Of a stretch of DNA of 64,000 nt, positions 1 to 64,000 are shown piece by piece. Made by a program: the position numbers and the translations under genes. The notes under the pieces are model-generated. The model had not been told where the DNA came from, did not search any database, and saw only the letters and a program-made list of their open reading frames with translations. Position 1 is the first letter of the stretch; every line of letters starts with the position of its first letter. This stretch comes from a virus. The stretch is taken from positions 32,001 through 96,000 of IMG/VR virus record IMGVR_UViG_3300021142_000012; one strand, 5' to 3'.

Positions 1-2
1 CC

Positions 3-536
3 AAACAAGATATGGCAGCTACTTTAAAAATTTCAGTTAGCGAATTAAAATTAAGAGAATACAAATTCAAACCTTATTATACTACTAGACTAGTTAATAA
101 TAATATTATGAAGAATGGTAATCAAGCATTGTTCTTTGAACCGATTAGTGCTACTTCGATTAATCAGTATGTTAGTACCTGTCATATTTTGTTTGATTAT
201 ATTATGGAAAATATATCTGAAGAACAGGCTAATGCACAATTTATTCACGAATCGAATGTAACTGAGGATATCATAAATTATTATTATCACGGTGGTACTA
301 ATTTTGACAGCACATTTTGGCAAGCAGCCAAAAAAAATGCCATCAATAATCTTAAAGATAACCAACGTTTTAAAACAATCTTAGACCAAAATCAAATGGC
401 AAATGACATCGGACTTCCATATAATGGCCCCGCCCATTTGTTCACTGCTTATAGTCTACAGATTATTGATGAAGGATTTGGCTATAATTACTTCAAAGGT
501 TCTCCAAGACCGTTTGACAATGTAGACAAATCATAG
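3..536 (+). CDS. C-terminal part of a divergent tryptophan-halogenase-like flavoprotein (probably 5'-truncated by the window edge)
   Basis: Frame is open to the window start. GNQALFFEPISATS resembles the halogenase GFIEPLESTG motif, followed by a YYHGGTNFDSTFW segment like the halogenase C-terminal HY...FW region. Confidence 0.55.
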   Translation, partial: KQDMAATLKISVSELKLREYKFKPYYTTRLVNNNIMKNGNQALFFEPISATSINQYVSTCHILFDYIMENISEEQANAQFIHESNVTEDIINYYYHGGTNFDSTFWQAAKKNAINNLKDNQRFKTILDQNQMANDIGLPYNGPAHLFTAYSLQIIDEGFGYNYFKGSPRPFDNVDKS

Positions 537-542
537 TATAAT
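514..542 (+). promoter_or_regulatory. Consensus sigma70-type promoter
   Basis: TTGACA (514-519), 17-bp spacer, TATAAT (537-542), upstream of the ORF at 571. Confidence 0.85.
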
Positions 543-570
543 CATATATAACCAAACATTAAGGTAAAGC

Positions 571-1098
571 ATGAAACGTAATTATAAAACAGGAGTATCA
601 GAACAAGTTACTTTGTTTACAGGTATAGAAATTGAACGTACCCCTGCATATGGTATGAAAACATTATTTGTAGTAGGAGTACAGGATGGCGATGTATTAG
701 GGCATATAGCTAAAATACAAAATTGTACTCACGTATATTTCGGTGCTAATCAGAGTTTTCCAAAGCTAAAAACTAATGATGCAGCCGGTTGGAAACCTTG
801 GGAAGATATGATTCAAAGCTGTTTGGATGCAGGATTATGGTGCACCTTAGATTTTGATGTTGCCCAAGCTGAAGGATTGCTTGAAAGTGGTTTAACCGAA
901 TGTCGTAGATTTATTCCACAAGTTAGTGTAAAATTACCTTATCTAGCACAGTTAGGTTATAATGCTACAATTAAAATCGACGATAAAGATTTTGAAGCAA
1001 GTAATCCAGGTGTATGGTGTGTACCGATTGGTGCCATTACACAACGCAAGTACTTTACCAATTGGGATGAATATGGCAAGGATGAAATCATAGCATGA
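571..1098 (+). CDS. Hypothetical phage protein heading the deazaguanine-related operon
   Basis: 175-aa ORF with an AAGG RBS, directly after the promoter. Contains HVYFGANQSF; no recognisable family. Confidence 0.7.
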   Translation: MKRNYKTGVSEQVTLFTGIEIERTPAYGMKTLFVVGVQDGDVLGHIAKIQNCTHVYFGANQSFPKLKTNDAAGWKPWEDMIQSCLDAGLWCTLDFDVAQAEGLLESGLTECRRFIPQVSVKLPYLAQLGYNATIKIDDKDFEASNPGVWCVPIGAITQRKYFTNWDEYGKDEIIA

Positions 1099-1688
1099 AC
1101 AACCAAATTAAACAACAAATAGAAAATCTAATATGCAAGCCCTTAATAGGCATGCCAGTTCCTACTAATCAAGGCGGTCACGCCGGAAGAGAAGTTGAAA
1201 CGATTCTAGAAAATATGGGTGTTCCGATTAAAAAAGGATCAGGTGCAGATATTACAATACAGGTAACGTTGCTCGGTATAAAATATTTTATCGAAGTAAA
1301 GACACGAGATAAAGACGCAACAAGCCCACATACAGTCGGAACTATACATACAGATAATTTGTCAGTATGCTATGAAGATTCAAATATATGGGAAAAATTG
1401 CAATATCAAATTAGAATTACTACAGAAAATGGTATAATAATTAAATCTGAATTATATGATTTTACTAGAAAACATATACAAGATAAATTTAAAGAAGCAT
1501 ATGATTATGGTATAAAGTATATTATTGCTAACGAATTTTGTTCATCTACACCAATAGATGGGCATTGGGCATATTTTGAAAGAAAGGCTGCCGAATCAAA
1601 TAGTTTTCAATACCGGTTAAGCAAAAATGATATGCCTGCAATAGAAAGAATGGCCAAGACAGTTGACAATTTATTTGAAGAACTTTAA
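1095..1688 (+). CDS. PD-(D/E)XK-family endonuclease-like protein
   Basis: GREVE...GADI...IEVKTR matches the E...(P)D...ExK catalytic pattern of restriction-endonuclease-fold nucleases. Confidence 0.6.
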   Translation: MNNQIKQQIENLICKPLIGMPVPTNQGGHAGREVETILENMGVPIKKGSGADITIQVTLLGIKYFIEVKTRDKDATSPHTVGTIHTDNLSVCYEDSNIWEKLQYQIRITTENGIIIKSELYDFTRKHIQDKFKEAYDYGIKYIIANEFCSSTPIDGHWAYFERKAAESNSFQYRLSKNDMPAIERMAKTVDNLFEEL

Positions 1689-1689
1689 C

Positions 1690-2079
1690 ATGATAATTCG
1701 ACAAGATATTAGACCAAACAAAATGATCTGGGTTACCTTTCGTAAAGAAGGTATTCATCGTTATCCGGCTGCCGCTACAGATCCTAACTTGTGTACCGCA
1801 GGAGAATATGATGTTAGTTTCCTAGCTAATGCACATAGACATATATTCCATTTTAAAGTTTGGATTGGTGTAGAACATAACGATCGCGATATTGAATTTA
1901 TTCAATTTAAACGCTGGTGTGAAAGTTTGTACAATCAAGATATTTTACAGCTTGATTTTCAAAGTTGCGAAATGATGAGTGATGCATTGTATGCTCAGAT
2001 TGAAGCAAGGTACCCGGGCCGTGAGGTTTGGATTGAGGTCTCCGAAGATGGAGAAAATGGTAGTTTCATCAAATATTAA
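1690..2079 (+). CDS. QueD/PTPS-like T-fold protein with LxxxHRHxF motif (DpdL-like, putative CDG decarboxylase)
   Basis: LANAHRHIF replaces the QueD CxxxHGH motif. SCEM and VSEDGEN are T-fold signatures. Lies in a folE/queE neighbourhood. Confidence 0.7.
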   Translation: MIIRQDIRPNKMIWVTFRKEGIHRYPAAATDPNLCTAGEYDVSFLANAHRHIFHFKVWIGVEHNDRDIEFIQFKRWCESLYNQDILQLDFQSCEMMSDALYAQIEARYPGREVWIEVSEDGENGSFIKY

Positions 2080-2089
2080 AGGTAAGACA

Positions 2090-2356
2090 ATGGCTCTGAA
2101 AAATTATAAAGAGTATAAGTATTTTGAAAATCGTCCTGATGTAGTAAAGATTTTTGAAGATCTTGAAAAGTTCCAAGATTTTTGTCGGTTGGAAATGGCT
2201 CCATTCGATGAAAGTCACTTGTACAACAGAGAAAGCTGGGCATGGAGAAACTATGAAAAGAGTCTTCGTCCTAAAAAGCCTTGGGATGGTCAAAAGAAGC
2301 AATGGACAGGTGAACGTAAACCTTACCAAGGAAAGAACTCAAGATATCAACAATGA
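2090..2356 (+). CDS. Hypothetical protein
   Basis: ATG after AAGG RBS (MALKNYKEY...); its stop overlaps the next start. Confidence 0.65.
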   Translation: MALKNYKEYKYFENRPDVVKIFEDLEKFQDFCRLEMAPFDESHLYNRESWAWRNYEKSLRPKKPWDGQKKQWTGERKPYQGKNSRYQQ

Positions 2357-3447
2357 CAGTCTATATAGTTGATCTAGAAGCAGTAGAAACGAGGTACACG
2401 GGTCAGTGGAAGACTCATGTGCCTCACCTCTTACGAAAGGCAGGACACGATGTTCAAATTATCTCTGGGCCTGAGGATATTCCTAAAGCCACTACTCCTG
2501 GTGCTTTTCTTAATTTTGGTGGCACCAATATATACAAGGCTAGTCAAGTTGAAAAGATTAGTCGCTTATTTTGCGCCGGATCAATTAATCCTGGTGATCA
2601 CTTCTTGTTTACTGATGCTTGGCATCCTGGTATCATAAATTTAAAGTATATGAGTGAACTGTTACAGATTCCTGTAACAACACATGGCTTGTGGCATGCT
2701 GGATCATATGATCCTCAAGATTTCTTAGGAAGATTAATTGGCAATGCTAAATGGGTGCGACGAGCAGAACAAAGTTTTTATCACGCTTATGATCATAACT
2801 ATTTTGCTACAGAATTCCATGTGAAATTATTCTTTGACGAATTATTACACAATGGGTTGGCTAGTGAAAATCCGTGGTACGAAGAAGATTGGGCAGAACG
2901 CTATAAAGGTGGAAAGATTGTGCGCACTGGTTGGCCAATGGAATATATGGAAGATGCCTTGCTAATGTATAAAGGTATGGAAAAGCGTGATCTTATTCTT
3001 TTTCCACACAGAATCGCTCCAGAAAAGCAAGTTGAAATTTTTAGAGACTTAGCAGAACATTTACCACAATATGAATTTGTAGTGTGCCAAGATAAGCAAT
3101 TAAGTAAAAACGAATATCATAATTTGTTAGGTGAAGCGAAAATGGTATTCAGTGCCAACTTACAAGAAACGCTAGGTATTAGTTGGTATGAAGGATGCAT
3201 TGTGGGTGCTATTCCCATGGTTCCTGATAGATTGAGCTATAGTGAAATGGCATTAGATGATTTCAAATATCCTAGCGAATGGACTGAAAACTATGCAAGC
3301 TATGAAAGACACCGTGAAGAAATTATCGCTAAGATTAAAAGTCAGATGGATTCGTATCAGAGATTGGTACCGACAATTTACAAACAAACCGAAATCCTAC
3401 GCGACAATTTCTTTTCCGCAGACGTGTTACTCGACCATATCAAGTAA
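2353..3447 (+). CDS. GT-B fold glycosyltransferase (GT4-like)
   Basis: 364 aa. C-terminal FPHRIAPEKQ and SANLQETLGISWYEG...PMVPDRLSYSE match the GT-B ExFG-x-x-x-x-E donor-binding region. Confidence 0.8.
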   Translation: MTVYIVDLEAVETRYTGQWKTHVPHLLRKAGHDVQIISGPEDIPKATTPGAFLNFGGTNIYKASQVEKISRLFCAGSINPGDHFLFTDAWHPGIINLKYMSELLQIPVTTHGLWHAGSYDPQDFLGRLIGNAKWVRRAEQSFYHAYDHNYFATEFHVKLFFDELLHNGLASENPWYEEDWAERYKGGKIVRTGWPMEYMEDALLMYKGMEKRDLILFPHRIAPEKQVEIFRDLAEHLPQYEFVVCQDKQLSKNEYHNLLGEAKMVFSANLQETLGISWYEGCIVGAIPMVPDRLSYSEMALDDFKYPSEWTENYASYERHREEIIAKIKSQMDSYQRLVPTIYKQTEILRDNFFSADVLLDHIK

Positions 3448-3829
3448 CGATACTATTACATTGACATCAACATCTACACAAGGACTTACAATAGGCGGTG
3501 GGTATACATCATATACTATCGGTAGTGGCATTGCAAGTCTTTCTGCTAGTAGTCCTAGTACTATTACTGTGACTGGTTTTGGTGGTGCAGGTACTACTAA
3601 TCCCTGCGTTGTCAATATCGGTGCTGGTTACAATCCGTGCTGGAATACTTCTACAGGATTTGGTGGTACAACAATATGGGGCGAAGATTTTATAGATCGT
3701 GTACCCGATATTAACCGAATCAACGACATGTGCAAGCAATATCCAGCATTAGATATTGCTTGGACCAAATTTAAAACAACTTATAGACTTGTAAAAGACG
3801 ATTATGATGCTTCAAAAACTTCTAACTAA
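3293..3829 (+). CDS. Hypothetical protein with a Ser/Thr/Gly-rich N-terminal part; start uncertain
   Basis: Fills the gap between the GT and the cupin. C-terminus is globular-looking (MCKQYPALDIAWTKFKTTYRLV). The available ATGs lie inside the GT gene. Confidence 0.55.
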   Translation: MQAMKDTVKKLSLRLKVRWIRIRDWYRQFTNKPKSYATISFPQTCYSTISSNDTITLTSTSTQGLTIGGGYTSYTIGSGIASLSASSPSTITVTGFGGAGTTNPCVVNIGAGYNPCWNTSTGFGGTTIWGEDFIDRVPDINRINDMCKQYPALDIAWTKFKTTYRLVKDDYDASKTSN

Positions 3830-4283
3830 ATTTTTAAATTTCCTTGATCAACACGGCCGTAAACGAATAATTATGGATCGTATTGATAATGAGCCATATC
3901 TTGAAAGATATTATGTATTGTTTAATACTAGACAACACAAAGGTTTTAACGTATACCTGCATAAATTCCTTAAAGGTGATCCAGATGATGTTCATGATCA
4001 TCCATGGCCATATGCTACCTTTATTTTGAGCGGTGGATACTATGAGTGGATTCCGCAATTTAATTCAGATGGCACAAAGAGCTGTGAGATTCGAAAGTGG
4101 CGTGGGCCCGGGCATTTCCGTATTTGTCGCCCAGATAGTTATCACAGAGTAGAACTGAAGCCGGGTGTAACTGCATGGACATTGTTTATGCCGGGGCCGC
4201 ATCGTAGACAATGGGGATTTCTTGTCAACAATAAATGGATACACAATGACGACTATCTTACAAGCCGTAAACAAAATGGCTAG
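3804..4283 (+). CDS. Cupin-fold metal-binding protein
   Basis: HDHPW...ILSGGYYE...HRVEL is the two-motif cupin His/His/Glu/His pattern. Confidence 0.75.
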   Translation: MMLQKLLTKFLNFLDQHGRKRIIMDRIDNEPYLERYYVLFNTRQHKGFNVYLHKFLKGDPDDVHDHPWPYATFILSGGYYEWIPQFNSDGTKSCEIRKWRGPGHFRICRPDSYHRVELKPGVTAWTLFMPGPHRRQWGFLVNNKWIHNDDYLTSRKQNG

Positions 4284-4620
4284 CAGTATAACGGTTCCAA
4301 ATGGCGGAACTACCAGCCAAATATTATATTCTACAGGTACATCAACAAATTGGTCACCTGCTCAAAATTACGAGCAAGTAATGACTGTTAATGCCGGCGA
4401 AAGCAATCCTACATTAACTGTTAAAGGTAATATGGTCATTAACGGTATTGATTTAGAAGAACGGCTAAAAACAATTGAAAAACTCTTGGCAATTCCAGAA
4501 AGAGATGCTAAAATAGAAGCTAAACATCCAAGACTTAAGAAATTATATGATGAATATATTTCAGCACTAGAGCAATATAGGACTTGGGACAAACTAAAAG
4601 GTGATGAAGATGTTACATGA
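4276..4620 (+). CDS. Hypothetical protein
   Basis: ORF overlapping both neighbours, with a helical C-terminus. Confidence 0.65.
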   Translation: MASSITVPNGGTTSQILYSTGTSTNWSPAQNYEQVMTVNAGESNPTLTVKGNMVINGIDLEERLKTIEKLLAIPERDAKIEAKHPRLKKLYDEYISALEQYRTWDKLKGDEDVT

Positions 4621-4834
4621 ATCAGTTAAACAAAAAGAATTTGTAGTTAAAGAACGTGAAGATTATAGACTACGTGTTACACGGCACGAAGTTCTTGCAC
4701 CAAAAGGTTTGCACAGTATTGATTTTATTCAAGAAAGTTTAAAAGACGGCAAAGTTATAGCATCACAAACTTATAACTTTTTCATGACTAAGGAAGATAT
4801 TAAAATACTATGCGAAGGACTATTAAATGACTGA
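4610..4834 (+). CDS. Hypothetical protein
   Basis: Short ORF packed into the operon. Confidence 0.6.
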   Translation: MLHESVKQKEFVVKEREDYRLRVTRHEVLAPKGLHSIDFIQESLKDGKVIASQTYNFFMTKEDIKILCEGLLND

Positions 4835-5045
4835 TCGATTAGAAGAATTATATCAAGAGATGTTAAATGTAACATCGCATATGGTTGAAGAATATGGTGG
4901 TATGGAAGTTGCTGCTATTATGATGGCGCAGGCCCTTAGCATTTATAAAACTGGTTTAGATGAAATCGACTATAACAAAATGGTCGATAGTATTTCTGCT
5001 AGTCGTTCTAAGGTTCAAAAATTTACTCCAACTTTTTTACAATGA
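4827..5045 (+). CDS. Hypothetical protein
   Basis: 72-aa ORF with an AGGA RBS, overlapping its neighbours. Confidence 0.6.
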   Translation: MTDRLEELYQEMLNVTSHMVEEYGGMEVAAIMMAQALSIYKTGLDEIDYNKMVDSISASRSKVQKFTPTFLQ

Positions 5046-5590
5046 AAAAACGTACTATTAGTAATGACGAATATAGAGGACTAGTTCAAAATATTTGTCG
5101 AGAAATCGAATTAAGCAAGTGGCGTCCAGATTATATTGTGGGTATTACTCGAGGTGGACTGGTTCCTGCTGTTATGATTAGTCAATATTTTGATATACCC
5201 ATGTGGACCTTACGAGTTAATCTGCGTGATCATGCAGAAACAGAATCAAACTCTTGGATGGCTGAAGATGCTTTCGGCTATATACCAGAGGACTGGCGTG
5301 AAGGTATTGATAAACGTGACGATCCTACATTTAGCAAAAAAATACTTGTAGTTGATGATATCAATGATACAGGTGCTACTATTAATTGGATTACAGAAGA
5401 TTGGCAATCCAACTGCTTGCCTAAGGAAGAACGTTGGAATCATGTATGGAATCAGAATGTTCGATTTGCAGTAGTCATCGATAATGTAGCTAGCAAGTGT
5501 AATGTTAAGATGGATTTTTGTGGCGAAGAAATTAACAAAGAAGAAGATCCAGTATGGATTGACTTCCCGTATGAAGGATGGTGGAAATGA
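5042..5590 (+). CDS. Type I purine phosphoribosyltransferase (Gpt/Hpt-like)
   Basis: IVGITRGGLVPA, the PRPP-binding loop ILVVDDINDTGAT, and C-terminal WIDFPYE. Confidence 0.85.
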   Translation: MKKRTISNDEYRGLVQNICREIELSKWRPDYIVGITRGGLVPAVMISQYFDIPMWTLRVNLRDHAETESNSWMAEDAFGYIPEDWREGIDKRDDPTFSKKILVVDDINDTGATINWITEDWQSNCLPKEERWNHVWNQNVRFAVVIDNVASKCNVKMDFCGEEINKEEDPVWIDFPYEGWWK

Positions 5591-5799
5591 CCTCAGCATT
5601 ATTAAAACTTATTTTAGGCGTTACATTAATTGTAATCGCTATAACACTAGGACCGCTAGCAGGTATTTGGAGTCTAAATACACTGTTTCCAATATTGGAT
5701 ATACCATATACTTTAGAAACATGGTGTGCGTACTTCTTGTTATTCGGTAGTATTACAGGACTTCGATTTGGATTGAATAGGAAAAAGAGCAATGACTGA
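5587..5799 (+). CDS. Small membrane protein
   Basis: Two hydrophobic segments followed by a basic tail. Confidence 0.6.
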   Translation: MTSALLKLILGVTLIVIAITLGPLAGIWSLNTLFPILDIPYTLETWCAYFLLFGSITGLRFGLNRKKSND

Positions 5800-5962
5800 A
5801 CTAACTCCTCAAGCTCTTGAAGAAAAGATTAAAAAAGTCGAAGACGATTTAAAGCTATTACGTACTACAGGTGATGCTAGTCGTAAAACTGAAGTTCTTA
5901 ACGAATATATTGAATATCTTAAAGACGAGTTAAGAGACCTACAGAGTGCTCGCCGCCCATAA
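5792..5962 (+). CDS. Small coiled-coil hypothetical protein (56 aa; not in the ORF track)
   Basis: Manual translation MTELTPQALEEKIKKVEDDL...ELRDLQSARRP*; fills the gap. Confidence 0.6.
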   Translation: MTELTPQALEEKIKKVEDDLKLLRTTGDASRKTEVLNEYIEYLKDELRDLQSARRP

Positions 5963-6515
5963 TTTAAACTCTCTTAGTCCGTTTATTCGCGGATATTACA
6001 TAGATCCGGAGATATGCGATCGCATTGTAGCTGAATCCAATCTGCGTAAGAAAGATTTTATGCAGGGTCAACTAATCAATAATGCTGTAGAATTTACAGG
6101 TGGACGATTAGACGATTATACCCCTGCTGTCCGAGATCCATATGTCGAAGCACTGTTTGAGGTAATCGAAGAGTACAAGAAAGAGTTTAAATTTTCTTAT
6201 GAAATTATAGATATGTGGGGCTTACCTCCCGGAATGAAAGTACAATACTATACTCCAGGGCAAGCATTTAGAATATGGCATTGCGAAAGTAGTGGGGATC
6301 CTGTTTCCACATCAAGACATTTAGTCTATATGACATATCTAAATACGATTGAAGACGAAGGTGGTACTGAATTTTATCATCAACAGATAAAGGTTAAACC
6401 AGAAAAAGGATTGACCCTAATTTGGCCTGTTGATTGGACTCATACACACCGAGGAGTTCCTTCGGCTACAGAAGAAAAATATATTATTACAGGATGGTGG
6501 ACGTTTCAACGATGA
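5946..6515 (+). CDS. 2OG-Fe(II) oxygenase (prolyl-hydroxylase-like), copy 1
   Basis: WHCE...YMTYLN...GGTEF...LIWP...HTHRG...KYIITGW. Confidence 0.85.
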   Translation: MLAAHNLNSLSPFIRGYYIDPEICDRIVAESNLRKKDFMQGQLINNAVEFTGGRLDDYTPAVRDPYVEALFEVIEEYKKEFKFSYEIIDMWGLPPGMKVQYYTPGQAFRIWHCESSGDPVSTSRHLVYMTYLNTIEDEGGTEFYHQQIKVKPEKGLTLIWPVDWTHTHRGVPSATEEKYIITGWWTFQR

Positions 6516-7075
6516 AAGAACATGTTATAAACAAAACTAACGATTTTATTCGTGGATATTACATAGATCCAGAGATATGCGATCGTATAGTATCTGAATC
6601 TAAAATACACAACTTTAGAAGTGGTGTAATGCAGTATACTGATATTAATCTAGAAGAGTTTAGTAAGGAAACTTGTGATTCATATACAAACGCCCTGTTT
6701 GAAGTTATTGAAGAATATAAAAAAGAGTTCCGGTGGAGTTATGAAAAGGTAGTCATGTGGGGATTGCCTCAAGGTATCAAAGTACAACACTATGCTCCAG
6801 GCAAATGGTACGATCAATGGCATTGCGAACGTGCAGGTGATGTACCATCACTATTTCGTCATCTAGTATACATGACATACTTAAACGATGTCGAAGATGG
6901 CGGTGGTACTGAATTCTATCATCAAAAGATTATAACTAAGGCAGAAAAAGGATTGACCCTAATTTGGCCGGTTGACTGGACTCATATGCACAGAGGCGTA
7001 GTTGCACCAACTGAAGAAAAAATGATTATTACCGGATGGTGGATGTTTAAAGGACCAGAAGATGAGATTAAGTAA
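6512..7075 (+). CDS. 2OG-Fe(II) oxygenase (prolyl-hydroxylase-like), copy 2
   Basis: Same motifs as copy 1. ATGA overlap at 6512-6515. Confidence 0.85.
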   Translation: MKEHVINKTNDFIRGYYIDPEICDRIVSESKIHNFRSGVMQYTDINLEEFSKETCDSYTNALFEVIEEYKKEFRWSYEKVVMWGLPQGIKVQHYAPGKWYDQWHCERAGDVPSLFRHLVYMTYLNDVEDGGGTEFYHQKIITKAEKGLTLIWPVDWTHMHRGVVAPTEEKMIITGWWMFKGPEDEIK

Positions 7076-7319
7076 AAAACATCAAAATTGGGATAGTCGC
7101 ATACCTGCTCGAGATGAGGGATATGTTCATGTAGTTAGATTACCCTGGACTGGTCAATCTAGCTATTGGTGGAATGAAGCATGTGCCGATATTATGGAAG
7201 TATTTGGATTGCCCGGTGACCGATTTACCAGCCATCCTACAGCAGATTACATGGATTTTTATTTTAAATCAGAAAAGGACGCAACATTATGCAAAATACT
7301 AGTATCAGAGAAAAATTAG
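7062..7319 (+). CDS. Hypothetical protein
   Basis: 85-aa ORF with an AGGA RBS. Confidence 0.6.
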   Translation: MRLSKKHQNWDSRIPARDEGYVHVVRLPWTGQSSYWWNEACADIMEVFGLPGDRFTSHPTADYMDFYFKSEKDATLCKILVSEKN

Positions 7320-7489
7320 AAACCTTTGTTGTTGCTATCATAGGCATCATTGGATTCGGTTTTGCCCTTTATTGGAATTATACCCATCCTCATGTTACTG
7401 TTAAGTATGATTGCTCAATAGCTGAAATTAGCCCAGACTATCCTGTACAAGTTAAAGAAGGTTGTCGTAAGCTAAATGCCAGAAAATGA
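7289..7489 (+). CDS. Small membrane-anchored protein with a Cys pair
   Basis: One transmembrane helix, then YDCSIAEISPDYP...CRK. Confidence 0.6.
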   Translation: MQNTSIREKLETFVVAIIGIIGFGFALYWNYTHPHVTVKYDCSIAEISPDYPVQVKEGCRKLNARK

Positions 7490-7599
7490 AAAGCGATACC
7501 AGAGTACTTGTAATCATGTGGATTAGTTTGGCTATACTAGGCGGTGCATTGGGCTTAATAATCTACGGAATACAATCATTATTGTTGACAGCGACCTAA
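7486..7599 (+). CDS. Very small membrane protein (37 aa; not in the ORF track)
   Basis: Manual translation MKSDTRVLVIMWISLAILGGALGLIIYGIQSLLLTAT*; ATGA overlap with the previous gene. Confidence 0.5.
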   Translation: MKSDTRVLVIMWISLAILGGALGLIIYGIQSLLLTAT

Positions 7600-7614
7600 A
7601 TAAACCTATATAAT
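7585..7614 (+). promoter_or_regulatory. Sigma70-type promoter for the folE-queE transcript
   Basis: TTGACA (7585-7590), 18-bp spacer, TATAAT (7609-7614). Confidence 0.7.
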
Positions 7615-7653
7615 AACATATAGACATCCACGTCTATAACTCGGAGAACAGAT

Positions 7654-8466
7654 TTGACAACATTTACAACAGAAGACTTAAAAGCAGTATTAGAAAATAA
7701 TCCTGATCTAGTTAAAGAAGCACCATATCATCCAGGATACGAGGATGCTGCCATGAACATGGGCGATAAAGGATATGAAGAAGCAAATCTTGCTGATGCT
7801 ATCCGTTTCAATATGAAGCGTGATAAGAAACGCTTTTGGGCCGGAGACAATATTAGTGAATATGTAGTTGGGCATAGAGATGAACTAATTGCTAATGCAA
7901 CTAAAGCCTTTGAAGGAGTGTTAGACGCACTCTTGATTGATAGAGAAACAGATCCAAACTCACAAGGCACAGCACGACGCTTGGCCAAGATGTATTTTAA
8001 CGAAATTATGGGAGGTCGATATGATCCAGCACCAGATTGCACAGCTTTTCCAAATGATAGCCAAGATAGATATGAAGGTATGCTTGTTGTTCGTAGCGAG
8101 TTGCGTTCTATGTGTAGCCATCACCATCAACCTGTTAGTGGTGTTGCATACATCGGAATTATTGCAGCCAATAAACTTATTGGCTTGTCTAAATATACTA
8201 GGATTGCTCAGTGGTGTGCTCGTCGTGGCACTCTTCAAGAAGAACTCTGTAACGACATCGCCCGAGAAATAATGCGGGCAACTGATTCAGAGCATGTGGG
8301 CGTGTATATTCAGGCCACGCATGGTTGCTGTGAAAATCGTGGCATCATGGCGCATTCGAGTCTGACACAGACCACTGTGCTCAAAGGTGCATTCAACACA
8401 GACCCAGGAACCAAGAAAGAGTTCATGGACAATATCAAACTTCAACAGGACTTTGCCCCAAGATGA
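7654..8466 (+). CDS. folE: GTP cyclohydrolase I
   Basis: SMCSHHHQP, GLSKYTRI, LQEEL and HGCCENRG motifs. TTG start with a GGAG RBS. Confidence 0.95.
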   Translation: MTTFTTEDLKAVLENNPDLVKEAPYHPGYEDAAMNMGDKGYEEANLADAIRFNMKRDKKRFWAGDNISEYVVGHRDELIANATKAFEGVLDALLIDRETDPNSQGTARRLAKMYFNEIMGGRYDPAPDCTAFPNDSQDRYEGMLVVRSELRSMCSHHHQPVSGVAYIGIIAANKLIGLSKYTRIAQWCARRGTLQEELCNDIAREIMRATDSEHVGVYIQATHGCCENRGIMAHSSLTQTTVLKGAFNTDPGTKKEFMDNIKLQQDFAPR

Positions 8467-8693
8467 TGAACGCAAAAGAACTAGCAGATCAACTAATTAA
8501 TCGAGCTAAAAATATGCAAGAATTTATAGTATTTCGTGATATGGAAAATATTGTCTTTGATGGCCGTCCATTTCCATATACTATCAATCACTCAATGGGA
8601 ATGCCCGCAGAAATACTTGTACCGGCATTGACTCAAGAAGAAGCAGAACAACAGGTCAACAATTGGTTAGACGGACAGAGAGACTCGGCATGA
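8463..8693 (+). CDS. Hypothetical protein
   Basis: ORF coupled to folE by overlap. Confidence 0.6.
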   Translation: MMNAKELADQLINRAKNMQEFIVFRDMENIVFDGRPFPYTINHSMGMPAEILVPALTQEEAEQQVNNWLDGQRDSA

Positions 8694-8881
8694 TTATTTC
8701 TATTTTATGCTTCTTCCTAGGAATGTTAGCAGGCTACAATCTTAGTCAAACACCAAAAGATGTTGTATTGGACGATAAACTTAGAGCAAATTTAGCTGTG
8801 GCTGAAAACCTAAATACTAGTCTTAAAAAAGATTTAGAAGAAGCCAAAGAAACAATTTGGAAATTAAAACACTCTAAATGA
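8690..8881 (+). CDS. Small protein with an N-terminal hydrophobic segment and a coiled coil
   Basis: MIISILCFFLGMLAGY followed by a helical segment. Confidence 0.55.
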   Translation: MIISILCFFLGMLAGYNLSQTPKDVVLDDKLRANLAVAENLNTSLKKDLEEAKETIWKLKHSK

Positions 8882-9057
8882 AAAAAATACTTGCTAGAAT
8901 AGCCAGCGAGATGTTATACTACTTAGGGCATTGGATTAGTTTTCCAATGCAGTTGTTTGATTGGGCATGGTTGTATCCAACATATAACAAACTAATGTCG
9001 TGGAGTAGTAACATACAAGACTGGGCAGGCAATGATAAACCGTGGATTAAGATATGA
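8878..9057 (+). CDS. Small Trp-rich hypothetical protein (59 aa; not in the ORF track)
   Basis: Manual translation MKKILARIASEMLYYLGHW...DKPWIKI*; ATGA overlaps on both sides. Confidence 0.55.
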   Translation: MKKILARIASEMLYYLGHWISFPMQLFDWAWLYPTYNKLMSWSSNIQDWAGNDKPWIKI

Positions 9058-9899
9058 GTAAACTTAAAGTAGCAGAATTGTTTTATAGTATACAAGGTGA
9101 AGGACGCTTTATGGGTGTACCCAGCGTGTTCCTTAGAACTTTTGGCTGCAATTTTTCTTGTAGGGGATTTGGTATGCCCAAAGGCGAATTAAGTGAGGAA
9201 TACTTAAAAGTAGACCCAATAAATTTTAAAACGTACAATGAACTTCCACTAGTGAGTACAGGGTGTGATAGTTATGCATCATGGGATCCTAGATTTAAAG
9301 ATCTTAGCCCGATGATAGAAAGCGATGGAATTGTTGATCGCATTATGGAGATACTTCCATATAAAGGTTGGGTAGATGAACACTTGGTTATCACAGGCGG
9401 TGAACCTCTGCTAGGTTGGCAACGTGCTTATCCTGATTTGTTAGATCATACTTATATGAAACCATTGCGTGATATTACATTTGAAACAAATGGTACTCAA
9501 AAATTAACTGATGATTTTAAAGAATATTTGTTGGATTGGACTTTACGCGATCATAACTTTAAACAAATTACATTTAGCGTCAGTGCTAAATTAAGTTCAA
9601 GCGGTGAGCTTGCTAGCGATGCTATTAAACCCGAAGTCGTTAATGAGTATCAGGAAGTAGGATTTACATATCTCAAATTTGTAGTTGCTACAGAAGATGA
9701 TGCTGAAGAAGCATTAGAAACAGCAGACATTTATAGAGAAAATGGATTCACTGGGCCTGTATACTTAATGCCAGTCGGTGGCGTTGAAAGTGTGTATAGT
9801 CTCAATAATCGTCGTGTTGCAGAATTGGCTATGAAGATGGGCTTGCGTTACAGTGATCGTTTACAAGTCCCATTATTTAAAAATGAGTGGGGAACCTAA
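9054..9899 (+). CDS. queE: 7-carboxy-7-deazaguanine synthase (radical SAM)
   Basis: ELFYSIQGEG, VFLRTFGCNFSC...GCDS, VITGGEP, ETNGT, and a C-terminal RLQ motif. Confidence 0.9.
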   Translation: MSKLKVAELFYSIQGEGRFMGVPSVFLRTFGCNFSCRGFGMPKGELSEEYLKVDPINFKTYNELPLVSTGCDSYASWDPRFKDLSPMIESDGIVDRIMEILPYKGWVDEHLVITGGEPLLGWQRAYPDLLDHTYMKPLRDITFETNGTQKLTDDFKEYLLDWTLRDHNFKQITFSVSAKLSSSGELASDAIKPEVVNEYQEVGFTYLKFVVATEDDAEEALETADIYRENGFTGPVYLMPVGGVESVYSLNNRRVAELAMKMGLRYSDRLQVPLFKNEWGT

Positions 9900-10330
9900 T
9901 GAAAAAATTATTAAGAAGATGGCTAGGTATTAGTGCGTTAGAAGCTGAAAAAGAATTATTACAACAGGCTAGAGACAAAGCAGTCGCTGAAACAGTGATA
10001 GCTCAAACCAAAGAAGAACAAGCCAAAATGGATCCAAAGGATCGTGCTACTGCTCGAGGAGAGCCGTGGGTATCTGTGTTAGACACACATATTAACAAAG
10101 ATAATATTCGTAATGGATTTTTTGAGTTAGATTGGAATGATATCTTTGTTCAAGAATTGATTGCTTCCGGATATGGCTATGAAGCAGATCCGCCAGAGCA
10201 AATTGTAGATCGTTGGTTTAGAGATCTAGCAAGAAATATGTTAGCAGAAGAAGGAATGGATCCTAATAGATCTACTTCTGGATATATTAATGTATCTAAG
10301 ATCAGTAATACCAAATCGGAAATATCATGA
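9899..10330 (+). CDS. Hypothetical phage protein
   Basis: TAATG overlap with queE; contains GFFELDWN...IVDRWF. Confidence 0.7.
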   Translation: MKKLLRRWLGISALEAEKELLQQARDKAVAETVIAQTKEEQAKMDPKDRATARGEPWVSVLDTHINKDNIRNGFFELDWNDIFVQELIASGYGYEADPPEQIVDRWFRDLARNMLAEEGMDPNRSTSGYINVSKISNTKSEIS

Positions 10331-10917
10331 CCTATAAAGTTATAGATTCGAATGAGTATATCGATACATATAATTTTAGTTCATTAATTACCAAAGCTGA
10401 TACTCAAGAAATAATGCAGATTTCTAAAAGCATTATTGACAGCGGTCTTTATTTTGAAAATAGCCCAAAATATCAAACTAAAGAAAATTTGTTTGGGCGA
10501 GATGAAAAAGTATTCTTAAAAATGCGCCAAAGTTTTATCTATAGTTGCTTTATGTATTTGGGTAAGGAAGTAAAGATTAAAGGCATCAATAGTTGGGTGT
10601 TTATGACTAAGAAAAGCGATGAACCTGATCGTGACAATCTTTGGCACAAGCATCATTACGATGAACCCTGGGGTAAATTGAGCGGCATTTTCTATTTACA
10701 TATACCAGATGATATTGTTGATAGAGAACTATGCGGTACTGAATTTAGTGAAACTAGTGAAAATGTAAGAGCCCAATTACCAACTAAAACCTTCTTTGTA
10801 AGGCCAAAAGACTTGACTTGGCACATATATCCTAGTAAAATGTGGCATAGGTCCGGAATTACCAATTCCGATGAATATCGTTTTGTTTATGCCGCAGATA
10901 TGGATTATTACGAATGA
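10327..10917 (+). CDS. Putative 2OG-Fe(II) oxygenase (DSBH fold)
   Basis: WHKH...LSGIFYLHIP...GTEF...IYPSKMWHR...RFVYAAD. Confidence 0.65.
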   Translation: MTYKVIDSNEYIDTYNFSSLITKADTQEIMQISKSIIDSGLYFENSPKYQTKENLFGRDEKVFLKMRQSFIYSCFMYLGKEVKIKGINSWVFMTKKSDEPDRDNLWHKHHYDEPWGKLSGIFYLHIPDDIVDRELCGTEFSETSENVRAQLPTKTFFVRPKDLTWHIYPSKMWHRSGITNSDEYRFVYAADMDYYE

Positions 10918-11603
10918 TAAATCGTATTAGGAGTTTGTATCCTACAACAGAGTTTACTCCCAGTTGGAATTTTCCCATCTATACTAGTCAATGGGCTGAT
11001 ATTGAAAAAATAGACAAGATTAGAAATTGGCTACTTGAAAAAGAACAAGATTTTATTACTGCATATCCATATCATCACGATGGCGGAGCAGCCTTAGGAA
11101 AAGATAGTGTTACTAGTAGACATGGATTATATAGTCTATTTTGGTTTGAAAAAGAAATTCCAGAAATTATAGATCTATTAGAGTTTATTAGAAAATCTTA
11201 CATTGATTTTATTACAGAAGAAAATGCTAGTCCAAGAGAATCATATATTGTTTCTTGGTTTAATGTCGCTAGAAAGGGTCAAGATATTAAACAACATGCT
11301 CACGGCGCTGATCATGAATCGTATCTAAGTGGCAATATGCATCTAGATACCTATGACACATATAATGCATTTATATCACCTTATGATGATAGATCTTCTT
11401 TTATCAGAGATAATATCAAAGGCGGTATTTCTATGTTTCCAAGTTGCTTACCTCATTACAGTAGTGTGTACCAAGGCGATGAACCTCGCGTAAGTATAGC
11501 GTTTGATTTAAGAATTAAGCCAACAAAACAACATGGTTTCGGAGTTGAATCAATTCCGTTCATGAATACTAGCATTTATAATCAACTCACCGCAGAAAGT
11601 TAA
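10914..11603 (+). CDS. Putative 2OG-Fe(II) oxygenase (DSBH fold)
   Basis: SWFNV...HAH...LSGNMHL...MFPSCLPH...RVSIAFD. Confidence 0.7.
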   Translation: MINRIRSLYPTTEFTPSWNFPIYTSQWADIEKIDKIRNWLLEKEQDFITAYPYHHDGGAALGKDSVTSRHGLYSLFWFEKEIPEIIDLLEFIRKSYIDFITEENASPRESYIVSWFNVARKGQDIKQHAHGADHESYLSGNMHLDTYDTYNAFISPYDDRSSFIRDNIKGGISMFPSCLPHYSSVYQGDEPRVSIAFDLRIKPTKQHGFGVESIPFMNTSIYNQLTAES

Positions 11604-11604
11604 T

Positions 11605-12603
11605 ATGACATACATTTTAGTTGATACAGCTAATACATTTTTCCGTGCTAGACACGTAGTACAAGGCGATGCCGATATTAAGTTAGGTATGGCATTCCAC
11701 ATTACATTTAACAGTATTAAGAAAGCATGGCAGGACTTTGGCGGTACTCATGTGGTGTTTTGCTTAGAAGGTCGTAGTTGGCGTAAGGACTATTACAAAC
11801 CTTACAAGGCAAATCGTCAAGAAACTCGCGATGCTATGACAGTTAAACAGCAAGAAGAAGATAAATTGTTTTGGGAAGCATTTGATCAATTTAAAGACTT
11901 TATTAGTGAAAAAACTAATTGTACAGTACTACAACATAAACAACTAGAAGCAGATGATTTAATTGCAGGTTGGGTACAGGCACATCCAGATGCAAAGCAT
12001 GTTATCATTTCAACAGATGGTGACTTCGCACAACTAATCAGCCCTAATGTGAGCCAATATAACGGTGTGGGTGATTTACATATTACACACGAAGGTATCT
12101 TTGATGCTAAAGGTAAACCTGTTAAAGATAAAAAAACAGGCGAGCCCAAGCCAGCACAAGATCCAGAATGGATGCTATTCGAAAAATGCATGCGTGGTGA
12201 TACCAGTGATAATGTCTTCTCGGCGTATCCAGGTGTGCGTACTAAAGGTTCTAAAAACAAAGTTGGGTTGATGGAGGCGTTTGCTGATCGTAAGACTAAA
12301 GGATATAATTGGAATAATCTAATGCTTCAGCGTTGGGTAGATCACAATGGTGTAGAACATCGTGTCTTAGAAGATTATCAACGTAATGTACAGTTATGTG
12401 ATCTAACAGCACAACCTGATGATATTAAAGTTTTAATTAAAGAGACGATTGAAGCAGGTGCAAAACCTAAAGATATAACACAAGTAGGTATTCGTATGCT
12501 AAAGTTTTGTAATGCATGGGACATGAAAAAGATTGCAGACAATGTCCAACAATATGCAGAACCGTTACAGGCCAAATACAACAGAGAGGTAGTAATTGAT
12601 TAA
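11605..12603 (+). CDS. rnh: T4 RNase H-like 5'-3' exonuclease (FEN/PIN fold)
   Basis: ILVDTAN, SWRKDYYKPYKANR, EADDLI, STDGDFAQL and GDTSDNV motifs. Confidence 0.88.
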   Translation: MTYILVDTANTFFRARHVVQGDADIKLGMAFHITFNSIKKAWQDFGGTHVVFCLEGRSWRKDYYKPYKANRQETRDAMTVKQQEEDKLFWEAFDQFKDFISEKTNCTVLQHKQLEADDLIAGWVQAHPDAKHVIISTDGDFAQLISPNVSQYNGVGDLHITHEGIFDAKGKPVKDKKTGEPKPAQDPEWMLFEKCMRGDTSDNVFSAYPGVRTKGSKNKVGLMEAFADRKTKGYNWNNLMLQRWVDHNGVEHRVLEDYQRNVQLCDLTAQPDDIKVLIKETIEAGAKPKDITQVGIRMLKFCNAWDMKKIADNVQQYAEPLQAKYNREVVID

Positions 12604-14086
12604 AGCACGTGGTGTAAAGAAAGTAGTAATTGTAGGTGGCGGCACTAGTTCATGGTTGACTGCCGCATGTTTATCATTTCAAAAACCTCACTATGAGATT
12701 ATAGTGATTGATAAAGAGGTAGGTACTCCTGTAGGGGTTGGCGAAGGAACCTTATTGGGATTTGCTGATAGCATGTCTAAAGCTGGATTTAATATAGAGG
12801 ACTGGTTTTTTGAAATTGATGCAACTTTTAAATCAGGGATATTATTTCCAGGTTGGACTAACGATGGCACAGATGTATGGCATCCATTCATGTTCCCCCA
12901 ATATACTAATATCAATATTTCAAATTTAGATTTATGGTCAAAACATCAAAATCTAGATCTTAAAACTACCGCATTAGCATTGTATGATGTGTCTGTTAAT
13001 CTTAAGAAGGTCGACCGTGATACCTTGCTTAACTATGCTTACCATATTGACTGCGGTAAATTAGTTTCTTTTATACAAAAGAAAATTGTAAACATTCGCA
13101 AAGTATCATTAATTAAATCAGAAGTAGTTGATATACAAAGAGATAATAAAGAAATATCTAAATTAGTTTTAAAAGACGGGCAAGAAATAACCGCAGATTT
13201 GTTTGTTGATTGCACAGGATTTAAAGGTATGTTAAACGAAGCACCTGATCGTGTGACATTTGAAAATCGTTTATGGTGTAATACTGCGGTTGCTGGTCAT
13301 ATTCCGTATATTGACAAAGCAACAGAGATGAATCCGTATGTTGTTAGTGAAGCTGTTGATCACGGGTGGATTTGGAATATCCCTGTACAGACACGTATCG
13401 GTTCCGGACTGGTGTTTAACAGAGATATCACTAGTGTAGAAGAAGCAAAAGAATATTTCTGTAAGTATTGGGATAACAGAATATCTCCCGAAAATCTTAA
13501 AGTAATCAACTGGACTCCATTTTATAATCGAAATATGTGGCACGGTAATGTTGTTAGTGTTGGACTAAGTGCAGGATTTATCGAACCATTAGAAAGTACT
13601 GGTGTTGCATTAATTGTTAGCGGCATATATGAAATGATTGCAAGATTGGACTTAGATTATTACACAGAAAAAGATGCTGACATGTTTAATTCAAAACTAG
13701 CAATGTTTTTCGAAGAAGCAGTTGATTTTGTAAGTATGCATTATTCTATTAGCGAAAAAGATATACCTTTCTGGAATTGGGTTAAAGAAACTAGATTTAA
13801 ATCCGATACTCAAAAAATCTTTGAAGAAAAATTAGCAAACAATTATCCATTACCGATGGTTGGCAAAGGTGCAATTTTTTCCGGAGCAAATTGGTTTGGT
13901 TGGCTAATACAATTAGGTTATCCTATGGGCAATAAGAATGTTCCATTGTCAGATGAAGAAATTGAACAACTTATATCTAGCCATAAGACTACTGAATTAA
14001 ACAAAACAACTGCTATACTACACACAGAGTATATAGAAGTATTAAGGCGTGAAGAAGAACCATTTTTAGGATTTTCAGGAACTTGA
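12596..14086 (+). CDS. Tryptophan-halogenase-like flavin-dependent enzyme
   Basis: VIVGGGTSSW FAD motif, GVGEGT, ATFKSGI (catalytic Lys position), FVDCTGF, GWIWNIP (WxWxIP) and GFIEPLESTG. Confidence 0.85.
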   Translation: MIKARGVKKVVIVGGGTSSWLTAACLSFQKPHYEIIVIDKEVGTPVGVGEGTLLGFADSMSKAGFNIEDWFFEIDATFKSGILFPGWTNDGTDVWHPFMFPQYTNINISNLDLWSKHQNLDLKTTALALYDVSVNLKKVDRDTLLNYAYHIDCGKLVSFIQKKIVNIRKVSLIKSEVVDIQRDNKEISKLVLKDGQEITADLFVDCTGFKGMLNEAPDRVTFENRLWCNTAVAGHIPYIDKATEMNPYVVSEAVDHGWIWNIPVQTRIGSGLVFNRDITSVEEAKEYFCKYWDNRISPENLKVINWTPFYNRNMWHGNVVSVGLSAGFIEPLESTGVALIVSGIYEMIARLDLDYYTEKDADMFNSKLAMFFEEAVDFVSMHYSISEKDIPFWNWVKETRFKSDTQKIFEEKLANNYPLPMVGKGAIFSGANWFGWLIQLGYPMGNKNVPLSDEEIEQLISSHKTTELNKTTAILHTEYIEVLRREEEPFLGFSGT

Positions 14087-14088
14087 AT

Positions 14089-14229
14089 ATGATATATCTA
14101 TCGTTGTTTATAATATGGGCATTGGCTGTTGTATTCATCTGGTGTTTTATCAAAGGTGCATATAATGGTTGTAATGGCGGATGTATGCAAGGTCGCAAAG
14201 AATGTAATTGCAAATATGGAAAAAAATAA
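14089..14229 (+). CDS. Small Cys-rich membrane peptide (46 aa; not in the ORF track)
   Basis: Manual translation MIYLSLFIIWALAVVFIWCFIKGAYNGCNGGCMQGRKECNCKYGKK*; TAATG overlap with the next gene. Confidence 0.6.
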   Translation: MIYLSLFIIWALAVVFIWCFIKGAYNGCNGGCMQGRKECNCKYGKK

Positions 14230-15365
14230 TGGCTACTAAAGAAGAAAAACAAGAACTAATAGAAATTTTAAAGTTCACTCCACGCACATACAAAATTAGT
14301 ATGTGGGGCTACGGTGGTGAAAAGGTCATGGGTCGTGTGCCACGCGAAGTCTGGGACTACTGTATGAATAACCAAGTAGACTTGCAAGACATTGCCTGGA
14401 ATTCAGAGGCGGTCGAAGACATGGATCTCGATGAAGATCTGTTGCCATTTCCTCCAGGAAGCTGGTACGAATGTGATGGTATGGCGCACTCAAATGGTGT
14501 TTCACGTAGTGCTGGTACACTACAAATTGAAGATGAAAATGATAATTCTATCGTCGAAACACCGCTTGATAATTTTAGTGGTGATAATGTAGACGACGAA
14601 AGTCCGGAATTTGATTGTACTAATGAAGCATGGATCGGCGAAGCCGCCGAAGGTGAAGTAGTGTTTGTTGGTAGCTCAAACGAAAAAGGTACATTCTTCG
14701 AGGGCGAGATTGAGCTCAAACAACCGTTTGATATCCGCAAGCTAGTTTTACAATACGAAGAAATCGACGGTGAAGAATTGGTCTACGGTGTTACCTATGA
14801 CGGTGAAGATATCGACAACTGGGGTGGTAGCACAGATGGCAAGAGTTCAGACTTTGATATGTATCTTGTAGGTAAGGATAGCACGTGGACACGCTATGCC
14901 CCAGAAGAAAAAGATTGGGGTCATCCAGAATATGGTTCAAGTCCGAGCGATTGGGAAAAGTCGCCTAAGTTTGAGTTTGCAAAACACAAGCCAGTATATC
15001 CCGGATACTACAATGCTGTATGGTCAAACTTTGGTACTACATACGGTAGCTTGTATTGGGATGGCAAAGAGTTTGGCGAGTGGGAATACGGTAAGTTCAA
15101 ACCACAATCCGGAGTACAGACCTGGCAAGGGTACAACTGGGACACTACAGATTGGTCTAATCAGCCGCCAGAGCCACCCGGTATCGCATGCGACAATAAA
15201 GAGTGTGGCTGGGTAGGAATGAGTGAAGAACGCAGGACCGACGATGACTACAACGATCATTGTCCTGAATGTGATGGCACAGAGTTTAGCTGGATTGATT
15301 ATGATCCAGACACCGAAGAAGGGTGTGCTAATCGTGCAAAGTATTGCCAACAAAATACGAGATAA
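14229..15365 (+). CDS. Highly acidic hypothetical protein with a C-terminal Zn-ribbon-like motif
   Basis: Rich in D/E/W; contains CDNKECGW...CPECDG. Confidence 0.7.
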   Translation: MATKEEKQELIEILKFTPRTYKISMWGYGGEKVMGRVPREVWDYCMNNQVDLQDIAWNSEAVEDMDLDEDLLPFPPGSWYECDGMAHSNGVSRSAGTLQIEDENDNSIVETPLDNFSGDNVDDESPEFDCTNEAWIGEAAEGEVVFVGSSNEKGTFFEGEIELKQPFDIRKLVLQYEEIDGEELVYGVTYDGEDIDNWGGSTDGKSSDFDMYLVGKDSTWTRYAPEEKDWGHPEYGSSPSDWEKSPKFEFAKHKPVYPGYYNAVWSNFGTTYGSLYWDGKEFGEWEYGKFKPQSGVQTWQGYNWDTTDWSNQPPEPPGIACDNKECGWVGMSEERRTDDDYNDHCPECDGTEFSWIDYDPDTEEGCANRAKYCQQNTR

Positions 15366-15370
15366 ATACA
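15362..15370 (+). promoter_or_regulatory. Putative late promoter motif ATAAATACA
   Basis: Same 9-mer as in three minus-strand intergenic regions; resembles the T4 late promoter TATAAATA. Confidence 0.55.
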
Positions 15371-15417
15371 TACATTACTATAGTGCCTTAGGGGCTTAGT
15401 AATACAAGGAGAATAAT

Positions 15418-15897
15418 ATGACAGAAATACACGCCAAGCCTATTGTGGATGGTAAGTTTTGGATTGTAGAGCAAGACGGCTCTAAAATCGCAACACTACA
15501 CAAAAAAGAAAACAACAAGTTTGTACTATCAAGTACCAACGGTGAAGTAATGTTTAACCGTAAAGATGATCTTACTAAACAGTTTGGTAAAGACTTTTTC
15601 CTAACTAGCGATAAAATTAAAGTTACTCAAGCAGAACCAAATGAGTGCTATGACTATCCTACTAGCTGCCGCCCATACAATTCAGTCTATGATGTTCAAA
15701 AACGATTGCCGTTGTTTACTAAAAGCAATCAAAGCAAGAGTAGCTATTGTGCAGGCTATTATACAATTAAATTTGATAAAGGTTGGGTCAAGAGTTTTTG
15801 TCCTAAATATATTACACTGCAACGGTATCCATATAAAGGACCATTTAAGTCAGAGTTTGAAATGAAAATGGTATTAAGTAATGCAAAATCAGATTAA
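15418..15897 (+). CDS. Hypothetical phage protein
   Basis: 159 aa with an AGGAG RBS. Confidence 0.75.
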   Translation: MTEIHAKPIVDGKFWIVEQDGSKIATLHKKENNKFVLSSTNGEVMFNRKDDLTKQFGKDFFLTSDKIKVTQAEPNECYDYPTSCRPYNSVYDVQKRLPLFTKSNQSKSSYCAGYYTIKFDKGWVKSFCPKYITLQRYPYKGPFKSEFEMKMVLSNAKSD

Positions 15898-16126
15898 TCT
15901 TTCTCCGGTAACTCAATTTATACAGCAAGTTCGGGCTGCCGAATTGAGCCAGGGTAAGGTTATCAGTATAGACATACAAAAGGCCAGATTATTAACTCTA
16001 GCACTAGCTGAAATGATGGACAAGATGAATCAAGATTATGAAACAATGTATAATCAACTGAAAAACAGCATTGATACTGATGTAGTATCAGTTACTATGG
16101 ACGGCGGAGACTTTAACGACAAATAG
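15881..16126 (+). CDS. Hypothetical protein
   Basis: 81-aa ORF overlapping the previous gene. Confidence 0.65.
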   Translation: MQNQINLSPVTQFIQQVRAAELSQGKVISIDIQKARLLTLALAEMMDKMNQDYETMYNQLKNSIDTDVVSVTMDGGDFNDK

Positions 16127-16158
16127 TGATAAATATACGTAGTTAATTGGAGCCTCAT

Positions 16159-16443
16159 ATGAGTAGACCTAAGCCACGTGTATTATTAGAAAACGTTAAT
16201 AAAAAGACCTACAAAGCAGAACAAATCCTAGAAGCAGAAGCTATCTGGGCAGTATTCTATAAAAATGAACCTTTTAATTTAAAGAGCTTTAATAGCCTCA
16301 CAAGTTACCCAGGCCCTAAATATAAAAAAGTATCTTTTTCAAATCCCGGTCATGCACATAATTTGGCTAAAAAATTGAACTTAACATTTGGAACCGGAGA
16401 TTTCCAAGTTGTTATGCTGACGCAGGGCACTATCATAAAATGA
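16159..16443 (+). CDS. Hypothetical basic protein
   Basis: GGAG RBS before MSRPKP; preceded by ATAAATATA at 16129-16137. Confidence 0.7.
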   Translation: MSRPKPRVLLENVNKKTYKAEQILEAEAIWAVFYKNEPFNLKSFNSLTSYPGPKYKKVSFSNPGHAHNLAKKLNLTFGTGDFQVVMLTQGTIIK

Positions 16444-16847
16444 TAACCCGTGATGCCCTGACTAAAATATTTTTACAACAATGGGGCAAGAGTGTTGACG
16501 AAGCTAATATAAATCTTTATTCTCGTCAATGGTGGCAATCAAATCGAGCAAATAAACAAACTGCATTACGACTAAGCGATGACGGTTTTGACTTTTTAAT
16601 CGATATTTTAGAAATACAGTCCTACGAAATCCCATTTACCGAACCAATTGAGCTGAGTCCTCAGACTATTATATTTTTGGAAAAATATATCGACTGCCCA
16701 TACTATCTAACACCATTGAGTATCACAGTTTTTTCCGAACGAAAAAGTTTTGAACTGATGTTGTTTTCTGACGATATTCGCAAATTTGGCTTGATTAAGG
16801 CTATAAACGAGCGTGAAAAAGATTCAGAATCTTTAAAAAAGAATTGA
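16440..16847 (+). CDS. Hypothetical protein
   Basis: 135 aa; ATGA overlap. Confidence 0.7.
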   Translation: MITRDALTKIFLQQWGKSVDEANINLYSRQWWQSNRANKQTALRLSDDGFDFLIDILEIQSYEIPFTEPIELSPQTIIFLEKYIDCPYYLTPLSITVFSERKSFELMLFSDDIRKFGLIKAINEREKDSESLKKN

Positions 16848-16872
16848 CTTTATCGCTAGTTGATAGTATAAT
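16844..16872 (+). promoter_or_regulatory. Sigma70-type promoter
   Basis: TTGACT (16844-16849), 17-bp spacer, TATAAT (16867-16872). Confidence 0.75.
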
Positions 16873-16918
16873 AATTACATAGCGTAGTAAATTAACCCCG
16901 TAAATAGAAAGGTATTAT

Positions 16919-18007
16919 ATGAGCGAAGTATACAGCCGTTTAGTAGGCCCTAGCGGTGCTAAAAAATCATTGCGTAAGGCTTTTAAAAATCAACGTCCAA
17001 TCTTCCTCTGGGGTCCTCCAGGTATTGGCAAATCCGATATTGTCAAACAACTAGGCACAGAATTAGAAGCTCATGTAATTGACGTTCGTTTGTCACTTTG
17101 GGAACCTACTGATATCAAAGGTATTCCATATTTTGATTCAAATGATGGTACTATGCGTTGGGCCCCTCCTTCAGAATTGCCAAGTGCAGAGTTTGCCAAA
17201 CAGCACAAACAGATTATTCTTTTCTTAGATGAAATGAACTCTGCGGCTCCGTCAGTACAAGCGGCAGCTTATCAGTTAGTTTTGAATCGCCGTGTTGGCA
17301 CTTATTCATTACCAAATAATGTTGTAATTGTTGCGGCTGGTAACCGTGAAACTGACAAAGGTGTTACCTATCGCATGCCTGCTCCGTTGGCTAATCGTTT
17401 TGTACACTTAGAAATGCAAGTTAATTGGGATGACTACTTTGAATGGGCAGTTGAAAATAAAATCCATAAGGATGTTGTCGGTTACTTAACTTTTTCCAAA
17501 AAATCACTTTACGATTTTGATCCAAAATCTAGCTCGCGTGCTTTTGCTACTCCACGTTCATGGTCCTTTGTCAGCGAATTATTACACGATGACGACACTG
17601 ATGTTGAAACACTAACCGATTTAGTGTCGGGTTCAGTTGGTGAAGGTCTAGCAATTAGTTTTATGGCACATCGTAAACATGCAAGCAAGATGCCTGATCC
17701 GCGTGATATTTTAAGCGGCAAGGTTAAAAAAATGGAAACTAAAGAAATTTCAGCAATGTATTCTTTGACCGTTTCATTATGTTACGAATTAAAAGAAGCC
17801 TGCGACAAGAAAGCTAAAAATTGGAATGATCAAGTTAATAACTTCTTCCGTTTTATTATGGATAACTTTGAAACAGAATTAGTTATCATGGGTACTAAAT
17901 TGGCATTGTCTAGCTACAAACTGCCATTGGATCCGGATGAAATTAGCTGTTTTGATGAATTCCACAGCAAATTTGGAAAATACATCAGCGCCGCAACTGA
18001 GAAATAA
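16919..18007 (+). CDS. MoxR-like AAA+ ATPase
   Basis: Walker A GPPGIGKS, Walker B LFLDEMN, AAGNR and PLANRF. Confidence 0.9.
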   Translation: MSEVYSRLVGPSGAKKSLRKAFKNQRPIFLWGPPGIGKSDIVKQLGTELEAHVIDVRLSLWEPTDIKGIPYFDSNDGTMRWAPPSELPSAEFAKQHKQIILFLDEMNSAAPSVQAAAYQLVLNRRVGTYSLPNNVVIVAAGNRETDKGVTYRMPAPLANRFVHLEMQVNWDDYFEWAVENKIHKDVVGYLTFSKKSLYDFDPKSSSRAFATPRSWSFVSELLHDDDTDVETLTDLVSGSVGEGLAISFMAHRKHASKMPDPRDILSGKVKKMETKEISAMYSLTVSLCYELKEACDKKAKNWNDQVNNFFRFIMDNFETELVIMGTKLALSSYKLPLDPDEISCFDEFHSKFGKYISAATEK

Positions 18008-18023
18008 TTTGGTTTTGTGCCGA

Positions 18024-18052
18024 TTGACACCTCCTTCGGGAGGTGTTATAAT
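18024..18052 (+). promoter_or_regulatory. Consensus sigma70 promoter whose spacer is a perfect cUUCGg hairpin
   Basis: TTGACA (18024-18029), N17, TATAAT (18047-18052). ACACCTCC-TTCG-GGAGGTGT at 18027-18046. Confidence 0.8.
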
Positions 18053-18082
18053 ATATACTATAGTGAACAAACAGGAGCAGAA

Positions 18083-19282
18083 ATGTCGCATACAGATCCA
18101 ATTATAGATAAAATTATTGTAGCTCGTGTAGGGCTATTGCTACGTCATCCTTTCTTTGGCAACATGGCGACACGTTTACAAATTAAAGAAGGCTCCGATT
18201 GGCTTACAACAGCCGCAACCGACGGGCGTGCTATCTATTTTAGCCGTCCATTCTTTGAAAAATTAACTACTAAACAAATCGAATTCGTTATTGCACACGA
18301 AATTATGCACAATGTATTTGATCACATGACACGTCGGGAAGGACGTGATCCTAAAATTTTTAATATTGCCGCTGACTATTGTGTAAATGGACAATTGGTC
18401 CGTGATCGTATCGGTGAGACTATTCCAGAAATTAAAATGTTCCATGATACCAAATACTATGGTTGGGGTGCCGAACAAGTTTATGATGATATCTTTGAAA
18501 AGATGGATGAGCAAGAATTAGAAGCATTGGGCCAACTTATCGACGAACACATCGATTGGGGTGATGACGGCAATGATGGTAATAATGGGCAAGGTAATAG
18601 ACCTAAATATTCTAAAGAAGAATTAAAACAAATCCGTGATGAAATTCGTGAAGCTACTATGCAGGCTGCACAGGCCGCAGGTGCAGGTAATGTACCAGCA
18701 AGTGTACAACGAATGATTAAAGAACTAACAGAACCAAAAATGAATTGGCGTCAATTGTTGCGCCAACAGATCCAAAGTATCATTAAAAATGATTATTCAT
18801 TTATGCGCCCTAATCGTAAAGGTTGGCATATGAACGCAATTTTGCCCGGTACACAATTTGACACTACTATCGATATCTGTGTAGGCATTGATATGTCAGG
18901 CAGTATCGGCGATACTCAGGCCAAAGACTTTATCGGAGAAGTCAAAGGCATTATGCAAGAGTATAAAGATTTCAATCTTAAGTTATGGTGCTTTGATACT
19001 CAGGTTTATAACGAAGCAAATTTCGACGGCTACACTGCTGATGAATTTGACAACTACGAAGTTATGGGTGGCGGCGGCACTGACTTTGACGCCAATTGGG
19101 AATACATGAAGGAAAATGATATTCAACCTAAAAAGTTTATCATGTTTACAGATGGCTATCCTTGCGGCTCTTGGGGTGATGAAAACTATTGCGAAACATT
19201 GTTTATTATTCACGGTAGTAACAGTATTGTTCCGCCTTGGGGCGAATATGCCTATTACGAAGGTGTTAAAGAAACTGCATAA
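18083..19282 (+). CDS. HExxH metallopeptidase-like plus VWA domain protein (DUF2201-like; MoxR partner)
   Basis: TAATDG...AHEIMH, MIDAS motif DMSGS, GGGGTDF and MFTDG. Confidence 0.85.
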   Translation: MSHTDPIIDKIIVARVGLLLRHPFFGNMATRLQIKEGSDWLTTAATDGRAIYFSRPFFEKLTTKQIEFVIAHEIMHNVFDHMTRREGRDPKIFNIAADYCVNGQLVRDRIGETIPEIKMFHDTKYYGWGAEQVYDDIFEKMDEQELEALGQLIDEHIDWGDDGNDGNNGQGNRPKYSKEELKQIRDEIREATMQAAQAAGAGNVPASVQRMIKELTEPKMNWRQLLRQQIQSIIKNDYSFMRPNRKGWHMNAILPGTQFDTTIDICVGIDMSGSIGDTQAKDFIGEVKGIMQEYKDFNLKLWCFDTQVYNEANFDGYTADEFDNYEVMGGGGTDFDANWEYMKENDIQPKKFIMFTDGYPCGSWGDENYCETLFIIHGSNSIVPPWGEYAYYEGVKETA

Positions 19283-19569
19283 TGGCGTTAAAGAATAGTA
19301 AACCTAATCCTTTAAATTACTTTGATTTACGAAGAGTAGAATTTGCAGCCCCGCATTTTAAGTACATAATCTTAGAAAAATATACTCCAAATTATATCAA
19401 AATGATCGATGATTGGATCAGTAAAAATTTAAATAATAGGTATTACATAGGGCAGTTTTTAATGCTAGATCACAATAACGTAATAGTATACACTACTAGA
19501 GTCGGTTTTGAAAGTGAAAAAGAACTTAGCTTCTTCAATCTTGCCTGTCCAGTTTTACAACAGAGATAA
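19282..19569 (+). CDS. Hypothetical protein
   Basis: TAATG overlap with the VWA gene. Confidence 0.7.
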   Translation: MALKNSKPNPLNYFDLRRVEFAAPHFKYIILEKYTPNYIKMIDDWISKNLNNRYYIGQFLMLDHNNVIVYTTRVGFESEKELSFFNLACPVLQQR

Positions 19570-19597
19570 TTATATACGTACATATTAAGGAGATACT

Positions 19598-19849
19598 ATG
19601 TCAGATACAGTAGATACACAAGAACAACAAACGGCTGCTCCAGAAGCACAAGCTCAACAGCCAAATCCAAATGAATTAACAATTAACGATCTTAACGCAA
19701 TGAAAGTTATTATCGATATCGCTAGTTCACGTGGTGCATTCCAACCAAAAGAAATGAAAGTAGTTGGACAAACTTATGAAAAATTAGAAGCGTTCCTAGC
19801 TGAAGTACAGAAACAAGCAGAAGCAGCGAAGGCCGCACAAGGACAATAA
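19598..19849 (+). CDS. Hypothetical protein
   Basis: Strong AAGGAG RBS; Q/A-rich termini. Confidence 0.75.
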   Translation: MSDTVDTQEQQTAAPEAQAQQPNPNELTINDLNAMKVIIDIASSRGAFQPKEMKVVGQTYEKLEAFLAEVQKQAEAAKAAQGQ

Positions 19850-19850
19850 A

Positions 19851-20519
19851 ATGGCTACATTAAAACATGTAGGTAGAATTAAATCAACAGGCAAACGAGT
19901 AGTCGTTGCCTATAGAACACTACCTGGTGATGCGCATCACGCATTAGTAGTACTAACAGAAGGACTAAGCGATAGTTATCACAATGCTCTTATTAGTGCT
20001 GTTGAAAGCAATGCTGGTCAAGAAGCAAACGAATTTGCTGAAGCAATGGATCGTACACAAACTCCAGATGGCTACAATATGCTACATGCATTCCATAGTC
20101 AAGGTAAACTAGTAAAACTACCTACAGCTGATGTTGAAATGTTGCCAAGTCCCGGAGTAACTGTATTGTTAAGCGAATTGAATCAGATTATTGCTGAGCA
20201 ACGCGGTGTTCCAGTAGACGAACTATCAGTTAAGCCAAGCGAAGCTGAATTAAAACGTCAAGCAAAAGCTACAGAAGCACGTACACGTGATCTCGGCGAA
20301 CCAGCGGCTGCTGAAAGTGATACATCTAAAACAACTAGCTCAAGTATTAATGAGTCAATTGATCTTGATATCCCAGATAGCCCAACTGCTACTCCAGAAT
20401 CAAGAGCAAAACAATATCGTAGTCAAGCTGACAAATTAGCTAAACAAGCGGCAGAGTTCCGTAGAAAAGCTGAAGAATTAGTTCCTACAGTTAAGAAGAA
20501 ATCTAAAGACGCTGCTTGA
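19851..20519 (+). CDS. Hypothetical phage protein
   Basis: 222 aa with a helical C-terminus. Confidence 0.75.
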   Translation: MATLKHVGRIKSTGKRVVVAYRTLPGDAHHALVVLTEGLSDSYHNALISAVESNAGQEANEFAEAMDRTQTPDGYNMLHAFHSQGKLVKLPTADVEMLPSPGVTVLLSELNQIIAEQRGVPVDELSVKPSEAELKRQAKATEARTRDLGEPAAAESDTSKTTSSSINESIDLDIPDSPTATPESRAKQYRSQADKLAKQAAEFRRKAEELVPTVKKKSKDAA

Positions 20520-20842
20520 TAATGACATCTAAGGGAAAAAATCTTCCCGAGGATGTCATAAAACATTGGCCAGAAATATTTGGTGAGGTTCATTTAAATG
20601 TGATGCCTCTTAGGTATCTCCATACCGTTCTGGTTAATTTTAAGGATGGCAAAACTTGGGAAATTAAAATAACAGCCGCTGCTCGTAAAGAAGGGTGGGC
20701 TACCTTTGAAAAGACCTTAAGTGAACTTTGTAGAAGTTATGAATCTAGTATCGAAGATATTGATTTTAAATTAGACACAGATTTACTTAAAAAGCATGTC
20801 GAACAAAGCACACAACAATTTTTAAAGAAAAGAAAGTTATAA
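20516..20842 (+). CDS. Hypothetical protein
   Basis: 108-aa ORF in the operon. Confidence 0.7.
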   Translation: MIMTSKGKNLPEDVIKHWPEIFGEVHLNVMPLRYLHTVLVNFKDGKTWEIKITAAARKEGWATFEKTLSELCRSYESSIEDIDFKLDTDLLKKHVEQSTQQFLKKRKL

Positions 20843-21526
20843 ATGAATGTTCGATTACTCAGTTACTCCCAACCCACACAGGAATTTGCAGATTTGGGCA
20901 TCCAAGATGCGCAGGAACTCATTGCGTATTGCGCCCGTGTCAGCAATCCCAGCAATCAACTTAACACCGAAACATCAGCAAAACTCATCCAATACCTCAT
21001 CAAACACCAGCACTGGAGCCCACTCGAAATGGTCTCAGCCTGTATTGAAATCACCACAACAAGAGATATTGCAAGACAAATCCTTAGACATAGAAGCTTC
21101 AGTTTCCAAGAGTTCAGTCAGCGATATGCTGACCCTACTAAAGACTTGTCGTTTGTACTGCGAGATGCGAGAAGACAAGATCTCAAAAATAGACAAAACT
21201 CCGTAGAGCTAGACTTAACGAATGATGCAGATCGATTCCTTGCTACGCAATGGGAAGAAATGCAGAAACGAGTTACTAGAGAATCATTAAATGCATATGA
21301 ATGGGCTATTAGTGCTGGTATTGCTAAAGAGCAAGCACGTGCTGTATTGCCAGAAGGCTTAATTGAAAGTCGTTTATATATGAATGGTACACTGCGTAGC
21401 TGGATACACTTTATTGAGCTACGTTCAGCTAATGGCACACAAAAGGAACATCAAGAAGTTGCTATTGCCTGTGCAAAAGTTATTGCTGAGATCTTTCCAA
21501 TGACCACTGATCTTTTAGCCAAGTAA
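20843..21526 (+). CDS. thyX: Flavin-dependent thymidylate synthase
   Basis: ThyX motif RHRSFSFQEFSQRY, plus HWSPLE and AKEQARAVLP. Confidence 0.95.
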   Translation: MNVRLLSYSQPTQEFADLGIQDAQELIAYCARVSNPSNQLNTETSAKLIQYLIKHQHWSPLEMVSACIEITTTRDIARQILRHRSFSFQEFSQRYADPTKDLSFVLRDARRQDLKNRQNSVELDLTNDADRFLATQWEEMQKRVTRESLNAYEWAISAGIAKEQARAVLPEGLIESRLYMNGTLRSWIHFIELRSANGTQKEHQEVAIACAKVIAEIFPMTTDLLAK

Positions 21527-22826
21527 AATCATTTATTTTAGAAAGTGCCACTGGATCAGTGGCATTTCTTTCACCGTATTCTCTGCCTTGAATAGCACCC
21601 ATATATGCATGAGCACCATATGGCACATCTTCATTTAATTGGCACCATGCATCTAATCGAGACAATGCTTCTTCGTTATTAATTACTGCCAATTTACAAC
21701 ACTCTCTAAATGCACTGCGCCACGTACTAAATGAACTTGTATTAAATGCAGTAATATTACTTACAGTATCAACTACTTTAAATTTATTACTAATATTCAT
21801 AGTCATATCCATCGTGCTTGTATTCATATCAATAGTAAGCTGTTTTGGAAATAACTTAACACCACCGTATCCGTATTCTAAATTGTTAATAGGATTTCGG
21901 CTGCGCCAAACATGTACCATATTTTGATCATAGTACGGAACTTGATAATTGAAATCAAAGTCTTCAACTAGTTCTGCATCTGCATCGACTACCCAAAACA
22001 TATTAGTAGTAGATAATTTAGCAGCTTCAATATGAGCATTATGTATTCCCACTACCCCGTTAATTCTGTGAATATTTCTGTGGGGTGATCTAGATTTTAA
22101 TTTTTCAAAGTTGCTATCAGCAAACTCTTCATAATATGAGATAAAAACAATATCAAATAGATTAGGATCGCTAGCTATAATATCTATTTCTTTTTTGTTT
22201 ATAAAAAATCGATTGTTTATTTCTCTACTAGTTATTTTATGTTTTTTTGGAACTAAGCATATACCGTCATAATATTCGCCATTGCGAAACACGTGTACTA
22301 CTGTTTGATCATAATACGGCACTTGATAATCAAAATTAAAAGAGCTAGATACTATTAAATCATTCCATACAACCCAAAACATATTAGTTTTAGAACTAGC
22401 TAGTGCTGTTTGATATTCTTCAAATGTACTAACATAAAAAATATTATAGGGCTTTGGTATACTTGCTAGTATATCTACTTCTTTTTTGTTGATAAAAAAT
22501 CTGTAGTCTAATTCTCTATTAGTTATTTTATTTAATTTTGGAACTAGGCATACTCCGTCGTAGTACTTGCCGTTTCGAAATACATGAATAAATTCCTGGT
22601 CCCATTCGGGAACTTTGTATTCAAAATTAAAACTGTCTAGTATTTCTAAATTATCCCACACCACCCAAAACATTTTTGTAAATGCTTTTTTAACTGCCTG
22701 ATCAAATGCTGTACGAATATTATCTGTAATTATGACACGTTTAATTAATGGAAATCTTTCTTGTAGCTTAGAAAAGGCAGCACGCGAGTGATCTGTATCA
22801 GAGCAAAGAAATATAATATCATACAC
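21480..22826 (-). CDS. GT-A-like glycosyltransferase with three tandem homologous domains
   Basis: Three T(K/N)MFWVV...F(N/D)F.Y.VP..DQ...HV repeats. Only the third has DxD (VVDADAE). Paralogous to the ORF at 22819. Confidence 0.65.
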   Translation of the reverse strand: MYDIIFLCSDTDHSRAAFSKLQERFPLIKRVIITDNIRTAFDQAVKKAFTKMFWVVWDNLEILDSFNFEYKVPEWDQEFIHVFRNGKYYDGVCLVPKLNKITNRELDYRFFINKKEVDILASIPKPYNIFYVSTFEEYQTALASSKTNMFWVVWNDLIVSSSFNFDYQVPYYDQTVVHVFRNGEYYDGICLVPKKHKITSREINNRFFINKKEIDIIASDPNLFDIVFISYYEEFADSNFEKLKSRSPHRNIHRINGVVGIHNAHIEAAKLSTTNMFWVVDADAELVEDFDFNYQVPYYDQNMVHVWRSRNPINNLEYGYGGVKLFPKQLTIDMNTSTMDMTMNISNKFKVVDTVSNITAFNTSSFSTWRSAFRECCKLAVINNEEALSRLDAWCQLNEDVPYGAHAYMGAIQGREYGERNATDPVALSKINDFTWLKDQWSLERSQQ

Positions 22827-23718
22827 GACGAATTATCCTCGGAGTATTTTGATATACTGTTTTAAAAAACTTACTACTATCTGGGTCGAGATCCGATATT
22901 TCTAACTTAGAGTTCTTGATAAGTTCTCGTCCATAAAATTTACATAAGTCGATTTGTGCGTCTACGTCTTTCTGTTTATGATTATCATTCCAGTAGGTTG
23001 TTAAATATTCAAAATCGCGAACATTAGCATAGTCCCAATCCGTGCAGTTAGTTAAGTATGCACCTTCACGTGCTCCTAACATACTATAAAACCCATTTTC
23101 TACATCAGTGCCAACTGAACACCATACTAGGAGTCTATGATAATTTTGCCACCAAATAGTTTTAAGATCTTTTACCTTGGCACCTTGATCTAATGACATT
23201 TTTACACCTTCACGGAACCCTGCCCTCCATGCTTGGAATGGAGTAGCATTAGTATAACTTTCACTATAATTTTCATTAAACTGATAGTATCGATCATCAA
23301 AACAAAACTCAACTAGACCCTTAGTGTCAGAGGGATCTGAATTTTCATGGGTTCGCATTTCATTTACAAACTTACGAGTCCAAAGTTTTAAACCACCATT
23401 GCCGTACATGAGTCCGTTAACATGAACACGGCCGCACCAACTAAAAACATTTTCACTGGTTAATCCCAGTGCATCTAAGTCTATATTAACTTCTAAAAAT
23501 TTAGGATCTACAATATTATCAGCATCTACAGTGACAAAGTATTCAGTTTCGCTAAGTGCGGCACAGGCTTTATGTGCGGCATCACTGCCTTTAACTCCGT
23601 GAACACGTTTAGCCCAGGGTGCTTTTGATAATAAATCTGCATAATTTTTCTCAGCATTTGGTTCATCATAACTTAGAAATATAATGTCTTGTTCTATAAT
23701 TTTAATTGGATCACTCAT
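22819..23718 (-). CDS. GT-A-like glycosyltransferase
   Basis: DIIFLSYDEPNAE...AHKACA...FVTVDADN (DxD), GNGGLKLW and AWRAGFRE. Confidence 0.65.
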   Translation of the reverse strand: MSDPIKIIEQDIIFLSYDEPNAEKNYADLLSKAPWAKRVHGVKGSDAAHKACAALSETEYFVTVDADNIVDPKFLEVNIDLDALGLTSENVFSWCGRVHVNGLMYGNGGLKLWTRKFVNEMRTHENSDPSDTKGLVEFCFDDRYYQFNENYSESYTNATPFQAWRAGFREGVKMSLDQGAKVKDLKTIWWQNYHRLLVWCSVGTDVENGFYSMLGAREGAYLTNCTDWDYANVRDFEYLTTYWNDNHKQKDVDAQIDLCKFYGRELIKNSKLEISDLDPDSSKFFKTVYQNTPRIIRRV

Positions 23719-24304
23719 TTACTATCCTTAATTTATAGCTTCTAAAAGCTATCTTTGAGCTAATTGAAATCTTAGTTATGTCTTGTTCTAATTTACTTTC
23801 AAATGGTACTTTTATTTTATCATTATTTACTAGCAGTTGCACATCTAATGGGATTGTTCTAATTAAAAAATCAAAGTCTGTTTCCAGTGTTACAAAAAAT
23901 ATCACAGTTGAAATAATCAAATTGTCATTAATAAATTTTTTATATACAGGATCCAAACTAATATACCATGCTTGATCTGGGCTATTCCATTCAACAGTGC
24001 AATCTGTTTTTGCTTTCTTTTCTGTGATCCACTCGAATAGATTATTTTTGAAAGCATACCCTTGATCTGTTTTCTGCACAATCGCAAACTCAGTCTTTCC
24101 ATCAGCCGTACGCTTATTACCAACTAGATAATCACCAAACTTATATTCACCTGAAATAAACGGATCGGCATCCTCACGTGTAATTTCAATATAATGTTGA
24201 AAGGTAGGATTCTTTGCATTTCCGACACAGAGAATTCCACCAGATTTTTTATCGTAGTGTAGATAAAATTTTATCGGTTCGACTTTATTTTTTCTTTTTG
24301 CCAT
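23711..24304 (-). CDS. Hypothetical protein in the GT cluster
   Basis: 197-aa ORF overlapping both neighbours. Confidence 0.7.
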   Translation of the reverse strand: MAKRKNKVEPIKFYLHYDKKSGGILCVGNAKNPTFQHYIEITREDADPFISGEYKFGDYLVGNKRTADGKTEFAIVQKTDQGYAFKNNLFEWITEKKAKTDCTVEWNSPDQAWYISLDPVYKKFINDNLIISTVIFFVTLETDFDFLIRTIPLDVQLLVNNDKIKVPFESKLEQDITKISISSKIAFRSYKLRIVNE

Positions 24305-25139
24305 CTAATGTATTCTCTAATCTTGTAACTATTTCTTTACTTAAAAAATCTTTCTCTACATAGTGAAATAATTTAGTCTGTTTAATATTGCCTACTATTA
24401 AATTACCCTTGGTATTTAAAACAAACGGTACAGTATCTTGCCAAGTCGCTGGCAATGGTTGCCAACCTTGTATAGCAGGTTTCATATGTATAAATTCTAA
24501 CGGGCTAGATTCGTCTATAATATGCTGATGCCCACCCATTATTTCTATTGCGACTGCCGAAGCTAAATCCATACTTAACCAATTTTGATAATCCACAGGA
24601 GCAAACTTAGTCCATGACCATTCCCAATTATTACAGACAAATTCTAATACTTTATAAAACTCTAATGCCAGTTGACTTTTCTTAAAATAATGTAATGCAA
24701 AATATGGATTAGTTAGATTATTTGAACGAAATGCTTTGCGATATACTGTATCATTTATTGTTTCTAATTTATAGTTTTTAATACGACTACAAAAGGATAA
24801 ATCATGATTGCTACAATATTCCCACCAGCCATTGATATCTTCTAGCAGTAACATATCTGTATCTAGAACAATAGTTTCATGATACGGACTAGCATGAAAT
24901 AATTTCCAACGATTCTCTACCTTCCATTTAGTATTAACTGCATCGTCACGGAATGGTATAGGAATAATTTGATCAAATAATTTTTGGTACTTTTTAGGCA
25001 CAGGATCGTTAGTAACTAGGCTAATATCAGTAACCGTTGACTGACTTATTTTTATACTAAGGGCTAATGCATAGGCCTGTTTAATATAATCAATACCTTC
25101 TGAGTTTTGTGCAAGAACTAGAAATCCTTTAGACACCAT
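24285..25139 (-). CDS. GT-A glycosyltransferase-like protein (GT8/mannosyltransferase-like)
   Basis: ALALSIK...FDQII...SPYHETIVLDTDMLL (DxD)...FIHMK. Confidence 0.7.
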   Translation of the reverse strand: MVSKGFLVLAQNSEGIDYIKQAYALALSIKISQSTVTDISLVTNDPVPKKYQKLFDQIIPIPFRDDAVNTKWKVENRWKLFHASPYHETIVLDTDMLLLEDINGWWEYCSNHDLSFCSRIKNYKLETINDTVYRKAFRSNNLTNPYFALHYFKKSQLALEFYKVLEFVCNNWEWSWTKFAPVDYQNWLSMDLASAVAIEIMGGHQHIIDESSPLEFIHMKPAIQGWQPLPATWQDTVPFVLNTKGNLIVGNIKQTKLFHYVEKDFLSKEIVTRLENTLDGKKKK

Positions 25140-25974
25140 AACCTCCATCTATATAACGTATAATGCTAGATTTGTTCATAACATGCACATCAGTATCTTC
25201 AATTTTTGCTGCTATATATTCGCCTAGATGTTTTTCTTTTTCAACTAGAAATTGCATCTTTTGATCATTAATATCTAATAGTATATCTTTATCAATTGTG
25301 TAAAACATTTGTCCAGGTAAATCAGTAACGAACTCCCCGTTGGTTTTTCCATTCATTAAATGTATAGCAATACTAAATGCTATATCATTCCTATACATTG
25401 CATTTTCTATGCTGTATAAAACTCTAAAATAAAACCAGTTTGATTTAATATAACTAATCAAATCAAAGAAAGATTTAATAATAGGATTCTTATCAAAAAC
25501 AAAAACGGTAGCCCAATAAAATGGAATCGAATAACAATTTATCCTTTCAAATGCACTAGTGTCTCTCCATCCTGCTAAATCAAAACTTTTTCGATAGATT
25601 TGAAAATCGCTATCAGTATCTAATGCTAGTTTTAATATATTAGAATTAATAATATAGTCACTATCTAATACTAAGGTACGATCGTACGGTGTCAAATCAT
25701 AAACACTATTGCGAGATAAATTTTTCCATTCTACCAGTTTAGCTGATAATGTTCCATCATAAAACTTTTTGCTTGTTGGCTTTTCCGCAGGAATTTCAAT
25801 TACTTGATCAAAGGGATGATCAGGGTACGTGTCGTTAAGATATTTTACATTATCTGTTATAAGACTAACAGGGATGTTTAAAAATTTAGTCGCACGATTG
25901 GCTGCAAATATTGCAATTTTAACATAGTCAATAATTGAATTATTTTGAGCAAAAATTACTGCACCAACAGTCAT
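25129..25974 (-). CDS. GT-A glycosyltransferase-like protein, paralog of the adjacent gene
   Basis: FDQVI...TPYDRTLVLDSDYII (DxD)...RNDIAFSIA...VHVMNK. Confidence 0.7.
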   Translation of the reverse strand: MTVGAVIFAQNNSIIDYVKIAIFAANRATKFLNIPVSLITDNVKYLNDTYPDHPFDQVIEIPAEKPTSKKFYDGTLSAKLVEWKNLSRNSVYDLTPYDRTLVLDSDYIINSNILKLALDTDSDFQIYRKSFDLAGWRDTSAFERINCYSIPFYWATVFVFDKNPIIKSFFDLISYIKSNWFYFRVLYSIENAMYRNDIAFSIAIHLMNGKTNGEFVTDLPGQMFYTIDKDILLDINDQKMQFLVEKEKHLGEYIAAKIEDTDVHVMNKSSIIRYIDGGYGV

Positions 25975-26321
25975 AGCTCAACAATATCCTTAACTTTACG
26001 CTTGCTCTTTATTACTGTAAATTTAGCTGAATAATCATTTAACGCTTCAAAATATACAGCAGTTATACTATCAAAAAATTCTTGAACATTGTCAATAACA
26101 ACAGGAAAATTATTATCATCAACAAAAGGCAAATCATCAGTGTGACCTAAATCTAACGCTGTTTTAGTAAAGTTAATAAGACTAGGAGTTACTTTAAATG
26201 TTCCACCATTTTTGTAGTAGATACATTTTTGGTTAAACTCTTCTAAGATAATTCTTCTTTGATTTGATAGTGTAGCCATATAGCTAGCAACTTCAAATGC
26301 TTTTTCAATTCTTTCGTCCAT
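25971..26321 (-). CDS. Hypothetical protein, first gene of the GT cluster
   Basis: GGAG RBS; downstream of a minus-strand promoter. Confidence 0.7.
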   Translation of the reverse strand: MDERIEKAFEVASYMATLSNQRRIILEEFNQKCIYYKNGGTFKVTPSLINFTKTALDLGHTDDLPFVDDNNFPVVIDNVQEFFDSITAVYFEALNDYSAKFTVIKSKRKVKDIVEL

Positions 26322-26341
26322 AGATAACTCCGTAATGTATC

Positions 26342-26370
26342 ATTGTACACTACAGTAATTAGCTTGTCAA
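26342..26370 (-). promoter_or_regulatory. Sigma70-type promoter for the GT cluster
   Basis: Minus-strand TTGACA (26370-26365), 17-bp spacer, TACAAT (26347-26342). Confidence 0.7.
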
Positions 26371-26393
26371 CCTATTAGAAGAAACTAAATTGA

Positions 26394-28592
26394 TTATAAA
26401 TGGGCTGGATTCCAGGTACCAACTATTACTACAATTCCTGATCCACCAACTGATGAACTTACAGTTGCACCAGATCCGCCGCCACCGCCACCAGTATTGG
26501 CAGTACCATCGGCACCTAGACTAGTATTTGAACTAGATCCTGCGCCACCGCCATATCCACCGCTAGCACCACCTGAGTATGCTCCGCCACCGCCACCGAC
26601 GTTAAACACAGATCCGTTAAAATTATAACTTACACCTGTACCACCTGTACCACCGCTACCTTGGCCTCCAGCACCACCACCGCCGCCACCAGATCCAGTA
26701 GCTCCTGCAAAACCTTGACCACTTGTACCAGCACCTCCAGCAGTACCGGCACCACCGCCACCAGAACCACCACTCAATGCGCCACCGTCTGCACCGCCTC
26801 CACGTCCACCACCATAGGCAGTATAGCCAAAAGCTGAACTATTTCCGCCTGTGCTTGCACTTGCGCCACCATTACCAACTGTTATGGTATAGATTGTTCC
26901 CGGTGTAGCAGGAACACCAGTTTGATGTAATACGCCACCGGCGCCACCGCCGCCGCCACCACTTCCACCATTGCGACCACCACCACCACCACCTCCTACT
27001 ACTAGTATTTCAAGATTGCCAACTAGGCTAGCAGGTGCTGTCCATGCTTGTGTAGAAGCCGAAGTAAATGTCTGTACCTGTGTCGATACATTAGAAGTGA
27101 TAATATAAGAAATAGCGACTATTGCAGAGTTACCAGTTTGATCAGTCATACTTAGACTAAAATTAAAAGTACCGTAGGTCGTTGGCGTTCCGGTAATAGT
27201 TAATGTATTGATTCCCGATACAGTTGTTGGTAAGGTTATTCCCGGTGGCATTGTACCGCTAGATAATGCAAATGTATAGGGTGCTTGACCACCAGAGGGG
27301 GTAAAGGTTTGGCTACTTGATACGTAACGAACTGCATTTACCGATGTAGGAGATAATCCAGTAATAGTACTTACTGTGGTTATAAACTGAGAAGTTGTTG
27401 ATGTTGCCGGAGGTAGTGCGTGCGATACATACGAACCTGTTGAATAATAGGCTTGCACATTACTAGTAACTATTCCGTCAACTACTTCGTCAATATTATA
27501 AGGAGAATTTTCACCTATTGAATTGTCTTCAAATAATACTGTAAAATATAAATTTGGGGCGATATAATACGCTTGGATTTTATAATCATTAGCCGTGTAG
27601 GCTGCATCTGCAGAAGTACTCTTTGAAAATATTGTTTGAGCACTAGTTGTTAGCTGCTGAAAACCAATGTTAGATGTTGTACCAGATCCTGTACAGGTTG
27701 TGCTATTATAGTTAAAATATATAGTACCCATTCCAGTAAATATTGTATTCCACGATATATCTTTACGATTGCTACTAGCACTAAATCCACCACCAGGTGC
27801 GGCTAATGTGGCGCTAAATTCTATCCTAGCACCTGCATTAAAAAATCCTCTGGCAGTGTTATCATCTGCAAATGGGATCGTAACCGTATGTTGAATAGTA
27901 CTGTTCCATCCTCCTCCATTTTGCAAAGCACCAAAGCTAAATGAACTATGACTGGCCATGTTAGTAGGCGGAACTGCTAGTCTGTTCGTTATGCAATCGT
28001 TGGCCATCGATAGGTATGCAGCTCGATCGGCATCTGTAATTTTATATCCTAGTGTTGTACTAGTTGTAGTATTATACGGCTCTGTTACTGTACTTCCTAA
28101 GTCAGTACCTGTTTGGTGCCAACGGCAACGTAACAAGTCTGATCTAAGATTGTGCCACTGTAGTGCTGATATTTTTGCATTAGCAGACACTTGACTACTA
28201 CTAACTGACTGATTATAACCAAAAGTTTTATCGGCAACGCTTGTTATAGGATTAGTGCCGCCCACTCCTAATACGGCTGCTACATATTGTTGTATTGTAT
28301 TGTAATCGTTATTAACACTTGAAGATGGTACATTTCCTACTCCTGGGCCAAGTGTTGGGCCGGCGTCAGTAAATGTTATTGTTGCACCAGATGCAACAGT
28401 TCCAGCATTTACTACTGTTAGAGTTACTGTATTACCTACAATTGATTGTACTTTAGCACCAGATCCAATATTTGTACCGGCAACAGACATCCCAGGAAGA
28501 ATTGGCTGTCCCAATACCTGGTTTACATTGATTGTATTACTACCGCTAGTTGATGTTTGTGTTGTAGTAGTTGTTACTATACGTGCCGTCAT
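26394..28592 (-). CDS. Virion/tail-associated protein: core domain, Ig-like domain and Gly-rich C-terminal domain
   Basis: Core is paralogous to the ORF at 28641 (YNQ.V.SSQV...QW.NLR.D...WHQTG...FFN.G). Ig-like SGGQAPYTF...GTPT segment; ILVVGGGGGGG Gly-rich domain. Confidence 0.7.
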   Translation of the reverse strand: MTARIVTTTTTQTSTSGSNTINVNQVLGQPILPGMSVAGTNIGSGAKVQSIVGNTVTLTVVNAGTVASGATITFTDAGPTLGPGVGNVPSSSVNNDYNTIQQYVAAVLGVGGTNPITSVADKTFGYNQSVSSSQVSANAKISALQWHNLRSDLLRCRWHQTGTDLGSTVTEPYNTTTSTTLGYKITDADRAAYLSMANDCITNRLAVPPTNMASHSSFSFGALQNGGGWNSTIQHTVTIPFADDNTARGFFNAGARIEFSATLAAPGGGFSASSNRKDISWNTIFTGMGTIYFNYNSTTCTGSGTTSNIGFQQLTTSAQTIFSKSTSADAAYTANDYKIQAYYIAPNLYFTVLFEDNSIGENSPYNIDEVVDGIVTSNVQAYYSTGSYVSHALPPATSTTSQFITTVSTITGLSPTSVNAVRYVSSSQTFTPSGGQAPYTFALSSGTMPPGITLPTTVSGINTLTITGTPTTYGTFNFSLSMTDQTGNSAIVAISYIITSNVSTQVQTFTSASTQAWTAPASLVGNLEILVVGGGGGGGRNGGSGGGGGGAGGVLHQTGVPATPGTIYTITVGNGGASASTGGNSSAFGYTAYGGGRGGGADGGALSGGSGGGGAGTAGGAGTSGQGFAGATGSGGGGGGAGGQGSGGTGGTGVSYNFNGSVFNVGGGGGAYSGGASGGYGGGAGSSSNTSLGADGTANTGGGGGGSGATVSSSVGGSGIVVIVGTWNPAHL

Positions 28593-28640
28593 GCGTTATC
28601 CTATACTGTCTAATTGTAGTTATCCCTGTAAAAGGATAAG

Positions 28641-29540
28641 TTAGCCTAAAGCGGTTGAGGATGCTGGTGGCAAAGGAACACTTACATAGGATCCCGAAGC
28701 GTAGTAGGCTTGTACGATACTTGTTGTTATACCATCAACATTGATATCAAAGCCATATGGTGGGGGATTACCGGTTGCATTATCTTGAAATTGGATATTT
28801 AATGTTAAGTTTCCTGTACCATCGTACTTGGCTTGTACTACATAATCGTTAGCTGAATAAACTCCAGCTGGGGCAGGTTTAACAAATATAATACTATAAA
28901 CATTATTCAGTTCATAAAACCCAATACTAGAAGTATTTCCAGTGCCAGTGCAGGTAGTACTATGAGCTTTTAGGTAAACAGTGCCCATGCCAGCAAACAT
29001 TGACTGCCATGTTATATCTTTATTATTACTAGCACCACTAAATGTTCCTGTTTGAGTTGCACTTAATTCAATCCTACTACCTGTATTAAAAAAGAATCTA
29101 GCAGCATCATGGCTTGGCCAATTTATAGTTACTGTGTGCTGTATAGTACCATTCCATGCAGCAGATCTAACTACATTGCCAAAACTAAAACTACTGCGAG
29201 AAGCCTGTAAAGTTGGAGCATCAACTAGTCTATTTGCAAGAGCATTATTACTTTGTAGCAAATATGCTGCTCTATCGCTTTCAGTAATAGTAGTACTATG
29301 AGTAGGAACTGTTAATGCACCACTGTTATCAACACCGGTCTGATGCCACAGAGCATTTAAAATATCTGTTCTTAAATTTTGCCATTGCTGAGCAGAAACT
29401 GGGTTTTTAGGTGCTACTTGACTGCTATTTACAGTTTGACCATAACCAGTATCGCCTGATCCACTGCCTAGTACTATTCCAATGTTAGATTGTATCTGGT
29501 TATAGTCTGCCGCTATTATTGCTGTGTATTGACCTGCCAT
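28641..29540 (-). CDS. Virion structural protein
   Basis: Paralog of the core of 26394-28592; S/T/G/N-rich. Confidence 0.7.
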   Translation of the reverse strand: MAGQYTAIIAADYNQIQSNIGIVLGSGSGDTGYGQTVNSSQVAPKNPVSAQQWQNLRTDILNALWHQTGVDNSGALTVPTHSTTITESDRAAYLLQSNNALANRLVDAPTLQASRSSFSFGNVVRSAAWNGTIQHTVTINWPSHDAARFFFNTGSRIELSATQTGTFSGASNNKDITWQSMFAGMGTVYLKAHSTTCTGTGNTSSIGFYELNNVYSIIFVKPAPAGVYSANDYVVQAKYDGTGNLTLNIQFQDNATGNPPPYGFDINVDGITTSIVQAYYASGSYVSVPLPPASSTALG

Positions 29541-29549
29541 GATATACCT

Positions 29550-31091
29550 TTAAAGAATAACTGCTTCAATTACTTTTACATTCTGATCGGGATTGTCTTC
29601 TAATGCTATGGCCATTATTCCAAAAGGCGGAATAGTTTGATTTGTACCCCAATTAACTGTTACTGCGCAACCGTCTGGGCCTGCAACCAACTGGTCGCCT
29701 TTACAAACTGCTCCTAATACTTTAACTGGTACTCGTCCTTTAAGTGCAACATAAACACCGCCTACTAGTTCGCTATTCATCATAAACGCAGGATTAGTTG
29801 ATATTGCACCTAATGCATAATCACCAAACTGACAAGCTGTAATTTCTTTATCGCCGCCTACTGTAACTACAGTACCAACTTCGTATTCTGCATCTGGTAG
29901 ATATTTCTCTGCTAAGTCAGCATAGTTAGCTGCTGTAGCTGTTCCTGAGAAGAAATTAGCTAATAATGAACCTGCTGTAACTGTTACACCATTAATAACT
30001 TGATCACTTGCTGTTCTCATTGCAACTGTGTCTGCAACTGCTGTAGCACTTGGATATTTTCCAACACCACCAAGTATTAATGTCTGTGCGGATGTTGCTG
30101 TTCCAGAGAATGTGTTAGCATAAACTGTACGCCATTGATTTAAATTAGTACCGATATCATTTGTGTTGCTGGTACCTGGTTGTAATGTTGTTCCGATTAG
30201 GGCTAGTGGAGTAACTGTTGCACTATTTGATTGAGTTTGAAATACAATCTTATCATTGATAATATTTTCAACTGTAGGATACAGTGTTGCATCTCCTGTC
30301 CAGGATGCAGTATTGAATACGTGCAATCTTGCAGGATTTCCTACAGTATATCCAATATCGGCAAACTGTACTAGTGTACTAAATGTTGCATTTGAAGATA
30401 ATGTAAAGTTACTAATATCATAACCGGCTAAGCGATCACTGTTAGATGCTGTTCCCCAGAATCTATGATTACTTGTAGTTTGACCTAATTGACTATTATT
30501 ATTTGTGTAGGCCAATGTAATACCCTGATGAATGTCTGTAAATCCTGTAATAGGATTAACTGAACCATCTAGTGTGAATGTTGCATCTGGGCTAATAATA
30601 TAAACTACTTGATTATTAGCTAGTGCTTCGATGACTGCATGACTATTGCCTAATACATCACGAACGCTGACAGATTGCATCTGTGTTGTTCCAGACCCTG
30701 CAACACCCTGTGGGCCAATTAGAACATAGCTACTTCCGTTCCAAGTATATAGTTGATTATTAACACTGTCGTACCAAAAATCACCGGCAGTTAATCCTGT
30801 AGGTGCTGTAGAAGAAGTTGTCGAGCCGCCGGTTGTGCGCCAGTTACTATTTTGATCATAGAACTTTAGCTTGTTGTTTGATGTATCATACCATAATTGT
30901 CCGGGTAATGGCTTACCTGGAGCATTATTATTGGCAAAATTTTCTAACAGATAGACAAAATTTTCATTTTGGATCGCACCGTAGCCGGCATAGTTTTTAC
31001 CTACAAGTTTTAAATCAAGTGTTTGATCAACAGTTCCGTCGGCTACAACTGTAATTTGTGTTCCGTTATATCTATTAATGGTATATGGCAT
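29550..31091 (-). CDS. Tail fibre-like protein with a C-terminal chaperone/peptidase-G2-like domain
   Basis: Shared N-terminus GKNY.GYG...ENF..LLENFA...GQLWYD; C-terminal YADLAEKY...GRVPVKV. Confidence 0.7.
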   Translation of the reverse strand: MPYTINRYNGTQITVVADGTVDQTLDLKLVGKNYAGYGAIQNENFVYLLENFANNNAPGKPLPGQLWYDTSNNKLKFYDQNSNWRTTGGSTTSSTAPTGLTAGDFWYDSVNNQLYTWNGSSYVLIGPQGVAGSGTTQMQSVSVRDVLGNSHAVIEALANNQVVYIISPDATFTLDGSVNPITGFTDIHQGITLAYTNNNSQLGQTTSNHRFWGTASNSDRLAGYDISNFTLSSNATFSTLVQFADIGYTVGNPARLHVFNTASWTGDATLYPTVENIINDKIVFQTQSNSATVTPLALIGTTLQPGTSNTNDIGTNLNQWRTVYANTFSGTATSAQTLILGGVGKYPSATAVADTVAMRTASDQVINGVTVTAGSLLANFFSGTATAANYADLAEKYLPDAEYEVGTVVTVGGDKEITACQFGDYALGAISTNPAFMMNSELVGGVYVALKGRVPVKVLGAVCKGDQLVAGPDGCAVTVNWGTNQTIPPFGIMAIALEDNPDQNVKVIEAVIL

Positions 31092-31110
31092 TTGCTAAGT
31101 CCTCAGTGCT

Positions 31111-31119
31111 TGTATTTAT
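31111..31119 (-). promoter_or_regulatory. Putative late promoter motif ATAAATACA
   Basis: Intergenic, about 20 nt upstream of the start at 31091. Confidence 0.6.
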
Positions 31120-31132
31120 GCTATTTTAGCTG

Positions 31133-32785
31133 TTATAAGTTTTGTGTGAATGCCCAAGAGCCGGCAGTAAGGGTAAACAATTTTTTATAAACAACACTAC
31201 TTTGTGTGGTCCATAGACGGCAAATTACCCCGTTTTGATGTTCTGCCGGGGGGAACATTACAGTGATTACATTAGTAGCTATCTGCGCATCTGTTTGCCC
31301 TGTAGTATCGATATTTCCTAATGCCAAGGGTTGGCTGCTTGCTGTAGTATCTACGTAACTCTTGTTGGCTGCGTCGGTATTCTGTGTCGGGGTAGCTACA
31401 CTAGTAATTTTAGAACTACTTACATCAACTGTTCCTGTACCTTTAGGAGTTAGAGTAAGTGTTCCGTTAACAATACTTGGATTTGTAAAACTGATTGTGC
31501 TGCCAACAATACCAACGTTTGCTGCCTGAAGGGTGGTTAACGCACCAATACTAGTTAATCCCGGGGCACTTGTAACTGTTGGGCCTAGTTGATTATAAGA
31601 TAATACAGTAAATCCATTGATATTATAGGTTTTTGTATTAGCAACGTTAATAGTTTCTGAACTATTCCAGCTGGTAGTACTATTGCTCCATGTAATTGAT
31701 TTATCAGTAGTACCGTGTAGTACAATTCCACCACCATCTGCTGTAGTATCTGTAGGAGTAGCAACACTGCCTAATTCAATATATTTGTCACTTACTTTTA
31801 TAACTGTGGTATTAATTGCTGTCGTGGACCCTTTAACAGTTAAGCTACCTCGAATAACAGTATCACCATTAACATCTAACGCTGCTGTAGGCAACACAGT
31901 GTTGATACCGACATATTGGCTAGCAGCGTTAATGAAGAAGTTAGTCTGGACTCCGCCTGTTGTTAAAGTTTGAATTTGATAATTCTGCCCAACACTATTA
32001 CTTGCTAGGGTGCATAAACCAGAACTTACAACAAACTCGTTATTTTGATTAGGACCAAAAATTAATGGAATGCTATTAGCAATGGTTACTGTTCCTACAG
32101 TACTGGTATTGCCCAACGAGCTCATAAATGATTCTGCTGGTTTTAAAGTACCGTCAGCTGCTAATAAGTTTTGAGCTTTTTGAGTCAGAACATTAAATGT
32201 AATTCCATTATAGCTACCGGCTGTAAAACCAACACCTATACTTCCGCTAAAACCAGCAATAGCTACCTGTGGAGTAAATGCAGTTGAACTAAAGATTCCC
32301 ATTAACACTCGAGACACATACAACAATGTAATTGTATGTGTAACATTCGATGTATCTAAAATATCAATAGTTTGAAATCCTGATACTCCTTGTTGATCAG
32401 TATACTGTGGACCTGCTAGATAAGTTGCAGAACCATCATTAAAATATAATTGTTTTCTAAGGCTATCAATCCAAATATCGCCCTGTACTAGCGTGGGAAT
32501 TGAAGAACTTACAATAGTACCGCCTGAGACTTTAAATCCGTTGCTGTCATATACTTTTAATCGACCTTGACTAGTATCGTACCATAATTGACCTTGAACA
32601 GGATTGCTAGGTTGGCTAGTATTTGCAAAATTTTGTAATATTTTTATAAAATTTTCATTAAGATACTGACCATATGCTGTGGCATTTTTACCTATCAGTG
32701 TTATATCTGTAGAAATTTGATCAATAGTGCCATCAACTACACTAGTTAAAACACTGCCGTCGACTCTAGTAATTGTATAACTCAT
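31133..32785 (-). CDS. Tail fibre/baseplate-associated structural protein
   Basis: Same N-terminal family (GKN...ENF...NFA...GQLWYD); DAANKSYVD fibre motif. Confidence 0.7.
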   Translation of the reverse strand: MSYTITRVDGSVLTSVVDGTIDQISTDITLIGKNATAYGQYLNENFIKILQNFANTSQPSNPVQGQLWYDTSQGRLKVYDSNGFKVSGGTIVSSSIPTLVQGDIWIDSLRKQLYFNDGSATYLAGPQYTDQQGVSGFQTIDILDTSNVTHTITLLYVSRVLMGIFSSTAFTPQVAIAGFSGSIGVGFTAGSYNGITFNVLTQKAQNLLAADGTLKPAESFMSSLGNTSTVGTVTIANSIPLIFGPNQNNEFVVSSGLCTLASNSVGQNYQIQTLTTGGVQTNFFINAASQYVGINTVLPTAALDVNGDTVIRGSLTVKGSTTAINTTVIKVSDKYIELGSVATPTDTTADGGGIVLHGTTDKSITWSNSTTSWNSSETINVANTKTYNINGFTVLSYNQLGPTVTSAPGLTSIGALTTLQAANVGIVGSTISFTNPSIVNGTLTLTPKGTGTVDVSSSKITSVATPTQNTDAANKSYVDTTASSQPLALGNIDTTGQTDAQIATNVITVMFPPAEHQNGVICRLWTTQSSVVYKKLFTLTAGSWAFTQNL

Positions 32786-34929
32786 AGTATTAACCCGGTA
32801 AAGATGATATAATTAATTGTTTGATATGGATTCATAAGGCTTACTGGTTGCCCTGTTGCTGAAGTTACACCACCACTGCTCGGATAACCAGATCCAGTAC
32901 TGCTAGCAGGAAGTCCTAGTCCAGGAATCGCGTTTGAATCTGGAACGCCGTTAGGTAATCCAGCAGCATAATATTGTGCATTACCACTATTTAAAGTATG
33001 TCTATGATCTGGCAAATTTGTAACATCAAGTGTTTTAGATTGTGAACCAGAGGTAGATCCAATAACTTGAGCAGTAACATCTGTTACGTGATTTGCCGGA
33101 GTTGTAATTGTTGTAATATTTTTTGTAGGATCAGCAATACTTGGAACAGTATTTCCTCCATCCATATTATCGGCACCTAACGGAAAACGTCCACGCAAGT
33201 CTGGCAACGCAAAAGTTTTAACACCTTGTAGACCTGTAAGTTTGTAGGTATATCCGATCACTTGGAATAATTGATAATACTTTGATATTAATACCTCGCT
33301 TCCGTCACAGAACAAATAACCATTAGGTGGGTTGGCGCCTGCATAAGGCATTATTGCGCCAACCGGTACTGTTGCTACATTTCCTAAAAAAGAGGCTTTG
33401 CTTGTAGCTTTTAATCCAACCCCTGACGGATCTAATGAGCTGCTTCTATAAATTAAAAATAAATCTGAATCGTAGCTGAGTGTAGTTGCTGTTTGATTTG
33501 TGATAACTGTGGAACTTAAACTAGTTTGAAAGGTTAGTGTGCCAGTTGGACTTTGTCCATTAAAATTAATAACTGGCGATGTTACATCTCCTGCTAGACT
33601 ATATGCAGTTGCACTTGCTAATGCACTTGCTGTACCTGTAATATTTCCTGATAGTGTACCACTAAAGCTGCCGGTGAATTGTCCATTAAAATAATCAGAA
33701 TACACATTTCGAAAAGGTCTAGTTGGTGTACCAATATCGTATAAATGAGCAGCAGCATCGCTACCTGGTTGTATAACTGCACCTGCTTGTGGATTACCGT
33801 TTTGACCGTTTGATAGATTATTAAGGCTGACAGTTCCATAAGCAGTTATGGTTCCACCAAAGTTACTGTTTAAATTTACACTAAGTCCACCAGTTGTAAC
33901 CAATGCACCAGTGCCTACATGAGTAGAATCTAAATTACTTTGATTATAAATTTCACCGCTGGCTTTAATATTACCTGCAACATCTAATGCTTCTTGTGGA
34001 TTAGTATTGTTTTTACCAATACCGATATATTCACTAGAATCTAAATGTAGGACTGTGGTTAATCCATCGAGTGTATTGTTAACCTGAAAATTAATACTTG
34101 CGCCCGCAGTATTATTATATAATAATGTTTGTGTACTATCACTAGTTATATTAAAATTAAGACTGCTACCAAGACTTAGTCCGCCTGCGCTATTAATTTG
34201 TAAAGGAAAATTTGTTTTACTGGTTTGATCGCTTCTTAAGAAATTTAAAGCTGATACACTAGAACCATTATAATTTAAATTATCAGCAACATAAGCTCTT
34301 CCATATAGTGTATTAGCACTCTGTGCTGGGTCATTAGAACTATTTGCAATATTAATTCCAGGATAAATTGTTACAAATCCAGGAATAGCACTCTTCGGTG
34401 TAAATTTTTCTGATGCAACGATAGATATTCTATTGTTGTTTGCATAGTATGTAATAACACTGTGATTAACTGGAGGATTACCTGCATCAAGAATATTTTC
34501 TACGATTGGACCGGTTTGTGTACCAGCAGCAAATTGTGGCCCAACTAATAACCAATTCGATCCAGAATAGATATATAATTGTTTGTTAGTGGTGTCAATC
34601 CAAAGATCGCCAACCATGCCGGTAGGAGCTGAAGTTGCTTTTTTAACAGCTCCGGCGGCATTCCATTGTGTACCGTCCCATACTTTTAATAGGTTAACAC
34701 CTGTACTATTATCATACCAAAGTTGTCCTTGTATTGGACTATTAGGTGCTGTTGGTGCAGCAAAATTTTCTAATAAGTGTAAAAAGTTTTGAGCAAGTAC
34801 CGGCGCATACCCGTTATAATTTTTTCCAGGAAATGTTACACTAGTTTGACTATTAAGAGTTTGATCAGCTACTGTGATCGTTGGTTTAGCAGGATTATTT
34901 GTTTCCGTGAAGTTAACTTGATAACTCAT
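32782..34929 (-). CDS. Short tail fibre-like protein with a phage tail collar domain
   Basis: Shared N-terminus; collar motif PVGAIMPYAG...GYLFCDG...LPDLRGRFPLG; C-terminal NPYQTINYII. Confidence 0.8.
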   Translation of the reverse strand: MSYQVNFTETNNPAKPTITVADQTLNSQTSVTFPGKNYNGYAPVLAQNFLHLLENFAAPTAPNSPIQGQLWYDNSTGVNLLKVWDGTQWNAAGAVKKATSAPTGMVGDLWIDTTNKQLYIYSGSNWLLVGPQFAAGTQTGPIVENILDAGNPPVNHSVITYYANNNRISIVASEKFTPKSAIPGFVTIYPGINIANSSNDPAQSANTLYGRAYVADNLNYNGSSVSALNFLRSDQTSKTNFPLQINSAGGLSLGSSLNFNITSDSTQTLLYNNTAGASINFQVNNTLDGLTTVLHLDSSEYIGIGKNNTNPQEALDVAGNIKASGEIYNQSNLDSTHVGTGALVTTGGLSVNLNSNFGGTITAYGTVSLNNLSNGQNGNPQAGAVIQPGSDAAAHLYDIGTPTRPFRNVYSDYFNGQFTGSFSGTLSGNITGTASALASATAYSLAGDVTSPVINFNGQSPTGTLTFQTSLSSTVITNQTATTLSYDSDLFLIYRSSSLDPSGVGLKATSKASFLGNVATVPVGAIMPYAGANPPNGYLFCDGSEVLISKYYQLFQVIGYTYKLTGLQGVKTFALPDLRGRFPLGADNMDGGNTVPSIADPTKNITTITTPANHVTDVTAQVIGSTSGSQSKTLDVTNLPDHRHTLNSGNAQYYAAGLPNGVPDSNAIPGLGLPASSTGSGYPSSGGVTSATGQPVSLMNPYQTINYIIFTGLIL

Positions 34930-34930
34930 C

Positions 34931-35545
34931 TTATACTCCTGCTAGGCCGGTAAGGCTTTGGATACGTACGGTATAATCTATCTGTATAAGTCTGTTTAAA
35001 CTTTTTTGTACAGGATGGAATATTACATGAGTCAATAAGGTAGCAACCTTAGTTGTATTATTGTAGGCTACTAGTCCTAGTTCGTCAAACACTGCTGGAC
35101 TATTGTTATTATTTGAATTATCAAAGGCACTTTGTCCTGTAATATTTTCGCCGTAGTCTAATAGACAAGTAACTAGTATATCAGAATAGTTAGTACCAGT
35201 TACGTGACGCACTTCCATAAAATTTCTCGTTGGATCTGTATTTAGAGTCGAATTTCCGTCAACTACTTTACTGTAAGTTTGGTTGTAAAGTCCGGCATTA
35301 GATCCAGAGCTATTAGGAGTTAGATAGGTAATAATTCCGGTAGGATCAACTGCCGTGCCGCCTGTACCGAATGCCATTTGGCTGATTAATCCTTGCCCTT
35401 GATTAGAAAGACTTTGAGCCAAAGCATAACTCATGTTCTCGTAATGGATAGCATTACGCTTGTTCACATAGATTTCGTTAGAAACTGGATCAAATATCTT
35501 AATATGACCTTCGATATGTACACCTGTTTGTTCTTTACTCTGCAT
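34931..35545 (-). CDS. Baseplate/tail structural protein
   Basis: 204 aa within the tail module; contains FDELGL...THVIFHPVQKS. Confidence 0.65.
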   Translation of the reverse strand: MQSKEQTGVHIEGHIKIFDPVSNEIYVNKRNAIHYENMSYALAQSLSNQGQGLISQMAFGTGGTAVDPTGIITYLTPNSSGSNAGLYNQTYSKVVDGNSTLNTDPTRNFMEVRHVTGTNYSDILVTCLLDYGENITGQSAFDNSNNNNSPAVFDELGLVAYNNTTKVATLLTHVIFHPVQKSLNRLIQIDYTVRIQSLTGLAGV

Positions 35546-35563
35546 ATTTGTCTCTCTTTATCT

Positions 35564-35572
35564 TGTATTTAT
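35564..35572 (-). promoter_or_regulatory. Putative late promoter motif ATAAATACA
   Basis: Intergenic, about 19 nt upstream of the start at 35545. Confidence 0.6.
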
Positions 35573-35599
35573 CCGTGTTAATTATGTGCTAGTTTAATC

Positions 35600-36823
35600 T
35601 TATCTTGCGCCTGTTGTTTTTCTAGGATAGGTCGGGCCGGTGGTCCTAAATCCGTAATTTTGTTTTGGAAAAACACTACCAGTGCGTATTATTTGATAAA
35701 TTAAATTTCCAGTAGGTGGCCCTAACCCTGTTACAGGATCCCAGCCACTGGTACCTTTGTAACCACTAGTAATTTTAGTATTATTAGTACCTACAGTAAT
35801 ATCATAAAAAGCAGCAGTATGAGCATACGCAATAGCATTCCAATCTGGGCTAGATCTACGCACTCCGGTTAATTGTAAATTACGGGCTAATATTCCTGCT
35901 AGAGTCGGACAAGCAAGACTGGTTCCGCCGTAGCCGCCGATGCTACCATTGATATACAAAGCATAAGCATTCATTGGGCTAGCTATATCTGGGACACCTC
36001 GCATCATTAATGCCGTAGGACTACCTGTTACTCCATTAGTAATAGGTGTATAAAATAAACCAGATTGCCAACTAGGTAAATTAAAGGTCGCACTTACTCC
36101 GCCACCGCCACCCCAGGTACTACCAAATCCCGAATCTCTATTATCATCTGTTTCACTCGATCTATTATTTGCCACAGTAAGTGTGAGTTTTGTTCCACCT
36201 ACTCCGATAGCATATGGACTTGATGCTGGATATACTACCCCTTCGGTAGTTGCTCCCGAACTTACCACGCTGCCGTAGTCTCCGGAGGATGCTAAAAATG
36301 CAATTTTTGCATCAGCCAGTTGTTGAAAATGAATTTCATCACCGGTATACTCTGAGCTACCCCAACTCATACTGCAAATGTGAACACCGTCTGATATAGC
36401 TTGAGCAACCATACTACTAATTTGATTACCAATATATATAGAAATTTCTGCTTGTGGAACAATACAAGCTAGACAAAAAATATCTACAGTATTTTCTCCA
36501 CTACCGTTATCTGGACTTAGACTAAATGTACCGGTTTGGCCATCTAACAAAACTTGTCTGATTGTAGGTGCTGTTAGTGACGAACTAATTAATCCGGCAG
36601 CTTGCAGATCTGCAAACGATTTGTTTAAATCCGACTGAAGAAATCCGCCGCCAAAACTAAAAATAGCAATTTTTATTCCGTAGCCTGTACTAGCAGGGAT
36701 ATTGTATGCTGTTGCTATTTGTGGACTAGAAAGATATCCAGCAGTTGGTAAAGAAGTTGGTACTAATCCTGTTTGAGGATCTTGTACATCAATGGGAAAT
36801 AAATGGACAGGTTGGAAAGTCAT
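35600..36823 (-). CDS. S53 (sedolisin/kumamolisin-like) serine protease, catalytic domain only
   Basis: E-x3-D (ENTVD), SMSWG, oxyanion SSGD, YPASSPY...VGGT, RGVPDI, nucleophile GGTS, and Ca-site DITVG...GWDPVTGLG. Confidence 0.85.
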   Translation of the reverse strand: MTFQPVHLFPIDVQDPQTGLVPTSLPTAGYLSSPQIATAYNIPASTGYGIKIAIFSFGGGFLQSDLNKSFADLQAAGLISSSLTAPTIRQVLLDGQTGTFSLSPDNGSGENTVDIFCLACIVPQAEISIYIGNQISSMVAQAISDGVHICSMSWGSSEYTGDEIHFQQLADAKIAFLASSGDYGSVVSSGATTEGVVYPASSPYAIGVGGTKLTLTVANNRSSETDDNRDSGFGSTWGGGGGVSATFNLPSWQSGLFYTPITNGVTGSPTALMMRGVPDIASPMNAYALYINGSIGGYGGTSLACPTLAGILARNLQLTGVRRSSPDWNAIAYAHTAAFYDITVGTNNTKITSGYKGTSGWDPVTGLGPPTGNLIYQIIRTGSVFPKQNYGFRTTGPTYPRKTTGAR

Positions 36824-36824
36824 A

Positions 36825-39431
36825 TTATTCTAATTTTAGATATGTTACAGTTGTTGTAATAGCCTGTGCTGATCCACTATTATTGTAAATTTTTAAATAC
36901 ATGTTTGTGCTTACAGTACCATCTGCATTATATCCAAACACTGCCGGAGTAAAATATGTAGTAGTTGCAGTTGTTGTAATTGCCTCGGCAATCACACCGG
37001 TTCCCGGACTAGGATCTGTTGTAATTGTTCTAGTGCTATCATTAGTCTGTGCAGTTGAGCTTGAATAGACAGTTACCCATGCACCGGCTGATACTTGAAT
37101 ACTATACAGTACATAACCTTTGGCAGCGGCCACTGACACCGATGTTGATGCATTTACACCTAATGTACTAGTTGTATAAGATACTGTTGTTCTAGATGCT
37201 GTCGGGCTTGAACTAATGATGCCATTACTAATAGTAATTGTTGTACCGTCAACCTTGACACCGCCTAATGAACTAGTAGTTGCTGTTGGTAGAGTGTATG
37301 CACTTGCACTACTGATAACACCATTGCTGATAGTAATTGTTGTACCATCAACTTTAACACCACCAAGTGTTCCTGTACTGATTGTTCCTACGGTTGCTGT
37401 TGGTAGGTTGTATGCACTTGCACTACTGATAACACCATTGCTGATAGTAATTGTTGTACCATCAACTTTAACACCACCAAGATTATTTGTAGTTGCCGTT
37501 GGCAATGTATAGGCCGGAGCACTAATTATACCGCTGCCGTTGATTACAATAGTGCTGCCATCGACTTTAACACCACCTAGTGTGCTAGAACTTGCTGTCG
37601 GTAATGAATAACTCTGCGGTGGAGCTGCCCAATAAGGAACAGTACCGTTAGATGTTAAAACTTGTCCGGTGCTACCAACTCCAAGTTTTGATAATGTATT
37701 TGCAGCATTAGAATATAAAATGTCGCCTTGGGTATATGTAGTCTGTCCAGTACCGCCATATACTACTCCTATTGTAGAAGCCTGCCATATGCCTGCGGTA
37801 ATAGTGCCAACTGACGTTAAACTACTGTTAACAACATTGCTAGCTAAAGTTGTTCCGGTTAGCACATTAGCTGCGGCTTGAGCAACTGCGGCTACAGCAG
37901 AAATAATTCCGCTGCCATTAATGACGATACTAGTACCATCGACCTTAATGCCGCCAAGTACAGACGAACTCGCTATTGGTAAACTATATGGCACTGCTGA
38001 TATTATTCCAGCACTAGCTGTAATAGTTGTACCATCAACTTCAACAATACCTAATCTAGAATTACTACCTACTGGAACACCACTAATTTTATTATAGGAT
38101 AAGCTAGCTACCCAAGCAGGATCATAATAAGTTCCCGTTGTATATACTCCGTTAGTTACTGTGCCGGCATTGCCTGTAACACTGCCTGCAATTGGAGCGG
38201 TTACTGTCAATGAAGCTAGTGTGCCCACACTGGTAAGACTTGAATTTAAAATATTACTTGCTAGTGTTGTACCAGTTAGTTGATCAGCGGCTGCTATAGC
38301 AGTTGAAGAAATAGTACCATCTAGTGCAATAGTAATCGAAGTGCCATCTGGCTTGACTGCACCTACCGCTGAGTTTGTAGCAATAGCTAAATTACCACTG
38401 GCTACTATTCCAGTTAATTTGCCGGCAGCTAGTGTACTAATCCATGTTGGATTGCTATAAGCTACAGTAGTGTAAACTCCGTTAGTTACCGTACCAGCAT
38501 TGCCTGTAATACTTCCTCTAATTGCGTTTGTAACTGTTAGATCAGTTAGTGTTCCAATACTAGTTAAACTACTATTGACCACATTACTTGCTAGTGTTGT
38601 CCCTGTTAAGGCGCTGGCTGCTCCATTTACAGATGTTTGTATTGTTGTTGTACCTCCAAGTGCTACCGGAGTACCATTAATAGTAATTGTAGAGTTAGCA
38701 AGATAATTATTTGCTATAGGTGTACCATTCCATGTACCAGCAATAATTGTGCCTACACTGGTTAAACTTGAATTTACTATTGTTGAATTTAGCACGGTTC
38801 CAGTAAGATTGGCTGAGGTGACTCCAGAAGGAATATTGGCCGAACCGCCTAATGCTATTTGTGTGCCGTTAATGGTTATATTTGGATTAGCTAGATACTG
38901 ATTAGCAATTGGTGTTGCTGTCCAGGTGCCTGAGGTAATTGTGCCTACTCCTGTTAAACTTGAACTAATAACATTACTTGCTAGTGTTGTACCAGTTATC
39001 GACGATGCTGCGGTTGTTCCCGTAGGAATAACAACTGATCCGCCAAGTGGAATAAGATTACCATTAATATTAATTCCGCCAGCAGCATTAATTGTCAATG
39101 TTTTTGTTACCGAATTAGTTACCAATGTAACGTTTGATCCAGCAGCAACATTTAATGTATCAGACAAGGATGTTGCAGACAATCTTGCTTGTCCGGTAAT
39201 TGCCAAATTTGAAAATCCCGGAGTTGCAGGCAATGTATTAACAATACTTGCATATCCTGTCGGGGATAGGCTAACAGCTATACCTGATCCACCAACAACA
39301 CCCTTAAAGGATGCTTGTGTCAATGCTGTATATAATTCAGTAAAGTTAGCATTAACTTTAGTAAAAGCCACACGCAACGTATCGCCGGTTCCGCTGTTAG
39401 CTGTTCCTATGTTTAATATTTGTTGTGACAT
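36825..39431 (-). CDS. Repeat-rich tail fibre protein
   Basis: N-terminal GTGDTLRVAFTKVNANFTELY anchor; repeated LTGTTLASNV..SSLTSVGT and LPTA....LGGVKVDGTTITI units. Confidence 0.75.
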   Translation of the reverse strand: MSQQILNIGTANSGTGDTLRVAFTKVNANFTELYTALTQASFKGVVGGSGIAVSLSPTGYASIVNTLPATPGFSNLAITGQARLSATSLSDTLNVAAGSNVTLVTNSVTKTLTINAAGGININGNLIPLGGSVVIPTGTTAASSITGTTLASNVISSSLTGVGTITSGTWTATPIANQYLANPNITINGTQIALGGSANIPSGVTSANLTGTVLNSTIVNSSLTSVGTIIAGTWNGTPIANNYLANSTITINGTPVALGGTTTIQTSVNGAASALTGTTLASNVVNSSLTSIGTLTDLTVTNAIRGSITGNAGTVTNGVYTTVAYSNPTWISTLAAGKLTGIVASGNLAIATNSAVGAVKPDGTSITIALDGTISSTAIAAADQLTGTTLASNILNSSLTSVGTLASLTVTAPIAGSVTGNAGTVTNGVYTTGTYYDPAWVASLSYNKISGVPVGSNSRLGIVEVDGTTITASAGIISAVPYSLPIASSSVLGGIKVDGTSIVINGSGIISAVAAVAQAAANVLTGTTLASNVVNSSLTSVGTITAGIWQASTIGVVYGGTGQTTYTQGDILYSNAANTLSKLGVGSTGQVLTSNGTVPYWAAPPQSYSLPTASSSTLGGVKVDGSTIVINGSGIISAPAYTLPTATTNNLGGVKVDGTTITISNGVISSASAYNLPTATVGTISTGTLGGVKVDGTTITISNGVISSASAYTLPTATTSSLGGVKVDGTTITISNGIISSSPTASRTTVSYTTSTLGVNASTSVSVAAAKGYVLYSIQVSAGAWVTVYSSSTAQTNDSTRTITTDPSPGTGVIAEAITTTATTTYFTPAVFGYNADGTVSTNMYLKIYNNSGSAQAITTTVTYLKLE
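37295..37481. repeat. Two identical 73-bp direct repeats (37295-37367 and 37409-37481) within the fibre gene
   Basis: tgtatgcacttgcactactgataacaccattgctgatagtaattgttgtaccatcaactttaacaccaccaag occurs twice, 114 bp apart. Confidence 0.9.
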
Positions 39432-39434
39432 TTT

Positions 39435-42400
39435 TTATCCTTGGTCAATCGTTATATTAGTGTTATCGTCTGTAATTGCTGCACTATCAATACTTACAAT
39501 TTGATGTTGATTATATCCAGTGTACCAAGCTCCCGGTACCGCTTTGATAAATGTAGCATAAGGGCCATTATCCTCTTGTATATTTACAGTAGAATCCCAT
39601 ATTTGGCCAGTTCTCTTAACTATAGTTACACGAGTTCCAGCAGTTATTGGTGTTGTTAATCTCAATGAATTAGTTGTACCGTCTACTGCAAATTCAGCAT
39701 CAAACTGTACATCACCTTCGGGACTTGTCGGAGCCTTGTTAACATTATAAACAGTATATGGATTTTTCTTTAGTCGAATATTTCCAATAAAATATGACCA
39801 CTTTGCAGCATCATTGTTAAAATTAGTGCTGCTAGTGTTGGCAACGATACATTTATATTGATAGGATGCAAAATTAACAATATCACCTACATTATATGCA
39901 ACACCCGGGGCCCAATCTACTGAATTATATCCGCCTACAAATACATCAAGCTCGTTACTTGCGCCATATCCCACCGGAACTGAACTAGTAAATCCGCTAG
40001 CATAGGTCCATAGAGTAGATGCCTTCTTAGGAGTAAATGATAATGGAACTATACTAGTACCGTCACTTATAATCTGGCTTGTTGTAATTGTATCCTGATA
40101 TGGTATTGTTTCGCTAGCACCAATTTCCTGTACAGTGGCGCCTGCTCGATGGACCATAGCAACACCTGTTCCTAGTGTACCACGGCGAAGCTGTCCAAGT
40201 ACGTTACCGGTAACTGTAAAGAATTCAATACGTTCACCGCGGATTTCTATAATACCTGGTTTGTTGTTTGCTGGGCTCGGTAAATCAAATGTGCTGGCAT
40301 CAACAACTGTGATCGTTAGATCGGTAGGATATAAATCTACAGCAAGGTTAGTTTGTTTATTAGCATTAAGGCGTTTGAATACAACTCTATTCAACATGTC
40401 TTTGAATTGCATATAAGCTACGCCAGATGTTAATACGTTATTACCAAATGTTAGGACAACTAGCTTATCATTAGGTGCAGGGAATTTAGCCATCTGCAGG
40501 GTCTGTTTATCAGATAACACAATGTAATCAATATTAGGACTTAATAAATTACCGTTTTGTTCTAACCATACATAGTCGCTGTCAACCACTGGACGATCAA
40601 GTAGTATGGTACCATTTGCAATGGCTTTATAATTATAGAACTGTATAGTATCCGGAGTATAACTAAGTGCTGGATTGTTGTTTACTGTGGTAGTTTGCAT
40701 ATCAAGAATATCATGATTATAACTACTCATTACTTCAATGATATGTCCAGCATCATAATTCTGTGCAAACGTAATTTGGCCAGTGGTTGAATTGTAAGTG
40801 TATCCTGCTCCAGTAGAAATACTAATGCTCAGTGTACTACCAGCATAAAGATTATAAATTACTTTAGTAATTTTAATTGTAACACCACTGAGATCAATAC
40901 TATAATCAACACCCGGTTTCAATAAAATATTATTAATTGTTATAATAAAATCTGTAGCATTAGCAGTGAATGGCGGAAATTTAGTATTATCAATTGTGTA
41001 ATTTAATTTGTTATTAGCTAGTTTAAAATAACTCAAGCTCGGTGGAGTTAATATTTTGTTATCTACACGAACTATCATACTTTTTTCTACAGGAACTGTA
41101 TTGCCAATAGGATATTGTAATGTATAAGTTGCACTACCGTTGGGTATAATTTTTTCTTTCTTAGTAACTGCAAATGTTTGTTGACTACCGCTAACAATGA
41201 CATAGCTGATTAATGCACCAAATGCAGGCGGACTAGCAAATCTTAGTCCGATCAGATTTGCAAGAACATATGTTTTATCAGTTTCAAATAATTGATATGC
41301 CACATTTGATTGTGCTGTACCGTCAATATATACCAAACTAGTATTTGGTATTACATAGTTAGACTTAGTAATAAATTCTGTAGTAACGCCATCGCCAACA
41401 AAATGATCAATATCTAATATATTAGCACCGCTAAATCCAATATTAAAAATACTAATCATTGCTCCGGCAGCAGGCGGATTATTAAATAGAATTTCATTAT
41501 TTCTATAATCAACAGTATAGTCATCAATCACTGTCATAATCTGTGATACACCCTGCGTGACAGTTTTGACTATTACTGCGTTTTTACTATTAGGAGTCTG
41601 CGCCATACTAAACTGTGTAGTAATTCCATCGGCGATATGATTATCAACTTTGATTGTAGCCGCACCGTTTAGTGGTTTTTCAAATACCTTAATTGCCACT
41701 GCATCGACTACTTGTCCAGGAACAACCTCTTCGGGGGCCGGGCTAGTAGTTGGTGTTACAAATTGATCACCATCAACTAGAATATCATCGGCTGCCAGAC
41801 CTGTAGCTGAACTGTAGGCAAGATCGCCGCCGGTTAATGCTGTATCGTAATCTGCTTGCTGTGGAGCAAATGATCCATCGCTAGTGCTTTGACGTATAAA
41901 GAATTTATCATTAGAGTTAACAGTAAATGTATTTGGTATTACTACTGTATTAGATATCCCATCAGCTGTTATAGTCTGCATTATAGCTGTAGAATTGGTT
42001 TGTCCAGAGGTTCCAAAATTTGCATCATCTAGTCTTATTGGCTGTAGATAACTGCTTATAGATAGTACTGAACCTGTAGCTATTGGTGTGTTTAATGTTA
42101 TTAGTCCTTTACCAAATGGATTCAACTGTGTAAGAACTGTAAGTGGTCTAGTAAATGCTACAGTAGATCCGCCAGCAATATCTGTATACAAGATTTGACT
42201 AATCTGTACATCTGTTGAATTTAATATTGCTGTTACCTGTGTATTAAGTGCAATATTATTTGCTACATATGGCGAAATTGTAACCGAATCGTTTACAAAT
42301 ATACCAACAGTACTAGCTAAGGAAATTACATTACTACCTGCATGATTACTTAGATATGTGCTACCCGAAATACTATGTGCAGTTCCTAACGCTGAACTTG

Positions 42401-45400
42401 CTGTAACTGTAATTGTTGGAGCAATATCTCTTGGATTGTATGTATATTGTAATGTTGCACCATCACTAGTATAATTTTCAGTATACAATTGACTATAATA
42501 AACATTCAATAATGTACCGGCTGTTGGAGTGTACGGCAATGTAAATGAGTGTGTATTTGCGGCTACCTGTACTACATAGTCTGTAGATGTGCTGTCAATA
42601 CTATCCCACTTGTCTGAATAGTATGGTAAACTTCCCCAACCAGAGTTAATTTCAAATCCAATGGCATCGACCACAACACCACCATAATCAATACCTGTCA
42701 TTAGCTGTGCTAGATCTTTACCTTGCTGACCAGATTGTGGGTTATAAAGAAACTGTATACGATCAGCGGCATTTAATAAGGACCAATCTGTTTGATAGTT
42801 TACGGTTATTGTTGCTCCGTTAGCAGGAGCGGTTATAAATGTAACTGTACCATAATAATTAGTATAGCCTCTAGATGTGTCACTAGTAATTGCTAGAGTA
42901 TATAAGTCTCTTAGGACAGGAGTAGCGTGTTTGCTACCTGGCATGGTAATAGTCACTGTGCTATTTCCAATAGAAATATTTGGTGCCCATGCTAGCGCAA
43001 ATTGTACACGCGAACCTGTGCCTGTAAATGTTTCAGTATGTGTTAAACCAGTTATCAAATAATTTTGTGTTATTCGATCAAATTTAATTCCAATAGTATT
43101 AGTACGTATTACACTATTTCCAATAATTGCAACAACTTTAGCCGGTGTGCCGCTTACATCATAACCACCATTAAGTGTAACTGTAGGTGCTGCTAGATAT
43201 CCTTTACCGCTAGCACCATATTGATCAACATTAGTTAATTCTATTCGATTAACTTTACCATTCGCTATAAAGGCACGTGCTTTTGCACCGGCGCCAACCG
43301 GACTAGTAAATTCTACTGTAGGTTCGCTGATATATCCACTGCCACCGTCGACTATTTTAAGATCAACTACACTAAATCCAACATTGTCTAGCCAATTTTT
43401 CCAAGGATATGTTGTTATTAAGTTATTATCAGACGTAATAACACCATTGCTAAATCCAGTATTAATTCCCTGGAATAAACCATTAGCATATGTTCCAGGA
43501 AGATCAAAGTCAGTAATCATATTCTGATCAAGTTCAATACTATTATAGTTACTGACATATTCTCTAATCTTAGATCTGTAAGGCTTAACTTCGTTAATAT
43601 AATCTTCAAAGTTACTTAGATTGTCAGGTTGATATGTAACAGGTTGATTTAGACTACCAACATTGTGCTCTGCCTTGATAAAACTAGTTTTAAATATCCA
43701 ATCTAACTCAGTCTGTTCACTGAATGCATAACGTACATTATAGAAGAATAGATCTAGATAATTTTTTCTTAAGTCATCAATTAAAATATTATTTTTTATT
43801 GTATTAAGAATTATTCTTAATTCTTTAGTAGCAGTTAGATCAAAATTATTACCGTCATATAATGAACCGTCGTAACCGTAGACTGTATCGGTAAATTCAT
43901 ATAATGCCGAACTAAACTGAACTGTTCCGTTTTCAATACCTATTACATTATAGCTTTGTGTGTAGTCGATACTAGTACTGTTAGCATATTTTTGTAATAG
44001 AGTCCAACCACCCTTATTATTATTTTTTACCTTAACAGTATCACCAATAGCTGGAGAAATTGTTGCTAGATCTGTAAATGTATCGACAGCAAGTGTAGGA
44101 CTAGAATTTTGATTGAATCCAGTTGCATACCAATCAATATATGTTCTGTATTTTCTTACATCATAACTTTGTGTTCTAACTCTTGACCAAGTCTGCGTTG
44201 TAATGTCGTATCCATAAATGCTCCAAGATCCGCCAGCCTGGGTATCTTGATGTACTAATATAGAATATGTTCTTGTAGTTAAAAGAGTATTGCTGTCATA
44301 ACCTTCGCCCGCAGCTATAACTGTAGCGCCAGTAATTGCACCTGTGGTACTATCAATAGTTGCACGTAAGACTGCACCATCACCACTACCAATCACAGAG
44401 ATATAAGGGGCTTGCAGATATCCGCTACCGGCAGTCACTATGTTAATGCCTGTAATTTTTCCATCTACAATTATCGGAGTTAATTTAGGCGTAACAAAAT
44501 TTCCTATATTAATGTAAGATAATTCAGTATCAGTATCTTTTACAGCATCATACTCGCCAAGGATAATATTTGGTTCTGTTTCATATGTGTCCAACGGTGC
44601 TATATTTTTTTGTTCTGCTATTTGATTAGCTGCCATTACTAAATTTGTTTGCTCGATTACTTGCTTCAATGCTTCAAATCGATTTAAAAACATACTTTGA
44701 CGAGGTTGGAATTCTATACCGTATCGAAGTTTAGGTGGCAGACTAGTATCAGGAACTTCTCTATCAGTAGCGTCCTTACCACACAAACTATCAATCCACT
44801 TTTCTTCAATACGTGCTGGTAATTGTGTAGTCGGGTCATTACTAATAATAGCATACTGACGGTGTATATTTCGTTGGGTTGGTTTGTCTATGGTCCAGTA
44901 CTCTACAGATAATACTGCATCAGTATTTTTTAATAATGTTTTAACATTAGCCAATGCAAAGCTATTTGGACCAGTGAGAGCAAGGAATTTGTAGCCTTCG
45001 CCTCTTGGATTTGCAATTAAATTTGAAACACTTTGCGCACTTACACTACGACCTAAAACATTTGGAACTGTAGTTTTATTTTTTACCCAGAAATAATATG
45101 TGTTTTTTGCACTATTACTAATGTTATCATATTTGGTTACAACACTATAGATCGAAGTATTGTATAAAGTTTGACCGCTAATGCCTTGAGTTAATCCTGC
45201 ATCTGTATCAGCTAGGCTATTCCATCTATCAGGTGTATATGTAGTTCCAACCCATTCATAGATGTCAATGCTTGCTCCGGGGAATAGTGTAGACCAATTG
45301 CTTGTTCTGTAGGCAACATCAACGTCATGACTATCAATAAATTTAGCTGTGCTAAGATCCCACCATAACTGACCTACTTGCGCCGAAGTCCATGCCATTC

Positions 45401-48400
45401 CTGGTCTTACATTTACTGTAGAATCTCCCTGACTATAAATTGCAGGATCATTAAAAGATTTATATTTAATTTCTTGATCAGCAGGACCAGGAATACGACC
45501 CTGTATCGGATCTATAACATCAAGGTATGTTAATACTTGATTTGTGCTTCTATCATATATAAAAGCACGTTTGATTTTACTAATGTCAATTTTTGGTTCT
45601 TCTAGATGAATCGGATTCCATGCAAATGTATTAGCAGGTTTTGTATACTCAAATAATTTTCCATTAGCTATTGTGCTAGTTCCTGTAATTATTATGTTGC
45701 TTACTGTTTGACTAATGCTAACTAAATATCTTCCAGAATTACCACTGACTATTGTTGTGCCTGGCGCAAGTCCAGCACCGGCTAATGTCATACCTACCAC
45801 TACTTGTCCGGTGGTTACTGAACCAACTGTTAGTATTGTGCCAACAATAGAGCAATTATTTAATACCGCAGTGATAGTAGCACTTGGTGCACCTACTACT
45901 ATGTTATATGTACCGATAGCTATACTCTGACCATATTTACTATTGGATGAAGTTGCGTTTTCTAGTATTTCTCCGATAGTAAATTTTGTTCCAGTCGCAG
46001 TGTCAGCATCATATACAGCAATACTACCAGAGTTTGATTCAGTATGTCTGAAGCGTGTTGCATTGCTATCAAATACTGTGTTACCTTTATCAAATGTTGT
46101 AGTAATTTGTGCATCTGCATTATTACTATAGACTACTAATGTGTCTGAAAAATAACCAAACGCCAATTTATAACCAAACTGTCCTTGATTTTTAGGTTTA
46201 ATATTGAACAGTGATTGATACGATAAGAATTGTGAACTTGCTGTATCATAGTAAAATATTTGTACATTTCCTGTGCCATCGAGCGGACTACCAATTGCTA
46301 GATATTCTACAAATGTCTGTGATTGTCCTGCTTGTAAAGTAAGCGAACCACCATATGTAGATAATGCTACAGACGTTGCATACCCATAGGTTTTGCCGGT
46401 AATTATTTGGCTTTGAGTCCAGGACAAAGTTGCGGTATTGAATCGGAATACTATCGCAGCCCCTGGAGTAGTTACTAAAGTAGCACCAGAATTAACAACA
46501 GTGCCCGGTGCACTAATTACTAAAGAATTACCAATACCGCTAGTGTTAGTGGCTAACGAACTACCAAAGCCATATAAGCTAATTGGTTGATTATTTGAAT
46601 CAACAGTTGGAGCCGAGAAAGAAGAATCATATGCCCAGCCTGGTATTGTAAAATATAAGATTCCTGTCGGTGTAATATCAGGAGCAGCACTGATCACTAC
46701 CGAGCCAGCACGCACAGTCGGATATAACGGATTCTGCAAAATTTGTGTTACTGTCTGGCTGGAAGTAAATGCATTTCCGATAGATGCCACACCATTAATT
46801 GTTGTAGCATTACTTACTAGCATGCCTGGAACAATATTTGTAGTATCTGATACTCCTATAGTACTACCAATTGTTGCATAGGCGCTAGCACCAGTACCAG
46901 TCGTACTTGAGAATGTTACTAATGGTAATGCTTTTTTATCGTACCCAGACCCTGGGATTACTACAGCAATAGAGACAACTCCAAAGAATAAATCAAAGCT
47001 AGCACTTGTACCATTACCGCCAGTAACTGGAACATTTTTGGTCAATGGTGTGTGCCCAATACTAGGTGCAACTGTAGCAGCTACAGTATATGCTCCGGGA
47101 TTATAAATTACTGCTGATGTTATTGTACCATTAGTTCCAATCGAAGCTACTCTGATTGTTGCTGCCTGACTATACGTACCGCCAACTACTGTAAGTAAAT
47201 CATTAACATGATATCCTGCACCGGTTGAAATAATGTTAATACTAATCAGACCAATTATTGAAGTAGCCTTTGCTGGGATGCTACCAGACACCGTGCTAGC
47301 TGCTATATTGACTGTTGGATTTGTAGTGTATCCACTACCGGCATTAGTTACAATAACAGATATTACTGAGCTATCACTACTGCTACTTGCATTATAGCCA
47401 GCGGTAGTTTGTATAGCGTTTTCATATTTAAATTGATAAACTTTACCTACTCCACTATTTGCTCCCGGTGCTCCGACAAATAAACTGTATGCAGATTGTC
47501 CTGTTGCAGATGCATGATTAACAAACGCTAGGCTAGCGCCAAATCTTTCATTAGATATCGGATTAGGACTAAGAATAGTGTCTACTAAGGTAAAGATATT
47601 ATTACTATCTTTCTTATAGATACTGACTGCTCCCTGAGCTGTTAGACTACTGTTTGTTCCTGTAGAGTCCACAGGAATGTATTCAATTATAGTCCAATAG
47701 GTCGAGCCACCTTGGAACTGCAAGGTACCGTATACTGTTTGAGTGATATTTGTGTTTAAAAATACTGTAGCACCATTTACATTTACTACAGTAGTTAAAG
47801 CTGGAATTCCAACTCCGATAACCTGCTGTAAAGCTGCGATGTTACCCACTACACTAGATACTGATATTTGATTAAGACCAAAAACTACAACAGAATTAAC
47901 TACACCGGTAGTAGAAGAACTAATTCCTATTGCCGTTCCATTAATACCGGTAACTGTAGTTCCGGTTGGTATGCCAAGTCCAGTTACTGATTGTCCTACT
48001 AGAATGTTTGTGTTATTAGAAACTGTAATAGTATTAGATCCGCTAGTTGCAGTTGTTTGTTTTGCAATCGTAGCAAACGTTCCAGTGCCACTGACTGTTC
48101 CTGTCACTTGTTGACTTAGGAATAAAATATATGAATTACCAGCAGAGTTTAAAGTGCTACCAGTTAAAGTAGCACCGGTAGGAATATTAACTCCAATAAC
48201 TGTCATTTGATTACCGATCAGTAATCCTTGTGTCGAAGACGAAACAGCGATTGTATTCGCACCAAATAGAATTTTTCCAGTCGGTTGTCCGTATGTAGGA
48301 GTGTCTAAAATTATAATCTTGTTAGTTGCATCTATACTAAGAACTAGTGTAGCTGCCGTGATTCCCTCACCTTGCACTAACATTCCTGGTATTATTCCTA

Positions 48401-51400
48401 CAGTACTATTGACAACAAGCGAGGTAGTCTGAAACACACTATTACTGCCAATAGTTACAAGAGCACCGCCAAATGTAATTACAGTAGTTGCGGTAATCGA
48501 TGTAACGGCATTACTCAATGTCAAGGTAGCAGTATTGTTAGAATTTATTACTACAGTAGAAATAATAGTAGCAGTCGGAATACCGATACCACTAACAGTT
48601 TGCCCAACATATAATCCAGTAGTTCCATTTACAACAATTCGTTGTACTGCTGTGAACGCTGTTGTTGGGCTATAGTTTACAGAATACCATGTTCCTGTTG
48701 TACCGACTACTGAAGCAGAAATATTAGCATATACTACAGTTCCGCGAGCTGTTGCTGTTACTACTGGAGGTGTATTTGTTGTAACGTTCTGTGTAGCTTG
48801 ATAATAAATTCCGTTATAGCTTATTATATCTTTTGTACTATAAGTGCTTGATTGTGACCAACTACCTTTCCAGTGACTGGCAGCATAACTAGCAGCTGGA
48901 GATCCTACTGCTAACCAAGTTTTATCATAACTTAGTGCTAGCACTTCTCCAATAATACTACTGGCATTTGGATTACCTCCAAAACTATCATTATTTGCAA
49001 TAGTTGGTATAGCTATCGATTCTCGCTGAGTCCAACTAGTAGCCGAGGTTATAGGTTTATCCCATACTAGTATCTGTCCTGCATTAGTCATGGAAATTAA
49101 TAAAAGACCATCTTGACTTAACGTTGCAGAGCGACCAAGCCCTAGTCCATCACTAGGATAACCATAATCTATTTCTGATAGATTATAGACTGGAATGTTT
49201 TGCCATACCGACCATAATTTTTCTCCGTTAAATGTTGCGGAGTCGACCCATACTAACTCACCTTTTTTAATGTCTTGCAATAATCTTTGATCACCACTAT
49301 TAATAGTAGTAGCTCTGTTGCTAGTTAAAATAAAAATTATTGCTCTATGCTGTTCAGTAAATGGTACGGCTGGCGGATTAGCTAGATTAGGAGCAGAAAC
49401 TGTAATTGTTACATTGTCAACTGCTACAATTTGATAAAAACCGGCAAATCCAGTGACTTCCTTGATCCCAATATATTCGCCAGCTAATAGAGAATGATCA
49501 GAATCTGAAGTAATAATCAATTGATTTTGAGAATACGTGATGTTTACAATATTAATGTTAGCCAATGTCATTCTATATACATTCCAGCTAACACCTTCAA
49601 ATCCAATCCAAATATAGTCTCCGGAGTAAAAATTTGTAATGTCTTGTGATGTTATGTCGCTAAGGTGTGCGAGAGTTACCTTAACCTCACTGGTTCTTAC
49701 AAATCCTGCAGTTCTTAAAAAAGAACGATAATTGTTTACTAGCGGCCATGGATTACTATTATATCCCATGGGTTTCAAATATATGTCAGTGGGAACCTGG
49801 CGTATAATTAAATCATTGTATGGCGGACTTAATGTTTCATCTAATTCAAATCCTTGTGGATTTGTTTTAAATAAAGATTCATCTAAGATAAATTCAATAT
49901 TTTCGTATGCTTTACTGGCGCCGTATTCTCCAAGTCGAACTGCCCACTCTTCATAGAATGTTAGACTTTCTAAATTGTCGGCACTTAGTACATTGAACAA
50001 TTTATTAAGAACATTTTGTGTACCTTTTTCACGAATCATTCCTTGGAAGAATTTAAATTCGCTTACATCGTCTTGTATAATATTATCTAGGTACTGACGC
50101 TTCTGATAACCAATCAGATGCTGTGCAACTTTCTGTTGACTAGCATCAAAGTTATCACTATCTAAGCTATAAAAATCTGTAAATTGGCTGGCTTTGTAAT
50201 TCCAGTTAGGTAACAGTTTAGCAGTTGGTTTCGCTGCTAGCTGTACCCAATTAACCGTACCGTCGGCGGCTTTTATATTAAATTTTTCTGATCCAACTAC
50301 TCGTTGATCAGCAGTATAATAGTATTCTTTGTATTTTACTACATCACCCAATGCATAGTCCTGCCATGCAGACCAATTTTGTATTATCGCTTGATCATAG
50401 ATAAATCCAGGAATATCAAATCCGCCGTACCAATTAGTGCTAACATATCCGGATACTTTAATACGCTCTTGACGATAACCTGTTTCAGGATTATAAATTG
50501 TATCATTGAATAATGTAGAATTATCTAATAAGATAATCTGCTCTTTTTGTATAAGATAAAAACTTGCTCCATAGATTCCATCTGCTGTGGTGGTCTTATA
50601 TGTTGTCGCATTATCTTTTCTGTATAGATTGATAAAATTTGGTTCGAGCGGGGTGCCGTCTACTTTAAATATTTCATAGGTGTTGAATTTATTTTGAATA
50701 CTATCAGCAACGGATAAGGTTGACGAAAATGTAATCGAGTCCGCAGCAGGGCTTAGACTAATAACACTACTACCGACTCCGCTTAATCCATCTAATTTAA
50801 CGTATTTTGTATAGTCAAAAGATGCACTTGGAGCTACTAGTTGTATAGCTTGATAGTAGTCGCCGTTGTATTTTACAATCGCCTGATAAGCTACTGGTTG
50901 ATTAGGAATCCAATCTGCCCATTTATCCTGACCAGTTGACCAGTTCTGTGTTGTCCAGAAGATAAATTCTTTTGCACTAGTTTCCCAGTTAGTTACCGCA
51001 GCAAGATTGCCATTAAAATTATCAAAGATAAATCCTTGATCTTTTAAGTATTCTCCGTAGCCTAAAAGAAAATCTACAACTTCTTGTATAGTTAAAAAAT
51101 CAGTACCATAAGGAACAGTTATTGGATTGTTACGATCCCATTTTGTTCTAATAATTGCATCAACACCGCCGACTATTGGCAGGCTACCGAGTAGTGAATA
51201 ATACTTTATTTGAAACGTAGTCTCGGTAGTATGTGTTGAAATTACACGATAAAATTGTTTGTTATAACTAACTACCTGTCCTGAGATATATTGTTGGTAT
51301 GCTGTCCAAACAACATATCCTTCACTTATTCCGCCAATATTAACAGTGGCTCCTGATCCAAGATATGGATAGTACTTAAAATACGGCTCCGTTTGACTAT

Positions 51401-54400
51401 AGCCCGTAACTTCAAATCTATCCGATAATTTGTTTACAATAACTGCACTATAGGTTATTTTCTTTACTGGACTTGAACTGTTTAATATAATTGTATAATT
51501 TTCTTGAGGAACAAATATGCTACCAGTACTCAACGGAGTTCTACTATCTAACAATAAATTAAATTTTTCTTTGCTAGTAAATGCACCAACTCGATAGCTT
51601 AACTTAGCTACCATATTTTTTAGATCGTATTGATAAGATTTATAACTTAGTAAGGTATCACTTAGAATATAATTAACAAGATAGTTAATTAATCCTGCCG
51701 TTGAAGACACGCTAGTACTAGAATAAATGTTAGGTAATTGTATATCTGTTGGACGAATTCTTAATCCAGTATTGCTGTAAACTAATTGTCCTGCTAGGTT
51801 CCTTACTATTCTTGATCGATCCAACAGCACGCCAAATGTTTTTGCTGGCTGCAACACTAGAGCTGTGCGTATAACACTAAATGCATAATGGCTGCTTCGA
51901 CGCCAAGCTGCTTCAACTGGCCCAACATCTCCGAATACATAATCTGCATCTGTAAGATTTGTGTTTACTCCCTGTGCAACACCCGCCAAATACGGATTGA
52001 TAACATTGCCTTGATCATCAACTGGAATATGTGCTAGCAAATAGGGTCTAACAAATTTTGTAATAACATATGGAGCACCACTTGGGTCTTTGACTAGTCC
52101 GGCAGCAATGTCTTGCCACATGACTAAATTATCATTAGTATACGGTGCTGGACCATAAAGTGTAATCCACCAAGTAGGTTGATCAGTAAATCCTAACATT
52201 TCCCACGGTGCTTCACTTGGTCTATCTGTGTCATAGATCCAACGATAGATACCTCTCCAATATCCAGGAATATCTCTGCCATCTGGAGCATAATGCCCGC
52301 GATAATTAAATGTTAATGGATTGTTTCTATCATAGCTGGCAGGTTTAGTAAAGTCTCTACCAATGTTGCCGACCCACTTGTAAAAGTTTGGTGCTAGTGC
52401 TTCGTTAAATTCTGTTAGACTATAGTCGTTTGTTCGGTTATAGCTAGGAATTAAATCATGTATATCAAAAATTTCACTATCATACTTTGCTTTAATATTA
52501 TTATAGATACGCATTTCTAATTCTAGAATAATCGCATCTCGATAATCGCCAAAGGCTGCAACTTGACTGCCATCGTGCCCTTGAATAACTAGCGTCGGAG
52601 TTATAAGATTGGTTTCTAAATAAATCTTAGGCTGATATTTTGGCCATAGTCCTAATTTAGTCGGAGTCTCTGGTATGAAGCTTCCGTTTGTATTTTCATA
52701 TTCGTAAGTAGTGATAATGTCGCCATTTGCCAGTGTTGCTGTTATAACAACAAATCCCTGAGGATCAAACGTGTAATCTCTACCGTATAATAATTGGACA
52801 TTGTTATGATAAACTAGAACTGATTTAGTTGATAGTTTATCAAGTGAGAATGGATTACTTAACGGATAATTTTGTATTCTATAGTCTACAACTTTTAAAT
52901 CTCTACGAATCGCAGCACCGTACGCTGCCATGTCACTGAAATAGTACGGACCTGTTTTAGCCTTATCTTGATTAATACGTTGTAAAATAGTATTAACCTG
53001 TACTACAGGATCTGCATCAATTCCAAGATTAGTAGCTGCTGTAATAAAGTTTCTCTTAAAACTTTGATAATCATCTCTAGATTTTTCAATAGCTTTAATA
53101 ATATTATTAGCTTCGGTTGAAATATGATACAATCCTAAACTTAAAGGACCGCTATGCTGTACGAATTTTGTACCATACGCAGTTGAATCACCAATATCTC
53201 TTAGATTGCCTGCGCCTGGATAACTACCTACAAATGTTAGAGAGTTATCTACAATACTTGAAACATGATCAATTACTTCGCCAAGTGTAAAATTTGAAAT
53301 TGTATTATTAAAAGGATTATTTTGTAAATTAACAGGAATTTCATAATAGCCATTACTATTAATAGGTTGAGCAGCATAGGCTTTAATTGTTACTATTTGT
53401 GTCGGTAACGGTGGATAGATAAAATGAATTTGTTTATATACTGTTCCATTATGTATTGACCATAGACTAGGATCTACACGATACCCGTCAACATATACAT
53501 GCACCACTAAATCATTAAGATTGGTAATGTTGTCAAAAATATCTAAAGGAAAATCATTTAAGATATTACTGTTTTTATAAATTCTAACAGCAGCCTGTAT
53601 TGTAGGAACTGCACAAGTCTTCCATCCGTTTACATAACTTAATTGCTGTGTATATCCAGTTTTTACTAGATAACCAGTATCAATATTAATTGTAAAAACA
53701 TCGCTAGTAGTTTTATAAGTAAACGAATCTGTTGCTAGAGTAAAATTAAAAACTATGTCGCCAATATTATCAATATTTTTATAAGCAAGTGGAAATCCTA
53801 ATGCAACATCATTAGAGCCGGTTCCTACCCCATAAGAAAATATTGTTGTTCCCTTAAAGGTCGAACCAAGATACGCTGTCGGGTCGCTAAAGGACACCTT
53901 GTTGTTGTCAACTATATCAAATAACGGTGCTTGATTAGTGCGTGTCTTTTGCTGTCCAGCGACCCATGTAGAACCATTATACCAATACATCTTACTTTGA
54001 TTTAGGTTACCACTCTTAACTAAAATTGTATTATTTTCTATTGGTGTTTGTGTAGGGACTAAATGTATTTGTCGTTGCGCACCAACAATAATAAAATCAA
54101 CTGTGAATACTTGATTTTTTACTAAGACATCAGTATCAGCAATAAACAGCACACGATGTCCTTGAACTAGAGGTACGCCGTCTACAATATAACCAACGGC
54201 ACCTTCTATGTTACTCATAGCATCAGTAGTAACTGTATCAATTACATCAATATCATCATCAATAGCAACGTTACCAAAATTAAATAATTTTAAATCTGCT
54301 TCAAATTCTATAATTGGTCTAATCGCGCGACTTTCTTGATTTAATTCTGGAACATTACCATTGATTGTAGCACTAGCTGTAATAACATCCTTATGGAACC

Positions 54401-55568
54401 AACGATTATATCTTGACCAAGCATTATGATCCTGAGATGATCGATTAATTAATATGTAATCTTTAATACTTGCAAATCCGCTAGCATCAGCGAACGGTCT
54501 GGCGTCAAATGGTGTTGTATCAAACAATACTGCTTCATTTGTAGTATAGGGGCTAACAACTTCTAAAGTTGTTTCTTTAATTAACTTAATAGCTACACCA
54601 ACACCTTCAACATAATAATTACCGGTAGCGTATTCAGCTGGGACTACATTGCCCTCAAAGCGAACTTTCATGCCGTTACTTAATGAAACACCGCTAGGTA
54701 ATGTATAAGTTTTTTTACCTAAAATATCAGCAGTTACATTAAGGTCTGTATTTTCAGTTATATCATAAATTTCAAATACGCCGCCAAGGTCTGGATCTCG
54801 GTTACTAACATAATATAAAATATTTGGAGCATCCGATGTAACTCTAAATGTAATGGTTCCAACTTCAACAGCATTACCAGATAATCCGCTAGGTGGAGTA
54901 TAGTAGTCAATGACACCACCATCACGCACAGTTTTAATAGTAAACGGATTACCAGGGCTATTAATTTCAAACGTATATGTTTGGCCGCGATATAACTTGA
55001 TTGTTGGATTTGGAGTTAACCCATCAGGTGTAAACACATATTGATTATTACCGTGTTCATCCTGTGTTACTACACTTACAAATGTGCTAGAGATGCTGTT
55101 TTGTTGTCCGGCAATTGCAATCGTATCAGGGCCGTAAGGCAACCAATAGTAGTCGCTAAAGTTTACAAATTTGTCCCAATCAATATGTGGACTCCAAGAA
55201 TACATTTCTTGTTTGTTTAATCGAGCATGATTAAGAGTGTTACTACCAAATACATTTAATTGATTAATATAATCTTGATAATCTTTAAAAAATGTTGTGT
55301 TGCCTAGCGTATCCTGTACAGTTAGTCCAGGTTCTAATTGATAATTTTGTCTTGTTTGATCAGCGGCATCAACAAAAATATCTGTTCCTGTAGATGCTTT
55401 TGCATTTTCGCGGCCAATGTATCCACTAATCTTATTGACTGTTCCGGGCTGTATTAATTGATCAATTGTCGCTTGGATAAATTTCTTATTAGCGTCGGAC
55501 TGATAGATTCGCGGAATTAGATCCGACCCTTGACTAGTTGTTGTACTAGGGATTATATTATCAGCCAT
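39435..55568 (-). CDS. Giant (5377 aa) baseplate/tail-associated structural protein
   Basis: Uninterrupted 16-kb ORF directly downstream of the gp6-like wedge gene. Contains CBM5/12-like W...Y..GD.V.Y modules, FG-GAP-like (FG.SLA...VGAP) repeats and GSGY repeats. Confidence 0.8.
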   Translation of the reverse strand: MADNIIPSTTTSQGSDLIPRIYQSDANKKFIQATIDQLIQPGTVNKISGYIGRENAKASTGTDIFVDAADQTRQNYQLEPGLTVQDTLGNTTFFKDYQDYINQLNVFGSNTLNHARLNKQEMYSWSPHIDWDKFVNFSDYYWLPYGPDTIAIAGQQNSISSTFVSVVTQDEHGNNQYVFTPDGLTPNPTIKLYRGQTYTFEINSPGNPFTIKTVRDGGVIDYYTPPSGLSGNAVEVGTITFRVTSDAPNILYYVSNRDPDLGGVFEIYDITENTDLNVTADILGKKTYTLPSGVSLSNGMKVRFEGNVVPAEYATGNYYVEGVGVAIKLIKETTLEVVSPYTTNEAVLFDTTPFDARPFADASGFASIKDYILINRSSQDHNAWSRYNRWFHKDVITASATINGNVPELNQESRAIRPIIEFEADLKLFNFGNVAIDDDIDVIDTVTTDAMSNIEGAVGYIVDGVPLVQGHRVLFIADTDVLVKNQVFTVDFIIVGAQRQIHLVPTQTPIENNTILVKSGNLNQSKMYWYNGSTWVAGQQKTRTNQAPLFDIVDNNKVSFSDPTAYLGSTFKGTTIFSYGVGTGSNDVALGFPLAYKNIDNIGDIVFNFTLATDSFTYKTTSDVFTINIDTGYLVKTGYTQQLSYVNGWKTCAVPTIQAAVRIYKNSNILNDFPLDIFDNITNLNDLVVHVYVDGYRVDPSLWSIHNGTVYKQIHFIYPPLPTQIVTIKAYAAQPINSNGYYEIPVNLQNNPFNNTISNFTLGEVIDHVSSIVDNSLTFVGSYPGAGNLRDIGDSTAYGTKFVQHSGPLSLGLYHISTEANNIIKAIEKSRDDYQSFKRNFITAATNLGIDADPVVQVNTILQRINQDKAKTGPYYFSDMAAYGAAIRRDLKVVDYRIQNYPLSNPFSLDKLSTKSVLVYHNNVQLLYGRDYTFDPQGFVVITATLANGDIITTYEYENTNGSFIPETPTKLGLWPKYQPKIYLETNLITPTLVIQGHDGSQVAAFGDYRDAIILELEMRIYNNIKAKYDSEIFDIHDLIPSYNRTNDYSLTEFNEALAPNFYKWVGNIGRDFTKPASYDRNNPLTFNYRGHYAPDGRDIPGYWRGIYRWIYDTDRPSEAPWEMLGFTDQPTWWITLYGPAPYTNDNLVMWQDIAAGLVKDPSGAPYVITKFVRPYLLAHIPVDDQGNVINPYLAGVAQGVNTNLTDADYVFGDVGPVEAAWRRSSHYAFSVIRTALVLQPAKTFGVLLDRSRIVRNLAGQLVYSNTGLRIRPTDIQLPNIYSSTSVSSTAGLINYLVNYILSDTLLSYKSYQYDLKNMVAKLSYRVGAFTSKEKFNLLLDSRTPLSTGSIFVPQENYTIILNSSSPVKKITYSAVIVNKLSDRFEVTGYSQTEPYFKYYPYLGSGATVNIGGISEGYVVWTAYQQYISGQVVSYNKQFYRVISTHTTETTFQIKYYSLLGSLPIVGGVDAIIRTKWDRNNPITVPYGTDFLTIQEVVDFLLGYGEYLKDQGFIFDNFNGNLAAVTNWETSAKEFIFWTTQNWSTGQDKWADWIPNQPVAYQAIVKYNGDYYQAIQLVAPSASFDYTKYVKLDGLSGVGSSVISLSPAADSITFSSTLSVADSIQNKFNTYEIFKVDGTPLEPNFINLYRKDNATTYKTTTADGIYGASFYLIQKEQIILLDNSTLFNDTIYNPETGYRQERIKVSGYVSTNWYGGFDIPGFIYDQAIIQNWSAWQDYALGDVVKYKEYYYTADQRVVGSEKFNIKAADGTVNWVQLAAKPTAKLLPNWNYKASQFTDFYSLDSDNFDASQQKVAQHLIGYQKRQYLDNIIQDDVSEFKFFQGMIREKGTQNVLNKLFNVLSADNLESLTFYEEWAVRLGEYGASKAYENIEFILDESLFKTNPQGFELDETLSPPYNDLIIRQVPTDIYLKPMGYNSNPWPLVNNYRSFLRTAGFVRTSEVKVTLAHLSDITSQDITNFYSGDYIWIGFEGVSWNVYRMTLANINIVNITYSQNQLIITSDSDHSLLAGEYIGIKEVTGFAGFYQIVAVDNVTITVSAPNLANPPAVPFTEQHRAIIFILTSNRATTINSGDQRLLQDIKKGELVWVDSATFNGEKLWSVWQNIPVYNLSEIDYGYPSDGLGLGRSATLSQDGLLLISMTNAGQILVWDKPITSATSWTQRESIAIPTIANNDSFGGNPNASSIIGEVLALSYDKTWLAVGSPAASYAASHWKGSWSQSSTYSTKDIISYNGIYYQATQNVTTNTPPVVTATARGTVVYANISASVVGTTGTWYSVNYSPTTAFTAVQRIVVNGTTGLYVGQTVSGIGIPTATIISTVVINSNNTATLTLSNAVTSITATTVITFGGALVTIGSNSVFQTTSLVVNSTVGIIPGMLVQGEGITAATLVLSIDATNKIIILDTPTYGQPTGKILFGANTIAVSSSTQGLLIGNQMTVIGVNIPTGATLTGSTLNSAGNSYILFLSQQVTGTVSGTGTFATIAKQTTATSGSNTITVSNNTNILVGQSVTGLGIPTGTTVTGINGTAIGISSSTTGVVNSVVVFGLNQISVSSVVGNIAALQQVIGVGIPALTTVVNVNGATVFLNTNITQTVYGTLQFQGGSTYWTIIEYIPVDSTGTNSSLTAQGAVSIYKKDSNNIFTLVDTILSPNPISNERFGASLAFVNHASATGQSAYSLFVGAPGANSGVGKVYQFKYENAIQTTAGYNASSSSDSSVISVIVTNAGSGYTTNPTVNIAASTVSGSIPAKATSIIGLISINIISTGAGYHVNDLLTVVGGTYSQAATIRVASIGTNGTITSAVIYNPGAYTVAATVAPSIGHTPLTKNVPVTGGNGTSASFDLFFGVVSIAVVIPGSGYDKKALPLVTFSSTTGTGASAYATIGSTIGVSDTTNIVPGMLVSNATTINGVASIGNAFTSSQTVTQILQNPLYPTVRAGSVVISAAPDITPTGILYFTIPGWAYDSSFSAPTVDSNNQPISLYGFGSSLATNTSGIGNSLVISAPGTVVNSGATLVTTPGAAIVFRFNTATLSWTQSQIITGKTYGYATSVALSTYGGSLTLQAGQSQTFVEYLAIGSPLDGTGNVQIFYYDTASSQFLSYQSLFNIKPKNQGQFGYKLAFGYFSDTLVVYSNNADAQITTTFDKGNTVFDSNATRFRHTESNSGSIAVYDADTATGTKFTIGEILENATSSNSKYGQSIAIGTYNIVVGAPSATITAVLNNCSIVGTILTVGSVTTGQVVVGMTLAGAGLAPGTTIVSGNSGRYLVSISQTVSNIIITGTSTIANGKLFEYTKPANTFAWNPIHLEEPKIDISKIKRAFIYDRSTNQVLTYLDVIDPIQGRIPGPADQEIKYKSFNDPAIYSQGDSTVNVRPGMAWTSAQVGQLWWDLSTAKFIDSHDVDVAYRTSNWSTLFPGASIDIYEWVGTTYTPDRWNSLADTDAGLTQGISGQTLYNTSIYSVVTKYDNISNSAKNTYYFWVKNKTTVPNVLGRSVSAQSVSNLIANPRGEGYKFLALTGPNSFALANVKTLLKNTDAVLSVEYWTIDKPTQRNIHRQYAIISNDPTTQLPARIEEKWIDSLCGKDATDREVPDTSLPPKLRYGIEFQPRQSMFLNRFEALKQVIEQTNLVMAANQIAEQKNIAPLDTYETEPNIILGEYDAVKDTDTELSYINIGNFVTPKLTPIIVDGKITGINIVTAGSGYLQAPYISVIGSGDGAVLRATIDSTTGAITGATVIAAGEGYDSNTLLTTRTYSILVHQDTQAGGSWSIYGYDITTQTWSRVRTQSYDVRKYRTYIDWYATGFNQNSSPTLAVDTFTDLATISPAIGDTVKVKNNNKGGWTLLQKYANSTSIDYTQSYNVIGIENGTVQFSSALYEFTDTVYGYDGSLYDGNNFDLTATKELRIILNTIKNNILIDDLRKNYLDLFFYNVRYAFSEQTELDWIFKTSFIKAEHNVGSLNQPVTYQPDNLSNFEDYINEVKPYRSKIREYVSNYNSIELDQNMITDFDLPGTYANGLFQGINTGFSNGVITSDNNLITTYPWKNWLDNVGFSVVDLKIVDGGSGYISEPTVEFTSPVGAGAKARAFIANGKVNRIELTNVDQYGASGKGYLAAPTVTLNGGYDVSGTPAKVVAIIGNSVIRTNTIGIKFDRITQNYLITGLTHTETFTGTGSRVQFALAWAPNISIGNSTVTITMPGSKHATPVLRDLYTLAITSDTSRGYTNYYGTVTFITAPANGATITVNYQTDWSLLNAADRIQFLYNPQSGQQGKDLAQLMTGIDYGGVVVDAIGFEINSGWGSLPYYSDKWDSIDSTSTDYVVQVAANTHSFTLPYTPTAGTLLNVYYSQLYTENYTSDGATLQYTYNPRDIAPTITVTASSALGTAHSISGSTYLSNHAGSNVISLASTVGIFVNDSVTISPYVANNIALNTQVTAILNSTDVQISQILYTDIAGGSTVAFTRPLTVLTQLNPFGKGLITLNTPIATGSVLSISSYLQPIRLDDANFGTSGQTNSTAIMQTITADGISNTVVIPNTFTVNSNDKFFIRQSTSDGSFAPQQADYDTALTGGDLAYSSATGLAADDILVDGDQFVTPTTSPAPEEVVPGQVVDAVAIKVFEKPLNGAATIKVDNHIADGITTQFSMAQTPNSKNAVIVKTVTQGVSQIMTVIDDYTVDYRNNEILFNNPPAAGAMISIFNIGFSGANILDIDHFVGDGVTTEFITKSNYVIPNTSLVYIDGTAQSNVAYQLFETDKTYVLANLIGLRFASPPAFGALISYVIVSGSQQTFAVTKKEKIIPNGSATYTLQYPIGNTVPVEKSMIVRVDNKILTPPSLSYFKLANNKLNYTIDNTKFPPFTANATDFIITINNILLKPGVDYSIDLSGVTIKITKVIYNLYAGSTLSISISTGAGYTYNSTTGQITFAQNYDAGHIIEVMSSYNHDILDMQTTTVNNNPALSYTPDTIQFYNYKAIANGTILLDRPVVDSDYVWLEQNGNLLSPNIDYIVLSDKQTLQMAKFPAPNDKLVVLTFGNNVLTSGVAYMQFKDMLNRVVFKRLNANKQTNLAVDLYPTDLTITVVDASTFDLPSPANNKPGIIEIRGERIEFFTVTGNVLGQLRRGTLGTGVAMVHRAGATVQEIGASETIPYQDTITTSQIISDGTSIVPLSFTPKKASTLWTYASGFTSSVPVGYGASNELDVFVGGYNSVDWAPGVAYNVGDIVNFASYQYKCIVANTSSTNFNNDAAKWSYFIGNIRLKKNPYTVYNVNKAPTSPEGDVQFDAEFAVDGTTNSLRLTTPITAGTRVTIVKRTGQIWDSTVNIQEDNGPYATFIKAVPGAWYTGYNQHQIVSIDSAAITDDNTNITIDQG

Positions 55569-58500
55569 TTGTTGATCCGTATGTTGAACTTGTAATTACT
55601 TGACTTGTTGCATTAGTTGTTACTGCTGTACCTGCAATTGATTTGATTCCTGTAGCTGTGATATCTGTAATAATATCTATATCGCTAACAGTTGCCGTGC
55701 TTATGAATAATTCATTGCTAGCACTGGTTATTTCAAATAAACTACCAAAACTTAAACCACCTAGCCTTGGGACGATTACGAAACTAGAAATATCTGGAGC
55801 CATCTGTGTCATCACATAAGTTGCCATTTCTGTAAAATAAAAAGTATCTCCAAAATCCCAATTACCTAAACTAAAATAATCATTAATAGCTGTAATAATT
55901 CGAGATTTAATATCGTTATCACTTAATACTTCGCTTGAATTTTTGATTACTTTAAATGATGCTTGTAATTCTGCAGGAGCAGTTTGTCCAAATAAAGTTT
56001 TATATTGTACTGAATGATATATGATTTCATCAGACAAACTCTTAATCAAATTAAGATTAGGCGATAATAAATCATATAACTCATCAGTTCCTGGAGGCAA
56101 CGGCTGGGTAGTTGATACCCCAGCTATCCACTGCCTAAATGCAGTATCATAATTGTTTGTTAATACATAAACGTCAACAATGTTACTTGCACCGGGATCG
56201 ATCCTACTTTCATAATCTGCATTATGGATATATTGAAATTTTAAATTATCTCGGCCTACATAAACTTTATAATCTAATGTAGGCACGAGTGTAGCTGTAG
56301 CTAGATTTAATTTCTTAACAACATTAGTATCTTGGAAGTAAAAATATTGTCCATCAGTATATTGTGTAAGTTGGCCAACACTTGCTTGACTTGGCATGAT
56401 CATTACAGTTGGATTTGCAGGATCATTATATGCATACCGATAATCTTCTTGCCCTTGTGCTATAGTATATTTTTGTTCTATAATGTAAGTAGTCAGATTA
56501 AATATTACTTGTGCAACATTTAAATTAGTTGAATTAGGCACACTTAATCCAATAGTACTACCATTAACTGATGTAACTGTAGCGTAATTGCCGATGCCTT
56601 GTCCTGTTACAGTCATTCCAGTAACAATACCAGTTGGATCTTGGACTAAAATTGTAGATTGTAAAATAATACCGGTAGCATATGTCTGCACCACTGGTGT
56701 AACTAAATCTAAAAATAGTTGCGGATTATCTACTGTAGAATTAACTTCAGATGCTGTAAATCCTATAACTAGTTTACTATTATCTACATAGCCGTCAAGG
56801 CCTTTCCATTCTTCTACAATATTCCAGTTATAGTCTTGACCGAATGGTATACGATCATTGGGCTTTTGATTTATGCTTAAAACACTGATAGTATCTTGTA
56901 CAATCATGTTGTTAATACTATCATAAATTTTCTTGCTAGAATCAAAATAGAAACTAATTTGTGCCGCACTTTCGAACACATATCTGCTAGCACGATTAGT
57001 AATTGTATATGTCACATTATCTGTGGTGAATAATAACAACCAGCTGGAATCTTGATTTTGATTAGTTATGTCGCCTTGCTTGCCAAGACTAAATGCACTG
57101 ACCCTGTCTAAATTACTTTCGTAAATAATTTGCCATGTCTGTGTAAATGCATCGTAACGCAGACCAAATGCCATGTTAGCGTAAATTAAATCAATCATCG
57201 CAGTAACTACTGAAGGAGTAATACTAGTAGTCCAAGGCGGAATAATTTGAGAAATTATTGGCGTAGCAATTATTGATCCTGCACTGTTAGTCAATGCCGG
57301 CAACGGTTTATTTAAGGTAACCGGACCTAATCCTGTAGACAATACAGTTGATCCAGTTGATGCATATGCAGCAGTGCCATCATCAACAACTAGCGATACT
57401 TCGGCCCAAATGTAAAGCAATGCTGAAGGAGGTAATGTAGCACCTAGTGTATATGGTGTAAGTGTGTTGGCGTTATTAGAATCAAAATAGTATCCAGAGG
57501 GTGGCACAAATTTTATAAGACTGCCAACTTGGAAATATTTTAGATCTGTTGCCGTAAATTGTCCTAGGCGTAATGGAATTTTTGTAATGGCATCACCGAT
57601 ATAACCAGTACCGGAAATTGAATCTGTTGTCTCTTGATACCATGCATAGTTAGCACTAGTCTGTATTGTATTAATGTAGTTACTGTAGTAGTAATTCTTT
57701 AAATTATTATTAGCTAGAATATCATATACATTATTATAGATAACATCATAGATGTCAGTTTTTGTTAGATATGAAAATAAAAATGTCGAGCTATAAACTT
57801 CATTAAAAAGAACACCGTCTGTACCAAACAGCGTAGTTGAACCATACTTACCTGTTGGATCTGTAAGATCAAAATAACGACTAATTCCGCTGCTTGTTCT
57901 GTTAATGGCTTTAACTTTAGCAACTTGGGTACTAGCACTTAGTGGGCTAATGTTATAGTCCTCTGCCGTGATCATTCTATTTTGTGTATAGTAAGTCTGC
58001 GGAGCATTAGTTTTAATACTATCGTTTGATTCTGCGGCTGCTGCGTTAGAAACTCCTACTGTCAATCCCATCGTAATAGATAAGTTTTGAGTTTGACCGG
58101 CAGCGTTAATATACGGTACTGCTATTGTAACACTCTTTATATCTGCTGTACTGATTGTATATGCAAGCCCGTTACTTACGCGATAGTATGCTCTAAAATT
58201 ACCGAGTGGTAAATTACCAAATGTACCATCACTAAATTGCACACTAACTTGATCATTTACTCTACTGATCACAGCATATATGTTTTTAATATTTTTATTT
58301 AGACTATTATAAATTACATTATTGCCCGACAATGATGGGATCTGTGTCCAATATTCTGACTCATTGCCGTTGTTGTCTAGACGATATAACCAGACATCTG
58401 AATCGTTAATATTATTTGCATCAATATCAATACTTTGATTACTACTTGGTTGACTTATGTTAAACACACCTTGATTTAATGTGCCCTGTGTAAAATTAAA

Positions 58501-59265
58501 GAAGAATCCGTTGGCAGAACTTCCAGGTCCATGCCCATCATCTTTATAAACACAAGCTAGTGTATTTCCAACCTCTGGCGGCTCTTCATAGATATATGAT
58601 TGTCCTTTGAATGTTGTACTAGTAACTTCAAATGCCATTGACCGTCCTGCTACTGTTTTTGTAAAGCTATAAACAGGTACACCGGAAATAGCACTATTAA
58701 TTCTATATTGTTGAGTCGGTATTCCATAGATATTCGCAGAAGCTGCTGGGCTACCAAATTGCTGTGTACTCGGAAATGCTGCATTTATAACTCTAATAAA
58801 TTGATCATACCAATTAGTATTACTTGAATCGTTCCAAACAATTGGCTGGCCGCCAAGGTTTCTGCCGTTAGCATCTGTTATATTTTCATCTGTAGTAATA
58901 CTAGTAACTTTTAATAGACCGCTTGCAGCAGTATTGCGCTTGGCATTATAACTGATCATGCGAGCAAGACGTAGGATACTATCTCTGCGTTCGCTTAGTT
59001 CTAAGAAGTTATCACGAGCATTTAAATCAACGCGGAAAGCTATGCTTTGGCCCAAGAATGCTATCAAATCTATTAGGGCAAGGTATTCGCTAGACTCAAC
59101 ATAATCGTTAAAATCTTCTGGATAATTCGTACGAATATAATCAATCATCGTGCGACGCAGATTTTCAAAGTCGTAGCTAGTGAAGTCGGCATTGCGGAAA
59201 GATTGATAAATCTTCTTCCAATCTTGGGCTAGTAATAGCCTATTCTGTCTTGTAGTTACACTCAT
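55561..59265 (-). CDS. Baseplate wedge protein (T4 gp6-like)
   Basis: DFTSYDFENLR...YPEDFNDY.ESSE...LARMISYNAKR and NRMITAEDY motifs. Confidence 0.8.
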   Translation of the reverse strand: MSVTTRQNRLLLAQDWKKIYQSFRNADFTSYDFENLRRTMIDYIRTNYPEDFNDYVESSEYLALIDLIAFLGQSIAFRVDLNARDNFLELSERRDSILRLARMISYNAKRNTAASGLLKVTSITTDENITDANGRNLGGQPIVWNDSSNTNWYDQFIRVINAAFPSTQQFGSPAASANIYGIPTQQYRINSAISGVPVYSFTKTVAGRSMAFEVTSTTFKGQSYIYEEPPEVGNTLACVYKDDGHGPGSSANGFFFNFTQGTLNQGVFNISQPSSNQSIDIDANNINDSDVWLYRLDNNGNESEYWTQIPSLSGNNVIYNSLNKNIKNIYAVISRVNDQVSVQFSDGTFGNLPLGNFRAYYRVSNGLAYTISTADIKSVTIAVPYINAAGQTQNLSITMGLTVGVSNAAAAESNDSIKTNAPQTYYTQNRMITAEDYNISPLSASTQVAKVKAINRTSSGISRYFDLTDPTGKYGSTTLFGTDGVLFNEVYSSTFLFSYLTKTDIYDVIYNNVYDILANNNLKNYYYSNYINTIQTSANYAWYQETTDSISGTGYIGDAITKIPLRLGQFTATDLKYFQVGSLIKFVPPSGYYFDSNNANTLTPYTLGATLPPSALLYIWAEVSLVVDDGTAAYASTGSTVLSTGLGPVTLNKPLPALTNSAGSIIATPIISQIIPPWTTSITPSVVTAMIDLIYANMAFGLRYDAFTQTWQIIYESNLDRVSAFSLGKQGDITNQNQDSSWLLLFTTDNVTYTITNRASRYVFESAAQISFYFDSSKKIYDSINNMIVQDTISVLSINQKPNDRIPFGQDYNWNIVEEWKGLDGYVDNSKLVIGFTASEVNSTVDNPQLFLDLVTPVVQTYATGIILQSTILVQDPTGIVTGMTVTGQGIGNYATVTSVNGSTIGLSVPNSTNLNVAQVIFNLTTYIIEQKYTIAQGQEDYRYAYNDPANPTVMIMPSQASVGQLTQYTDGQYFYFQDTNVVKKLNLATATLVPTLDYKVYVGRDNLKFQYIHNADYESRIDPGASNIVDVYVLTNNYDTAFRQWIAGVSTTQPLPPGTDELYDLLSPNLNLIKSLSDEIIYHSVQYKTLFGQTAPAELQASFKVIKNSSEVLSDNDIKSRIITAINDYFSLGNWDFGDTFYFTEMATYVMTQMAPDISSFVIVPRLGGLSFGSLFEITSASNELFISTATVSDIDIITDITATGIKSIAGTAVTTNATSQVITSSTYGSTNG

Positions 59266-59281
59266 GAATTATCCCTATATG

Positions 59282-59290
59282 TGTATTTAT
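59282..59290 (-). promoter_or_regulatory. Putative late promoter motif ATAAATACA
   Basis: Intergenic, about 17 nt upstream of the gp6-like start. Confidence 0.6.
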
Positions 59291-59312
59291 TTTGTATAAT
59301 AATCTACGTATT

Positions 59313-59756
59313 TTATTGTGTTATCAATCCGTTAGCTTGATCGAACTGTATCTGCAGAGTCTGCTGTAGATTATAAGTTATGTAGGTTAATTTTAGTTCT
59401 ATTTGTATTCCGCTTTCGTAAGGGGTAACTAAGATCTGATCAGCACGCACTCGAGGTTCATTGGATACTATTTGCTGTATATTTTGTAGGATAAGATTTT
59501 TAAGACCATCTGTTAGAGGCTCAAATAATAGATCCCATATAATACACCCGTAGGTAGGATTCATTAGACGCTCACCTTGGCGTATATAAAAATTATTCAG
59601 TAAATCTTGTTTAACTAACTGAAAATCATACAATGCATAATTCTCTGTATCGGGACTTATTGTGCTAAATCCGCGATATTGCTGTATAATATTTTGATCA
59701 TTATTTTTAGCATTAGTTAGTGCTATTTTATTATAAAGGTTAGCTGGGGCACTCAT
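59313..59756 (-). CDS. Baseplate wedge subunit (T4 gp25-like)
   Basis: LLNNFYIRQGERLMNPTYGCIIWDLLFEP...EPRV. Confidence 0.85.
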   Translation of the reverse strand: MSAPANLYNKIALTNAKNNDQNIIQQYRGFSTISPDTENYALYDFQLVKQDLLNNFYIRQGERLMNPTYGCIIWDLLFEPLTDGLKNLILQNIQQIVSNEPRVRADQILVTPYESGIQIELKLTYITYNLQQTLQIQFDQANGLITQ

Positions 59757-59758
59757 AA

Positions 59759-61357
59759 TTATGATCCTTTCCTAAATGTGTCAACTGTAGTAGTATAGTT
59801 GTTGTATGCTTTTGGTGTTGCTATATTTCCAGCAACTTCCCTATCTGTTTTAGCCGATGAGAATGACATCGGATCTAAGTTTTCGTGATGCGCATATGGC
59901 TCATGCACTGGAATACGTTTTAATATACTAGCTACAGTAATACCCGGATTAGTATATGTTGTTAATGCTACTGCTTTTGTTGCAGCAGTAGCAGTTGCGG
60001 TTACTGCTGCTGTTCCACCACCAGCTGGTAACGAAAAATATCCGGCAGCATTTTGTGTATATCTTCCGCCAGCTTTTATATTAGTATCTGCGGCAGATGT
60101 TAGATTAATTTTTCCGGTACTATTAATATTTGTATCTTTAGCAGAAGTAAAATTATTAAGTCCGGTAGTATTAACTTGTAAATTGCCAGTAGTTGTGATA
60201 ACTCCGTCCTTGGCTATGATTAAATTAAAATTAGCTTTTGTTTCAGCTTGTATGCGGCCAGTGGCTTTCATATTAATATTACGACCAGCTTCTATATTAA
60301 CATCACGGCTAGCATGAAAATTCATATCAGCATCAGTATGTACACTAATACTATCTTTTGCATAGATATCAATTTTACCGTTGCTGGTTAATTCAATCCA
60401 GGTTGTTCCAGAAGCATTTCCAATGTAAATTAAATCTTCTGAATTATGCATTAGGATTTGATGCCCGGTACGTGTGCGAATACGTACTAATTCATTATGA
60501 GGAATCGTTACCATTCCCGATGGTCTTGTATTATCGGCTAGCCCCTCAATCGATTCATACACCGGAGGCCCTGAGCTAGCAGAAGTCATTCTTAAAAATT
60601 TGTCATCGCCGTCGTCCATGACAAATGTAGCTCCGCCGAGTCGGCTTACTGGAACGTTTTGTGCAGGACTATCTGCTTTACCTACTTCACCTCTTTGAGC
60701 ATTAGGTTGTTTGTCTATCGGGCCCGGAGTGGATATGCCAAACACCATACTTGGTATTTCTCTACGAGCACTACTAGTTGTAATACCTCTGATATCATCT
60801 TTGATTAACCCCTGGGTATTGAGAATTTCTGCAAACGGATGAGTTGGTTTAGGAATTTTAGTTGCATCAAGAGAACTTGCACTATTAACAACTTTATTAT
60901 ATTCTGCTACTGGTGCACGAGTATATTTTCCCTCGACATTAAATTCAGTGGCAGCTAATCCTGGTACTGAAAAATTAGCATCCTCAGGAGGAACGCATCC
61001 TATCCAGAAAGGTTGAGCTGCATCACCGTTAACAAAAATAACCATTACTGTTGCGCCAACGTCCGGAGGAATCATCCACATACCATAACTCTTTTGTGTA
61101 TTGTTATAGTCGTTGGCATTGTCGCGAATAAACTGATCACCGGTTGATCCAAAGAATGGACTCATCATGCGAGCTTTAAATGTTTGTCCGGTGGAGCTGT
61201 CATTGCCTGTTGGTTTGATTAGTTGTACTTCGAGTACACCCATATAGTTTGGTTCAAAATGTCCAACTACCTTGGCTAGATACGGGCCTGCGTTGATTAC
61301 CGCATCATTACTAGGTAAATTAGCTGTGTAGTCTTGACTGTTAAATGTTCCGCTCAT
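59759..61357 (-). CDS. Baseplate hub/central spike protein (gp5/VgrG-like)
   Basis: OB-fold-like N-terminus (SYGMWMIPPDVGATVMVIF), RIRTRTGHQILM, and beta-helix-like repeats in the C-terminal half. Confidence 0.75.
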   Translation of the reverse strand: MSGTFNSQDYTANLPSNDAVINAGPYLAKVVGHFEPNYMGVLEVQLIKPTGNDSSTGQTFKARMMSPFFGSTGDQFIRDNANDYNNTQKSYGMWMIPPDVGATVMVIFVNGDAAQPFWIGCVPPEDANFSVPGLAATEFNVEGKYTRAPVAEYNKVVNSASSLDATKIPKPTHPFAEILNTQGLIKDDIRGITTSSARREIPSMVFGISTPGPIDKQPNAQRGEVGKADSPAQNVPVSRLGGATFVMDDGDDKFLRMTSASSGPPVYESIEGLADNTRPSGMVTIPHNELVRIRTRTGHQILMHNSEDLIYIGNASGTTWIELTSNGKIDIYAKDSISVHTDADMNFHASRDVNIEAGRNINMKATGRIQAETKANFNLIIAKDGVITTTGNLQVNTTGLNNFTSAKDTNINSTGKINLTSAADTNIKAGGRYTQNAAGYFSLPAGGGTAAVTATATAATKAVALTTYTNPGITVASILKRIPVHEPYAHHENLDPMSFSSAKTDREVAGNIATPKAYNNYTTTVDTFRKGS

Positions 61358-61359
61358 AA

Positions 61360-63597
61360 TTAAAATAAATTAGAAATTGTTGTTGTAAGCTGTGTAGCGT
61401 AATCTGATACGGTTTTCATTAAGTTAGACGTATTGCCTAATTGATCTGCTGTAGCAGTATCAGAGTCTGGTAAGTCTTGATCTATATATCGCATACCGAT
61501 AAGTTGCTGTGTAAATTTACCACCGTTAAACATATTTTTAACTTCTGTGACATAGTATAATCCACTCCATGCTGTTACAGGTACTGTCGAGGTTCCGGCG
61601 CCAAAATCATATAATCCAGTATTCTGATTAATGTCTATTGGGGTTCTAAAATTTACTACTATATCAACATAACCGCTTTGGTATGCGACTGCGCCTGTAG
61701 AATCAATGCCTGGCTGAGCTGGATTTACTCCTGCTGTAAAATTTCCAGAACCACTATGCGGTAAAAAATAAGGATCGCCTACAATCTTTAAATCTAGATC
61801 CATCATCTCTTTACCTTTGGTCAATGCTTGGTGAAATACACGAGCTGCTCTGGTGCTGGCGAATTCATTCCCTGAACCGCCTTGGAAATCTGATCCAAAC
61901 TTGGTCTGGGTGAGACTTGTTTTACGATTTGATGTTACATTATTTGGGTCGGATCCTATGTTGCCTTCAACTACAAGATTGTTAGTACTACCGTCAGCGG
62001 TCTTATCCACGCCACTGTTAGCACTAGCCCCTTCTACCTTTCCTGGATTATTTGTAGTAGCATCAGCAGACATTACGTTAGCAAATGCTGCTGAAAAATT
62101 TATGCTGAAGTCTAATATTTCAGTATTTTTTCCAGTATAGATATAATTGTACCATTTAATTGCTTGTTTTACTTTTTGTGCATATCCCGGAGATTTTGTC
62201 TGCGGTGCATTTGGCAATAGACTTGTGTGTACTTTATATGGAATTACACGATATACTAATAGCTTTGTATAGTATCCTGTAGTTTTTAAATTTGCATCAC
62301 TAACAAGATACACTTGTGTATCAATATTAAACCATTTACGATTTCCTGCAGAATCGATATTGCCTTCTTTAAATGCTAGTTTAGGATAGCCACTATTTAA
62401 AATAGTTTGCACAATGGCATTAGTAATTGTGCTGTCTTGTGGAAATGTTAAAACACCGGTAGTAGGATCAATTTTGATATTTGATCGCACCCACGTCTCT
62501 TTAATAGGATCCCATACAGTATTTTCTGCCGCAGGAGCAGCGTTAGGTTTTTTCTCAGGACCAAACTCCATTGAGCAAGCACCAATTTCGTTAACCGCGG
62601 TAGATTGAATTAATTGTTGTTTGTCATTTCTTGTTAGGCCTAGTGTTTTATAGATACTACTGTTTGCTGTTAGCGTAAGGCTTTGTGTTGCAGTAACATT
62701 AGCCGCCGATGTAGCTAGACTGCTTACACCATCTTGTCCGGCACTAGGTATTTGATCCTGAGTTGGGAATATAATAGCTATTTCGTCTGCATCTTTCAAT
62801 ATTCCTTTTTTAACTAGATCTTGAAATTTAGCATTGACTACAGATTGTAAACTGGTCGGGCTCGATTGCAATACCTCTTGTATTGTTTTACCTTGAACCG
62901 CGTGATCTGATTTAAGCTGATTAAACTTAGTTGTTTTTGCATCATGCGACCAATCATATCCTGTGCAATGATATGTGGTTCCTGCTGATGTCACTTTAAA
63001 TTCAATGTCGGTAAATTTAAAAACAATATATCTGCTAGATTGCGGAACTGTTGACATTGCTCCGTTTTCTTTGGCGCCTACGAATTCAATTTTAAGTAAG
63101 AACGGTGATTCTGTATATGCTTGTTCGCCGAGGCGATAAGCAATCGCCTGGACCGACTGTAGGAATAATCCCATACTGTACGGTTCAAGAACATCAAATG
63201 TTATATTACCAACCATCATAGACGATCCGTCTTTTTGACCTATAGTATTTTCAATAAGTAGATTGTCAATAAAGAAATCAAACTTACCATATGCTGTTTG
63301 AATTCGATTAGTTGGATCAACGTTAGCTGTTTTAGCTAGCAATGGCAGTGTCTGTCCATTAGTATATTGTGTAGGATCGTTTACCTGTGACTTAGTAAGT
63401 ACTGATAGACTTATAAGATATTCGTAGCTAGCATATGATGCTAAAGGATTAGGTAATGGTACTTGAACTGGAGCTATTGCAGAAAATAAACTAGATACAC
63501 TACCCAATGCTCCGCTGATCGCAGATACCGGGCCTGAATTTGTTACTGTGCTAACTAGTTGACTAGTTGCGCTCGTTGCTCCTATAATATCTGCCAT
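61360..63597 (-). CDS. Putative baseplate hub/tail protein
   Basis: Lies between the spike and gp53-like genes; IVGDPYFL and SGLYYVTEVKNMFNGGKFTQQL are hub-like motifs. Confidence 0.6.
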   Translation of the reverse strand: MADIIGATSATSQLVSTVTNSGPVSAISGALGSVSSLFSAIAPVQVPLPNPLASYASYEYLISLSVLTKSQVNDPTQYTNGQTLPLLAKTANVDPTNRIQTAYGKFDFFIDNLLIENTIGQKDGSSMMVGNITFDVLEPYSMGLFLQSVQAIAYRLGEQAYTESPFLLKIEFVGAKENGAMSTVPQSSRYIVFKFTDIEFKVTSAGTTYHCTGYDWSHDAKTTKFNQLKSDHAVQGKTIQEVLQSSPTSLQSVVNAKFQDLVKKGILKDADEIAIIFPTQDQIPSAGQDGVSSLATSAANVTATQSLTLTANSSIYKTLGLTRNDKQQLIQSTAVNEIGACSMEFGPEKKPNAAPAAENTVWDPIKETWVRSNIKIDPTTGVLTFPQDSTITNAIVQTILNSGYPKLAFKEGNIDSAGNRKWFNIDTQVYLVSDANLKTTGYYTKLLVYRVIPYKVHTSLLPNAPQTKSPGYAQKVKQAIKWYNYIYTGKNTEILDFSINFSAAFANVMSADATTNNPGKVEGASANSGVDKTADGSTNNLVVEGNIGSDPNNVTSNRKTSLTQTKFGSDFQGGSGNEFASTRAARVFHQALTKGKEMMDLDLKIVGDPYFLPHSGSGNFTAGVNPAQPGIDSTGAVAYQSGYVDIVVNFRTPIDINQNTGLYDFGAGTSTVPVTAWSGLYYVTEVKNMFNGGKFTQQLIGMRYIDQDLPDSDTATADQLGNTSNLMKTVSDYATQLTTTISNLF

Positions 63598-63598
63598 A

Positions 63599-63901
63599 TT
63601 AAATTCCTAACAATATAGTTAAACCGCTTTTCTTTGGAATATAAATTTGTGTACCTGGAACAAAATCAAAAATTGGGTCTTGTAATACATTAAGATTGCG
63701 TTGTATAAACACCCACCATAGGGCTGCTGACTGATAAAGGTCGTATGCTAATAAATCTGGTCGGTGACTATATTGACTTTCAATTGTATATAGGAAATCA
63801 TCTGGATCAGCTGGCACTGGTCTAATTTGCAAAAAGCTAAGATAGTTCTGCACTACCGGTGTAACATAATATGGACTCGTGTTAGTATAAAGTGCGGGCA
63901 T
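63599..63901 (-). CDS. Baseplate wedge protein (gp53/LysM-like)
   Basis: RPDLLAYDLY....LWWVF...N.......F..GT.IYIP. Confidence 0.75.
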   Translation of the reverse strand: MPALYTNTSPYYVTPVVQNYLSFLQIRPVPADPDDFLYTIESQYSHRPDLLAYDLYQSAALWWVFIQRNLNVLQDPIFDFVPGTQIYIPKKSGLTILLGI

Positions 63902-63903
63902 GA

Positions 63904-63999
63904 TTAAATGTATCCAAATGAATTATTCAAGTAACCGCCAGTGACAAATCTATCAAGACTAAATTTCCTTGCACTTGCACGACTGTAGATTGGTTGTAA
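63904..63999 (-). CDS. 3' end of an upstream tail/baseplate gene (truncated by the window edge)
   Basis: Manual translation ...LQPIYSRASARKFSLDRFVTGGYLNNSFGYI*. Confidence 0.5.
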   Translation of the reverse strand, partial: LQPIYSRASARKFSLDRFVTGGYLNNSFGYI

Positions 64000-64000
64000 T

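Follow-up and report, generated by a model that had tools for sequence, protein, structure and literature searches.

A candidate DpdL-type 7-deazaguanine DNA-modification cluster with an accompanying glycosyltransferase in an uncultured jumbo phage

Which modified base, if any, would be made by a phage gene cluster in which FolE, QueE and a DpdL-type protein stand beside a glycosyltransferase (GT), a cupin, a PRTase and two 2OG oxygenases, and which of these neighbors belong to the pathway? The window, i.e., the stretch of 64,000 nucleotides analyzed here, comes from a 108-kb IMG/VR fragment (29% complete) of an uncultured jumbo phage of about 350 kb. Gene identities and catalytic motifs were established directly, as was co-occurrence across lineages, gene linkage being tallied in 80 relatives of the phage and then in other DpdL phages. 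The reading that we favor, at a probability of roughly 0.55, is that the locus encodes the central part of a 7-deazaguanine DNA-modification system of the DpdL type, extended by a previously undescribed GT module. The features are shown in Table 1.

Table 1. Features of the locus, in positions of the window
Feature	Positions	Strand	Remarks
Promoter P1	514-542	+	exact TTGACA-17 nt-TATAAT, read directly; heads the 175-aa gene through ~7489
175-aa acidic alpha/beta protein (571 ORF)	571-1098	+	travels with DpdL and GT
PD-(D/E)XK-like accessory nuclease	1095-1688	+	NOV_C match, E 0.005, below cut-off; D...EVK motif by eye
DpdL (QueD-paralogous T-fold)	1690-2079	+	LANAHRHIF (= LxxxHRHxF); PHROG 17812, 1e-32
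88-aa basic-tailed ORF	2090-2356	+	between dpdL and GT gene
GT4-like GT-B glycosyltransferase	2353-3447	+	AF2 pLDDT 92.3; catalytically intact
Cupin-like protein	3804-4283	+	PHROG 4786 'cysteine dioxygenase', 3e-39
Purine-type PRTase	5042-5590	+	Pfam Pribosyltran 1.3e-12; closest to xanthine/guanine PRTase
Tandem 2OG-Fe(II) oxygenase paralogs	5946-7075 (5946-6515, 6434-7075)	+	Pfam 2OG-FeII_Oxy_3
Promoter P2	7585-7614	+	exact TTGACA-18 nt-TATAAT, 12/12; heads folE through queE and beyond
FolE, GTP cyclohydrolase I	7654-8466	+	Pfam GTP_cyclohydroI 1.4e-38; 58% identity to Phosso FolE
QueE, radical-SAM 7-carboxy-7-deazaguanine synthase	9054-9899	+	PHROG 2076 QueE-like, 9e-51

An earlier, sequence-only reading of the locus had named these genes and described a tightly packed run behind one promoter. 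The genes lie where it placed them, and the plus-strand run after P1 is as compact as described (4-nt overlaps at 1095/1098 and 2353/2356). The single promoter has to be corrected, as P2 is a separate perfect promoter for folE-queE; the two are the only perfect 12/12 matches in 12.7 kb.

The same reading had recognized FolE, QueE and a DpdL-type protein in the window, and matches to Pfam and PHROG, the motif and homology bear out all three identities. The start of the T-fold gene is the ATG at 1690; a start at 1663 was dropped. Its product shows identities of 53% to the DpdL of ACP17, 35% to that of phiST and 67% to a Phosso protein, and the residues H23, H49, H51, E69, S92-C93-E94, E119 and D120 are invariant among 32 sequences. 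Membership in DpdL follows from the motif, for which the earlier reading agrees with the literature, together with the 35-53% identity to the two DpdL proteins named there (PMC10516641). Decarboxylation of 7-carboxy-7-deazaguanine (CDG) to 7-deazaguanine has been proposed for DpdL (PMC10516641), and the protein encoded here is thus a proposed CDG decarboxylase. QueE is 51% identical to the QueE of BUCT-ZZ01; five NCBIfam QueE models match it, each below cut-off. With the DpdL motif, FolE and QueE, we class the locus as a DpdL-type 7-deazaguanine cluster, as had been suggested.

DpdA is missing from the window, as had been stated, and a gene for a 560-aa TGT-like protein ends 679 nt before the window start (29.6-31.3 kb of the source fragment). 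The protein, a homolog of PA5oct gp168, yielded neither a direct Pfam TGT match nor a PDB sequence match. It carries the motifs DSGGFQ, LQGE (QG), HFLGTS (LG) and SFDC (FDC), and a profile-profile comparison links its family to the ACP17/X1 DpdA family (95% probability, E 2.4e-8); motifs and profiles together identify it as a putative DpdA. The search for dpdA, queD and queC in the rest of the genome, recommended earlier, was in part successful. Besides dpdA on the fragment, it yielded QueD in four of the five long relatives, among them the two with a completeness of 94% or more, encoded away from the cluster; QueD was not found on the 29%-complete contig itself. QueC-like PP-loop proteins occur elsewhere in complete relatives, so that a preQ0 branch is possible.

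The GT-B enzyme was rightly named. The confident GT-B/GT4 model gave Foldseek matches to BshA, MshA, GlgM and glycogen synthase (E 3e-10 to 1e-9, probability 1.0), and the best viral structural match was a protein of ACP17 (TM 0.85-0.91). The Ex7E pair E272/E280 and the residues R220 and K225 are kept in 44 diverse homologs. The GT adjoins or lies near dpdL in eight divergent lineages (this phage, Phosso, ACP17, PA5oct, BUCT-ZZ01, X1, BCSR5 and one uncultured clade). In the other seven lineages the two genes are either neighbors or no more than a few kb apart, and the enzyme of the uncultured clade is only 29% identical to the GT of the window. Judged from these linkages, the GT is conserved together with DpdL and the long DpdA and would be part of the pathway.

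The strongest competing explanation, to which we give a minor though real share of the probability, is a plain dDG system like that of Cellulophaga phage phiST, which comprises FolE, QueD, QueE, DpdL and DpdA3 (Cui, Hutinet et al. 2023; PMC10516641). The GT and the 175-aa protein would then have a different role, e.g., on a small molecule, on a glycan of the virion or the host, or on some other base, and their genes would neighbor dpdL only because both belong to the early replication module that large phages have. The two phages are alike in FolE, QueE, an LxxxHRHxF DpdL, a divergent TGT-like inserting enzyme, the lack of QueC in the cluster and a PRTase in the genome. They differ in that phiST lacks both the GT and the 175-aa protein, that its DpdA3 has 259 aa (neither long-DpdA profile matched the phiST genome), and that a MazG/dUTPase-like gene adjoins dpdL. 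Since phiST fully replaces dG by dDG without a GT, the GT is dispensable for DpdL function. The plain system is further favored by distances in other phages: Phosso DpdA lies 170 kb from the GT gene, the PA5oct homolog of the 175-aa protein lies 27 kb from dpdL, and a distant GT homolog in PhiXhv-15, a phage not among the DpdL tblastn matches, sits in a sugar cluster, dpdL not being found in the 12.7-kb region of that phage that was covered. Moreover, 7-deazaguanine has no obvious acceptor group for O-glycosylation, which counts against a sugar, the sole candidate hydroxylases (2OG) not being conserved. The structural neighbors of the GT are small-molecule GT4 enzymes and not known DNA glucosyltransferases, which likewise speaks against glycosylation of DNA.

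Three observations argue against a plain dDG system. In five lineages with GT identities of only 22-48% and otherwise differing gene orders, the GT gene directly adjoins or overlaps dpdL; the GT lies inside the FolE...QueE block in ACP17, X1, BCSR5 and BUCT-ZZ01; and the GT and the long A3/A4-type DpdA match perfectly, this DpdA being present in 8/8 lineages with the GT vs 0/6 DpdL lineages without it.

Regarding the extended system that we prefer, the closest parallels are found in two phages. Acidovorax phage ACP17 (156-kb genome, T4-like) has the order QueD-FolE-h132-DpdA-GT-DpdL-QueE, with the 175-aa family, a GT of 35% identity and DpdL in one block with FolE and QueE; its DpdA is a 424-aa A3 form, whereas the phage of the window has a 560-aa A4 form, and it lacks the PRTase. 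In Pseudomonas jumbo phage PA5oct, gp168-gp162 encode a DpdA-like protein, GT, DpdL, x, an SDR-like protein, PRTase and QueE. Shared with the window phage are the A4 DpdA, the GT (42% identity), DpdL (51%), the PRTase, QueE and a downstream 5'-3' exonuclease (50%); PA5oct differs in its short epimerase/dehydratase-like gp164, not seen in the window phage, and in the lack of the cupin and 2OG genes. The DNA of PA5oct is resistant to G-containing restriction enzymes, and a modified G of unidentified nature was reported (PMC12191111). In E. coli, dpdL plus dpdA of ACP17 and of phiST did not suffice for dDG; a possible need for further enzymes was put forward by the authors (PMC10516641). A full-text search requiring 'glycosyltransferase' did not return that paper, which is therefore presumably silent on the GT.

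The 175-aa protein had no match in Pfam, PHROG, NCBIfam or PDB sequences, and its AF2 model (pLDDT 82.5) no fold match above background (best Z 7.0). It is kept in 70/80 relatives, with homologs in PA5oct (45% identity) and, within the deazaguanine cluster, in ACP17 (hhalign probability 98.9%, E 2e-17). The 88-aa ORF, present in 73/80 relatives, gave no match in a family search; its conservation is confined to the lineage.

Co-occurrence with dpdL, folE and queE across unrelated phages, put forward earlier as a test, was found for the GT, the 571 ORF and the PRTase, and not for the cupin. The PRTase, confirmed as such by Pfam, has XPRT (xanthine PRTase) as its best NCBIfam match (2e-8, below cut-off). 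As many as 17 of its 19 phage-database matches fall in DpdL phages, and it lies within the deazaguanine cluster in PA5oct and BUCT-ZZ01. PRTases of deazapurine antibiotic pathways (TubE, ToyH) use CDG or preQ0, and complete base replacement is typical of nucleotide-pool routes. A pre-replicative route of the tubercidin/toyocamycin kind can thus be envisaged, in which the PRTase would join CDG or 7-deazaguanine to PRPP, the nucleotide would be converted to a deoxynucleoside triphosphate and incorporated by the phage polymerase, and the TGT-like protein would be secondary; phiST, which carries the PRTase, does replace all its G. This route is nevertheless improbable: the PRTase occurs in just four of 13 DpdL lineages (PA5oct, BUCT-ZZ01, phiST and this one), whereas a DpdA-like gene is present in all GT lineages, the closest named family fits simple salvage of guanine from base exchange, and a dGTP-clearing enzyme was not identified in the cluster.

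Pterin glycosides, too, are made with FolE, a T-fold enzyme of the PTPS kind and a glycosyltransferase. The product of the locus might accordingly be a soluble metabolite, a glycosylated pterin or deazapurine comparable to cyanobacterial biopterin glucoside, and no DNA base. This reading is very improbable, even though the top structural neighbors of the GT are all small-molecule enzymes and a tetrahydrobiopterin glucosyltransferase (9v0l) occurs among the Foldseek matches at rank 50. That match does not stand out from dozens of other GT4 enzymes, QueE commits the route to a deazapurine, the catalytic Cys of PTPS/QueD is missing from DpdL, and a TGT-like base-exchange enzyme occurs together with the GT in 8/8 lineages.

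Four kinds of gene are passengers, specific to the lineage or to the genome: those for the cupin, the nuclease and the 2OG oxygenases, and flanking halogenase-like genes. Both oxygenases are indeed present, as had been noted; they are 60% identical to one another, occur in 0/80 close relatives and were not found when the clusters of other DpdL phages were inspected. Part of a 2OG oxygenase gene in cyanophage S-RSM4 shares 85% identity with a 68-nt stretch (5889-5956) that overlaps the start of the first gene. As the oxygenases are not conserved, the earlier idea of a base that is hydroxylated and then glycosylated is left without support. For the cupin, the PHROG match agrees with the name given, whereas Pfam is silent and the pathway link across lineages is missing: it occurs in 69/80 relatives and in 0/12 other DpdL phages searched (i.e., in this lineage only), and its phage homologs are mostly from mycobacteriophages and others, none being among the DpdL matches. 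The nuclease is consistent with its sub-threshold match and motif, but it is sporadic (6/80 relatives) and is probably a mobile insertion outside the pathway.

In the pathway that we infer, for each chemical step as for the modification of DNA at all, FolE would convert GTP to dihydroneopterin triphosphate, QueD (encoded elsewhere in complete relatives) would form CPH4 and QueE would form CDG, the carboxyl group of which DpdL would remove or rework. The 560-aa DpdA would then exchange guanine in phage DNA for the deazaguanine base, and the PRTase, most simply, would return the excised guanine to GMP, feeding FolE. The GT4-like enzyme would transfer a sugar from an NDP-sugar to a presumed acceptor, the deazapurine prior to its insertion or else the base already in the DNA, and the 175-aa protein may assist this step.

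The logic of a GT-B enzyme decorating an already non-canonical DNA base is known from glucosyl-hmC of T4 and from base J (glucosyl-hmU), which differ in being pyrimidines with a hydroxymethyl acceptor; a conserved hydroxylase was not found in the system of the window. The T4 glucosyltransferases belong to other GT families. In animal tRNA, mannosyl- and galactosyl-queuosine are made by QTMAN/GTDC1 and QTGAL (PMC11755703); here, too, a sugar is added to a 7-deazaguanine nucleoside already inserted into nucleic acid by TGT, though the nucleic acid is RNA and the sugar sits on a cyclopentenediol side chain that the pathway of the window cannot make. The GT accompanies deazaguanine genes in eight phage groups that are distant from one another; a sugar may therefore be attached to the modified base, and a glycosylated deazaguanine in the DNA of these phages is possible.

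The locus is, as judged from its sequence, a real DpdL-type deazaguanine system. DpdL was defined as the paralog of QueD that has LxxxHRHxF where QueD has CxxxHGH, and it was proposed as the 7-carboxy-7-deazaguanine (CDG) decarboxylase yielding the 7-deazaguanine deoxynucleoside (dDG) of phage phiST (PMC10516641). The motif and the decarboxylation link had both been given in the sequence-only reading and both agree with that paper, the window protein reading LANAHRHIF at about 1822-1848. Over more than 90% of its length (tblastn) this protein showed an identity of 53% (E 1e-32) to the DpdL of ACP17 and of 35% (E 1e-10) to that of phiST (CGPG_00067), these phages being the bearers of the DpdL proteins named in the literature (PMC10516641). 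In an alignment of 32 sequences L45, H49, H51 and F53 are invariant, as are the His triad, two Glu residues and an SCE motif, and R50 is nearly so. Regarding the genomic company of DpdL, FolE and QueE are encoded in the window, and a search beyond it located both a DpdA-like gene, which ends 679 nt upstream, and a canonical QueD (PTPS, about 172 aa), which is encoded elsewhere in four of the five long relatives. The parallel search for queC succeeded only in part: none was found on the 108-kb contig, while partial QueC-like PP-loop proteins are encoded far from the cluster in both complete relatives, given which a preQ0 branch is possible. An Rfam search of window positions 1-12700 yielded no preQ1 or other riboswitch match at E <= 1.

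Features of the cluster and its flanks (window positions unless stated), with the number of relatives containing a homolog among the best 80 of at least 598 glycosyltransferase-bearing contigs; because many of the relatives' loci are incomplete, the counts are lower bounds
Feature	Position	Strand	Basis	Relatives (of 80)
DpdA-like protein, 560 aa	29.6-31.3 kb of the contig (G000)		clear match to PA5oct gp168	
Tryptophan-halogenase-like	G000:C1:31319-32536 (3' end = window 12-536)		Pfam Trp_halogenase 2e-37	0
Promoter P1	514-542	+	perfect match; TTGACA 514-519, 17-nt spacer, TATAAT 537-542	
175-aa protein	571-1098	+		70
Nuclease-like	1095-1688	+	sub-threshold PD-(D/E)XK-like match only	6
DpdL	1690-2079	+	LxxxHRHxF signature	75
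Glycosyltransferase	2353-3447	+	GT-B fold (model)	80
Cupin-like, 'cysteine dioxygenase'	3804-4283	+	PHROG only	69
PRTase	5042-5590	+	Pfam 1.3e-12; nearest named family xanthine PRTase, below cut-off	45
Tandem 2OG oxygenase paralogs	5946-6515 and 6434-7075	+	Pfam 2OG-FeII_Oxy_3; 60% identical to each other	0
Promoter P2	7585-7614	+	perfect sigma-70 match, TTGACA-18-TATAAT; 40 nt upstream of folE start	
FolE	7654-8466	+	Pfam 1.4e-38; predicted start codon TTG	63
QueE	9054-9899	+	PHROG 9e-51; five NCBIfam QueE models, below cut-off; 51% identity to BUCT-ZZ01 QueE	56
Second 2OG-Fe(II) oxygenase pair	10327-11603		Pfam 2OG-FeII_Oxy_5	8 and 1
Tryptophan-halogenase-like	12596-14086			0
88-aa ORF				73

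The 560-aa DpdA-like protein, whose gene is separated from P1 by one of the halogenase-like genes, contains VLGDSGGFQ, LNVLQGE, WMHFLGTS and ISFDCASP, which we take to be the four hallmark TGT motifs (DSGGFQ Asp, QG, LG and FDC Asp); D101-S102-G103-G104, Q106, G246, H311, L313-G314, S342 and D344 are invariant across five homologs. A profile of the ACP17, X1, BUCT-ZZ01 and BCSR5 proteins, the X1 member of which is annotated as queuine tRNA-ribosyltransferase, touched PA5oct gp168 at the DSGG region, and gp168 then led to the 560-aa homolog; compared profile to profile, the two families matched with a probability of 95% (E 2.4e-8). Neither the DpdA protein of ACP17 nor the profile of its family had a match in genomes G001 or G002, and the 560-aa family profile gave only chance matches to PDB sequences. 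Pfam TGT had no match in the contig or the complete relatives, but since the X1 and ACP17 proteins annotated as DpdA likewise escape this model, its absence here means nothing.

The glycosyltransferase gene is linked to dpdL in eight divergent lineages, so the co-occurrence with deazaguanine genes expected from the sequence-only reading was indeed found. The enzymes of these phages are 22-48% identical and lie in differing gene orders, so that inherited synteny alone does not explain the association. Twelve DpdL phage lineages and relatives were searched genome-wide with profiles: the glycosyltransferase was present in eight lineages and not found in six (RHph_I1_18, phiST, Ahp1, D479, Bakedbeans and MA9V-3), and a long DpdA-like protein (416-560 aa; ACP17/X1 or PA5oct type) accompanied it in 8/8, the same profile search of whole genomes finding such a protein in 0/6 of the lineages without the glycosyltransferase. 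Among distant representatives of the enzyme, P0223, P0267 and P0257 gave no viral locus and only P0213 gave one.

Order of cluster genes in other phages (GT, glycosyltransferase)
Phage	Gene order
Sinorhizobium phage Phosso	DpdL-GT-x-FolE...QueE
Acidovorax phage ACP17	QueD-x-FolE-(175-aa homolog)-DpdA-GT-DpdL-QueE
PA5oct	gp168 (DpdA-like)-GT-DpdL-x-x-PRTase-QueE
Synechococcus phage BUCT-ZZ01	QueE-PRTase-x-QueD-FolE-x-DpdA-DpdL-GT
Xanthomonas phage X1	FolE-...-GT-TGT-DpdL-QueE
Burkholderia phage BCSR5	QueD-DpdL-...-GT-DpdA-x-QueE
Uncultured clade (GT only 29% identical to that of the window)	FolE...DpdL-GT...DpdA

Rhizobium phage RHph_I1_18 (locus L002, MN988519.1 40.7-42.0 kb), which is without the glycosyltransferase, has a macro-domain ('Appr-1-p processing') gene directly after dpdL, in the slot held by the glycosyltransferase gene in the lineages that bear it. 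PA5oct gp164 (locus L094, NC_071039.1 226406-226924; 172 aa), situated between DpdL and PRTase, has a Pfam Epimerase match (6e-7) that covers the N-terminal Rossmann portion of the NAD-dependent sugar epimerases/dehydratases, and it may be a sugar-nucleotide tailoring partner of the PA5oct glycosyltransferase.

An AlphaFold2 model of the glycosyltransferase based on 44 diverse homologs (pLDDT 92.3, pTM 0.89) has a predicted GT-B fold of two Rossmann-like domains, and its Foldseek matches were BshA, MshA, GlgM, PimA and glycogen synthase (E ~1e-10, probability 1.0). A C-terminal Ex7E motif together with basic residues binding the NDP-sugar phosphates is the mark of GT4-like retaining GT-B enzymes. 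Across the 44 homologs E280 of the motif E272-x7-E280 is invariant, and E272, R220 and K225 are at least 90% conserved; the enzyme therefore looks catalytically competent. No Pfam, PHROG or NCBIfam model matched it (Glycos_transf_1 models included), its sole profile match being PDB 8xsg, a 'putative glycosyltransferase' (E 8.5e-5), so that the modelled fold and the motif, and no sequence model, are the grounds for calling it GT4-like. Only at ranks 26-35 (E ~3e-6 to 6e-6), after generic GT4 enzymes, come the S-TIM5 'DNA alpha-GT' and the glycosyltransferases of SP-15, and no T4 DNA glycosyltransferase was among the top PDB structural matches; as modelled, the enzyme resembles known DNA glucosyltransferases no more closely than it does GT4 enzymes in general. 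A complex prediction with DpdL scored 0.00, which says nothing on binding either way.

Regarding the sugar donor, there is a hint by analogy. Xanthomonas phage PhiXhv-15 (locus L116, PV764602.1 104.8-108.9 kb) encodes a distant homolog (26% identity) between GlmS and a BshB-like deacetylase, an arrangement suggestive, for those 228-kb phages, of decoration with GlcNAc that is then deacetylated (GlcN), and UDP-GlcNAc is the donor used by BshA and MshA, the best structural neighbours of the glycosyltransferase. The annotation of the 12.7-kb region of PhiXhv-15 includes no dpdL, nor was this phage among the DpdL tblastn matches.

Two further cluster genes, both named in the proposed co-occurrence test, follow DpdL between phages. 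Regarding the PRTase, 17 of the 19 phage-database matches were in DpdL phages, with one copy each in the window lineage, PA5oct, BUCT-ZZ01 and phiST. The 175-aa protein was found again only in PA5oct and ACP17 among the DpdL phage genomes searched. It has invariant acidic residues (E20, E22, D94, D137, D138 and D171) and a confident model (pLDDT 82.5), for which Foldseek against the PDB gave no match at E <= 0.001; a wide VIA-align comparison gave Z 7.0 (RsbS) at best and 5.9 for QueE, all in the background range, the ESM Atlas yielded nothing useful, and hhalign revealed no homology of the family to the Phosso 'glycosylase', X1 h143 or BUCT h174. The ACP17 homolog (locus L003, KY979132.2 83050-83529) is annotated as 132 aa, but its open frame begins directly after folE and matches the family profile from position 1 across 170 aa; the annotated start is probably too late.

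The sequence-only reading had suggested, as one example, a deazaguanine hydroxylated by the tandem 2OG oxygenases and then glycosylated, a route that finds no backing in the 80 relatives, none of which has homologs of these oxygenases. It had also counted in the cupin and the nuclease. The cupin was found in none of the other DpdL phages searched, and its homologs in phages, mostly of mycobacteriophages and others, include none of the DpdL matches; the nuclease is rare among the relatives. The pathway model can do without the oxygenases, the cupin and the nuclease. Tailoring of the base by the flavin-dependent halogenase-like genes was rejected, as the 80 relatives have no homolog of either. 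These two genes, which flank the cluster and are distant paralogs (22% identity), look like genome-specific acquisitions. Against isolated phages the 9.5-kb region had a single megablast match: a stretch of 68 nt (5889-5956) shares 85% identity with part of a 2OG-Fe(II) oxygenase gene from the Synechococcus cyanophage S-RSM4, which hints at exchange of oxygenase genes with cyanophages. The second adjacent oxygenase pair lies between the queE unit and a 5'-3' exonuclease gene.

The window covers bases 32001-96000 of a linear IMG/VR virus contig of 108 kb (CheckV completeness 29%). Among the close relatives of this contig are one of 345 kb (94% complete) and another of 353 kb (98% complete), and the source is therefore a jumbo phage of about 350 kb. 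The lineage is very abundant, with at least 8000 close metagenomic glycosyltransferase homologs (the number scored, hence a lower bound) and relatives of the enzyme on at least 598 IMG/VR contigs, the best 80 of which are 73-79% identical. Genes are densely packed on the + strand from 571 to beyond 12600, several junctions having a 4-nt overlap. Promoter-like sites in general are not enriched (61 observed vs 50.7 expected), but P1 and P2 are the sole 12/12 matches in 12.7 kb and both lie inside the only sizeable gaps. P1 thus stands as proposed, whereas the single unit it was thought to head does not: with a second perfect promoter ahead of folE there are two early-type units.

In the pathway that we propose, FolE, QueD and QueE would make CDG, which DpdL would convert, probably to 7-deazaguanine; the long DpdA would exchange the deazaguanine base into DNA, and the GT4-like enzyme would add a sugar, its target being the base that has yet to be inserted or else the DNA that already contains it. 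The PRTase would most simply salvage the released guanine to GMP for FolE. That phages with DpdL, the GT4-like enzyme and a long (416-560 aa) DpdA, including the window lineage, PA5oct, ACP17, X1, BCSR5, Phosso and BUCT-ZZ01, put a sugar-bearing 7-deazaguanine derivative in their DNA is a tentative reading, to which we give little more than one chance in three. The acceptor would then come from DpdL and be accommodated by either the enlarged DpdA or the 175-aa protein. Chemistry is the weak point, in that an O-acceptor is not obvious in 7-deazaguanine and conservation is lacking for the only candidate hydroxylases of this locus. The glycosyltransferase, long DpdA and 175-aa extension are nonetheless a conserved variant of the DpdL system, of which no earlier description was found, and the joint presence of glycosyltransferase, DpdL and long DpdA in eight divergent lineages suggests an undescribed branch of the pathway.

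To our knowledge, eight 7-deazaguanine DNA bases are known, none with a sugar, and a sugar-bearing deazaguanine would, if true, be the first case of glycosylation of a purine-type base in DNA. The literature searched contained no published link between a glycosyltransferase and DpdL clusters and no glycosylated deazaguanine in DNA; the nearest precedent is the mannosyl- or galactosyl-queuosine of animal tRNA (PMC11755703). Cui et al. obtained no dDG from ACP17 or phiST dpdL plus dpdA in E. coli and suggested that other enzymes may be needed (PMC10516641). Their paper never mentions a phosphoribosyltransferase and appears to be silent on the glycosyltransferase, because it was not matched by a full-text search for 'glycosyltransferase'. 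The DNA of PA5oct withstands several G-containing restriction enzymes, and END nucleases that sense modified G target it; the base is not named in that work (PMC12191111). Cultured isolates, with their hosts on record, exist for five of the other lineages, which makes the question directly testable. If true, a sugar-bearing deazaguanine would be a new DNA base, could explain the lack of product from ACP17 dpdL plus dpdA in E. coli, and would account for the modified G of PA5oct that END nucleases sense.
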